Assembly: GCF_963676685.1 (NCBI RefSeq)
Contig: NC_092351.1
Span: 80,786,001-80,850,000, forward strand
DNA: 64,000 nt
Direction of reading: 5' to 3'
Origin: Mytilus edulis
Lineage: Eukaryota
Shown here: piece by piece, positions 1-64,000 of the stretch
Layout: every line of letters begins with the position of its first letter
Position numbering within the stretch: position 1 is the stretch's first letter
Translations under genes and position numbers: made by a program
The notes under the pieces: generated by a model
Databases searched by the model: none
The model's input: the letters and a program-made list of their open reading frames with translations, nothing else
Told to the model about the DNA's origin: nothing

Positions 1-495
1 GTCAAAAGATTTCAAGACGCCCTATGGGCTATTTAAAAAAAAATGATGCCTTTCCTTTAAACCTTTATCAGTCTCTTGTATGATACTATATCTGTAATGT
101 TTTTAGGTCAGATAATGTATTATGATTAGTTGGTCCTAACTACCAAAGATAATAGCAGTATGTGCTCTGTTTAAAAAATATTGTCCAAAATTGTACCTCA
201 AAATGTCAGGAGTGTAACGCTTTTAGTGTGACATTTAGAAGAAAGCATGTGCATTCATTGATGATATAGAATAAATAAGGGCAGATACAATACCAAACAA
301 TATCTTTCATCCAACTATTATATCTTTGACTATGATTTCTTGTTCAATTCTTCCATATATTTACATTTTTATGAGCCTCATAAGGTAAGTCAAATAAGTT
401 TGTGTAAAAAAAAAAATGTTAGTAAAAGTCAATATGCTGCCAGAAAATGTCTTTGTAGGTGAAATAACATGTTTCTGTACATCTTGCACAGTTTA

Positions 496-642
496 TTTTT
501 TAGCTCACCTGGCCCGAAGGGCCAAGTGAGCTTTTCCCATCACTTTGCGTCCGTCGTCCGTCGTCGTTAACTTTTACAAAAATCTTTTCCTCTGCAACTA
601 CTGGGCCAAATTAAACCAAACCTGGCCACAATCATTATTAGT
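496..642 (+). mobile_element. 5' fragment of a non-autonomous Helentron/DINE-like element, truncated at the KolobokP array
   Basis: T-run followed by the inverted repeat AGCTCACCTGGCCC-GAA-GGGCCAAGTGAGCT and a (CGTC/GTC)n microsatellite, the usual 5' module of these bivalve elements. Confidence 0.55.
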
Positions 643-1061
643 AAAGTAAAGATAAGGTGTATGTTTTTGTTATAGGGATAGTTTTTTGAAGCTTGTATGA
701 CAACTTTTTATGCATTTTATGGTATAGTACATAAAGAAGACAAAAATTCTACAAAATAAACAGATTGTAGTAAAACTAACCATGATTCAAATAGCTATTA
801 CACAAAGGCACAAGAAAAACACAAATATATAATGAGTTTATTAAGTAGACAAAAAAAATAATAATTTGAATAAAAAAAAAAAAATAGTGAACAGGAAAAA
901 AACACATCTTGCCGCAAACAGGGTATAGTTACTAGAAGTACTATAAAAATACAATAATGAAAAATCTACCATTGTAACTTATTATTTTCTATTACTTACA
1001 TAAATAACAACAAGAATATAAGAATATTTTGATACTAAAAGGGGTTTGAAAGTACAGTATA

Positions 1062-1520
1062 GGTTGCACTTTGTAAATCACGTGTGATTTGCAAGTCACG
1101 CCTCTTTTGGGGAGATATTGAATGTGCATTAAATACTGCTACTGTTTACATAGTTGTTGCCATGGATGCAAAGTAATTCTTTTTTAAATAAGACTTGATT
1201 GGAGAATTAAATGGATATAAATAAAAATGTCTATTTATTTAACTTATTTTTCAGGAGGACTGGAAGACATTTGGGTGTTGAGTCAAATTTAATGGAAAAA
1301 TTCAGTGCGAACCTGCAATGTTTATAAATGGAGGGCAGTAAAACTTAAAAATATGCCGCACAGCTATATGTTTTTATTAGTGCAAAAAAAAGTAGTGCAT
1401 GTCTCCTTTCCAGGGAAATATAACATTCTCCTCAAAACTTCCTGAATGAAGAGTGACTGCATATGCTATTTAGGCAGTTCCTATGGAAAACTGCATTGCT
1501 GGTTTTACACAAGTGCAACC
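1062..1520. repeat. LTDR copy 1 (459 bp)
   Basis: Starts GGTTGCACTTTGTAAA and ends TTTACACAAGTGCAACC (TIR). Flanked by TATA on both sides. About 99% identical to 12565-13022. Confidence 0.9.
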
Positions 1521-1612
1521 TATATATAAGGTAAATAATGGGAATTCACCCCTCAGCCTCCATGGGATCCCAATTTCGGACCCCTTATGGGTTTTCATTT
1601 TACAGAAACAAC

Positions 1613-1962
1613 ATGGAATCATTTTGGAATGCATTGGCTTTAGCTTTGTCTAAGAAAAGTGAAAAAAATTATGGAAATTATGACTGTACAGTGTGGGTTG
1701 GAGCTTTGGAGCATGGGGTCTATGGGGGAAAAGTTATGAATTGGCCTGATGGCACTAGAACTCTTGAAAGAGCTCACAGATTATCTTATATGCTAGATAA
1801 AAGAATATTAAAAGAAAATCTTCCCCGTTTCTCTGCCATAACCCCAAATGTATTAAACCGGAGCACCTGATTTTAGAGTCGCACAGTATAAACATAGAGA
1901 GAATTTTCTGTAGACGGACAAAACAGTGTACAAATAATCATTTACCGTGTTGTCTTATCTGA
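1613..1962 (+). pseudogene. His-Me finger (His-Cys box-like) endonuclease, copy 1, 34-bp deletion
   Basis: ATG follows the acceptor ttttacag. RAHRLSY is present. The deletion removes most of the DISHLC segment relative to copies 2 and 3. Confidence 0.8.
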
Positions 1963-1996
1963 TGCAGGTAATTTATTTATTTTTAACATGTCTTGA

Positions 1997-4393
1997 TCAG
2001 AGTTTTTTGGCAAACGAATACTCTTGAGGCTGTTTTGCGGCCAGCCGTTTTGTCGGTAAAAGTTTGTTTTTCTCATAGTCTTTTTCCTCTTGATACTCAT
2101 CATAAATTTTATATAGTTCATGCTTTTTTGAGCATCTCTGATCTGTGTACTGCTTTGACTGCTTATATAATTTATGTTTTTCATTGTGTTGTTGAATATT
2201 TTTCAGACCTCGGGCAGCACGACTTCTTGGTTCGATGGGAACCCCAGCCGCTTTACAGAGTTTAACGATGGATTCTCCAGGGCCATTATTTACATTGTGT
2301 ATAGCTGTATGTACCCTTCCTTTATAGTTTCTGGTAAATGTTACATTGCTAGGTACAGTTGCACGTATTGCACGGTTAGTTGCTTCAGCTTTTTGTGTGT
2401 TAGTGTTTTGGCATGTACGGTTTAGCATGGTAGGTCCAAGGCGATATTTTACACATTCACGTAACAATGCTGCTGTGTTCTCTGATTTATTTAATTTAAA
2501 GTTATTTTTCAGATAAGCTGATTTTTCAGTCCATGTCTTCAAACTGTTCCTATTTGAACAAACAAGGGAATATTTTGTACACCCGTTATGATCACCCTGA
2601 TAGCAAGAAACTATAGCATGACATACATATGATAGGTGAACTTTTACCCGTACAGAGTCCATATTGAATTTATCAAAGGCAGCATTGTACTCTGCCTGAC
2701 AACGTGCTGCCATATCTAATGCAAACCTTTTTAGCATTTTATCTTTCTCTGAAACTAATCGTGCCGGCATTATTTCCTTCAGACCTGACATTTTTTTAAT
2801 AAAATTTCTATGATTTGCGGACACATGTCTTGTATCTAGAAAATGAATTGGCTGAGTATTGGTTGTACCAGCTTTAAAAAGAGACTCTGCAGCTCTAAAT
2901 GCACTGCTGTCAGGGTCAGTGGTAATTTCTTGAACTTCCAGACCATCATTTTTCAGGTCTAACAAGCAGTCTTTAGCCCATCGCTCCTCACTGCCTATGC
3001 TGTCATGCATTTCAATGTTTGCGGAACAGTGACCTTTGTGAGATTTAACTTTTGTTTTTGTTTTATGTTCACTCTTATTTGAGCAAAGCTTAGACACTTG
3101 TCTTGTGCTTACAATACTGTGCTTATAAGTATTATTTTCTAACATGTTATATGTACATTGGGTAGCTGGTTGAAATGGTGTTTTACCCATTCCGGAATAA
3201 ATAGGGTTATTATACATTCCGTCGGCCTGAATGTTAATAATATTAGGATTATCACCTCTTAATATGTTTATTTCCTTAATTAATTTTCTTTTCTGAACCA
3301 AATCCTTTTGATTGTACTCTTCTATAATTTCAGAAACAACATTAGCACTGTGTTGCATACTTGAAGTGGAAGGAGCTGGTATATTAGAACCAAGAAATAA
3401 TTTCTGTAGACCAGTTGTGCTGATAGCTATGTGATTAAGTGCGACTTGTATGGATAGATTAATAGCTGCTGTTCGACGACCACGTTTCTTAGCGATCACC
3501 TCATTGTAAAGGTTGAACATTTTTGAATGGTAAGAATACTCATTGCAGCTTGCCTTTTCCCTCCAGGCAGCCCCTCTTTGCTGCTCTGCACTTAAATCCC
3601 ATGATATGAACCCTGTACACATAGGGGATATTTGTCTGTGTTCTATGAAAAACTCATTCCACATCTGTTCAAGTTCATTGATCCGAAGGAGTCGAAAACT
3701 ATTTTTCTCTGACCTGAAGTTGAAAAATGTTGCCAAAATTGAAGTGAATTAGTTTTTTATTTGTTAAACTAAGTTTGGAAAATGTGAAAATAATTCTATT
3801 TTGAATTACCTCCCTTACAATAGTGTTTTCTTTAAATAAGCTTTTTGATCAAATGTACTCTCAAAAGTGCATATTTTTTTCTTTGCCTGTGTTTTTATAT
3901 ATATATATAAAAACCATGCACTATTTAGCTCTTGAAAATATATATAGGACTAGAAATTTTAAAATAAGTATAATCCTAGCTTGCATTTTCTTCAGATGTC
4001 ACATTTAAAGAATTGGCATATAAGACACATGCCTTTTTCTTCATAGTTGTTTATAAATGGCTTTTTTAAGCAAGTTTAATTATTTTTGAAAGCTTAATAA
4101 CAAAAAAAGTATTCTCACCCTGTTTTTGTTTCATTTTTGGCACATTTTTCAACTTCTGTTTTTGTCGTAGGCTTTGGCCTTAGAAAGCGAGCTGACTTTG
4201 TAGAGGCAGGAATTAGTTGAACATTCTTTTTATGAACAGATTTAGTCACTAAGTCATACAAGTCTTTTGGTAGTCTCACAAATTTGCCTTTTTCAACAGG
4301 TAAAGTCTTATTTCTGTATTTTTTCCCCTTATTATATGGCATGTTTCCTTTCTGAAATGTGTATTTCCTTAGACGCCATGGGATTAGACCCAT
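1997..4393 (-). CDS. Kolobok/Mutator-like DDE transposase, copy 1; exons 4393-4119 and 3713-1997, ~663 aa
   Basis: Donor GG|GTGAG and acceptor ttcaacttcAG|G join in phase (KTG-SEKNSF). Motifs QADG, TTDPD, DTRH and QKAEATN. A CGA>TGA change removes only the last 8 aa. Confidence 0.8.
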
Positions 4394-5181
4394 TGTTATT
4401 GTAAGAATTGTTTGAAATGCACTTTATTCCAGTATTTTAATATTTAAACATCAAATATAGGACCTTACAACTAAACAATCATGAATGACTAAGTTTTTTG
4501 TTTATATCTGATGGAACTGAAGGTGACCCCAGATGTAAGATTTTTTATATAAATCATATAAAAATCATCATGATGGCTAATCTCATTATTTTGTAATTTG
4601 ACAAGTTCATATAATTTGACCTCTCTTCATTTTTTTTTTATCAGTGCTGACAGGCTTGTGTGCTATAACATAAACAGAAAGTAAAGATAAGGTGTATGTT
4701 TTTGTTATAGGGATAGTTTTTTGAAGCTTGTATGACAACTTTTTATGCATTTTATGGTATAGTACATAAAGAAGACAACAATTCTACAAAATAAACAGAT
4801 TGTAGTAAAACTAACCATGATTCAAATAGCTATTACACAAAGGTACAAGAAAAACACAAATATATAATGAGTTTATTAAGAAGACAAAAAAAATAATAAT
4901 TTCAATTAAAAAAAAAAAAATAGTGAACAGGAAAAAAACACATCTTGCCGCAAACAGAGTATAGTTACTAGAAGTACTATAAAAATACAATAATGAAAAA
5001 ACTACCATTGTAACTTATTATTTTCTATTACTTACATAAATATCAACAAGAATATAAGAATATTTTGATACTAAAAGGGGTTTGAAAGTACAGTATAAGG
5101 TAAATAATGGGAATTCACCCCTCAGCCTCCATGGGATCCCAATTTCGGACCCCTTTTGGGTTTTCATTTTACAGAAACAAC

Positions 5182-5564
5182 ATGGAATCATTTTGGAATG
5201 CATTGGCTTTAGCTTTGTCTAAGAAAAGTGAAAAAAATTATGGAAATTATGACTGTACAGTGTGGGTTGGAGCTTTGGAGCATGGGGTCTATGGGAAAAA
5301 GTTATAAATTGGCCTGATGGCACTAGAACTCTTGAAAGAGCTCACAGATTATCTTATATGCTAGATAAAAGAATATTAAAAGAAAATCTTCCCCGTTTCT
5401 CTCCAAACGGTGATCTTTTAGATATTTCACACCTTTGCCATAACCCCAAATGTATTAAACCGGAGCACCTGATTTTAGAGTCGCACAGTATAAACATAGA
5501 GAGAATTTTCTGTAGACGGACAAAACAGTGTACAAATAATCATTTACCGTGTTGTCTTATCTGA
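5182..5564 (+). pseudogene. His-Me finger endonuclease, copy 2 (1-bp frameshift in an A-run)
   Basis: RAHRLSY..DISHLCHNPKCIKPEHL..ESHSINIERIFC..C..H.PCC. The consensus is 127 aa. Confidence 0.85.
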
Positions 5565-5574
5565 TGCAGGTAAT

Positions 5575-7996
5575 TTATTTATTTTTAACATGTCTTGATC
5601 GGAGTTTTTTGGCAAACGAATACTCTTGAGGCTGTTTTGAGGCCAGCCGTTTTGTCGGTAAAAGTTTGTTTTTCTCATAGTCTTTTTCCTCTTGATACTC
5701 ATCATAAATTTTATATAGTTCATGCTTTTTTGAGCATCTCTGATCTGTGTACTGCTTTGACTGCTTATATAATTTATGTTTTTCATTGTGTTGTTGAATA
5801 TTTTCAGACCTCGGCAGCACGACTTCCTGGTTCGAAGGGAACCCCAGCCGCTTTACAGAGTTTAACGATGGATTCTCCAGGGCCATTATTTACATTGTGT
5901 ATAGCTGTATGTACCCTTCCTTTATAGTTTCTGGTAAATGTTACATTGCTAGGTACAGTTGCACGTATTGCACGGTTAGTTGCTTCAGCTTTTTGTGTGT
6001 TAGTGTTTTTGCATGTACGGTTTAGCATTGTAGGTCCAAGGCGATATTTTACGCATTCACGTAACAATGCTGCTGTGTTCTCTGATTTATTTAATTTAAA
6101 GTTATTTTTCAGATAAGCTGATTTTTCAGTCCATGTCTTCAAACTGTTCCTATTTGAACAAACAAGGGAATATTTTGTACACCCGTTATGATCACCCTGA
6201 TAGCAAGAAACTATAGCATGACATACATATGATAGGTGAACTTTTACCCGTACAGAGTCCATATTGAATTTATCAAAGGCAGCATTGTACTCTGCCTGAC
6301 AACGTGCTGCCATATCTAATGCAAACCTTTTTAGCATTTTATCTTTCTCTGAAACTAATCGTGCCGGCATTATTTCCTTCAGACCTGACATTTTTTTAAT
6401 AAAATTTCTATGATTTGCGGACACATGTCTTGTATCTAGAAAATGAATTGGCTGAGTATTGGTTGTACCAGCTTTAAAAAGAGACTCTGCAGCTCTAAAT
6501 GCACTGCTGTCAGGGTCAGTGGTAATTTCTTGAACTTCCAGACCATCATTTTTCAGGTCTAACAAGCAGTCTTTAGCCCATCGCTCCTCACTGCCTATGC
6601 TGTCATGCATTTCAATGTTTGCGGAACAGTGACCTTTGTGAGATTTAACTTTTGTTTTTGTTTTATGTTCACTCTTATTTGAGCAAAGCTTAGACACTTG
6701 TCTTGTGCTTACAATACTGTGCTTATAAGTATTATTTTCTAACATGTTATATGTACATTGGGTAGCTGGTTGAAATGGTGTTTTACCCATTCCGGAATAA
6801 ATAGGGTTATTATACATTCCGTCGGCCTGAATGTTAATAATATTAGGATTATCACCTCTTAATATGTTTATTTCCTTAATTAATTTTCTTTTCTGAACCA
6901 AATCCTTTTGATTGTACTCTTCTATAATTTCAGAAACAACATTAGCACTGTGTTGCATACTTGAAGTGGAAGGAGCTTGTATATTAGAACCAAGAAATAA
7001 TTTCTGTAGACCAGTTGTGCTGATAGCTATGTGATTAAGTGCGACTTGTATGGATAGATTAATAGCTGCTGTTCGACGACCACGTTTCTTAGCGATCACC
7101 TCATTGTAAAGGTTGAACATTTTTGAATGGTAAGAACACTCATTGCAGCTTGCCTTTTCCCTCCAGGCAGCTCCTCTTTGCTGCTCTGCACTTAAATCCC
7201 ATGATATGAACCCTGTATACATAGGGGATATTTGTCTGTGTTCTATGAAAACCTCATTCCTCATCTGTTCAAGTTCATTGATCCGAAGGAGTCGAAAACT
7301 ATTTTTCTCTGACCTGAAGTTGAAAAATGTTGCCAAAATTGAAGTGAATTAGTTTTTTATTTGTTAAACTAAGTTTGGAAAATGTGAAAATAATTCTATT
7401 TTGAATTACCTCCCTTACAATAGTGTTTTCTTTAAATAAGCTTTTTGATCAAATGTACTCTCAAAAGTGCATATTTTTTTCTTTGCCTGTGTTTTTATAT
7501 ATATTATATATAAAAACCATGCACTATTTAGCTCTTGAAAATATATATAGGACTAGAAATTTTAAAATAAGTATAATCCTAGCTTGCATTTTCTTCAGAT
7601 GTCACATTTAAAGAATTGGCATATAAGACACATGCCTTTTTCTTCATAGTTGTTTATAAATGGCTTTTTTAAGCAAGTTTAATTATTTTTGAAAGCTTAA
7701 TAACAAAAAAAGTATTCTTACCCTGTTTTTGTTTCATTTTCGGCACATTTTTCAACTTCTGTTTTTGTCGTAGGCTTCGGCCTTAGAAAGCGAGCTGACT
7801 TTGTAGAGGCAGGAATAAGTTGAGCATTCTTTTTATGAACAGATTTAGTCACTAAGTCATACAAGTCTTTTGGTAGTCTCACAAATTTGCCTTTTTCAGC
7901 AGGTAAAGTCTTATTTCTGTATTTTTTCCCCTTATTATATGGCTTGTTTCCTTTCTGAAATGTGTATTTCCTTAGACGCCATGGGATTAGACCCAT
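5575..7996 (-). pseudogene. DDE transposase, copy 2 (exons 7996-7722 and 7313-5575; frameshift near 5810)
   Basis: The 510-aa ORF and an overlapping C-terminal ORF reproduce copy 1. Donor GG|GTAAG. Confidence 0.8.
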
Positions 7997-8789
7997 TGTT
8001 ATTGTAAGAATTGTTTGAAATGCACTTTGTTCCAGTACTTTAATATTTAAACATCAAATATAGGACCTTACAACTAAACAATCATGAATGACTAAGTTTT
8101 TTGTTTATATCTGATGGAACTGAAGGTGACCCCAGATGTTAGATTTTTTATATAAATCATATAAAAATCATCATGATGGCTAATCTCATTATTTTGTAAT
8201 TTGACAAGTTCATATAATTTGACCTCTCTTCATTTAATTTTTTTATCAGTGCTGACAGGCTTGTGTGCTATAACATAAACAGAAAGTAAAGATAAGGTGT
8301 ATGTTTTTGTTATAGGGATAGTTTTTTGAAGCTTGTATGACAACTTTTATGCATTTTATGGTATAGTACATAAAGAAGACAAAAATTCTACAAAATAAAC
8401 AGATTGTAGTAAAACTAACCATGATTCAAATAGCTATTACACAAAGGCACAAGAAAAACACAAATATATAATGAGTTTATTAAGAAGACAAAAAAAATAA
8501 TAATTTGAATAAAAAAAAAAATAATAATGAACAGGAAAAAAACACATGTTGCCGCAAACAGGGTATTATGAGTTACTAGAAGTACTATAAAAATACAATA
8601 ATGAAAAAACTACCATTGTAACTTATTATTTTCTATTACTTACATAAATAACAACAAGAATATAAGAATATTTTGATACTAAAAGGGGTTTGAAAGTACA
8701 GTATAAGGTAAATAATGGGAATTCACCCCTCAGCCTCCATGGGATCCCAATTTCGGACCCCTTTTGGGTTTTCATTTTACAGAAACAAC

Positions 8790-9171
8790 ATGGAATCATT
8801 TTGGAATGCATTGGCTTTAGCTTTGTCTAAGAAAAGTGAAAAAAATTATGGAAATTATGACTACAGTGTGGGTTGGAGCTTTGGAGCATGGGGTCTATGG
8901 GAAAAAAGTTATGAATTGGCCTGATGGCACTAGAACTCTTGAAAGAGCTCACAGATTATCTTATATGCTAGATAAAAGAATATTAAAAGAAAATCAATCC
9001 CGTTTCTCTCCAAACGGTGACCTTTTAGATATTTCACACCTTTGCCATAACCCCAAATTTATTAAACCGGAGCACCTGATTTTAGAGTCGCACAGTATAA
9101 ACATAGAGAGAATTTTCTGTAGACGCACAAAACAGTGTACAAATAATCATTTACCGTGTTGTCTTATCTGA
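8790..9171 (+). pseudogene. His-Me finger endonuclease, copy 3 (2-bp deletion and Cys>Phe)
   Basis: GACTACAG versus GACTGTACAG in other copies; HNPKF versus HNPKC. Confidence 0.8.
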
Positions 9172-9181
9172 TGCAGGTAAT

Positions 9182-11608
9182 TTATTTATTTTTAACATGT
9201 CTTGATCGGAGTTTTTTGGCAAACGAATACTCTTGAGGCTGTTTTGCGGCCAGCCGTTTTGTCGGTAAAAGTTTGTTTTTCTCATAGTCTTTTTCCTCTT
9301 GATACTCATCATAAATTTTATATAGTTCATGCTTTTTTGAGCATCTCTGATCTGTGTACTGCTTTGACTGCTTATATAATTTATGTTTTTCATTGTGTTG
9401 TTGAATATTTTTCAGACCTCGGGCAGCACGACTTCCTGGTTCGATGAGAACCCCAGCCGCTTTACAGAGTTTAACGATGGATTCTCCAGGGCCATTATTT
9501 ACATTGTGTATAGCTGTATGTACCCTTCCTTTATAGTTTCTGGTAAATGTTACATTGCTAGGTACAGTTGCACGTATTGCACGGTTAGTTGCTTCAGCTT
9601 TTTGTGTGTTAGTGTTTTTGCATGTACGGTTTAGCATGGTAGGTCCAAGGCGATATTTTACGCATTCACGTAACAATGCTGCTGTGTTCTCTGATTTATT
9701 TAATTTAAAGGTATTTTTCAGATAAGCTGATTTTTCAGTCCATGTCTTCAAACTGTTCCTATTTGAACAAACAAGGGAATATTTTGTACACCCGTTATGA
9801 TCACCCTGATAGCAAGAAACTATAGCATGACATACATATGATAGGTGAACTTTTACCCGTACAGAGTCCATATTGAATTTATCAAAGGCAGCATTGTACT
9901 CTGCCTGACAACGTGCCGCCATATCTAATGCAAACCTTTTTAGCATTTTATCTTTCTCTGAAACTAATCGTGCCGGCATTATTTCCTTCAGACCTGACAT
10001 TTTTTTAATAAAATTTCTATGATTTGCGGACACATGTCTTGTATCTAGAAAATGAATTGGCTGAGTATTGGTTGTAACAGCTTTAAAAAGAGACTCTGCA
10101 GCTCTAAATGCACTGCTGTCAGGGTCAGTGGTAATTTCTTGAACTTCAAGACCATCATTTTTCAGGTCTAACAAGCAGTCTTTAGCCCATCGCTCCTCAC
10201 TGCCTATGCTGTCATGCATTTCAATGTTTGCGGAACAGTGACCTTTGTGAGATTTAACTTTTGTTTTTGTTTTATGTTCACTCTTATTTGAGCAAAGCTT
10301 AGACACTTGTCTTGTGCTTACAATACTGTGCTTATAAGTATTATTTTCTAACATGTTATATGTACATTGGGTAGCTGGTTGAAATGGTGTTTTACCCATT
10401 CCGGATTAAATAGGGTTATTATACATTCCGTCGGCCTGAATGTTAATAATATTAGGATTATCACCTCTTAATATGTTTATTTCCTTAATTAATTTTCTTT
10501 TCTGAACCAAATCCTTTTGATTGTACTCTTCCATAATTTCAGAAACAACATTAGCACTGTGTTGCATACTTGAAGTGGAAGGAGCTGGTATATTAGAACC
10601 AAGAAATAATTTCTGTAGACCAGTTGTGCTGATAGCTATGTGATTAAGTGCGACTTGTATGGATAGATTAATAGCTGCTGTTCGACAACCACGTTTCTTA
10701 GCGATCACCTCATTGTAAAGGTTGAACATTTTTGAATGGTAAGAACACTCATTGCAGCTTGCCTTTTCCCTCCAGGCAGCCCCTCTTTGCTGCTCTGCAC
10801 TTAAATCCCATGATATGAACCCTGTACACATAGGGGATATTTGTCTGTGTTCTATGAAAACCTCATTCCACATCTGTTCAAGTTCATTGATCCGAAGGAG
10901 TCGAAAACTATTTTTCTCTGATCTGAAGTTGAAAAATGTTGCCAAAATTGAAGTGAATTAGTTTTTTATTTGTTAAACTAAGTTTGGAAAATGTGAAAAT
11001 AATTCTATTTTGAATTACCTCCCTTACAATAGTGTTTTCTTTAAATAAGCTTTTTGATCCAATGTACTCTCAAAAGTGCATATTTTTTGCTTTGCCTGTG
11101 TTTTTATATATATATTATATATAAAAACCACGCACTATTTAGCTCTTGAAAATATATATAGGACTAGAAATTTTAAAATAAGTATAACCCTAGCTTGCAT
11201 TTTCTTCAGATGTCACATTTAAAGAATTGGCATATAAGACACATGCCTTTTTCTTCATAGTTGTTTATAAATGGCTTTTTTTAAGCAAGTTTAATTATTT
11301 TTGAAAGCTTAATAACAAAAAAAGTATTCTTACCCTGTTTTTGTTTCATTTTCGGCACATTTTTCAACTTCTGTTTTTGTCGTAGGCTTCTGCCTTAGAA
11401 AGCGAGCTGACTTTGTAGAGGCAGGAATTAGTTGAACATTCTTTTTATGAACAGATTTAGTCACTAAGTCATACAAGTCTTTTGGTAGTCTCACAAATTT
11501 GCCTTTTTCAGCAGGTAAAGTCTTATTTCTGTATTTTTTCCCCTTATTATATGGCATGTTTCCTTTCTGAAATGTGTATTTCCTTAGACGCCATGGGATT
11601 AGACCCAT
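9182..11608 (-). pseudogene. DDE transposase, copy 3 (exons 11608-11334 and 10922-9182; nonsense codon at 10406-10408)
   Basis: TAT>TAA splits the ORF into 179-aa and 405-aa parts. The C-terminus is full length (RSRHVKNK). Confidence 0.8.
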
Positions 11609-12313
11609 TGTTATTGTAAGAATTGTTTGAAATGCACTTTATTCCAGTATTTTAATATTTAAACATCAAATATAGGACCTTACAACTAAACAATCATGAA
11701 TGACTAAGTTTTTTGTTTATATCTGATTGAACTGAAGGTGACCCCAGATGTAAGATTTTTTATGTAAATCATATAAAAATCATCATGATGGCTAATCTCC
11801 TTATTTTGTAATTTGACAAGTTCATATAATTTGACCTCTCTTCATTTAATTTTTTTATCAGTGTTGACAGGCTTGTGTGCTATAACATAAACAGAAAGTA
11901 AAGATAAGGTGTATGTTTTTGTTATAGGGATAGTTTTTTGAAGCTTGTATGACAACTTTTTATGCATTTTATGGTATAGTACATAAAGAAGACAAAAATT
12001 CTACAAAATAAACAGATTGTAGTAAAACTAACCATGATTCAAATAGCTATTACACAAAGGCACAAGAAAAACACAAATATATAATGAGTTTATTAAGTAG
12101 ACAAAAAAAATAATAATTTGAATAAAAAAAAAAAAATAGTGAACAGGAAAAAAACACATCTTGCCGCAAACAGGGTATAGTTACTAGAAGTACTATAAAA
12201 ATACAATAATGAAAAAACTACCATTGTAACTTATTATTTTCTATTACTTACAAAAATAACAACAAGAATATAAGAATATTTTGATACTAAAAGGGGTTTG
12301 AAAGTACAGTATA

Positions 12314-12564
12314 AGGTAAATAATGGGAATTCACCCCTCAGCCTCCATGGGATCCCAATTTCGGACCCCTTTTGGGTTTTCATTTTACAGAAACAACATG
12401 GAATCATTTTGGAATGCATTGGCTTTAGCTTTGTCTAAGAAAAGTGAAAAAAATTATGGAAATTATGACTGTGCAGTGTGGGTTGGAGTTTTGGAGCATG
12501 GGGTCTATGGGAAAAAAGTTATGAATTGGCCTGATGGCACTAGAACTCTTGAAAGTACAGTATA
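12314..12564 (+). pseudogene. Internally deleted fourth unit (5' part of the His-Me gene only)
   Basis: Sequence jumps at the microhomology TTGAAAG from the nuclease ORF to the last bases of the internal region. Confidence 0.85.
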
Positions 12565-13022
12565 GGTTGCACTTTGTAAATCACGTGTGATTTGCAAGTT
12601 ACGCCTCTTTTGGGGAGAAATTGAATGTGCATTAAATACTGCTACTGTTTACATAGTTGTTGCCATGGATGCAAAGTAATTCTTTTTTAAATAAGACTTG
12701 ATTGGAGAATTAAATGGATATAAATAAAAATGTCTATTTATTTAACTTATTTTTCAGGAGGACTGGAAGACATTTGGGTGTTGAGTCAAATTTAATGGAA
12801 AAATTCAGTGCGAACCTGCAATGTTTATAAATGGAGGGCAGTAAAACTTGAAAATATGCCGCACAGCTATATGTTTTTATTAGTGCAAAAAAAAGTAGTG
12901 CATGTCTCCTTTCCAGGGAAATATAACATTCTCCTCAAAACTTCCTGAATGAAGAGTGACTGCATATGCAATTTAGGCAGTTCCTATGGAAAACTGCATT
13001 GCTGGTTTTACACAAGTGCAAC
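12565..13022. repeat. LTDR copy 2, right terminus followed by TTAA
   Basis: Direct repeat of 1062-1520 with about 5 differences. Ends GTGCAAC|TTAA. Confidence 0.9.
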
Positions 13023-14250
13023 TTAAAGAAATGTATCCGGTTGAAATTACTTTAAATAAAGATAATACTAACAACGACCACTGCCTTTTCCTTTATTTTG
13101 AAATCATTAACGGAAAGCTAAATACAAAAAAAATATGATAAAAGAGATGATTTTTTATTTCCAATCGCTAATTATCCATTTTTAGATGGTGATGTCCCTT
13201 GTCACCATCTTATGGTGTTTATATATCTCAACTTTTACGATTCGCTAGTGTATGTAACAACGTTTCAGTTTTTGGCGAGAGAAATTTATTTATTACTGAA
13301 ATATTATTAAACCAGGGTTTTAGATATCACAAACCAGTCAAAACATTTACTAAATTTTATCAACGGTACAAGGACATCATTATTAAATATAGCTCAACAT
13401 GCAGACATCTTATACGTTCAGGTATTTCACATCCAATCTTTTATGGTAATATGCTTTACAAAGCACAAAAATGTCAGTATTCCCCTCAAAAGCTAACAAA
13501 ACCTTTAAACAAACTTATCAAGAAGGGATATAGTTACGATACTGTTGTCAGGTTATTGAAGATTGCATATTTTGGCTTTAATATTGATTCACTTATTGGG
13601 TCTTTGCATCGGAATTACAAATATTTATTCTAAAACCAGTTGTTTGCATGACATGTGTTATGTTCTTCTCATATATTTCATGATGCTGTAATACTAAATT
13701 CCCTAACAGGAGGGATTTTTTTTACTGATATTCATATGATGAAGACATAATCTCTAAATCAGTTTAATTGAGGTCGGGAGCTGGCATGTCAATAACTGCT
13801 AGTAGTCTATTGTTATGTATCATGTTTATGTATTAACGTTTTATTGTCATTTTGTTTATTGTCTTTTGTTACGTCTTCTGACATCGGACTCAAACTTCTT
13901 TTGAACTAAATTTTACTGTACGTATTGTTATGCGTTTACTTTTCTACATGCATTAGAGGAATAGGGGGAGGGTTGAGATCTCAAAAAATATGTTTACCCC
14001 CTCCACATTTTTGCGCCTGTCCTAAGCCAGGAGCATCTGGCCTTTGTTAGTTTGTAGGATTTTAAATTTAAGCTTCTTGTGTAAAATTCAGAGTTTAGAA
14101 TGACGTCAATTATCACTGAACTAGTATAAACATTTGTTTAGGGCCAGCTGGAGGACGCCTCCGGTTGCGAGAGTTTCTCGCTGCATTGAAGACCTATTGG
14201 TGATCTTCAGCTTTTGTCTGTTCTATGGTCGAGTTGTTGTCTTTTTGACA
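13023..14250 (+). mobile_element. Penelope-like retroelement remnant (RT C-terminus and 3' region), cut by the KolobokP insertion
   Basis: KEMYP..YDKRDDF.FPI.NYPFLDGDVP.SPSYGVYISQLLRFA, with frameshifts. The right boundary is approximate. Confidence 0.7.
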
Positions 14251-15615
14251 AATTCCCCTATTCAAATATACATCATTCATAGTCATGCATTTAACATTGC
14301 AGTGTCATCTGTAACAGTGAAGTGGCCGTTAAAACTCTTCAGCTAGAATTCGTTTGTTTTTGCATCCCTTGCAATAGCAAGCAGACAATGAGGCGGGTTA
14401 TAATGATAAATCTCTCCAGCAATTGCTTGAGGCTAAACAAATATAGAACATGTGGACAGGTACAGATCTTGGATAGTTTTGGATATTGTTCGATTTGCTT
14501 CCAGTTTTCGAGGAGCAGGTGTGATAACTTATCAAGTCAGCGCCATCATCGGGACCTTTTTGTCTTTGTATTGTACACGTTCATCTCGGCTGAAGTTGTC
14601 CGCACGAGAGAAACCGTTATCAATAACATTGAGAACGGAAATGGGGAATGTTCAAAGAGACAACAACCCGACCAATGAAAAAAAAACAAGCTGATGGCCA
14701 TCATAGTGTCTTCAAATTAAGCAGCGAGAAAATCCAACATCCGGACTCGAGCTTCATCTGGCCTCTAAACATAAATGAACGTAATACTAAACTCCGTAAT
14801 ATATAGAAGAACTTGAATTAGAAATCATTGCTTGAAGGCTAACAAAGAATAGAGGCTCCTGAATTGGGAAAGGCGCAACAAGGTTATGTCTTTTTTTTTC
14901 TAATTTCTTGTAGACGCCTTTTTGTAGCATCATTGGTGGTGCAAATCCGTTTTATTTTAAAAATAAATTGAAAGCCTAGTCCGATAGATACATGTAAGAT
15001 TCCGCTTATGATATAATTATAAATATATTGATACGAAGTAATAAAGATGTCACACGTACAATATCAAGAAATACATAACTTGCATAGTCAATTATATTAA
15101 CAAAATATGTTGCATAATTAGCTTTCATATTTGAATCTATAAAAGTAATATATTAATATCATACTGAAATAATATACTAATAAAGAAATGAAATTCCATA
15201 GTTTCTGTTAACCATACTCTACATATATCTCAAACGAAACATATTTATATTTATGATAAGAAATCATAGTGAAATTATGTGAAAGAAATGTCCTATCAAT
15301 GCCAGAAAATTTTATTGTATTAAATGGAAGGAACACAGCTTGAGAGGTACATGTATGTGGTCTGTACCATCTATAAACTTAGCCAATACCTTCATCATGA
15401 ATTCGTTCGCTTAAACACACTTACCTACTTTGAAGATTGAATATTTATCGTATGTTAAAGCTATACCAAACCAATTACAAACACGTTTTTCAAGATCTCA
15501 ATATTAACAAATTTGAGTGTAAAACACCAGATTCATTATTCACAAATAATTCAACTGGCCTCGTTCCTAATATTGACCTAAATATTTATCAAAGGTACCA
15601 GGATTATAATTTAGT

Positions 15616-15659
15616 ACGCCAGACGCGCGTTTCGTCTACATAAGACTCATCAGTGACGC
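15616..15659 (-). ncRNA. Type I hammerhead ribozyme
   Basis: GCGUCA CUGAUGA GUCU-uaugu-AGAC GAAA CGCGCG UC^UGGCGU: intact core, stems I and II, palindromic minimal stem III. Confidence 0.9.
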
Positions 15660-15970
15660 TCATATCAAAATATTTATAAAGCCAAACAAGTACAAAGTTG
15701 AAGAGCATTGAAAATCCAAAATTCCCCAAAGTTGTGCCAAATACAGCTGAGGTAATCTATGACTGGGATCAGAAAATCCTTAGTATTTCGAAAAATTCAA
15801 AGTTTTGTAAACGAGAAATTTATAAAAATGACCACAATATTGATATTCATGTCAACACCGAAGTGTTGACTACTCGGCTGGTGATACACTCGGGAACGAA
15901 ACGTCCACCAGCAGTGGTATCGAACCAGTGGTGTAAATAGTTATCAAAGGTACCAGGATTATAATTTAGT

Positions 15971-16014
15971 ACGCCAGACGCGCGTTTCGTCTACATAAGA
16001 CTCATCAGTGACGC
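15971..16014 (-). ncRNA. Type I hammerhead ribozyme
   Basis: Identical to 15616-15659. Confidence 0.9.
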
Positions 16015-18609
16015 TCATATCAAAATATTTTTAAAGCCAAACAAGTACAAAGTTGAAGAGCATTGAAAATCCAAAATTCCCAAAAGTTGTGCCAAATACA
16101 GCTAAGGTAATCTATTCCTGGGATCAGAAAATCCTTATTATTTCGAAAAATTCAAAGTTTTGTAAACAAGAAATTTATAAAAATGACCACAATATTGATA
16201 TTCATGTCAACACCGAAGTGTTGACTACTGGGCTGGTGATACCCTCGGGGATGAAACGTCCACCAGCAGTGGCATCGGCCAAGTGGTGTAAGTAGTTATC
16301 AAAGGTACCAGGATTATAATTTAGTACGCTAAACATTGTCAATAAAACTTCTCGGCGAAATGTGTTATATGAAGGCCGAAATTCATCAATTTGAAACACC
16401 AAAAATAGTATTATAATAAGGATAATGTCATGCTATTAGCTAAAAGAAAAATAAAGGTGACACATGCTCAGAATAATTTAAATCTGTGAGGTCGTTGGTG
16501 TAAATCAGAATTTAATCTATCTATAAATACACATCCTAGCCGATCTTTAATTATACCGCATAGTCAGTAATCAAAAGCTCCGGAATGACAATGTGAAAAC
16601 AATTCAAACGAGAAAACTAACGGCCTAATTTATGTACAAAAAATGAACGAAATACAAATATGTCACACATAACCAAACGACAACCACTTACAGGCTCCTG
16701 ACTAGGGACATGCACGTACATATGTAATGTGGTGGGGTTGAATATGTATGCGGGATTCGTTTGTTCTTTATTGATATATAGTTCAGCTGGCCATGTCATT
16801 AATTGTGACCTAAATTTTGTCAATAAAACTTCTCGTTGAAATATGTTATATGAGGGCCGAATTCCATCAATTTGAAACACAACAAATACGAATAGAATAA
16901 GTTCACGATAATGCCTTGCAATCAGTTAAAGGAAAAGTAAACGTTGACATTCTGTCAGAATATTCTAAATCTTTGAGGTCATTTGTGTAAATCAGAACGT
17001 TATCAATCTATAACAAATACACATCCTCGCCGATTTTGAAATACATCAAATGTGGCTACGGTGATGACTGCTAAATCAAAAATACTATTCCTTATTCTGG
17101 AACGTTACTTTAAGCTTTGTAAATAAGTGACATATAAAAAGCAGATAATGTAATATGCCATATACATGTATATATACGTCTATAAACCAGAAAATTGAAG
17201 ATGTACTGGAACGTATTGAAAATAAGGAACAAAATATTATAATAATATATATGTGCATATTATTTATATTTTGCAGTGTTTTTTGAAAAATACATGTGAA
17301 ATTTTGCTGATGAAATCATAATTTATATATTGATGACGAAATAAGAAAGATGTTACACAAACAACATCAAGAAATTCATAATTTGCATAATCAATTATAT
17401 TAACAAAGAAAAACAGTGCTGTATAATTAGCTAATATCACCAAAGTACCTTATGTTTGCCCTTATAAGTTGCATTTATAGGGCTGTGCGGCATATTTTCA
17501 ACGTTTATATGCCCTGAACTTTTCAGAGTTTAAACTTACACTATTTTTTTTAACTACCCCTACCTCGAATGAAGGGTTACCTCAGATTTCAATGTAAAAA
17601 ATATGCACATGTATATTTACTGGTAACATTCCCAAATTATGTCTCTATGAGATTGAACACAGAGAGCATAACTTGGAACCAGTATGTAAACAAAATTAAT
17701 TTTCTATGAATATTCTAAATCTCCCCAAAAGAAGCGTGGTTTGAGAAAAAACAGCTGTTTTTACAAAGTGAAACCTGTATTTGAATCTATCAAAGTATTA
17801 TATCAATATCCTGCTAATACAAAAATGAAATTCCACAGTTTCTGTAACCCATTCTATACATACTCTATATATACAGCAAACGAAACATATTTATATTAAT
17901 GATAAGATATATTGAAATTATGTTATTGAAATGTCCCATCAATGCCAGAACAAGTTATTGCATTAAACATGAATGGAAAACAGCCTGGGAAGTCTATGTC
18001 TTCCAATTTGATTTTTTTATTTTCTGATTCTGAAAAAGACGAATGTCAGGCAAACTTGATGATTGCTTTGTCAAGTATAGTATTCCTTTTCCTGATGTAG
18101 GTAATCAAAACTTTGCAAATAAATGGCATAGTATATGCAGATTATTTAATATGCCTTATACATGACAAATGTTGTGTATGCTGCAATTAGATCCCTCTAC
18201 AACGATTTTTTTAGATGCACACGTATACGTTTTGCGGTTTTTATCCAACGCAATCATAGGTTTGAACGTTGTTTTCAATTTAAAGTTGTATTATATATAT
18301 GAATAATTCGTAAACGTGCGCAAAGTTAAACACAAATACAATTAAGATTTGTAAAATATGGATACCTTATATTCTGAATTACTAAATTCTATTTCACAAA
18401 ATTTACCATAGCGTGAAATATTTTCTCTGTTTCACCTTTGAAAGGTATAAAAATGTTGATGTCGTTAACGTCTATTGTTGTGGACTTTGAAGGCCCATTT
18501 AAATTGTGATATACATGTAGTTTAATAACATTTTACTTTTTTAATGGAGAAAATATAATATTGTAATTTTTACATTTTTTTTTTTAATCCTTATAATATA
18601 TTTTATTCG

Positions 18610-18757
18610 TCTCAATATCAACCCAACAATAGTAGATCAGCAAATTTGCGGAAAAGATTTATTGTTCTTCTCTGGCCTTGACTTGAACTCACGCCACTGA
18701 GATATTATGGCACCGAATCGCCCTTCTCTATGCACAACGCGCTAAACCACTCGACTA
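18610..18757 (-). mobile_element. Degenerate tRNA-derived SINE head
   Basis: A-box-like TAGTCGAGTGG and B-box-like GAGTTCAAGTC on the minus strand. Confidence 0.45.
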
Positions 18758-18894
18758 TCTAAGCTTTATACAATTAATAAAGCTCTCATCATTTTTTGTC
18801 TAGCGTGTTAGCAAAGAAAATGATATATTAAGCATGAAGATGGAATTCATACACCTCAGCTGAACTATCAATCGCTAAGGATTTTACAAATTGA

Positions 18895-19185
18895 TATAGA
18901 CAATTACAATCAAAACCAAGGAGTAAACAAAGACTCACAAAAAACCAAAGGACATTTTCATCAACAGTTATAAATAAGAAATAAGAAACAACACGAACTG
19001 CACTAAAATCCGGGAGTAAAATCAGGTGCTCCAGAAGGGTAAGCATTTCCTGCACCGTATACGACACTCGTCGTGTTATTTCTGTGTTCAGTTCGGTATT
19101 GATGGAAGTTTATTATGACTGAAGAAGGATATCCAATATGATTTTTGACACACTTTTGTCATAATGGCCAATCAGCTCATGATGG
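18895..19185 (-). mobile_element. 3' remnant of a Penelope-like element (same family as 41850-42605)
   Basis: Colinear similarity with 40545-40604 plus 41850-42082. Confidence 0.65.
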
Positions 19186-22100
19186 ATGCAGTTACATAAA
19201 TAATTATATTATGAGGACGTCTGAACCAGTGACTACTCTACGACAGATTTTAGACATCAGATCACCAGTGATGGTAATACAAGGCTGAATACACATTCTA
19301 TATATACATCATTGTCGTAATACCAAACCAGATGTACCGGATCGTCTAGAATAGGCGATACTACGCAGATAAGGACAATTTATATAATAATAACTAATAA
19401 AATATATAAATTCATATTATCTATATTTCTAGTGTACTTTGAAAGTTACATGTAAAATTCCACTGATTCGATCATATTTAACATATTGGTGACTAAGTAA
19501 GAAAGATGTTACTCGTACATCATCAAGAAATTCATAACTTGAAAAATCAATTATATTAACAATGGAAAACAAGGACTGTCACTATTCATTTTTGCATAAT
19601 TAGCTAGCAAAGTATCTTTAATTTGCTATTATAACTGAATATGATATCAGAGTACCTTATCAACACGATAATAACATAACATACAAATAAATAAATGAAA
19701 ACCATACTCTACACATGTATCAGATATTTTTTTAGAAATGGTTAAATGTATTAAACAAATGATTACAACTTTTGTGAACCATCTGTCATATCAATGATTG
19801 AGTACGTTATTCTGTTTCACTGTTTTTCTCATATTAATAGTTTAATCACTATATTTGATTGGTTGAGACTATCCAAAATATCATCTAACACACATTTCCC
19901 TCTGAGCATTGTATCCCCTTTTGACATGTCGGGACTACACCATGCGACGTTTCGCTCGGTTTTTGACACACTTTTGTCATAATGGCCAATCAGCTCATGA
20001 TGGATGCAGTTACATAAATAATTATATTATGAGGACGTCTGAACCAGTGACTACTCTACGACAGATTTTAGACATCAGATCACCAGTGATGGTAATACAA
20101 GGCTGAATACACATTCTATATATACATCATTGTCGTAATACCAAACCAGATGTACCGGATCGTCTAGAATAGACGATACTACGCAGATAAGGACAATTAA
20201 TATAATAATAACTAATAAAATATATAAATTCATATTATCTATATTTCTAGTGTACTTTGAAAGTTACATGTAAAATTCCACTGATTCGATTATATTTAAC
20301 ATATGGATGACTAAGTAAGAAAGATGTTACTCGTACATCATCAAGAAATTCATAACTTGAAAAATCAATTATATTAACAATGAAAAAACAAGGACTGTCA
20401 CTATTCATTTTTGCATAATTAGCTAGCAAAGTATCTTTAATTTGCTATTATAACTGAATATGATAGAGTACCTTATCAATACGATAATAACATAACATAC
20501 AAATAAATAAATGAAAACCATACTCTACACATGTATGAGATATTTTTTTAGAAATGGTTAAATGTATTAAGAGGCTGTCCAAGTAAATATCAGGCAAATC
20601 CTATATTATGGGTGGCACAACATAATTTTTTTCCCACTGAATTTTTGGTTCAAATGCAATGTTTATATCATACAAAGGATATATATGTCAAAGATATTTC
20701 TGAATCAACAGTGGATGGCTCAGAAAATGATTTTAAAGTTCACTATCAATGCAACAAAATTTTGTACAAAATGAAGAGTTATCTCCCCTTTTCAATGAAT
20801 TTTCAGTGCTTTCTATGTATTTTTTTCTCTTTATTTGTTGCAGTTAATAAACAAACAAAATTTAATTTTGAGAAAGAATGAATTTGTGATATGAAATAGA
20901 TGAAAAAAAATTAAAAACAAAATATGTCATGTGCCATCCACTGCCTGGTTTTTCCATGGACACCCTCTTAAACAAATGATTACAACTTTTGTGAACCAAC
21001 TGTCATATCAATGATGGAGTACGTTATTCTGTTTCACTGTTTTTCTCATATTAATAGTTTAATCACTATATTTGATTGGTTGAGACTATCCAAAATATCA
21101 TCTAACACACATTTCCCTCTGAGCATTGTATCCCCTTTTGACATGTCGGGACTACACCATGCGACGTTTCGCTCGGTTTTTGACACACTTTTGTCATAAT
21201 GGCCAATCAGCTCATGATGGATGCAGTTACATGAATAATTATATTATGAGGACGTGTGAACCAGTGACTACTCTACGACAGATTTTAGACATCAGATCAC
21301 CAGTGATGGTAATACACGGCTGAATACACATTCTATATATACATCATTGTCGTAATACCAAACCAGATGTACCGGATCGTCTAGAATAGACGATACTACG
21401 CAGATAAGGACAATTAATATAATAATAACTAATAAAATATATAAATTCATATTATCTATATTTCTAGTGTACTTTGAAAGTTACATGTAAAATTCCACTG
21501 ATTCGATCATATTTAACATATTGGTGACTAAGTAAGAAAGATGTTACTCGTACATCATCAAGAAATTCATAACTTGAAAAATCAATTATATTAACAATGG
21601 AAAACAAGGACTGTCACTATTCATTTTTGCATAATTAGCTAGCAAAGTATCTTTAATTTGCTATTATAACTGAATATGATATCAGAGTACCTTATCAACA
21701 CGATAATAACATAACATACAAATAAATAAATGAAAACCATACTCTACACATGTATGAGATATTTTTTTAGAAATGGTTAAATGTATTAAACAAATGATTA
21801 CAACTTTTGTGAACCAACTGTCATATCAATGATGGAGTACGTTATTCTGTTTCACTGTTTTTCTCATATTAATAGTTTAATCACTATATTTGATTGGTTT
21901 AGACTATCCAAAATATCATCTAACACACATTTCCCTCTGAGCATTGTATCCCCTTTTGACATGTCGGGACTACACCATGCGACGTTTCGCTCGGTTTTTG
22001 ACACACTTTTGTCATAATGGCCAATCAGCTCATGATGGATGCAGTTACATAAATAATTATATTATGAGGACGTCTGAACCAGTGACTACTCTACGACATA

Positions 22101-22820
22101 TTTTAGTCATCAGATCACCAGTGATGGTAATACAAGGCTGAATACACATTTTTTATATACATCATTGTCGTAATACCAAACCAGATGTACCGGATCGTCT
22201 AGAATAGACGATACTACGCAGATAAGGACAATTAATATAATAATAACTAATAAAATATATAAATTCATATTATCTATATTTCTAGTGTACTTTGAAAGTA
22301 ACATGTAAAATTCCGCTGATTCGATCATATTTAACATATTGATGACTAAGTAAGAAAGATGTTACTCGTACATCATCAAGAACTTCATAACTTGAAAAAT
22401 CAATTATATTAATAATGGAAAACAAGGACTGTCACTATTCATTTTTGCATAATTAGCTAGTATGGCCAAAGTATCTTTAATTTGCTATTATAACTGAATA
22501 TGATATCAGAGTACCTTATCAATACGATAATAACATAACATACAAATAAATAAATGAAAACCATACTCTACACATGTATCAGATATTTTTTTAGAAATGG
22601 TTAAATGTATTAAACAAATGATTACAACTTTTGTGAACCAACTGTCATATCAATGATGGAGTACGTTATTCTGTTTCACTGTTTTTCTCATATTAATAGT
22701 TTAATCACTATATTTGATTGGTTGAGACAATCCAAAATATCATCTAACACACATTTCCCTCTGAGCATTGTAACCCCTTTTGACATGTCGGGACTACACC
22801 ATGCGACGTTTCGCTCGGTT
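19142..22820. repeat. Four-copy tandem duplication of an 818-bp unit
   Basis: Units start at about 19142, 19960, 21177 and 21995 and are near-identical. Copy 2 carries an insertion. Confidence 0.95.
20571..20967. mobile_element. Kolobok-type MITE, 397 bp, TTAA TSD
   Basis: TTAA|GAGGCTGTCCAAG...CATGGACACCCTC|TTAA, ~26-bp imperfect TIR. Sister units show the empty site ATGTATTAAACAAATG. Confidence 0.9.
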
Positions 22821-24931
22821 AATGTACATACCGCTTAAAAGTGTTTTTGATAGCGATAGCAAACAACATTATCAAGTTGAAATTAATATCAAACGTTAAA
22901 CATGTTAAAACAAACGGGGAAGTATAATTAACTTATGATAAGTACTGTTAATCAATGTGTGAGTCGTGTTAAGTGATAAAAACAAACGGATAAAATAGTA
23001 TAGGCACACTTACATATTATGTTTTAAGGGAGTAAACGAAACATAGGCAGTAAAATGAAGCATTAATTTCCTTTGGATTCTGGAGATATGAAGATTTGTC
23101 ATCTCGAAAAATTATGTTTCCCTCGGACACAGCCGTCGTGAAATATGAATATTATTTGGAGAACAAATCTTCATATTTTAAGCGCGGGAAGTTCATGTAT
23201 TACATTGACCAAGAAAGTACGGAACATAGCATCATACAACTTTGGCACATTTTTACTTAACTTACAGAACTCTGTACTTAATTATCCCGCCATTTTGTTA
23301 TTGTTCTATAATTTTTTTGTGTATTCTTTTCTTTCATGTTTGACTTTATACCTTTATGTGTTTCCTTGATACATACGACGTGGCTCTGTATTTATACATC
23401 CCGTCATTATGTTACTGTTTTATGATAAGTTTTCGATTCTTGCTTCTCACTTTTGCTGATGTTTTCTTATCGATATGCCTTTTTGTGTTTCTTTGATACA
23501 CATGGCGTGACTCTGTACCTATACACCCTGTCATTATGATATTGTTCAATGGTAAACATCTGTATTCCTGTCTTTCATTTCTGCTGATGTGTTTTGTACA
23601 TATGTCTCTTTGTTATTCTTTGAAACATAAATTATTTTATAACTGTTAATAGTGATAAAAATTATAACATAATGTTGACTGCTTTATCCCTATGTTCACC
23701 TATTATGTCTATTTGTTTTGTTCACGACAAAGTGTTGCCAACATAAGAGCAATGTAATTTCTAAAATCATTAAATAGATTCTGAGGAAAGATCTTCTTAT
23801 ACAGTGTGTAAGAAGATATTAAGTGCTGTTGATGGTCCATTTGATTGTATTGCAAGTTTTCAGCTGTTTTTACAACTCTACCACACAATCTTATCAAACG
23901 AAAAGTTTTATTATTTAATTAAATAATCTTTTGGTAAGGGACGACATTAAAAGTTCAATGTAGGATAAGAAAAAAACTTAATTTATATAGCATGTCAAAT
24001 GTGTACGGGTTGACAATTTAGTCTAAGATGCATGATTTTAGTCAATCCTGTGATTTTTGTCGCAGAGCACTCACCATAGAGATAGTGATCTGGCGGGCGG
24101 ATTTGGCTATTTTTAAAGCTTTATAGTATAGAAGTGGAAGACCTGTATTTTGCATACAATGCATATATATGCTTAAGTTTACGAAGTTGACATTGTCATT
24201 TATCTGCTGTTCAGAGACTACTTAAACGAAAAGTTGATACGTTTTTGTAATATAAACATATTTTATATCATGAGTTATAGGACAACTATATTTGGCATGT
24301 GCATTCCTTACAAGGTCTTCGTGCCCGTCAGACAGTGTTCACTTGACATCGCCCTGATTTCGTTGATCAGTGAACACTGTTAGACGTTTTAATGGTCAAC
24401 TCCATATCACAGATATTATAAACGAAAGGTTTAGTTTATTTAGTGTATGGTATGATGGTAAGGTGTACATGTCTACCGGGCAGGAGTTATCTGACCATAA
24501 CCTTATGTTCAAGGTTCAATTGTCGAAGTTAAGTTTTGAGTTTAAATCTTTTTCATATACTGTATGCATTATAAAGTCTGCTATATTTGGTGTAGGGACA
24601 TATTTTATGATTTCCATGTTAGTCGAGCATGTTTTATTTGACTTTTATCTCATTTTCACAGATCATTTCTCAGTGTTAAGTTTGTGTGTGTTTGTTTAAA
24701 CTATAGAATAAGCAATAGGTCAGCTATATTTTTATATGGATGGAATTTAAGCTGAACATATCTGTCTGTCAAGGCTCATCTGACTCTGACCTCATTTTCA
24801 AGGTTTATTTGTCAATGTTTAGTTTTCTTTGTTAAATATGTTTCGTAGCAACTATATGCCATATGTCAACCCTATTAAGTGCAATTAATGTGTGTAAGGT
24901 GTACATGTTTTTTTTTCTTGTTTGGTTGTTA

Positions 24932-25230
24932 GTAAATAAACTCAACCTAGATACCAGGACTAAATTTTGTATATACGCCAGACGCGCGTTTCGTCTACAA
25001 AAGACTCATCAGTGACGCTCGAATAAAAACAAAGTTAAAAAGGACAAGTAAAGTACGAAGTTGAAGAGCATTGAGGACCAAAATTCCTAAACGTTTTGTC
25101 AAATCCAGTGTAGGTAATCTATGCCTGAGGTAAAAAAGTCTAAGTATTTCAAAAATTCGAAATTTTGTAAACAGATAATTTATAAATATAACTATATCAA
25201 TGATAATTCATATGTCAGCACAAAAAGTGG
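24932..25230 (-). mobile_element. Retrozyme monomer (variant subfamily) with an intact hammerhead at 24975-25018
   Basis: CUGAUGA GUCU-uuugu-AGAC GAAA CGCGCG UC UGGCGU; body similar to the 355-bp unit. Confidence 0.8.
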
Positions 25231-25723
25231 ACCATGGCCTCATTTTGTCTGGATCATGTTTAGTCTATATTATAGTCGTAGTAAAGCTTTATATTAAAAG
25301 GACTAGCAATACCATATCAATTGCTAGTAAAGGAGACAAGATATTGTAGCGTGTGCAATCTTGTTTTGTTAGTTTTTGGCATTGCGCTAGTTGTTAGTTA
25401 CTGAGAGTACTCTCAAATCTGTTCTTAGTGTATTTTATGCGGTTCGGATGTCAAAGTTCCTGTCCACGTCTACGTTTCGTGTTGTTAGATGTATTTCTAT
25501 TTGTATTCATTTGATGGTTTTTGTAATGGTGTACTGTTGCACTAATGTCATAGGGGGAGATTGGTACATTTAAACTAGTTTAAGCCTGTCACATTTTGTA
25601 TGAGCCCGTCTATAACACTTAGTTTAGTGGTTGAAAGGGTCATAGGCAAGACAAAGGGTTAGAATCATGATAACATGTTTACTCCCGCTTCATTTTGTAT
25701 GTGCCTGTCCAAATTCTGGACTA

Positions 25724-25768
25724 TGTAAATAGTTATCAACGGTACCAGGATTATAATTTAGTACGCCA
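25724..25768 (-). mobile_element. 45-bp retrozyme fragment ending at the ribozyme cleavage site
   Basis: TGTAAATAGTTATCAACGGTACCAGGATTATAATTTAGTACGCCA, then unrelated sequence. Confidence 0.7.
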
Positions 25769-27760
25769 AATTATGGTTGTCGTTTGTTGATGTATTACAC
25801 ATTTATTTCGTTCATTATTTTGTACATAAATCTAGCAGTTAATTTTTCTCGTTTTGATGGTTTAACATTTGTCATTTTAAGGTCTTTTATAGCTGACTAT
25901 GTAGTTTGGATTTTGCGCATTTTTCGAGGCCACACTGCACCTATAACTAATACTATTTTGTGTCATTTTCTCTCTTGGTCAGGGTTGTCTCATGGCAATC
26001 CTACTTTTTTAATTTATGTATAACTTTGCTGATTTAATAACAATATCGATCAAGACATGAAAAATATTTAAGTAACAGTTAAAGCAAGTAACACGTTTAA
26101 GAATATTTGCTGATTCAGTAAATATTAAGACAGACAATCAACATATGTTACTAATCGATGATATAAACCACGCAGAAAATTCACCAATCCCTTTATTTTA
26201 ACTTGTTATTTAAGTAGCCACTTTATTAAAAATTGTATCTTTCTATCAGTAGGTCTTCTTTTACACATTGTGGTAAGTTTTTCAATATTTTTATACAAAC
26301 AGTATTCTTGTTATCTGAATATGTTCAATAAAATGAAAAGGGTATTACAGTGAATAATGGCTAAACCGAACCCTGTATAAATCGAAAACCTGAAAAAACC
26401 ATGTTTTAAACACCAACGGTGTGTGTTTCTGAATCTGATAAAACAGAACATCGGCCAAAACCAAACGAATTCTTAAGCTCAGAAGAAGTTCGGTTTAGAA
26501 GGCTTTACTCTAACAGAGTATTCCATTAGATAAAGTTAAGCTCAGTCAAATATGCAAGTAATTTAATTAAAATATAAAAATCTTACTTTACTTAAACAAT
26601 TTACCAAAAGTTGCTTATTCGTTAAATTTTATGTAATCTTTTTACCTGACATTAGTCTATTTGTTGTTTCCATGGTCTGAGCATGATAGACTGATGTCTT
26701 TTGTCGAATAACACCCTTTTTATACTCTCTATATAATAATCATACAGTACACTGTTAGTATTCAAATCAAACAAACAACAAACTTAATTAATAGGCAGAA
26801 ATAATTTTAGAGTTTGACAAGACACACAGACATTCGAACACCGAACAGACTAAAATACAAACCTTGCTAGCGATGAAAAATCATTGTAAAGTCACAAGTC
26901 ATATTTAAGTGTACTGAAATTTGAAATCAGCTACGTTAGCCATACGACATTATTTTTTACAGCCTAGTAACAAATATATATTATGAATTAGTTAGTCCAT
27001 TGTCAAGCACTAATCAGGTTCTGTTACATTTCTGTTATAGAATAACTTCTTTGAAATATTGTATGTTGATATTCCACAACACATTCTTTTCTTGGCATTA
27101 CGATATTAGGAACTAGTAATTAAATTTTATCTTACAATACGTCATACCAAATTTGTAAATGTTCGGATGTTTTCTTACCCCTGAACTAGACTGATCCTGT
27201 TGAATTTCTAACACGTTTTTGCTAAATAAAACTGTAATCCTTATAAACAACTATGACACTTAAAATTGAAAATCACAAAGAACAAAATTTAAAACCAAAC
27301 AAATCAATACGAATCCCTAACAAAAATAATTAAAAAACAATTGTTTGACAGTCCGATTACCCACTTCCAATTTTAACTCATAAAAAGTGAACTACAGTGG
27401 TATTGGTAGTTAATGCTCGTTATCAATATATTTTTAAAGCAAAACTAAAATCCACTGCAATGCTTACACGTCAATGTGCTTTCATACATCATCCAAACCC
27501 TTATATTGGTAAGTTAGGACTTTGGTTTAAAAACTGTTACAAGTTTTTGGAACTTCAAATCGGCAATCAAAATATAACATTTAATACATACATGCTCACT
27601 TCGCTGACTTCAGGTTTGCGGTTCTTTCTAAATTATGCCATATTTGTAGACGAAACGCGCATCTGGCGCAAATATAAATTTCAATCCTGTATCGATAATG
27701 AGTTTATTTCTAAATAACTTGGAATATAAATTCATATAGACGAGTTTTCATTTCAGAATT

Positions 27761-30700
27761 ATGATGAAGAATTGTTGTTTGATTGTTTTCATCTTTTGCA
27801 CAATTGATGTGTCAAATGGCGGCAGTAAGTATCCTGTATCTTTAAAACGCTGTAGTGAAGATTAAAGATTAGGCTGCCTGACTCTCTCATAATATTAAAA
27901 GTACGATCCTTTAACTCTGATCAAACGTTCTGCATTCGGGAGCTAAAATGAGACAGACAGAGTTAAAACCTTTTTATGTCACAGATATTCAATCATGTTA
28001 ACAAAATTATCTACAATTTGTTTTTATAGTTATTTGGGGATACACACCTTCAGTTTACAACGATAATATCATTACTTTCGTCGAGCTACAGAGCTGTACA
28101 AAACTGTTCAACACTACTTTCCTAGGTTAACCTAACAACAATAACAAAAAAAACTGTTTTTAAGAAGAACAAGTTTTAAATTTTCTAAGCAGAGTTACGA
28201 GCATCTCGAGCAAATTGCGAAAATTTTATTCATGAGAAATCATACTGCAACAACAATATATATATAGACCTTTTCTTAAAATTAACAAAATTCTTCATTG
28301 TGTCCTATATTCAACATGGTTAAGCAAATCAATTTGAGAAATAAACTATGACTTTATATTTATATCCTGATTGTGTAATGTTAATGTATATATATCAAAG
28401 TAAATCATGCTATATTGTATCGGAGTACTGTACTATTCAGTTCTTTCTGGGATATGCCTCGCCTCCAATGGTACCTGTGGAAAGAAAGGTGTTCCATGTA
28501 ATGAGACATTCGGGTCTGAATGGACGTACAACGGAAAATGCTGCAATGGCAAACCATGTTGCAAACGTAAGTAGACAAATAAAGCAGGCAGTAGTGTTTG
28601 TCACTGTTGATCAAATCGAATGAATGCAAAGGAATTTCATAGACATAGATAGTTATATTTGGACAAAAAAAAAAGAAACATGGAACAGTTTTCATTCCTT
28701 TTTTGAAATATTTTTCGCTCAACAACGACGATGATGGCGTTTTGTACAACCAACAAAGACAAAACATTTAAGTATGACATGTTTGTACTTAAAATATCAC
28801 ATTAGCAATATTCTAGTCGAAAAAAAGCAATTAATTAAAGTTGTTTCAGCTGCCATTTTGTCCTTGAAGATTTCGTAATGTTTCAGATTTTGATACTGGA
28901 TGTCTCATCTACTCACTGCTTAAATTAACAAATTGAAAGTAGGCACTCACTCCACTAGTATTTCAGTAGAATATTATAAATATATTGGAATGTATTGTGT
29001 AAAGAGCAAATGTATAAACGTCATTGCCTATACCAAGACAGGTGTACGACAGTTGTAATCATTTCAATTGATGTGTTTGGGCTTTTGATTCTTTTCTGTA
29101 GACTTTTCCTCGGAGTTCAGTATTTTTGTGATACTTGGATTAGAAGACACATCTCCTTTAAAACTCTTTTAGTTTATCACATAGAACTTGCATTCTTCTG
29201 TATAATTTGATTATTTACTTATATAATGTGTACCCTTATTGTAATGAGGTTTTAATTTTGATTGTTATATTTAATATCTTCATAGAAAAAAGCATAACAC
29301 ATTGTTTCTAACTTTGCAATAAATGATTTTTTGTACACCAACATTAAGAACAGTTTTAATTATTGTTTCTTTTTAATTTTGTACAATGTAAGAAGAAATA
29401 ACCCGTCCAAAATCAAAGTAATAGATTCCATTTGTTTCCTTTTGTGAAATCAAGTTTAAAAATATCGTTATCACCCATTTCTAAATCAGCATAAAGGTCA
29501 AAAGGAAACAACTGTATTTCTTCGCTGGAATTCGCTATGTGCCTTGATTGCAATATGCAAAATTAAAAAGAACATCACAACTAAGGTATTCTGTTTCTTT
29601 ACAAATTATTTTAACGACAAAAGAGTATTCCACTGCAATAATTGTACCCTTTAAAAACTTAAACTTTACACATAAATCTGATATTTACTTGCAACGTAAG
29701 TATTGCCCTTCCGTCTTTCTTTCTTCTCTGTTTTTCTTTTGTTCTTATATTCATTTTATTTATTTAAATCTCATTAATGGGGCTTATGTTTCATAAACAG
29801 ATGTGAACAAAAACATGTCTATGCATTAATTGCACAACAAGATTGTCTGTTGTGGAGAGTGGTTTTATTGCCAATCATTCCAAAGAAATACCTGTATAAT
29901 CTGTATTTCAATATCTCTATATTATGTTTGTTTCATTCAAAATTTCAAAATGAAGGAATATATTTTCCACATGCAAAGCTTTGATTCTTTGTCCAGCTTT
30001 GGCTATATGTTTGTATCCTTTTTTGGTTGATAGCTCTTCATGTCTTTAATTAGCTTTCGTTTTACAAATATTTTGGCCTCGAGCATCACTAACGAGACAT
30101 TGATTGTCGAAATGCGCATCTGGTGCAGACATTTGGTATCGTTTATGTTTAAATGACGTTCTGCAACATTTGATCAAAGTAATTTATTCATTACGTTATT
30201 ATAATTACGCCATCGCTTCATCTGTTTATGTTTTAATTGCGATTACGGATCAAATTTAACCAAATTGATTTTTAGTGTTAAAAGCGCCATGTGTTCCGGA
30301 AACTTGTCCAAAGGGGTTCGTTCTTTTAGCAAACCAGACAAATAGTGCTGATTGTTATTTCTATAGTCGTCGTAGTACTGAATTGTGGGAGAAAGCCAAG
30401 GTGAGTATGTTAATTAATCACTATTAATCTGTAGGAAGAAAGTAAAATTAATTAAGATATTTTTTATGTACTTATCCAGTGACATTACAGAATTCTTTAT
30501 CACTGACTTAAGTAATTTACTACGTTATCTCTACATTATAAGCGTAATGAAAGATTACCCAAGGCTCCGCGTTGAAGACCGTACTTTAACCTATAATAAT
30601 GGTTAACATTTTTTTAAAGTTTTTTTTTTAACTTGGATTGATAGTTGTCTCATTGGCACTCATACCACATCTTCTTCTATCTATTTCAACTCCAGAATCA

Positions 30701-33700
30701 ACAATTTTTCTACAGGTTACCTTCTCTGTGGTGGAACATCCTGGTACTCGGTCAAGCAAGAGCTAAAATATCAATCTGCACAATTTTGAGGGAAAGTTTT
30801 CTGTAAAATGCTTTCTATACACGACGCGGAAAACAGTAATCTGTCCCCCAAAGTTGCACCGATTGTATATTTGATTTTACTTCTTTTGGCTAATTTTGTG
30901 GTTTATCTTTACCCACTAAATCAACGAAACTTGGTATCAACAAATATTAATGAATCAACGGTATTAAGAACAAACAAATTTAGTGACCGAAATGTAAAAT
31001 TTAAATGAGTGTTATCTTACTAAATTTCAGTTGATTTGTGCCAGTACACCAGGTGCCTATCTGTGGAGACCGAACACTATACAAGAAGCCAATGATGTTA
31101 GAGATCAAATCTGTAAGTTGAGAATATAACATTAATTCTGTGTGAATGAAGTTATTCAGTAATTACGTATTACAAAACAATCAACAAATCAATAAAATTC
31201 GTGTGAACGAACTTAATCCTCTATAATCCATTATAACGTATTTGAAAAAATATGACAACGAATATAATCTGTTATTAAGATATACTAAAAACTGTTATAA
31301 CTAGTCCCACAATATTGTCATGACAAATTTTAGCTGTGATAACAATTTTTCCACTTCGTAATAACAATTTTAATTCGTGATTTTGACTTTATCGAAAAAC
31401 TAGGGAAGTTTTTATAATGCAGAAGCGTTAGGGAAAAAAAGACCTTTACAGAACAGCAAATTCACCTAAAGTTGCCTTTGCCTGATTAAATATTAACTAC
31501 TGTGGTTCAATTATTTTCGTGGGGACCAATTTTCATGGATTAAGGAAAACGTACATTTTCGTGAATATTTAATTTCGTGGTTTTGATGGAATATGCATAC
31601 ACGTTTATTGGAAATATGTAATTCGTTGAACTTTTAATTCCTTGGTTTCACTTTTACACACGTTATCCACGATAATTTGGATTCAACGAATAATTATGAA
31701 TCCGCAGTAATTTCATTTGTTCAATTTTAAGTCTTCATATCAATGAAGCAAATGTAAATATAAAATAGAAAATGTGGTATGATTGTCAATGAGACAATTC
31801 TATGAAAGAGACCAAATGACACATAAATTAATGATATAGGTCACCGTACGGCCTTCAACAATGATAAAAGCCCCCGAAACGACAAATGTAAGAAAGGTAT
31901 TAAATATTTGATATATGCTACCTACTTTTGCCTAAATTTACCATTATCATTAGGAATGAGGAACTATCAATTATCAATAGTTCAATATTAGAGGAGTGTG
32001 TTTACCAAATGAACATACACATACACAAACTATACTAAACAATCTGATTGAGTTGAAGCCCTTGTGAAATAAAAAATCAGTTGATTTTATGATAAAAAAT
32101 TTAACATGTTCATCTGTTTTGTTTCTATCAGCTGTTTAATGTTTGCCTTGTGTTTTGAATTTTTGATAATATAACTTCGATTATTTCCATTTGGTGCAGT
32201 AAACATTGCATCGTGCAAATAATTAATCGTATCATACAAAAACATCAATTCTCACATCATGTGAACAAATTTCATTATTTTCGCAGTACTTTAGTATTTA
32301 AAAAATTAAATCACACGTTCTTAAAAACATAGTTCACAGTACAAATAGTTTGCAATTCTACAAGAGTTGACTGAATAATAGAACTTGCAAAAGATAAGGC
32401 CACTTCTTTAATTGAAATTGAGTTTTATTTTGTTAAATATATATGTATGGGTATCTGTCTAAGTCGTTGAATTATAGTAATTTCATTCCCCGATTTCTTA
32501 CCCTTACAAAACCCATTTTGTACCATGATTATTTCGTACGATGACCAGTTCATACCTCAACGAATATTTATATGTTAATCATTTTGTACCTTTTGGAAGA
32601 TTTATACGAATGAAATTTTATAATTCTTTGAATATTTATATGCAAACCATTTCGTGTTTCACGAAAGAGACTTATGTTTGCTATTTCATACGCAATGGAA
32701 TATATCTATGTTTACCATTTCCTGTCAAGTGCAGATTTATATGTGTGCCATTTCGTACAGGACGGAAGATATGTATGACAATGGTCGTATAAGGTGCAAA
32801 TCATTTTTCAAACATATATATTCATGGCTTTCTTCTTTGATTAAGGAGGTAAAACTTTGTCCAGGGAGATAACTCTTTAAATCAGTTAAGCGTTTGTAAA
32901 AGTCAAGTTCATCAATTTATTTTAAGCATTTACCTGAAACAGATTGAAAATAATCTATGTAACCTAGAAGCTTAGAATATATTTTTGAAAATGGTTGACA
33001 CAAACGTACTGATGATTTTAAGAGTTATTTCCCTTAACCTAGGTCTACCTCCTTAATTATTTCACTGTATTTTATGATATTGTTCACGATAAAGCAGCTG
33101 TTGAAAACTATAAAAATTATTCAGAAAAAAATTCCTTTGTTAATTAACCTCATTTTCAAAAAATATTCATAAAAAATGTAAATTGGTTAAGGATAGCCCC
33201 TTCAAACAAAACAAAGTACATAAAAAAATATCCAAGTTTCTATGTATTGACTAATTCAACGAATTATAGCTCTTTTTATTGTAAGGTACATTGTTATATT
33301 GATTTATAAAAAATCCACTTTCTGGCTGTTTAAATTCTTACTCAAGAAAAGAATTTATCTTTGCTTATGTAGATTAGGTTCGTTGTATTTTAGTATCGAA
33401 GCGATTTTAGAAACATATATGTAACTTAGTCAATGTTAAAAAACCGTTTCATTTGATATGTTTATTTTATATTTATATTTTCCATATTTACAAAACTAAC
33501 TTTTATTACGACAAACATTTTTTTTAAATCTGTTCCTATATGGTTACGCGTCATAACATTTTACATCGTTGTAACTTATGTGTGTTGTTTCCTTCAACCT
33601 CAACAGTATTAATTTATCTTGTTTCTTTGAAAAATTCCAGTCAGGAATATGGGAGTTGTTTCCCATTAGTTTCGCTAAGTATTAAGTTTATCAAGTTTTA

Positions 33701-33908
33701 AGGACGTTTTTAAAATATTTCATTGGAGTTGGTATTTATGTTCATACTTTATTTTTATTCTACTGATTTTCAATTTTACATTTAATTCTTTTTACAGTCC
33801 GTACAAGAGTTGTATGGACTGGTGCAAATGATAGAGACAAGGATGGGAACTATATATTTGACATAGAAAATAGTCCATTTTCAAAAACATCTGTCCCATT
33901 TGGATCAG
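27761..33908 (+). CDS. Secreted protein: signal peptide + defensin-like Cys module + C-type lectin domain. Exons 27761-27824, 28441-28566, 30276(or 30285)-30400, 31031-31112, 33798-33908; last exon not found.
   Basis: All GT-AG introns are phase-compatible (1,1,0,1) with no stops. CTLD motifs CPKGF, CYFYS..W.KA..IC..GAYL and WTGAND..DG.Y.F. Confidence 0.8.
30083..30126 (+). ncRNA. Degenerate type I hammerhead of a second family (intronic)
   Basis: GCAUCA CUAACGA GACA-uugau-UGUC GAAA UGCGCA UC UGGUGC. The core CUGA is changed to CUAA, so it is probably inactive. Confidence 0.6.
31498..31709. mobile_element. Tc1/mariner-type MITE (TA-flanked)
   Basis: TACTGTGGTTCAATTATTTTCGT...ACGAATAATTATGAATCCGCAGTA inverted termini. 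Confidence 0.55.
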
Positions 33909-34689
33909 GTAAATTTGACGTACTTAGTATAATTCATTTACAGTTTATACACCATACGTCAATGAGACAGTAAATATATATATATAAATGTATATATAAA
34001 ATTTTTTTAGAACAAAATCAATAGACTAATAAGGATCAGCACTTTTACATTAGGTATTATATAACAGATAAAACAATAAAAATATTTTTTACGAATTGGA
34101 CTACAGAACGGGTATTTACTTACATTTAAAACCCGTCGGTGGCCACTATTTGAGCAGATTTTTTTACACTTCCAGAGCACCTGATATCACTTCTATCTTT
34201 TATATGTTGTATTTCGTATACTGCTGATTTCTTTCAGTTAAATTTCGTTTTTTTCCCATGGCGTTGTCAATAGATATAAGAAGTTGTGGTATGAGTGCCA
34301 ATGATACAACTCTCCATCAAAGTCTCAAAATGTGTTAAAGTAAATCATTATAGGTCAAAGTACGGTCTTCAACACGGAGCCTTTGCTCACACCGAACAGC
34401 AAGCAATAAAGTTTGTTTTCGACTAATGGGTATGCAATTCGATCGCTTTTGTATATTTTGCATGTTTTTTAATACAATCTAAATATGATTTAACTCTAAA
34501 AATGGTATCGAAGAAGACAATTTTTAGGACTAGTGCAAACAATTGCAGCATTTACACTGATGTCCATATAGTTCAATATATCGACGTGTCGCTTTAAAAT
34601 ACACTATCACGTAATATAACCGTGGGCTCATTTAAAAATAAATTTAAAAAAAATATACCATAGACAAAAAGTAATTACTTTAAATTAGA

Positions 34690-35451
34690 CTAGAACACAC
34701 CCGTGATATCGCGGGTCCGTGACTGAATTAAAGTATATAACTATGCGCAAGCCTTATTTTAGTATTAGTATTGTCATCTGATATAGTCATGCCGATTATA
34801 AGATACACAGTTTTCTCTGCTTTAAAATATTTCTGTTTGAACCCGTCGAACTGGAACTTATCAATTATTCGTAATATTAATTATTTGGAAAACAAAAGGT
34901 CCTGGAATGGAGCATTTTTTAATCAAAAGCATTGTCCTATATTAGTTATAAATTAAGCTGAATTCTTTGATTCGCTGTTTTACGTCTTGCCCGCTAACAA
35001 ATTGAAAACTGTACCTATACGCCTTATTTTTAGTCCAGATTTTTAGTATTCGTATTTTTTCTTAGAAAGTCTTACTGATTAAAATACTACAATAGGTAAC
35101 CATTTGACAATTTAGTAGTGTCAATCCTGTGGTTATGACCCGTGTATATCATGTATATAGCTTATTAATCCTGAATATACCGTTTGGTGGTGCGCCTGTC
35201 AGATGCAGAACGTACATATAAGGTAATCGGTAACAGGTGAATATACTATTGGTATCGGTATCGGACTCGACCCGGAACCTCTTAATTATTGGCAATATTA
35301 ATTACGTGGAAAACAAAAGGACCTGGAGTGGTGTAATTTTTAATCTACACCTTTGTACTATATAAGTTATATATAAAGTTGAATTCTTTGATTCGTCGTT
35401 TTTACGTGATGACGGCTGGCAAATTGGACCTCGTAATTTTAGTATTATAGA
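34690..35451 (-). mobile_element. Non-autonomous Helitron
   Basis: Minus strand reads A|TCTATAATAC...CTAG|T, with the subterminal hairpin ACCCGCGATATCACGGGT. Insertion is between A and T with no TSD. Confidence 0.8.
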
Positions 35452-37019
35452 TGGGTACTGTTCAATGACATTACATTTCAGAATATGTTTCCCATAAAAA
35501 AATTTAAAAAAAATTCGAGGTAAATTATCGGTAACCAAATATTATCCTTTAATTTGCCGTTTCAGATTCTAATACTTCTTGGTAATATTTTCCAAAGTGT
35601 ACACAAAGCGTCTTGATTGGTTAAAAACGTCATAAACAGTTGAAATTCAACCAATGACGTGACGTTATTTCCAAGAAAAAATTATAACAGTTATTCTTTT
35701 TATAATTCGGAAGATAGTTATCGGAGAAAGCATCGGGTTCAATGGCACTTGAAAAGATATCGGTGACTATTGTGGATAGAGATATTCTTTCATCATTTGT
35801 AGAAAAATATTCGAATATAACAGTGCCTCTAGACATTAAGGAACAATTTGTTTATGAGATTATGAAACAGCAGATAGATCTTCCACAAGACGAGGCAGCG
35901 TATACATTGAAGCTGTATTTTTTTTTACTTGATAGGAGGATTGACGAAATAAATATTTGTTTAATTTTTTCAGGCCTTTTTCGTAATGAGGCTGAGTTAG
36001 TGTATGTGGATATTCAGTATGACTATAATTTCGCCACGTGGTTATGGAAAAATCAGAATTATAATTATCGTAATAGCTACCTATGCGAGTATCAACGAGT
36101 AAGTATACTCCTTCGTTTAGCCTTTAATTAGAAATATTATAAACCCTTCGAAATTTTAATATATAACTACTAGTACAACATCATCATGAATCATGAAAAC
36201 TTAAGGTTAGTCTCGCCTGGTATTCGGTAGTATGTCTTTTTTAGAAATAAAGTATTCATACTCGTATTCGTACAAGGGATTCTTGCCAAAAAAAACCTGG
36301 TTAAGAGCACATTTCTGAAGCCGTACGTACGAGGGAAAAATGTTAACCTCGAAACCGCTATTTTTGGCAAATGCCCCTTGTTAGCATGATTTAATTGTTT
36401 AATTCTAACGAATGCTCTTTGTATCCATTTTGACCTCGGAATGTTTATTGTAATCAGGTATCCTATGAAAAGTCTAGCCGAGGTTTCAGAATTCGCGTTA
36501 TCTTAAGACATGGTACTTCCCATATGCTGTGGTAGTTGCTAGCCAATACTTCAGCAAATGGAAGTCCCTTGTTAAAAATACACCAACAGAGAAAAGAATA
36601 TTTCAATATATAGGAAATTGGTGAAAAATATCATATTTCTCATCAAATCAAAATACAGCATTACTACATAAGACAGAACTGTATGCAATAAAAGACTCAT
36701 ATCTTGAATTTGTTCTTGTACATTTGAACAAATATCTTAACCTCATTTGTATTGTAAACACTGTTATAAATAATCCGATAACATGTAGTACAGTCAATGT
36801 CGAGTGTTGTTCATTAGTAACACCTTTGTACGAAAATGTCATCATTGCCCGACGCGGTCAATAATTGTGGATTGCGTACCAAACTCAAGAATATCTTTCT
36901 TGTCTTGTATTGGCTTTAGTGTATCATTTTTTTTAAATTGATAAAGGACATTGTAATTCTAAAGCAAACATATGCCTCTTAAATACATTGTCACTTTTAA
37001 TTACATCTTTTTGGGCATA

Positions 37020-37224
37020 TCGGGATGGCTAGATTTTTTTATTGGTAGAGGAAGCTGTAGTGCCAGAAGAAAACTACCGACCTTCGATAGAAAAAAACTG
37101 ACAATTATAGTCAATTAGAATTGAAGTCAAGTGCACCCGCACGAGCCATGTTTGATTCACAACTTCGGTGTTGACTGGCTAGGGACTATAGTAGTTACTA
37201 TTTATACACTCGACCACCGAGGCC
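37020..37224 (-). mobile_element. Degenerate tRNA-derived SINE
   Basis: Head GGCCTCGGTGGTCGAGTG and a conserved-domain-like GGTAGTTTTCTTCTGGCACTACAGCTTCCTCTACCAATAAAA. Confidence 0.5.
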
Positions 37225-37747
37225 TCACATGCGCAATAGAAGAACGATTGTAAATGTAAAAAAAGAATATGATAACAAATTTTAGAAAATTAACATTTTG
37301 GTTTATATTTATCATTGAATTTTATAATTTCTAACACATCGACTATCTTAAACTAACAATTGACCATCAATTTTCCCGTCACCTTTGAGAGAATATTGAG
37401 ACAATAAAGCTGTTCCATTTAACATTTTACAATGTATAGATGCGAGTTTATCGCTGCATTGAAGACCCATTGGTTGACTTTGGCTGTTGTCTGCTATATG
37501 GTGGGGTTGTTGTTTTCTTGACACATTCCCTATTTCCACTCTCGATTTTATAGAAATTGACAAAAGTAAAAGAGCCAAATATAACAACTGTTGAAACATC
37601 ATCACATCGAAGAAATCAAGAATATCAGTTTCACAGGTTTTACAGATTTCCAATTACATTCATATGACTTGAATGTGTGTAAATAAAGTAATGATGGTTT
37701 TTACATGATGCATAACAATTTAAATCAATACAATGTTCCGTATAACT

Positions 37748-38198
37748 ATATCCCCACTTGAAGGAAACTGGGGGTATACTGTTTACTTCTGTCTGTTCGT
37801 CCGACCATCCATCCATCCGACAGTCCGTCCATCGAATGGATATTTTTATTCGCATCTTTCTCAGAAACTACAATACTAGGATTTCTACAATTTGATTTGA
37901 GGGTTTATATAAGTCAGCTATACCGTGTGATTGGCTTTAAGATTCATACCTTAACAACTTCCTGTTTACCAAACACTTATATCATTTTACACATGGTAGC
38001 CAAATTGAAAATTGCCATCACGCTATTCTCAGGAACTACACTACAATGATTTCTGAAATTTGGTTTCAGGATTTATTTAAGTTAGTTGTACTGTGGTGTG
38101 CGTTTTCAGTTTCATCACTTAACAACTTCCTGTTGAACGAATGTTTTAAGAGGACGGGTGTATCATTAGTGAGCAATAGCGCACATAATCACTTGTTG
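37748..38198 (+). mobile_element. Helentron/DINE-like non-autonomous element
   Basis: 5' inverted repeat (CCCCAC..GGGGGTATA), TCCG/TCCA microsatellite, two ~180-bp core repeats. Confidence 0.55.
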
Positions 38199-38726
38199 AC
38201 AAATATTTTCTAACCTATACAAATATATACAAAAATGTAGCATGATATATCAATTTTTAATTCAGATAGTAGTTATATTTTTTTGTGTCTGTTAATCATG
38301 TTAATTTATAATATTGTGTTTTTCAGAGAGTGTGTCCGTAGAGAGGATGTATGCCATTGCAGGACTTGATGCAATAAAATCGTTAAAGCAGATATTTTTT
38401 TGTTTTAAAAATAAAAAAGAAAGAATAAAACAATGCTTCACAAAGACTGTTTGAAGAACGCCCCCTTCCCCCTAAAGAAATTACAAAATTAACAAAACAA
38501 AAAGAATCAACTATGAGAGTGATCAGTTTCTTTTCTACTATTGCATTGGTTGGTATGGTCATGCCATGCATGCAGATGTGAGTGTTTCAATAGTACGTCG
38601 ACTTCAGCTTGATATCAAACACCTTGACTTAATTTAAATTGTCTCGTTTAATTTTCATAACATTTTGACAAAATATTTACTTTGACACTTTGTCAAAAAT
38701 AAGAAAAAAATTCAAAAAGCTTGATT

Positions 38727-39042
38727 GTTATCAAAGGCACCAGACTTTAATACGCTAGACACGCGTTTCGTCTACATGAGACGCATCAGTGATGTTCAGA
38801 TCAAAATAGTATAAAGCCAAACAAGTAAAAAGTTGAGGAGCATTGAGGACCCTAAATTCCAAAACGTTATGCCAAATGCTAAGGTAATCTATGCCTGGGA
38901 TTAGAAAATCCTTAGTAGTTCGAAAAGTTAATAATTTTGTAAACAGAAAATTTATAAAATGACAATATAATTGATATTCATGTCAACACCGAAGTGCTGA
39001 CTACTGAGCTGATGATACCCTCGGGGACGAAACGTCAACCAG
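38727..39042 (-). mobile_element. Decayed retrozyme monomer (hammerhead 38752-38795, core mutated)
   Basis: Similar to the 355-bp unit; CUGAUGC instead of CUGAUGA. Confidence 0.75.
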
Positions 39043-40604
39043 TGAACCACGCAGTTTCTTGAGAAAAAAAAATCATTGGACATATAGCAGTTTCACAAAC
39101 ACTAAGTTTGATCACCGAGAACTTTTATCAATAGAATGTATATTAAATCGTTTTTATATTTTACATAGTCATCTCCCCGTAGTGTTATGTACCACCTCAA
39201 TTGCAATTATTAAAATATAAACTTAAACAAAACCATTGATTCAAAAAGATTCTTCATGAGCCTGTAATTCAGTGGTTGTGGTTTATTTATGTGTTACATA
39301 TTTGTTTTTCGTTCATTTTTTTTTATATATATAAGGCCGTTAGTTTTCTCGTTTGAATTGTTTTACATTGTCTTATCGGGCCCTTTAATAGCTGACTATG
39401 TGGTATGGGCTTTGCTAATTGTTGAAGGCCGTATGGTGATCTATAGTTGTTAATGTCCGGGTCATTTTGGTCTGTTGTGGACAGTTGTCTCATTGGCAAT
39501 CATACCACATCTTCCTTTTTTATATCTTTATAGGCAACATACTAAGGAAAAATGATAATAGAAACTTTCGGAAATTAAAAGACAGATAACCCATACACGA
39601 GAGCCGCTGGAGTAATTTACACACAAAAGAACAGACAGCTAGAATTGCATTATTTTTCAAATAGGTATTGAAATTGTGTCATAAGTCTATTCGATTAGTT
39701 TATGTTCACTTGTGTTAAAAAAGAGGGACGAAAGATACCAAAGGGACAGTAAAACTCATAAATCAAAAACAAACTTGCAACGCCTACCTAAAAATGAAAA
39801 AAACAAAAGGACAATCAATAGAACACATGACACAACATAGAAAACTAAAGAATAAGCAACACCAACCCCACCAAAAACTACGGGTGATCTCAGGTGCTCC
39901 GAAAGAGTACGTCTTTTGGTTGAGTAAGGCCATCACAGTTGACATTTTGTAGTTTGTCTGTCGAGGTTGTGATGCAACACTATCGTTTAAGATAAGGGTC
40001 AATGTTGGTACCTATTAAAACATTTCAACCCACGGCACATCTGTTTGCACCTGTCCTAAGTCTGGAATCTGATTTTCAGTGGTTTATAAAGGCAAAAGTA
40101 GTATACCGATGTTCAAATAAGTGTTTCTCGTTCTCGTCTTTATATGAATTAATCCGTTGGTTTTCCCGTTTATAAAGTTTAACATTTGTCATTTTTCAGA
40201 CCCTTTATACATTGTTATAGCTTGCTGTTTGGTTTTATGCACGACTGGAATGAAAAAAATCTGATCAACAAAATTGTAAAGTTCGACGGATGAGCTGTTG
40301 TCAGCAGTTGGTGTGTAAACATGTACGAACTTTTCAACTGGTTCTCTTTTAACTTATAATGAAATGTTACTGCAATGGACACGGATATGGATGACAATTT
40401 TCACAATGTGTAAGGATAGAATGAAAATAAAATGATAAAAAAGACTACAGTGGTATACCGCTGTGCAAAAGTCATAAATCGTTTTGGTGAAAACTAATCC
40501 GGGTTACAAACTGAAACCGGAGGAAAATCAACTATAACATGTATAAGACAATAACAATCAAAACCAAGGAGTAAACAAAAACTCATAAAACCAAAGGACA
40601 TTTA

Positions 40605-41849
40605 ACTTAATACTTAAAAATTCCAAAGATCTTTTATGGTACATACACTCTAACTCTCCTTCATCTTGTAACAGTATTAAAACATTTGACTTTTCTACTC
40701 TTTACACAAGTATTCCACATTCCAAACTAAAAGACAAATTGAAAGAGTTGGTATTGTTTTGCTTCATAAAAAAGAATGGCCAACGTAGATGCAAGTATCT
40801 TTGTCTTAGGGAGGGATACATCTTACTTTGAAAATGATCACTCTGATTAAAACAAAAATTTTTCAGAAACTGATTTTATCAAGATGCTTGATTTTTTGAT
40901 TGACAACATATTTGTTACGTTCGGAAAACGTATTTTTCAACAGACTGTCGGCATTCCAATGGGAACAAATTGTGCCCCTCTACTTGCCGACTTGTTTCTT
41001 TATTATTATGCGGCTGACTTCATGCAGGAACTTCTTGGAAAGAAAGACAAGAAGTTAGCGATATCCTTTAACTCTACTTTTCGCTATATAGATGATGTCC
41101 TTATAATTCAAAATTTGGTGACTATGTAAAATGCATCTATCCCATCGAACAAGAGATAAAGGATACTACAGATACAGTAAAGCCGGCCTCATATCTTGAC
41201 TTACATCTAGAAATTGACAATGAGGGTCAGTTGAAAACAAAACTTTACGACAAAAGAGATGATTTCAGCTTTCCAATTATGTACTTTCCATTTCTAAGTA
41301 GCAACCTTCCAGCAGAACCAGCATATGGGGTATATATCTCCCAATTAATACGATATTCCCGTGCTTGCATTTTCTATCATGATTTTCTTGATAGAGGGTT
41401 GCTGCTCACAAGGAAGCTATTAAACCAAGAGTTCCAAATGGTGAAGTTGAAATCATCCCTTCGTAAATTTTACGGACGCCATCACGAGTTGGTTGACCGT
41501 TATGGAATAACGGTTTCACGAATGATATCGGATATGTTCCTTACGTCATCACTACAATCATCTTCCCTTTCATGAAAATGACCTACCGAATTAGACTATT
41601 TACCAGATTTGTTATCACATAAGCAACACGACGGGTGCCGCATGTGGAGCAAGATCTGGTTACCCTTCCGGAGCACTTGAGATCACCCCTAGTTTTTTGT
41701 GGGTTTCGTGTTGTTTATGCTTTAGTTTTCTATGTTGTGTCATGTGTACTATTATTTGTCTGTTTGTCTTTTTCATTTTTAGCCATGGCGTTTTCAGTTT
41801 ATTTTCGACTTATGAGTTTGACTGTCCCTTTTGTATCTTTCGTCCCTCT
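40605..41849 (+). mobile_element. 5'-truncated Penelope-like retroelement (RT pseudogene)
   Basis: FDFSTLYTSIPH, GIPMGTNCAPLLADLFLY, FRYIDDVL, YDKRDDFSFPI, PAYGVYISQLIRY; frameshifts. Confidence 0.8.
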
Positions 41850-42605
41850 TTTACATCATTAGTTATAAATAATAAATAAGAAAATACACGAACTCCACTT
41901 AGAACAGGGTGTGAAATCAGATGATCCAGAAGGGTAAACATTTCCTGCACCGTATACGGCACACGTCGTGTTATTCTTTGTTAAGTTTGGTAAGGATGGA
42001 ACGTTATAATGACCGAGGAAGAATATCATATATGAGTTCTGACACACAATTTTGTCATAATGGCCAATCAGCTGATGATGGCGACCGGAAATTCCTTGAG
42101 TGATGATCTTAATTTGAATGATTTATAGCCCTGTGTTAGCAACTGTTGAGAAAACAGTATTCCTCGTTCAACAAATCAACGTACTTTGAGCTAGCTCTAG
42201 AGTAACGTATCAATTGAGACACATATACTCCATATGCCGGTGCCGCTTGGATGTTGCTACACAAATATGGAAAGTTGACTATTGGAAAATTAAAATCATC
42301 GCGTTTGTCAAAACTTTTGGTATTTAACCTACCACCAGTATTCATTTCGAGAAAAAAAGGTCTAAATATGAAGCAGATGTATCTGTGTCGGTAGTATCTT
42401 TAATTTCAAGTTCACTTGGACATATTAAATGTTAGTGAATATAATCATTAAGAGACAGTATATCATCAATATACCGAAAGGTGAAATTAAAAGACCATGC
42501 TAATTTCTTTTCTCCTTTCTGTACAAGCCCTTGTATAAATTCTGCTTCATAGGAATACAAAAACAAATCTTCAAGTAGAGGAGCGCAATTGATACCCATA
42601 TGGAT
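41850..42605 (-). mobile_element. Penelope-like retroelement (RT pseudogene); its tail continues at 40545-40604
   Basis: MGINCAPLL.DLFLY, FRYIDDIL, FDKRDDFNFPIVNFP, PAYGVYVSQLIRY. Confidence 0.8.
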
Positions 42606-43790
42606 TCTTAAGAAGAAAACATATAACGAAACAACAGAATCACTGAAGTACAACAACGACAAAACACTACAATACAACATACATAAATACGAACTATCAA
42701 ATAACAACTGCCATATTTCTGACTTGGTATAGGACATTTTAAGAAAAAAGTGGGCTGAACCTGGATTTGTGGCTTGCAAAACCTCGTGATTTATGGCAAT
42801 AATAATCAATCAATCAATATTCCTCGACAAAACCACGAAATTAAATATCCACAAACATTCAAGTTTTTCTTTATCCACGAAAATTGGTACCCACGAAAAT
42901 AAATGAATCCACAGTATACCGAACGTGATATGAATAAGTGGTACCAATATATTTTTAATTATGTTGGCCTATCCAGTGTGATAATACGAAATTGCAACTT
43001 TTTATTGGCTATTGATAAGGTCTATGATAACTCTCAAAATAAGGTACGGGCCAGCTTTTTGTTCTACATAAATTTTGACAAAAGATCTACATGTGGGTAT
43101 GATTCCATTTTTTCTACTTTTGATTTTAATTTTACGAGAAATTATTTATCCTTCACATCAAAATCATGTCGATTTGTACATGTTGTATTTGTCAACACTT
43201 TTAATATTGCTCTATGGGAATATTTACTTACAGTAGGGCTAACAACATTGAGTCATATAACATCGTTTGGGTTCATTTCAAGATATTAATGCACTGTTGA
43301 ACTTGAATAAAACAATGAAAAAAAAGAAAAAATATATTTTTTCATTGAATTTTCATCTAGATGAGACACATCCACTTTGTTTATCTCCATATTCACAACC
43401 TGTTGGATACGATTTTCAAATATACTTTCAGATGTATAAACTTCGTGTTCCGATTCCGTACGGACAGAAACGAGATTACACGATTGCTTGCTTACACATT
43501 CTTAGAACCAGAAAGGTTTCATCTGTACGTTCAACCTTTTATTTCAAGCAATAATAATCTTTCAAAGTTCTGTTCATTATTGGATTATCATTTGAACTGA
43601 AAGGACACGACCGTTTATATTAAAAAAAATCACAAATATTTGCATATGTTAAAAAATTCATATTTCTATCATTAACAAAATAAGTATCATAATATATACA
43701 TAAGTATCCTTTATATTCATATCATACATTACAATACAAATATGTTATTGTGTATAACAAAAATATACAATATTGAAATATTTTAATTCA

Positions 43791-44294
43791 GGTTCATCAT
43801 AACCTTTTGGCTAAAATGGTCATATTTACACCACAAATTTTACTCTGAGTACAGACAAACCTATGAACCTGCAAAAGTTTTAAGGGATGGCAGGAACTAG
43901 ATATATAAATTTTATGTTTTAGAAAATTAAAAACTTTACTATATTTTGCTGTCCCCTCATATTAGACATGTTGTGAGTAGTATTGATTTAAATGAACAAT
44001 AGATGGACAATAAACATTTGCAGACAATAGGTGATTTAAACTGTGTAACTGAGTGGACCGTATCAAATGAAACTCGGGTGTTTGTTTATTTTGCTATCTT
44101 CTGCAGACTGGTAAAAACTGGACATCGAAATCCAGGTAAGTTTTTAATTTTCTGAAACGTATACTACATATAACTTTTATATATCTAGTTCCTGCCATGC
44201 CTTAAAACTTTCCTAGATGTACCAGTTTGTCTGTACTCATAGTAAATTTTGAGGTGTAAACACGGCCATATTTTTCAATTCCTTATGATGAACC
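43791..44294. mobile_element. Kolobok-type MITE with ~130-bp imperfect TIRs
   Basis: TTCA|GGTTCATCATAA...TTATGATGAACC|TTAA; inner TIR match GGCAGGAACTAGATATATA. Confidence 0.7.
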
Positions 44295-44807
44295 TTAAAT
44301 TACATCCTGCCCAATGGACCTATTAGTCATAACATATTAATAAAGTCAGTTGCATTACTTTAATTTTTAATATCCGAATAAAGCATCATTGCTTCCAATT
44401 TTGTCATGATTATTTATTTCGGGGTGAAAACTGTTTGTAAGCATTATTCCTTGGTATATAACCTAAACACTAACTAGTTGAATGACAAAATGAATGAAGT
44501 CTGACGCATTTTGAAAATAAAACTTTCCGACATTTTGACCATTTCAAAACAACTAATGACGCACTATGTGTTACAATGTATGAAGGCAGGACAAATATAA
44601 TCTCACAAATGCGAAAATTAAACGTTACGTACCATGATGTGCCATATTCCCATATTTAGAACACGAACCGCAACATAAATCTGCATTATGTCCCCAATAA
44701 CACATCTGTTTATCGTTCTGTGAGGCTATGTTTGTTTTGCATCAATCACTCTTGTCTCCATATTCACATCCTGTCAGAATAGTAAGTAATACACTAGTTC
44801 AGGGAAA

Positions 44808-47623
44808 AGTTAAAGGTGGCACTTGTGATTGTGTAGCAGGGTAAGTACATGTACAGTGCTGAATTTCATTTGTAATTAACAAGGAGAAGTTGAATTTACA
44901 TCAGACAAGTTGATTGTTCTTAAAACATCTTCCGTTTCATTACTTAAGAAGTTTGTTATAAAAAGGGGAAAAGGGGGGGGGTCAGATTATTTTTCTTTCC
45001 CATTCGTATTTTATTTTGTTTTTATTTTACAAATTCTATTTCAGTATTGAACATGTTGAACCACAGCAATCTTTCATTTCATTTTGAAAGAAAATATTCG
45101 GTCTGGTCTGTTTGCTGCATAATTATATGTATTATTTATTCGTAAAAATTTCGTTCAGTTATCAAACGTAATATTTATCCCATTTTTTTCTGAGGCAAAT
45201 AGATTATATTGTATTAAAAAGATAGAAAATTGAAATAGTATAAATCAGAATTTGTTCCGTTTGCCCTTTTTAAAAACGAAATTTCTACTCTATCTTACAG
45301 GAAAGGTGAGGCATGTAGTCACATCGCTGCTTTACTATTTGCCATAAATGACTTTGTTTCAAAAGGCCTGAAAGAACTTCCAGCTGATCAGACTGGCACT
45401 GAAAAGCTATGCACGTGGAACCGACAAGCAAGACGGAAGATTGAACCAAAAATAATACACGACATACGAATTGTGAAGTACGTAAATTTTTACTATTAAT
45501 TTTTTACTAAAATGTCATTGATGTGATAATCATCAGCTCCATATACGAATATGCATGTTGCCTATATTTAATAAATGGCTGTTATTTATTTTGAATTTAT
45601 TGAACCATAAAATTAATTTTTGACTCTTCACATTGAATAATCCGAGAGCGGATTATGTTAAATGTGAAGAGTCCAAAATTAATTTTATGGTTCAATAAAT
45701 TCAAAATAAATTATTGCCATTCATTATAAATAAATTTCTATCAAAAATAAGGCTCAAAGATATATATTAATACAAATAACAACGTACACAGATGTTTGCG
45801 TATGAATACACAACGTTAGAGTGGGCGTGTCGCCATAAAAATTGATAACATTGAAAATAAAGCTAATTCTTTTAACCAATCAGAAGACAGTAAATACACC
45901 AAATTTATTTATTCCCTGGTGTCTTTTTTTCTAGGTAGAAAAACATAACAAAACTTGTATGCAATATGATTAAAAAAAGATTTGGGATATACATTAGTCC
46001 TATATATGATATAAGCCTCTTGTAATTTCTATATCGTATGCAGTCAACGTTTTTATCGTTTTTTTTGTACTTTTAGAAATACATGTTATTATAAAGTTTT
46101 ATTGGAGTCAGGTAAATTTTTGTATTTGAATATTTATATCTGATGTAACACATATATATTTAAATCGTCAGTTACATCCTGTGACATAATAAAGACAAAT
46201 TACCAGCACAGCATCCTTACCGTGTGAATTTAGATATAATTTATTGGGGTGGTGTCATTTAACAATTGACTGCTAAGGATGTTAAATATTGCTACCTGTT
46301 GAGTTTATTAACATGCGGTCAACCAGATGTGTAATTAACGGCCACAGATCGGCTTAATATGATTGATCTAAATTTGTACCTGCAAAGAAACATACCCGTT
46401 TTTTTCTTGGTGATACGAAAAAACAAAACTCCAATAAAATGGAATTTGATGAAGAAAAAACATAATTGTGTATAATCAGCAAGTGTCTGATTATTTGATA
46501 TATTTGTCTTTCATTATTTGTTTTTGGTTATTTTTTTGGAAAGTAATTATACATGTATATTTCTATATAAAGTTATTTACATGTATGCATTTTCTATTTG
46601 TTCAGGCAGGAACATGGGAAAAGTCCAAAAGAGAGGGATACACTTGCTAGTCTAAATTTTGATCCCCGCCATCCTGCAGATAGACATTTAAATCAGGGAG
46701 CTTTAAAACAATTATGCGATGCACTTACTTCTGCAAACCTTACATGTGGATTTATAAAATACCACAAGATTATCCTTACAGATAAAATAAAACCTGAAAG
46801 ATTAGATCCTTTACATACTGTACGTAACTTCAATGATTTCACCTTACCTCCAAGCATTAAAGAGATTAGGGAAGCAGGCCTTTACTTTAAAAGCACATTA
46901 AAATTAGACCAAAACGGCATTAATCAGTTGGAATTTAGTACCAATAGTCAATCAAATTCAAGTCCATGGCACAGTGCAAGACGATTTAGAATAACAGCAT
47001 CCACTTTCCACAAAATAGGATTCAGACGAAAGAAAACAGACCCTACATGTCTTTTAAATAATGTTAGAAAACCAACAAAAGACATGCTTTTTGGCTTACA
47101 ACAAGATGAACCATCAATTACAAGATTTGTACAGGAATTGGAGAAAAGTGGGAAAAATGGGATTAAATGTCCAAAAAAGGGGTTTGATTTTACATCCTGA
47201 AAAATGCTACCTAGGATTATCAGTTGATGGAATTGCGCAGATGGACGGAGAGACTTATGTTCTTGAACTAAAAAATCCGCCCTCAACCTGGAAAAATGAA
47301 TTTGTTAGATGCAGCTAAAAAACTGGCATGTCTGAAAATTGATGAGAACAATAAGGTTTACTTGAATCCTAAACATGAGTATTTCACACAAATACAGGGA
47401 CAAATGGCCGTCACCAGAATTGGAAAGTGTTACATTTTTTTTGTACTTTGTTTTGTGCACAGAGAAAAATATTCATACAGAAGTAGTACAATTTGATGAA
47501 CAATTTTGGAGTGATTTGCAGAAAAAGTTAATATTGTTTTATAATAATATTTTTCTGCCAGAAGTTGTATATCCATCTGTAAAATTTGGATTACCACCAC
47601 TTGACTTGAGCTTACATGAGTGA
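44808..47623 (+). pseudogene. SWIM zinc finger + YqaJ-like (lambda exonuclease fold) nuclease. Exons ~44808-44840, 45301-45477, ~46606-47623.
   Basis: GTCDCVAG|KGEACSHIAALLF, QSNSSPWHSARRFRITAS, LGLSVDG, LELKNP, YFTQIQGQMAVT. Several frameshifts; 5' part missing. Confidence 0.8.
45574..45721. repeat. Long hairpin (~70-bp arms, 4-nt loop) inside an intron of the YqaJ gene
   Basis: TTTATTTTGAATTTATTGAACCATAAAATTAATTTT.GACTCTTCACATT mirrored around ATAATCCG-AGAG-CGGATTAT. Confidence 0.85.
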
Positions 47624-48045
47624 ATGACATTAAAAATATTTCTTGTATGCTATTTAGGCTTATTTTGTTTTTTTAAAGGGTGATTGACAGAAAGGTGCGA
47701 TTGATAGATTTATTTTTGCTTATATAACAGTGGCAAATATTTCATGCATATTCACGACAATATAAAACAAAATCCTTAACACTTGTTCTAACTTGAAGCA
47801 GAAACACATAAGACCAACAGTTAAGTCCATGGTGAGCTTTGGTATTTGAATTTTGATGATGGGCCATTAATAGATTTCTATATGGCATGGGTTTTGCTCA
47901 TTGTTGACACCCTGGCAATTTTTATAATTGACATCTATTGCAGGCCGTATATTGACCTATAATGGTTTAATTTGTACTCCTACTAATAAACATTGATCAT
48001 GATTAAAATTTATGAGTGAAAGGGGAAACAAAACAAATCAAGATA

Positions 48046-49240
48046 TTAACATTTTATTATTGGAGTCTGAAAATTTGTCAAGAATGAACAAGTGCGGAAA
48101 ATTTCATCTGCCACAATCTGCAGGCTTAATCCCATAGTCCCATCTAAGATGTGGAATGTCTTAATTCTCTGGATAGCCCTTTCAACATGAATGTGCACTT
48201 CAGCAATACGTCTTGTTACCTCTACTTGTTGGGCACTCAACTGGAAATTACCATTCCTGAACGGTGGAATGTTCAATGAAGCACCTTTTTTACTTAGTTC
48301 ATCGGCAATTTCAAAACCTCTGTCAGCCATTACATTGTCACCTGGCTCTATATAGTCTAATATCCCACAATCATTAATTATGAATTTATCTGACGCAGCT
48401 CCTCCATATAAAGAAGACACAAAACTTACAGTCCCATCAGGTGTTATCCCTATTAAAGCTTTGTATGTGTTCCGATGTTTATAACTTGACCATGTCTGTC
48501 TCTGGGCTTTCAATGCAGATGGCTTTTGAATAAATATTTCCGTACAATCAAGAATAATTCTAGTGTTTGGAAATCTATTGAACGACTCTGGCATTAATGC
48601 TCTCACAGTAACTGTACATGACGTATCTGGAATAGTTTGTGAGAATTTGTCAGTGTTTCCATTACATGTCTGTGATGAAGATTGTTTATAGTTGTCAACA
48701 GGGTCAATCCAATACATGTGATAATCATGATCAATGAGGGTCACTTCACAGTTTTCACGTACAGTGTTAATGAGGTGTTCAACATGCGTGTACATGCAGA
48801 TTCACTTTCAATAACTACTTCATGTTGAACGTCGTAATGTCTATGGGGAACAAAACCTTTCCCGACTTTGCGAAAGTCTTTTTCTTTACCAGAGTTGCCT
48901 CGCTGATTGCAAATTCATACTCCATTGCACGCCTACTCCTGGTTGTAAATCTTTGAGGTGTAGATTTGCTTTGGATAGGCAAATTCAGTGTTGGCACATA
49001 ATCTATGTGCGTCGGATCTTTTGATTTTCGCCCTGTTGTAAAATGAGCACCACAGACTTTAGTATGTTCTGTCATTGTCAATTCTCCAATGTTCTTTCTT
49101 AATTGTCTACCTGAAGCTTTGATCCATGCGTTTCGTCTTGTAATTGGTACAGCAGGTATTCGGTGAAAAGCAAATCCTTTCGGCATAAAACTCCCCCTAT
49201 TAGTACAATTAACGATACAACAATGATCTTGTCCTCCCAT
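48046..49240 (-). pseudogene. THAP domain + Harbinger-type DDE transposase, frameshifted and apparently lacking the HTH region
   Basis: THAP: CCIVNC..FHRIP..WI..VCGAHF..VPTL. DDE: ILDCTE, YKHRNTYK, MADRGF, IHVERAIQRIK. Confidence 0.85.
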
Positions 49241-49450
49241 ACTACCTCAGGGTATGAGTTTATATTGTTGTCAATTATGTCAATCACTTTTCTAAATAAT
49301 TTGATTACAGTAATAACGATGCCGATCTGATAAATCAATAAACTGATAATGCCCCCAGTTCATGAAATCTCGTATCTAATCAGTCGATAACGCAAAATCC
49401 CGATCGATCTTGCACATGCGCATTGTTTCCCTGAACTAGAGTATTATTTT

Positions 49451-49570
49451 ACACTAGTTCAGGGAAAGCTTGTTTGGGACCAAACGTTTTATTCTAAATC
49501 ACGCGAGAATTTGCGTTATCTTATTGAAGTGGGGGCAAGTGATAAATATCAATTATCAGCTGATAATATA
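49451..49570 (+). mobile_element. Left terminus of a second copy of the ISL2EU-type element
   Basis: Third TIR 8 bp after the right end. Shares subterminal motifs TTTGCGTTATC, TGGGGGCA and TTATCAG with the reverse complement of the right end. Confidence 0.65.
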
Positions 49571-49954
49571 TGTTAAGGACGCTACTAATTACCTGAATAA
49601 CTGTCATAACGTTTATGAAATTTTAATAACTTTCTTAAACTAACCTGGATTTCTACTAAACTTGGAGAGAAGCTTGTTTATGATCATAAGATAGTATCCA
49701 GAAGTAAATTTTGGAATTAATAAAATTGCATTTTTTCCATATTTTACTACAAAAATTTCTTAGTTTTTCTACCAGGAAACATAATATTCATTCTGTGGTT
49801 ACAGTTTTTGAATAACTGTCAACGGTCTAATGACAGCTGGGTACTTTTTTGTGTTTATATTTAATTAAATATGGAAAAAGACAAACTGTGCAAATTTTCA
49901 AGACCGTGGTTTTTTTTTAATTAAAGGAGAATGGGAAAGAAACTTAAATGATGT

Positions 49955-50760
49955 CGAAAAAGCGAGACATAGCAATCGTACATTTCGTTGGCGTCGTTGT
50001 CGTCGTCGTCGGTGTCGTCGGCGGCGTTCACAAATATTCACTCTGTAGATAACGTTTATGAAATTTTAATAACTTTCTTAAACTAAACTGGATTTCTACT
50101 AAACTTGGAGAGAACCTTGTTTATGATCATAAGATAGTATCCAGAAGTAAATTTTGTATTTTACTAAAACAATTACTTAGTTTTTCTGCCAGGAAACATA
50201 ATATTCATTCTGTGGTTACAGTTTTTGAAATTTTAATAACTTTTTAAATATCCTGGATGTGTACCAAACTTAGACAGAAGCTTGTTTATAATCATAACAC
50301 AGTATCCAGGAAGTAAATTGTGTTAAGAAATAAATCCGTTTTTTGTGTAAATTACTTTTAAATGGACTTAGATTTTCTGCCAGGAAACAACGCATTCACT
50401 CTGTGGTTTTTAAAGTTTTAATAACTTTCTTATACTATTTTGGATTTGTACCAAACTTGGATAGAAGCTTGTTTATGATCAAACGCTAAGATCTAAAAGA
50501 AAATTTTGTTAAAATTGTGTACCTATGTATCTGTATTTTACTTATAAATGGACTTAGTTTTTCTTACAGTTTACATTACAGACAATCTGCGTTAAAGTTT
50601 TTAAAACATTCTGTATTTTTACCAAACTTGGACAGAAGGTGCTTACAATCAAAAGATAGTATCAAGAGGAATATTTTTTTTAAATTTTATTCCTCTTTTG
50701 TTGAGCCTTCGATTAACAGCATAAGTAGGCGAGACACTGGGTTCCACGGAACCCTTAAGA
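49955..50760 (+). mobile_element. Helentron/DINE-like element with ~180-bp core repeats (extra core at 49600-49820)
   Basis: GCGAGACA subterminal repeats, (GTC)n, 3' hairpin GGGTTCCACGGAACCC. Confidence 0.65.
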
Positions 50761-51091
50761 ATGTTTTTAATTAAATTTTAGAATCTAGTCGGATATATTG
50801 ACGGGATCTGAAGTGTTTGAGTTACTCAACAGTTTACGATATAAAGGGTAATGGGGATTAAACTCTATAAGGCATGTGATATGTCTACTTTAACAATCAT
50901 AAACAATGTAAAGATGTTTTGTTGTATAATCTGTTCATCTGAAAAAGATCGTCTTAGTGTTGCCAAAATCAACTGGAAGGTGAAAAATACAAAACAAAAC
51001 ACTTAAGGGAACCACAGACATCTCATTAATGAAGGCAATACATTATCATGAACAACGATTATCAGATTTATGGCTCATAACAAAAACCTGT

Positions 51092-52308
51092 TATTAGGTC
51101 TTTCCACTTTTCCGTGGAAAGACCTATTGGATTTCTTCTGATTATTATTATTTTTTTTTTCTTCCGCCTAATTTTTTTCCTTCGCTGGTTTTTTGTTTCG
51201 CAAGATGTCGCTTTGATATTTGGATATCCAACAGTTGATACGCTTTTGAAACCAACTCTGCTTTACCGAATACTTTCCCATATAAGAGTTATCTCCCCGA
51301 ACACTGTTTTTCTTGTTATCTCTAAGGCTTCGCAACCGTATAAGAAACCGACAAATTTATTTTTCCAAATAGCTCGTTATATCCTCAGGATGTTCTGTTT
51401 TATTTAGACCGAAGCCGTATCGAGATTCCATATGAGAGTGATTTCCCCTTTTGTATTTGAAATTTTGAAATGTATTTTAAACTGGAAAACCATAAGTGAT
51501 AGAGACCTAGGGTCTTTTGATTTGAGATCCTTCGTCCAAAAAAATGAAAATTAGGTCAAGGTCAAAGGTCCAGGTCATATTCTAAATTTTGATTTTGGCT
51601 TATTTTCACTCATTTTCATTAACCTTATAAGATATCGACAAATTATTTTTACTAAATTGTTAGTTGCGACATGTCGTAACTTAATAATTTTGGTTGAAAG
51701 GGTGCGTAGTCAATAAATTGGAGTTTTAGCCCCTATCATATCTAAAATTATGCGTAAAGTGATATAACTTATTAACCATACATATTAGAGACCTAGGGTC
51801 TTTTGATTTGACATGTTTGAGATCCTTGGTCCAAAAAAAATGAAAATTAGGTCAAGGTCAAAGGTCAAGGTCATATTCTAAATTTTGATTTTGGCTTATT
51901 TTCACTCATTTTCATTAACCTTATAAGATATCAACAAATTGTTTTTACTAAATTGTTAGTTGCGACATGTCGTAACTTAATAATTTTGGTTGAAAGGGTG
52001 CGTAGTCAATAAACGGGAGTTTTAGCCCCTATCATATGTAAAATTATGCGTAAAGTGATATAACTTATTTACCATACATATTAGAGACCTAGGGTCTTTT
52101 CATTTGAGATCCTCAGTTTGTGACCTTGAAGTTGAGGTCAAGGTCATAGGTAAATTTGACGTTCTAGATTATGACCTTTGCTTAAAATTCATATCTATAC
52201 ATCATAAAGCTATAGGAACTGACATTTTAGACTGATTTTTAATATTTTAATATCAAAATAAATATTTACTGGTGGAAAGACCTTCAATTGTTCTCTGAAC
52301 AATTAGTT
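51092..52308 (+). mobile_element. Helentron/DINE-like element with ~300-bp internal tandem repeats
   Basis: GGTCTTTCCAC/GTGGAAAGACC subterminal inverted repeats at both ends, 3' hairpin AATTGTTC-TCT-GAACAATT, T-rich flanks. Confidence 0.7.
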
Positions 52309-53205
52309 TTTAATTTTTGTTGTTTTTCTTGTGTCTTATTGGCATTTATATCTTATGTTTATCTTTCCATTTATACTGAAATCACTTTGTGTTTTCATAG
52401 ATCTACAAGGGTCTTAGGAAAACAATTTACTATCCAACTTAATTGGTAAGGTTCTCATAGAAAATAAACAATAGCACATAGACAAATAAAATGTTATGAT
52501 TGTTCAAAGACACTGATAATAATATAAACAAATAAGATGACCTCATATGTGTTAAAGCGACCCTGCTTATATAATATACATGTGTTATAACATTACAGTG
52601 TAGTCGCTTATAAAAATACTTTTTACCCATCTGATAGTGAATTTGTTCCAGATTCGGAATCCGTATTTGCAATTGTTGTGGTATCTGAACTTGTTGTATC
52701 TTCTGGAACAGCTGTTTTTGAAAGAATTATAGTGCATTACATTTAATGTAACTTAATTTCATGTTAAACAACGACACACGGGAAATTAAAACATACATTT
52801 TATTTTGAAATGAATGATATAGCGTACAGAATTAAACAATATCCGAATGTAACAAAACACCACGCGAGATTTCGAGGTAACCAAATGGTCTCCTACGAAA
52901 GACAGGATCCTTTATGATACGTTAAGTTCCTTCCAATCTACTTATACTCGTGTCTGTAGTGATGATGTTGACTGATTGATATTTTAGTCAGCAGCCTGCT
53001 GTTCAGTTGCTGTCGTTGGTTCATGTTTAATTTAAATTTGCGGTTCGTTTTCCCAATTGAATTGTTTCATATTTTCAAGTCGGGGATTTTTATAACTGAC
53101 CATACAGTATCGGTTTTAATGGCTTCATGGTTGCCTATTATCTTGTATTGCTTACATCAACTTCGATCGAACTTTGTTGGATAGTTGTCTTATCGGCAGT
53201 CATAC

Positions 53206-53625
53206 CTGGCCTTGAAATCATGAAACTTTCGAGTCTGTTTTTTGTACTCATACTCCAAAAGCAACCAATCAAAATGCCGGATTTCATGTTTCAAGCATGA
53301 ATTTTGTGCTCCGAGCACTGAGCAAAGTTTTATGACTTCAACCCCTGGCCTGACGGTCATAAAACTTTGGAGCATGATTTTTGTACTCAGACTCGGAAAT
53401 CAACCAATCAAATTGCTGGATTTCATGTTTCGAGCATGATTTTTGTGCTCAGAGCACTGAGCAAAGTTTTATGCCTTCAAGGCCTGGCCTTACGGTCATA
53501 AAACTTTCGAGCATGATTTTTGTACGCAGACTCGAAAATCAACCAATCAAATTGCTGGATTTCATGTTTCGAGCATGATTTTTGTGCTCCGAGCACTGAG
53601 CAAAGTTTTATGCCTTCAAGGCTTG
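53206..53625. mobile_element. Three tandem ~136-bp MITEs separated by CTG (Harbinger-group CWG target)
   Basis: Each unit approximates GCCTTGAAGTCATAAAACTTT...AAAGTTTTATGCCTTCAAGGC; period ~139 bp. Confidence 0.7.
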
Positions 53626-54854
53626 ATCTCTTTATTATTACATTAATGAGAAACACTTGATATTGATTCACGCAAATAAATGAATTAATTTTTATATTTT
53701 TAGACAGCCAAATGTTACATTTCAATACCTTGCTATGCTATACACAAAGAATTGAAAATTCTTGAGCCATACAATCGCTTAAATTTGTATAATTTTTCTA
53801 CTGTAAAGATTATTTAAAGTTTTTTTTCAACATAAAAAGACAGACACAAGAAGAAAAAAATAGCAATTTAATTAAAAAAGAGACATTCAGCCCAGTATTC
53901 TGGCACTATAAATGTGTCGAAATCAGAATAACACTGAATCCTTGGCAAGCTTGACTTTAAAATAATCAAGGTTATTAACTATAGGTATAGTATGTCAAAT
54001 TCAAAAATACCACAGAGATATAAAATGCTAAATAATCCTTCTGGTATTTTGCAATTCAACTGATATCTCTTTTACACTACTGACACTAAGTACTTCTTCA
54101 ACTTATGATCTTTATTTAATAATTGAATGCTTTTTTGTATGTTCATTGGGGTGTACAAGCGTTGACCGAAGTACATTTCCGCTTCATTCTAAAAATGTGC
54201 GCACGATCAACGCTTTAACAACTCAACGAAGTCACAAAAAGAAACAATACTTATAATTACATTTTTTACCTAGGATAATGAAAACATGATTTTTATCAAG
54301 TTGTTATTTAATTTACCTGTGCACTTAATTGTGGGACCTCGTGTCATCTTGAATGATAAGTTTTATTTTGTAAATTATTAACACCACTGGGTCGATGCCA
54401 CTGCTGGTGAACATTTCGTCCCCGAGGGTATCACCAGCCCAGTCGTCATCATTTCGATGTTGACATGTATATCAATAATGTGGTCCTTTCTTTCAAATTT
54501 CCTGTTTACAAAACTTTGAATTTTTCGAAAAACTAAAGATCTTCTTATCCAATGCATAGATTACCTTAGCTGTATTTGGCACAACTTTTTTTGAAATTTT
54601 GGACCCTCAATTCTCTTCAACTTTGAATTTGTTTGCCTTTATAAATATTTTGATATGAGCGTCACTGATGAGTCTTATGTAGATGGAACTCGTGTCTGGC
54701 GTACTAAATTATAACCCTGGTACCTTTGATAATTATTTACATCACCAGGTCGATGCCACTGCTGATGGACGTTTCGACCCCGAGGGTATCACCAGCCCAG
54801 TAGTCATCATTTCGATGTTGACATGAATATCAATGATATGGTCATTTTTACAAA

Positions 54855-55420
54855 GGAGTAGGTCCGGTAAGGACCGATTTTGGCCTCAAATTTCAGGTTC
54901 ATCTGTCGAAAGATTTTGACCACTTTTTAAACACTTAAGTGTCTATTTCATTTGAATCAATTAGTTTATGTGAAAGATTTTAACTGATTTAGTCATTAAA
55001 AATGATCTGATTCAAGCTTAAATATGAAAAATCTTCCAAATATGCCGAAAAATGTCACTTTTCAGATGGTTTTTGTCAAAAATGAAAGTGGCCGCATCCG
55101 TGTTCATCCTCAACCTTTATATATGTTATGTATTATCATAAAATACAACTTACATTTCAATATTATGGATGAACACGAATGCGGCTACTTTCGTTTTACA
55201 CGAAAACCGTCTTAGATTTAACTAAAATGCTAGAATTGTGAAGATTTCAGTAATTTAGCATGACTTTATGGTGCTAGTACTCGAAAAATGTGCATTGTTA
55301 TGTAAAAAACAGCCCATATTTATGTAGCTTAAGTATGCTACTGTCCAATAAATAACTAAAAGTTTACATTTTAACAACTTTGTAAAACTTCTATATTTTG
55401 GGGCCAAAAAGGGGTCTTAC
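54855..55420. mobile_element. Kolobok-like MITE with the right TIR partly deleted, nested in the retrozyme
   Basis: GGAGTAGGTCCGGTAAGGACCGATTTTGGCC ... GGCCAAAAAGGGGTCTTAC. Confidence 0.6.
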
Positions 55421-55568
55421 AAAACTTTTAATATTTCGAAAAACTAAGGATCTTCTTATCCCAGGCATAGAATACCTTACCTGTATTTGGCACAACATTT
55501 TGGAAATTTTGGACACTTAATGCTCTTCAACTTTGAATTTGTTTGGCTTTATAAATATTTTGATATGA

Positions 55569-55612
55569 GCGTCACTGATGAGTCTAATGTAGACGAAACG
55601 CGCGTCTGGCGT
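55569..55612 (+). ncRNA. Type I hammerhead ribozyme
   Basis: GCGUCA CUGAUGA GUCU-aaugu-AGAC GAAA CGCGCG UC^UGGCGU. Confidence 0.9.
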
Positions 55613-56071
55613 ACTAAATTGTAACCCTGGTACCTTTGATAACTATTTATGTATAATATATAACAATAATAATGGAAATTGGGAATGTGTGAAAGAGACA
55701 ACAACCCGACCAAGGAGCAGACAAAAAAGCTGTTTCGATTCCTTTATAAATTATGTTTTCGTCCTGAAAGAATTGTATAGGTTATTATATATCTTCATCT
55801 TTTTGCCACGGATTCCTTTTTTATGAAAGCCGACCAAACTATATTTTAATTGATTATCATCTAATTACTGAGGCGAGGCTATTACAAATTGTTAATCACA
55901 AATACTGAATACTGTCTTTATATGCATTTATAGTCGAATTAATACAACGTTATTGTTGTGTTTGATTGTTATTACAATCCGACCTTCATAACGAAACTAA
56001 TAACTAATCGTTTGACTATTGAAATATTATTATACAAACATTTGGCATAAAGGGAGATAATATTAATACTT

Positions 56072-56930
56072 TTGACCTTAAGAATGATAACTACAAAACG
56101 TTTGGCCTTAAAAATGATAACTACAAAAGGTTTGGCCTTAAGAATGATAACTACAAAACGTTTAGCCTTAAGAATGATAACTAGAAAAGGTTTGGTCTTA
56201 ATAATGATAACTACAAAACGTTTAGCCTTAAGAATGATAACTACAAAACGTTTGGCCTTAAAAATGATAACCACAAAACGTTTGGTCTTAGGAATGATAA
56301 CTACAAAACGTTTGGCCATAAGAATGATAACTACAAAATGTTTGGCCATCAGAATGCTAACTACCAAACGTTTGGCCTTACGTATAATATAAGGCAGGCA
56401 TTACCTGTAAATGGGGACGAAGTCTGTATGAATTATTTTTTTGTAACTGAAATATTTGTTTAAAAAAAAGAAACGGAAATACCGTAACGTTTCCGATTTT
56501 GGTTCTGTTGTTAGTGATTTAGTTGTGACGTTATTTAAATTATGACGTCATATGCAATGTAAACAAAGAAACGCTATCATCAGGTAACGTTTTTTCATAT
56601 CAAGGAATTATTAAAAATAAAATTGGTATTGCGCGTTCTTTCCTATTTTATACTAGACTGATAAATATATATTTTACTCAAAGTTTCATACAAACGAGAC
56701 CGGAAAAAGGAAGAACATTGTACATATCTGCGCAGGTCCGGGATTTCAAAACACGACAAAAAAAAATTTGAACGATTTTGAGTTCATTAGTACAATGAAA
56801 AATTCGGGAAATTTTCCCGTATTTATTTTTTTTATTGAATTTTCTACTGTTATTGGGGACTCCGTCCCCATAATAACTACGAAATGTTGAGCCTTAAGAA
56901 TGAGAACTACAAAACGTTTGACCTTAATAT
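56072..56930. repeat. 30-bp minisatellite (~11 copies at 56072-56390, ~2 more after the insertion)
   Basis: Unit TTGGCCTTAAGAATGATAACTACAAAACGT. Confidence 0.9.
56411..56871. mobile_element. MITE-like insertion in the minisatellite
   Basis: Termini ATGGGGACGAAGTC / GACTCCGTCCCCAT; the minisatellite resumes at 56872. Confidence 0.55.
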
Positions 56931-57439
56931 AACAATAAATCAACGTTTGACCTAACCAAAGATAACGAACGAACGGTTTAATTTATTAATATGATAACTG
57001 AACATTAAGCCTGAAAAAAAGTTTGGATTTACGAAAGCTTTGATTGAACGCTTAATTAAAGACAAATTGATAACTAAACGTTTGACTTTGGAATAAACTA
57101 AAAAGTAAACTCACATAAATACTGAACTTCGACATGTTCGAGGAAAATTTTAAAAAGGAGAGCCCTAATTGAATGGCAAAATCAAAAGCTCAAATACATT
57201 GAACGAATGGATAATAGCTACCACATTCTTGACAAACAGACTATTCATATTACCGTCAACAAAAAGATAATTTCATGAATAATTTGTTACTTCCAAGAAC
57301 GTGATATATTGTTTTATTATTACTTAATTTCATTTGAGGTGACTTATAGGTCCATAGGGCCGGGTGTATTAGAATTTATCATATATTGTATATTTATACT
57401 CAGATCATATTTATACTTGTCACTATAATAAATAATTTA

Positions 57440-57790
57440 CTCACTTACTTATTACCGACTTTTGACTACGAATGATATAACTCTTCAACTGGGCACCTAT
57501 TCTGTGGTTGTACATTTTGGTACTCGGTCAAGTGAGAGCAGCCAAACTAAGTAAAATCAATCATATAATTGCTGTAATTTGAGCGAAAGATTATTGTTTT
57601 CTAAAGATTTTGTCGGTAACATAAAATGTTGAGCAGTTAATTTTTCCTCAAAGTTTTACCGATTATAAGCTTGGTTTTACATCTCAAGCTTGCATTTACC
57701 TGACTTGGTTCCAGGATGTCCAACCACAGATATAGTAACAAGTCGGAAAATTATCTAATCCGGAGTCAAAAGTTGGTAATTTCATTTGAG
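57440..57790. mobile_element. Decayed MITE with ~90-bp imperfect TIRs
   Basis: ATTACCGACTTTTGACT...AGTCAAAAGTTGGTAAT; related fragment at ~30690-30870. Confidence 0.5.
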
Positions 57791-58849
57791 CCAAAATAAA
57801 ACTTATGCGCAAAAAACTTAAACATCATTTACCCCGATACCACAAGTTGATAAAAGTAGATAGTATAAAAATAGTAATCTTCAGAGGTCAACATTAATAA
57901 TAACTTTAAAACACAGTTTTTGTTGTCTCATAAAACATATTCCCCTGAAATCAGTCATATTTACAATAAGGAAAGCACCATACTATGACAGGTTGTTAAT
58001 AAGAGATTGTTCATAATAATGTTGGAACTCAGTACTGTTATAAAGTACCCGAAAAAAAGCGCTATACACTTGAGTAAAACCAAAAATTATTTCTGTCTTT
58101 TGGATAACCGATTTGTGTTGTCATAAAAATGTATTTCTTCTATATAAAACAGGATAATTTATGTGGTATAAAAGCTAATGAGACCAAAGTTCAAATGAAG
58201 TGGATTAGAGCAATAATAGGCAACCGTACGGTCTCAAAATAATAAAAGAAATACCCTATAGAAGGCTAGACACTGGCCCGAAATATAAAATTGTACAATC
58301 TAATTAAAACACAAACACACGTCCCCCATTATTTGTGTCAAATTTACTGTGAATAAAAACAAAATCAAGCACATTTCAACAACAATAATGAACACCAAAA
58401 GTAAGAAAATGAATAATAATAAAAAAAAATATGATAAAATAATTTGATAAAGAAAGAAAGCTGATCGAACACGAAAAAACATGTCACGAGCTCTGCCCTA
58501 AAGTGTCAGTACTAAGGAATAATTGTCTAGAACAGATTAAGGCAGAACTGTGTAAACCATCAACAAATATATAAGACTATAATTTGGTCAGATGCGCATT
58601 TCATCTGCAAAGACTGATCAATAAGACTTGTGTCAAAATAACTTATAATTGTTCTTACACTTTAAAAACAGTTCTACAACCGATCTCTTGACAACTTCTG
58701 TCAGATTTTAGAAAGTTTAAAGCTGATCCATGGTATGCCAATGATCTATAAGTAGACATTTTTAAAGAAGTGTAAGAAAAAAACAAGAATGATGAATGCA
58801 TTGAAATTTAGCCTCTCATGAACGAATTTGCGTTATCAATTTTACTGAA

Positions 58850-61800
58850 TTATATGGTCATTCTCCTTGAACAGCATCTAGCGTATTTGTTTGCAAGTTG
58901 ATTTTTTTCAGTGTAACTCGTATTTTGGACGATCATACTCCTATTTGTTTTTTTCCGTACATCAATCGAAAACTTAAGTCTGTCATATGTTTCCGATCTT
59001 ACAATTCCATCATAAGCAGGTTCATCATAAACATGTCCGTCATTTTCTTTTTCAGCAACTGTATCCGTTATTGTAAACACTTCATGTTCCAACATTATGT
59101 TTATTGGATAATGCTGCGCAATATTCTCTGGCCAAAGATAACCATCCGAATAATAATGCTCTGCTGCAGGTTTCAAGCTATTTAATGTGTTTTCACTAAG
59201 ACTGTATCGATGACGTCGTTTACTTGATTGTCGAGACGGTTGGAAATGAGAACAAAGCCGTGTCGTGGAGCGGCTATTTTGATTAACATTGATGTTTATT
59301 GTGTTACAAGAACTATTTGTTACTTCTAAGTAAGAGTTGTGTAATTGTGTCTCGATGGTCAATGGTGTCAACGTTTCTCCTGATTCGTGTATTTCGTCAT
59401 ATATACTTTCACTTATCTCTTCAGTTCGTTGTTGTCTGACAATGTCTGCTTTTACTTCAATTTCTTTGAGTGGAGTTACAAATATCATCCTTTGTCTTTT
59501 TAGACACATAAACCTGTACATCAATCCAAGACATACAAGACATACCAGAAGACCAAAGCATACAAGGATGATTTCTCGTAACGTTATTGCTGAAAATGAA
59601 TATAAATATCGAAATAAAATTTCTTGTTAATAAACAGTCACTTTTTAAAGTTCACCCAGATTTTCATAAATGAGGTCACACAAATTAGAAAGAAACCCTT
59701 AATGGTATTGTGTTAAATTTTTTTAGCATTGTGGTCATCGTTTTGTAGTATCAGGGTTTCAATATATTTCAATAAATGCTTGTTTCCAATCAACTATTTT
59801 AGAACTCATAGTAATTTAGATTATAATTATAAAATAATTGTTGATGAATTCCTTGGAGTTTAAGGGAAACATCATTGTCTAGATAGGGTGTCTTTTATTT
59901 CTGTTTTCCTAATATGCTTAGATTTTTTTCTCTATTTTTTTTAAAACAAGTGTCCATTAATTTTGTTTAATTGTAGCTTCCCATTATTGTATGTTATTTA
60001 TTTCTTTGGACTTTTTTTCATTATTTTTGTCCATTGTCCCGTTACTGTATACCCCGTCTTAGGGAAACAATACAAATCACGGGGCAAACAGACTTTTTTT
60101 AATAACCAGCAGTAAGCATATCGTGTTAGCAAGAAAAGGTATCTTTTGTCCCTCTTTTATTGCTGTAGCAATCATTACCATTGCAAAACATTAACAAAAT
60201 ATAATAAACTTTTATTGGAATTTTACATAAACCAAATTGTTTCATACCAATGCCATGTTATATTCAAATATTGTGAACTGATACAAGCGTTTCTTTTTAC
60301 CTGATATTTCCCTCTTATTTCTGTTCAGTGGAAGTTGTAGGAATCATTGTAGTTTTGTTTTGTTTGATGAAAATTCTACTTTATATCTATATACAATACA
60401 GATTAATTATGCATGTATTGCTATAACATTCAAAACAATAACTACTTGAAAAACTGACATGCCAGCAAAGGTCCCGGTTGGACAATTTTATGTGAGGAAA
60501 AGTAACAAATACATATAAAGCAAATGTTCGTCAGTTTTCAATTTTCAATAAATTGGACACGACACATTAATTCACGATATTTTGCTGATAAATATATGTT
60601 TTGTTAAATTTCAATCACGCATTTCGTCTATACTATACATTACATTTGATTTAAATGAAATGATTCCGGTATTCGTTCTGTTTTATCACTACCAAAAAGA
60701 GCATTGTACGAACATTACACGCTAACTTTTATTTTTATAGCATTTTGGGCCAGTCATGCTTTATTTATAAATATATAGTACAAAAGGACAAACTCACAAA
60801 TAAAAATGGCATCTGCTTCTTGTATTTTATCATATGCGGTGCTTCTCTCATTATCTATAAAAAAAAACCTGGTAAATACCTTATCATACATAGATTTCAG
60901 GAGACTCGTTCCTGTAATCATCTCGCTCCCTCAAAGGGGTGCATGCGAGAACAAAAAATAAAAGTGAAAATTGAAGTAACATAAGATATTGCAGAACTAC
61001 CATAAAGACAAGAGTCTTAAAGGAAAACAACATAGATGTGTGTATGGATTGTTAGATTTTTACTGTTTGTTTCAATAGAACAGCTAGTATGGTAGGCAAT
61101 TACCTTAACTTCGGATCCTACATCACAAAACGCATTTTGTTTGTTTTTGCATTTCAATTGTTTCATATTTTTTATGTCTTATAACCGACTATACAGAATG
61201 TTTTTTTTCTCCTTGTTGAACATGTTGAAGGCTGTATGGTTGCTTATAATTAGTAACATTTCCTTTAGTTTTAAACTTTGGTGAATGTTTGATTCATTGG
61301 CAATTATACCTCATATTTTCATGTTATATTTTCAGCATCACTTAACCAATTATCAAATTAATAGATAAAACCATTTAGATAAATTAATGTAAATACGTCT
61401 TTAAAACAAGCCAAGAGCCCGCATGGGACCTGAACATTAGATGTATACTTATTTAACATACACCCGTACATGTCGTGTCTAAAAATTATGAAAAAAATGC
61501 ATGAAATCATTCAGGATCTTTTCTGCTGTTCATCCAAAAATGTTGTGATTTAGATTTGTAAAAAATCGCTATTTATGTCCTAAGAAGTCAAATAACCGTG
61601 CCAGATCTTGTCTATTTTATTTTCTTTGTTGATATTTTTTTTCCGTTTACAGTTTCTCAGAAGTTAATATACAAATACAGATCACTTTAACTATGTAAAA
61701 AACCGATACTGTATAGTAAGCGTTGAAAGGCATCGAAATGACTGATATAAAACAGATGAAAAGAAACAAATGATTTACGTATTAATCAAAAGAATAGGAA

Positions 61801-62353
61801 AACAAACATGCCATTCAGCAACAAACCCCAATCACAGAATTTCAGTATTATTAATACTGCTTTGGGACAGGCATACACAAAAAAAGGCATGGTGAAACAT
61901 GTTTGCTGATCAGACAGAGATCTATACAAAATGCATTTTAGACTATAACTACACGAAGAGTGATAACAATTCAATGAAACATTTTCTTCTTTTTAATCTT
62001 AATTGGACGATGTCATTTGTAAACATAGCTCTATGGTGGGTTGTTTTCAACAGATAAAAGCATAAATCGCTTCAATAGCAATTATTTGTGATATACGGTA
62101 AAAAGAAGCGGAATAATGTGTTTACTTTTAATTCAGATGACTAACATATTTGTACAATTTCATTCCGTGTTTGTGACTGTTTTATGTGTAGTGTATTAGA
62201 AACTGACAGGCATGCAGTATGCACCAAGTCGTAATTTTTAAAATCGTATTTCTACTATTGATATTATTTGAATGCATGCTCTTTTCAACAAACTTACAAT
62301 GAGTACTTTCTTCCACGGCATTTACAGGAATGCATCCCTTCACATTATCACAT
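58850..62353 (-). CDS. 3' part of a single-pass EGF-like (MEGF/SREC-like) receptor with a Tyr-motif tail. Exons 62353-62298 and 59589-58850.
   Basis: Exon CDNVKGCIPVNAVEESTH ends in phase 1 and fits acceptor ttttcag at 59590. TM segment IILVCFGLLVCLVCLGLMY, then a tail with SIYDEI, NSYLEV, VYDEP and TYDRL. Confidence 0.65.
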
Positions 62354-64000
62354 CTGTGTATTAAATATAATAATGTGACAAATTTTCCTCACATGTACAT
62401 GTACTTAAAATATTTTGTTTAAAAGCAATATAATCTAGAGACACGTTATTTATCAAATGAGTGTTCTTTAAACTGTAATTTTAGACATCAACCAACAAAA
62501 TCACAATAAACTAAAATTTCATTTTAACAGACAGATTTAGCCTTATAAACTATAAGCAGGTGTCAATAGAATTATGTATGCTCTGTGTTTGTTTAAGTCT
62601 TGAAAACCTATGGAGACCACCATTGATCGGTGTTCCAAAGTGAGAGGTTTGGCGCTTTTTAACCAGGTTTAATCCACCATTTTCTACATTTGAAAATGCC
62701 TGTACGAAGTCTGGAATATGACAGTTCTTGTCCATTCGTTTTTGATGTGTTTTGTCATTTGATTTTGCCATGTGATTATGGACTTTCCGATTAGATTTTC
62801 CTCTGAGTTCAGTATTTTTGTGATTTTACTTTTTTCCAACAGTCCATATCACTAGTTAATTCGTTCTCGAATTACGTATAATGGTTTGTTACGTAACAAA
62901 CGTTAACACGGCCTATCAATGTGCAAACAATCCGATAATTATTACATATCGGAGTTCACACTTTTTGTATCACTCTGTTCAGATCTTCATGAAATTGCAT
63001 ACCATAGCTCTGACCCGTGGAAATACTATCGACGTCATTATAAATGAGCCGAAGCTGAAATGTCTGATTACAATGAAATATGCACAGCTGTTTGTTTATC
63101 CCATTAACTTTTCCAATATTTACAATAGTCATCCTAACTGTTATCGGATTGAAAACATTTGAATAGCATATCAAACTTGCAAACATGCATATGTATATGG
63201 TATCATTCATTTTAAAAGGGTCTTTCACTCCGATATGTTTATGTTGTATCATATTTTGATCAAACACTTTTAGAAATTCTTTTCAAACGTGTATTTCCTG
63301 CTTATTCATGATGTTTGAATGACACACGTACATGCACCTAATAAGTTGTTTAATTCATCAAGTTAAACTTCAAGAAATGTTACAATTTCCTTAGAAAAAA
63401 GGGAGGAACTGGATTAATTTTATTTGTTGTTCAATATCCGTTTGAGTTTTATGATTAGTGTATTTACCATTTTAAATTATTGATTTTTTTTATCAACCTT
63501 CAGAAAATAATCATCCTGTGCCCAAATCTTAATTTGTTTGATATTTTTATTTATTTGGCAATCAGCCATTGTAATATACAAATGGAGTTGTATCGAAAAA
63601 ATAAAACAATATACATGTTATAAAGAATTTGTCTAAATTCTCTTTTTTTTTTTTTTATCTTGCCTCCCTTTGGTCGCCCTAGGCCTGTTTTTAAAGCTCG
63701 TTAAGACAGTAAAATATCACATTTTTCAATAATGTTTGAATATTTAATAGTCTCTTAATTTGTGGTTAAAATTATAGAGAAACGCATATACTTCTCTGTT
63801 TTACGGATATTTCTAATTTAAATATATATCAAGCCTAACCTACAAAGAATATATTTGCATTGATTTCCGATCTGATTTTTGATTATTTATCATACATATA
63901 AATCTAATAGTTATCCTTAGACCTTTCCATACTGTTACATCTGCATATATTTGCACATTTTCTACCATATCGTGTGTCATCACATGATGTACAGTTATCT

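What the first reader, a model, noticed from the sequence alone, without database searches (positions are those of the whole stretch)
1062..13026. KolobokP internal region amplified as LTDR-less head-to-tail multimers between two LTDRs
Seen: LTDR-I-I-I-(deleted I)-LTDR. The three I-I junctions (TATA at 5094, 8702 and 12310) all read GTACAG-TATA-AGGTAAAT. The LTDR-containing junction reads GTACAG-TATA-[LTDR]-TATATATA-AGG. Established: KolobokP elements are LTDR-internal-LTDR units encoding a DDE transposase and a His-Me nuclease. Inference: one joining of the two inner LTDR-flanking TATA sites made an LTDR-free junction, either by LTDR excision from a tandem dimer or by circularisation of the internal region. 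That junction was then amplified by rolling-circle copying or unequal exchange. The whole 12-kb block retains outer TIRs and could move as one unit. I do not know of this configuration having been described.
Basis: partly seen in the sequence, partly recalled or inferred. Interest (0 to 1): 0.85.

Follow-up and report, generated by a model that had tools for sequence, protein, structure and literature searches.

The report
Decayed KolobokP transposon tandem array
This is a real but ordinary, decayed head-to-tail array of a known mussel DNA transposon (KolobokP) in which three unit junctions lack the usual terminal repeat. That layout, down to the single shared TATA, was published in 2022, and this copy spread by duplication of the surrounding DNA, not by jumping.

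Summary
The structure is in the assembly as described. It has a 3,608-bp internal unit (INT), three identical LTDR-free junctions (TATA at 5094, 8702, 12310), a fourth INT cut to 245 bp, and two 459-bp LTDRs.

That LTDR is therefore internal to a once larger array, and its left edge (about 640-642) is a deletion junction.

The element is KolobokP: the LTDRs run GG..CC with 10-bp TIRs, and Pfam finds a Mutator-like transposase and a His-Me nuclease. It fits KolobokP-5_MyEd / KolobokP-3_MyCo.

The claim that this layout is undescribed is wrong. Kojima and Bao 2022 (PMC9587614) report LTDR-(INT)n-LTDR, up to (INT)4, with one TATA at each INT-INT junction, and explain it by LTDR excision.

- **Junction distribution:** the junction 27-mer occurs 12 times genome-wide, only in one cluster on the same chromosome plus one unplaced contig.
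- **Shared origin:** the cluster's arrays form one clade and share the same right flank and TAAA target site. They spread by duplication and unequal exchange.
- **Age:** units differ by 1.0-1.2%, every nuclease copy is broken, and no left TSD exists.

Movement as one unit, and circles or rolling-circle copying, have no support. Copy number could not be checked with reads.

The parts
1..642 (.). Left flank, not KolobokP. Positions 494-639 are a truncated copy of a dispersed repeat. The break to INT sequence lies at about 640-642.
   Evidence: Window 1-639 is 99.1% identical to C8:80918252-80918893. There the repeat continues, followed by 14.5 kb of non-KolobokP DNA before an INT that starts at unit position 722. 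The window edge is therefore a deletion junction.
643..1061 (.). Partial INT (unit 3190-3608) ending in GTACAG plus TATA (1058-1061).
   Evidence: BLAST gives 97.6% identity to unit 3190-3608. Its nearest copy is the INT at C8:80933427, with 1 difference in 414.
1062..1520 (.). Left LTDR, 459 bp, GG..CC, with a 10-bp TIR (GGTTGCACTT). It is internal to the original array.
   Evidence: A 19-mer of its end matches only the KolobokP-3_MyCo LTDR in the paper's supplement.
1521..5093 (.). INT1. It starts with an expanded TATATATA. The nuclease gene carries a 34-bp deletion. Transposase frames on the minus strand are 1997-3736 (579 aa ORF, 583 codons open) and 4115-4393 (92 aa).
5094..8701 (.). INT2 (reference unit, 3,608 bp). 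TATA 5094-5097 is the first LTDR-free junction. The nuclease gene (5107-5564, + strand) has a 1-bp frameshift. The transposase gene (5804-7336 and 7718-7996, minus strand) is frameshifted near codon 512.
   Evidence: Its closest copy is C8:80944573 (0.39% different, SH-aLRT 99).
8702..12309 (.). INT3. TATA 8702-8705 is the second LTDR-free junction. The nuclease gene has a 2-bp deletion. The transposase frame is split by one stop into 9182-10399 and 10406-10945 (minus strand). The exon-1 frame is 11330-11608.
   Evidence: Its closest copy is C8:80948186 (0.61% different, SH-aLRT 98).
12310..12564 (.). INT4 remnant. TATA 12310-12313 is the third LTDR-free junction. Unit positions 1-245 are joined through the microhomology TTGAAAG (12549-12555) to the last 9 bases of INT (TACAGTATA). 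About 3.35 kb are deleted.
   Evidence: The same deletion is present at C8:80951794-80952046.
12565..13023 (.). Right LTDR, 459 bp. It differs from the left LTDR at 5 of 459 positions. The terminal base is T instead of C.
   Evidence: The paralogue at C8:81439058-81439516 keeps CC.
13024..13027 (.). TAAA target site, the right half of the TSD of the original insertion. It is followed by the flank that all three arrays share.
   Evidence: An empty-site paralogue at C8:81200414 reads ...GTATGTATAC|TAAAGAAATG. The flank is about 100% identical at C8:80952505 and 98% at C8:81439517 over 6 kb.

Best explanation
This is a truncated, decaying fragment of a KolobokP multimer. The family matches KolobokP-5_MyEd and is close to KolobokP-3_MyCo.

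**Proposed history**
1. One element inserted at a TAAA site inside another repeat on this chromosome (shown).
2. It multimerised (shown).
3. At one INT-LTDR-INT junction the LTDR and one of its two flanking TATAs were lost, giving CAG-TATA-AGG. This most likely happened once and early, either by transposase-mediated excision of the LTDR as a solo element or by TATA microhomology deletion (inferred).
4. That junction was then carried along as INT units were multiplied and reshuffled. The processes were unequal crossing-over within arrays and duplication of the whole locus with its flank. The result is at least three arrays on this chromosome and one on an unplaced contig (shown for the duplication; inferred for the exchange mechanism).
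5. Later, a microhomology deletion removed most of the last INT. A further deletion removed the left part of the window's array and joined INT position 3190 to flank DNA.
6. Each unit then accumulated its own inactivating mutations.

The block is therefore a relic and not a mobile super-element.
For: **Identity**
- The LTDRs are 459 bp, GG..CC, with 10-bp TIRs.
- Dispersed monomers show LTDR-INT-LTDR with 4-bp TSDs: TATA, TGGA, TAAA, TACA.
- Pfam gives PF20700 at 2.5e-41 and PF05551 at 2.3e-15, on opposite strands.
- The LTDR matches the published KolobokP-3_MyCo LTDR.
- The sizes fit KolobokP-5_MyEd: 4,532 bp, 459-bp LTDR, 10-bp TIR.

**Junction**
- In monomers, INT begins and ends with TATA. 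The I-I junction keeps one TATA, exactly as published.
- The junction 27-mer occurs 12 times: 3 in the window, 4 at 80.936-80.952 Mb, 1 at 81.4358 Mb and 4 on contig C500. None occurs at dispersed copies.
- All LTDR-INT junctions now in the cluster carry expanded TATATATA or TCTATATA. Present-day loss of an LTDR plus 4 bp would not give CAG-TATA-AGG. This favours one early event.

**Common descent**
- All cluster INTs form one clade (SH-aLRT 94).
- INT2 and INT3 pair with positional counterparts in the array at 80.94 Mb.
- The three arrays share the right flank and the TAAA site. An empty paralogue exists.

**Ongoing unit amplification**
- A unit carrying a private 745-bp insertion is repeated three times with a 4,835-bp period at 81.401-81.415 Mb.

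**Age and decay**
- Units differ by 0.98-1.21%.
- Each nuclease copy is broken in a different way.
- The transposase is broken in INT2 and INT3.

**Left edge**
- Searches show that it is a deletion junction.
Against: - If LTDR excision is always precise, a single origin of the junction cannot be told apart from repeated events.
- The tree has little resolution inside the cluster: 12 of 22 inner branches are below 80.
- INT1 has no clear positional counterpart in the second array, so the order of events is only partly reconstructed.
- Some of the 'paralogous' arrays, 99-99.5% identical in their flanks, could be the other haplotype placed side by side by the assembler.
- No reads spanning the array were available.
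Confidence: 0.72

Rival explanations
1. Each LTDR-free junction arose independently. A solo LTDR was excised precisely from a canonical (LTDR-INT)n array at each of the three positions, and again in the other arrays.
For: Kojima and Bao argue that LTDRs are excised as solo elements and that INT-INT junctions regularly keep one TATA. The window has an LTDR after its leftmost INT fragment, whereas the closest counterpart of that fragment in the second array is followed directly by an INT.
Against: The junction is absent from the dispersed copies examined. Every LTDR-INT junction now in the cluster has extra TA or TC bases, so excision today would leave a different footprint. Published footprints vary by 1-5 bp, yet all 12 junctions here are identical. 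INT1 and its supposed counterpart are not close, so the presence or absence of the LTDR is not at a proven homologous junction.
Confidence: 0.12
2. An INT-only circle closed at the TATA formed, either by circularisation or excision. It was copied by rolling-circle replication or re-integrated by homologous recombination, and this seeded the LTDR-free run.
For: The unit is exactly one INT with one TATA, which is what a circle junction would look like. The paper discusses circular intermediates for KolobokP, in the LTDR-INT form.
Against: There is no direct evidence. Rolling-circle products should be each other's closest relatives. Here INT1, INT2 and INT3 differ by 0.98-1.21%, and each is nearer to a unit of another array at 0.39-0.78%. 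The run ends in ordinary INT-LTDR junctions, and its last unit is explained by a simple microhomology deletion.
Confidence: 0.05
3. Assembly artefact. The number of INT units, or the existence of several arrays, is inflated by mis-assembly of a repeat or by keeping both haplotypes.
For: The flanks of the window array and of the array 132-153 kb away are 99.1-99.5% identical. Window 59000-63999 is about 100% identical to a place 399 kb away. An unplaced contig carries four more junctions. Mussel genomes are highly heterozygous (own knowledge). No spanning reads could be laid.
Against: The three units differ by about 1% and carry private lesions: a 34-bp, a 1-bp and a 2-bp deletion, a frameshift and a stop. 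They are therefore distinct molecules and not stutter. The two arrays differ by large insertions, an LTDR and a 17-kb deletion.
Confidence: 0.08
4. The INT-INT tandem is the older state. LTDRs, acting as solo non-autonomous elements, later inserted into the TATA at some junctions and duplicated it.
For: TATA-LTDR-TATA looks like a 4-bp TSD, and 4 bp is the TSD length of this family. TATA is also one of the observed targets.
Against: Dispersed monomers already have LTDR-TATA..INT..TATA-LTDR, so LTDR-flanked INT is the transposing form. Repeated hits on one 4-bp site are unlikely, because the paper finds no strong target preference.
Confidence: 0.03

Closest known systems
KolobokP multimers of the form LTDR-(INT)n-LTDR (Kojima and Bao, Mob DNA 2022, PMC9587614), for example KolobokP-1_MeMe LTDR-(INT)4-LTDR and KolobokP-4_MyCo
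   Same: INT units abut directly without an LTDR. INT starts and ends with TATA, and only one TATA remains at the junction. LTDRs lie at the sides. The published explanation is LTDR excision plus unequal crossover.
   Different: Here the array has no TSD pair. Its left side is an INT fragment ending in a deletion junction. It is one of several arrays that share one insertion site. The paper counted only insertions with recognisable TSDs.
KolobokP-5_MyEd (Mytilus edulis) and KolobokP-3_MyCo (M. coruscus) families
   Same: LTDR of 459/458 bp, TIR of 10 bp, full length 4,532/4,518 bp against about 4,534 bp here. The LTDR end matches the KolobokP-3_MyCo LTDR in the supplement.
   Different: The consensus of KolobokP-5_MyEd was not available for alignment. 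Table S1 lists its TSD as '?', whereas dispersed copies here show 4-bp TSDs. The table lists 6 INT copies in the old assembly. Here there are at least 47 INT matches, most of them in one cluster.
Bacterial composite transposons and IS26 translocatable units
   Same: A coding middle part lies between two short elements that have their own inverted ends. The flanking element can leave on its own. Circles are proposed as intermediates.
   Different: The LTDRs carry no transposase. This is a eukaryotic host. No circle has been shown.
Tandem arrays of LTR retrotransposons / TRIMs
   Same: Head-to-tail units share terminal repeats and change in number by unequal recombination.
   Different: This is a DNA transposon. 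The junctions here lack the terminal repeat altogether.

Membership tests
KolobokP | Long terminal direct repeats of about 450 or about 660 bp flanking an internal region | tested here: met
   459-bp LTDRs at 1062-1520 and 12565-13023. Dispersed copies are LTDR-INT-LTDR.
KolobokP | Each LTDR has its own short TIRs (up to 18 bp) with termini 5'-RR..YY-3' | tested here: met
   GGTTGCACTT .. AAGTGCAACC, a 10-bp TIR with GG..CC termini. The right LTDR of the window ends in CT.
KolobokP | TSD of 3-5 bp at both ends of the insertion | tested here: not met
   This is met for dispersed monomers, with 4-bp TSDs. At this locus only the right TAAA is present. The expected left junction is absent from the genome, and the left edge is a deletion junction. 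This concerns the integrity of this copy, not family membership.
KolobokP | DDD/E transposase of Kolobok type in INT | tested here: inconclusive
   PF20700 'Mutator-like transposase' at 2.5e-41 over 376 residues. Motifs visibly shared with KolobokP transposases appear in the paper's alignment passage (by eye). Catalytic residues and Kolobok-specific placement were not tested by a tree.
KolobokP | His-Me finger (His-Cys box) nuclease downstream of the transposase on the opposite strand | tested here: met
   PF05551 zf-His_Me_endon at 2.3e-15. It is convergent with the transposase. It is intact in only one of the 15 full-length copies aligned (C13), and all window copies are broken.
LTDR-(INT)n-LTDR multimer (Kojima and Bao 2022) | INT units directly abutted, with a 3-4 bp micro-deletion at the junction | tested here: met
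   INT is TATA..TATA in monomers. The junction has one TATA, a 4-bp loss, three times in the window.
LTDR-(INT)n-LTDR multimer (Kojima and Bao 2022) | The whole multimer is bounded by LTDRs and one TSD pair (a single insertion) | tested here: not met
   INT sequence lies outside the left LTDR (643-1057), and there is no left TSD.

The most novel reading that the evidence does not exclude
The LTDR-free junction marks a 3.6-kb INT-only circle closed at the TATA. Such a circle would act as a eukaryotic counterpart of the IS26 translocatable unit and re-enter arrays by homologous recombination. On this reading, the roughly 150 kb of KolobokP arrays on this chromosome are built and maintained by that route, or by nuclease-induced unequal exchange, and not by passive duplication.
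Probability: 0.06. Interest if true: 0.6.

Novelty: already known. Interest (0 to 1): 0.15.

Why it matters
It matters little as a discovery. The configuration and its explanation are in the 2022 paper that defined KolobokP.

The locus has modest value as material:
- A chromosome-level mussel assembly shows one KolobokP insertion that grew into several arrays. These are 12, 19 and about 116 kb long, and there is also an unplaced contig.
- The arrays share one target site, and an empty paralogue exists.
- Together these form a natural series for studying how such multimers expand, lose LTDRs and decay.
- The dispersed copies supply the 4-bp TSD that Table S1 leaves open for the best-fitting family, if the family assignment holds.

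Tried and rejected
1. **Reads.** Only short Logan unitigs of DNA runs and one RNA run were available.
   - The unitigs break at the TATA.
   - They show the canonical LTDR-C-TATAAGG joint in two runs, but none bridges an I-I junction.
   - There is therefore no verdict on copy number or on the junction in other individuals.
   - RNA depth over INT3 was 0-2 reads.
2. **Search for the ancestral left end.**
   - The pattern X-left + TAAA + LTDR start, with up to 3 mismatches, gave one hit on C1.
   - That hit proved to be an unrelated weak LTDR-like match.
   - The sequence left of the empty site has no close copy next to any array.
3. **Test for independent LTDR loss.** I tried to show that the LTDR left of INT1 is missing at the homologous junction of the second array. 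INT1 and its supposed counterpart differ by 1.37%, so they are not positional homologues, and the argument was dropped.
4. **Mapping the whole 650-kb cluster.** The map therefore rests on hit coordinates and 36 short loci.
5. **Peptide words in the paper's supplements.** There were no hits, because the alignments there are gapped.
Full report
**Observation**

The window holds a tandem repeat with a 3,608-bp period. Exact motif searches put GTACAGTATAAGGTAAAT at 5088, 8696 and 12304. A 459-bp element starting GGTTGCAC and ending GTGCAACC sits at 1062-1520. The left LTDR sits in the context GTACAG-TATA-[LTDR]-TATATATA-AGG. A second copy lies at 12565-13023, preceded by GTACAG-TATA and followed directly by the flank. 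The two copies differ at 5 of 459 positions.

BLAST of the middle unit against the window gives the following units:

| Unit | Window coordinates | Note |
|---|---|---|
| INT1 | 1525-5093 | 98.6% to INT2 |
| INT2 | 5094-8701 | reference unit |
| INT3 | 8702-12309 | 98.45% to INT2 |
| INT4 | 12310-12555 | only unit positions 1-245 |

Three details were not in the finding:
- Unit positions 3190-3608 also occur at 643-1057, immediately left of the left LTDR.
- The truncated INT4 is joined to the last bases of INT through a 7-bp microhomology, TTGAAAG.
- The final base of the right LTDR is T and not C.

**What it is**

The only papers in the library that mention KolobokP are Kojima and Bao 2022 (PMC9587614) and one 2026 paper that mentions it four times and was not read. 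The element meets the published definition in these respects:
- The LTDRs are about 450 bp with their own TIRs and GG..CC termini.
- There is a convergent gene pair. One ORF hits Pfam PF20700 (Mutator-like transposase, 2.5e-41), on the window's minus strand. The other hits PF05551 (zinc-binding loop of His-Me homing endonucleases, 2.3e-15), on the plus strand.
- Ten dispersed copies elsewhere in the same genome are plain LTDR-INT-LTDR monomers. Where both ends are readable they have 4-bp TSDs: TATA, TGGA, TAAA, TACA.

The end of the LTDR matches the KolobokP-3_MyCo LTDR printed in the paper's supplement. The dimensions fit KolobokP-5_MyEd in Table S1: 4,532 bp, 459-bp LTDR and 10-bp TIR.

**The junction**

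In the monomers INT reads TATA-AGG...CAG-TATA between the LTDRs. The LTDR-free junction CAG-TATA-AGG is therefore two INTs sharing one TATA, a 4-bp loss.

This is exactly what the paper reports:
- LTDR-(INT)n-LTDR insertions are tabulated for three families.
- KolobokP-1_MeMe has cases up to LTDR-(INT)4-LTDR. [quoted passage not shown]
- The authors explain this by excision of a solo LTDR, or of a monomer, from an (LTDR-INT)n-LTDR multimer.
- They propose that unit number then changes by unequal crossover.

**Genome-wide context**

The window is C8:80786001-80850000 of a 1.37-Gb assembly. The junction 27-mer occurs 12 times:

| Place | Junction copies |
|---|---|
| The window | 3 |
| C8:80.936-80.952 Mb | 4 |
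| C8:81435850 | 1 |
| Unplaced contig C500 | 4 |

None occurs in any dispersed copy.

A maximum-likelihood tree of 25 INT copies puts all 15 cluster copies in one clade (SH-aLRT 94). It pairs INT2 with C8:80944573 (99) and INT3 with C8:80948186 (98). That second array also ends in INT(1-245), LTDR and flank.

The 6 kb to the right of the window's array behaves as follows:
- It is about 100% identical at C8:80952505.
- It is 98% identical at C8:81439517. That position is the right end of a roughly 116-kb array made mostly of canonical LTDR-INT units.
- It is 94-96% identical at C8:81200414, where there is no KolobokP.

This last paralogue, together with a copy of the same repeat on C10, shows the empty site ...GTATGTATAC|TAAAGAAATG. 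One element therefore inserted at a TAAA site. Every array of the cluster whose right end was read descends from that insertion.

**The edges of the window's array**

- The expected left end (left flank, TAAA, LTDR start) is nowhere in the genome. The single near-match on C1 is unrelated.
- Window 1-639 is 99.1% identical to C8:80918252-80918893. There the flank repeat continues, followed by 14.5 kb of other DNA and then an INT that begins at unit position 722.
- The INT fragment at 643-1057 is closest to that INT, with 1 difference in 414.
- The window's left edge is therefore a deletion junction inside a formerly longer array. The left LTDR is an internal LTDR and not an outer terminus.

Together with the mutated last base of the right LTDR, this removes the basis for 'retains outer TIRs and could move as one unit'. 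What is documented is spread by duplication of the locus with its flank.

**One origin or several, and by what process**

All LTDR-to-INT junctions now present in the cluster read CC-TATATATA-AGG (the window) or CC-TCTATATA-AGG (the large array). Monomers read CC-TATA-AGG. Loss of an LTDR plus 4 bp from the present junctions would not give CAG-TATA-AGG. The 12 identical junctions are therefore best explained by one early loss in the canonical context, followed by copying.

Copying of units after they acquired private changes is directly visible elsewhere in the cluster. A unit with a 745-bp insertion is repeated three times with a 4,835-bp period, and a truncated-LTDR variant occurs twice.

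The window's three units differ by 0.98-1.21%. Each is nearer to a unit of another array, at 0.39-0.78%. This fits old units reshuffled by unequal exchange and duplication. It does not fit a recent burst of rolling-circle copies. Nothing tested here speaks for INT circles. That possibility remains open only because it was not testable.

**State of the genes**

| Unit | Nuclease gene | Main transposase frame |
|---|---|---|
| INT1 | 34-bp deletion that removes the His-containing core | open for 583 of 591 codons |
| INT2 | 1-bp frameshift | frameshifted near codon 512 |
| INT3 | 2-bp deletion | interrupted by one stop |
| INT4 | truncated | absent |

The lesions differ between units, so they arose after the units separated. 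RNA reads from one run gave depth 0-2 over INT3.

**What could not be done**

The only DNA runs offered were Logan unitigs, which break at the TATA branch point. They confirm canonical LTDR-INT joints in two runs. They say nothing about the I-I junction or copy number.

The arrays 132-153 kb apart have 99.1-99.5% identical flanks. Window 59000-63999 is about 100% identical to a place 399 kb away. Some 'paralogues' could therefore be the second haplotype kept by the assembler. The private lesions and the roughly 1% divergence show that the three units in the window are distinct sequences, not stutter.

**Verdict**

This is a real structure in the assembly. It is correctly recognised as KolobokP, and its junction logic was correctly read. 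However:
- The configuration and its explanation are already published.
- The block is a truncated relic inside a duplicated region.
- The mobility and circle ideas are unsupported.

Interest is low.

Noticed in passing
G000:C8:81323725-81439516 (loci L002-L008, L015, L020, L023-L027, L029, L030): An array of the same family spanning about 116 kb, mostly canonical LTDR-INT units. About 50 kb in the middle (81346133-81396243) returned no scored hits. Its LTDR variant carries a 16-bp insertion. It contains higher-order repeats: a unit with a 745-bp insertion repeated three times at a 4,835-bp period. INT breakpoints recur at unit position about 1302 on both sides of the 50-kb stretch without scored hits.
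   Followed up: partly
G000:C8:81200414 (L032) and C10:70171261 (L033): An empty-site paralogue of the array's insertion site. It is 94-96% identical to the right flank and reads ...GTATGTATAC|TAAAGAAATG. The host sequence is itself a dispersed repeat.
   Followed up: yes
window 59000-63999: About 100% identical over 5 kb to C8:81244187-81249189, 399 kb away. The region is a mosaic of very recent duplications or retained haplotypes.
   Followed up: partly
window 13128-14300 and 15579-16000: The right flank is made of very high-copy repeats, with summed unitig depth in the thousands to 170,000 in three runs. A 355-bp direct repeat pair lies at 15579-16000. A roughly 750-bp tandem family (window about 15579-16329) occurs on many chromosomes.
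   Followed up: no
LTDR ends, window 1062-1069 and 1513-1520: If the two LTDR ends are abutted over one TATA, they form a perfect 20-bp palindrome (GTGCAACC-TATA-GGTTGCAC). This is the kind of symmetric site the paper suggests for the His-Me nuclease.
   Followed up: partly
window 5107 (also 1538 and 8715): The nuclease start codon lies only 14 bp inside INT. Its promoter must therefore lie in the LTDR or, at LTDR-free junctions, in the tail of the preceding INT.
   Followed up: no
G000:C500:1-19100: An unplaced contig carries four more LTDR-free junctions with spacings of 3606, 3848 and 5425 bp. This is a further array variant or a haplotig.
   Followed up: no
dispersed copies L009, L011-L019: Monomers of this family show 4-bp TSDs, whereas Table S1 of the 2022 paper lists the TSD of the best-fitting family (KolobokP-5_MyEd) as unknown. 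Only the C13 copy keeps an open 152-codon nuclease frame.
   Followed up: partly
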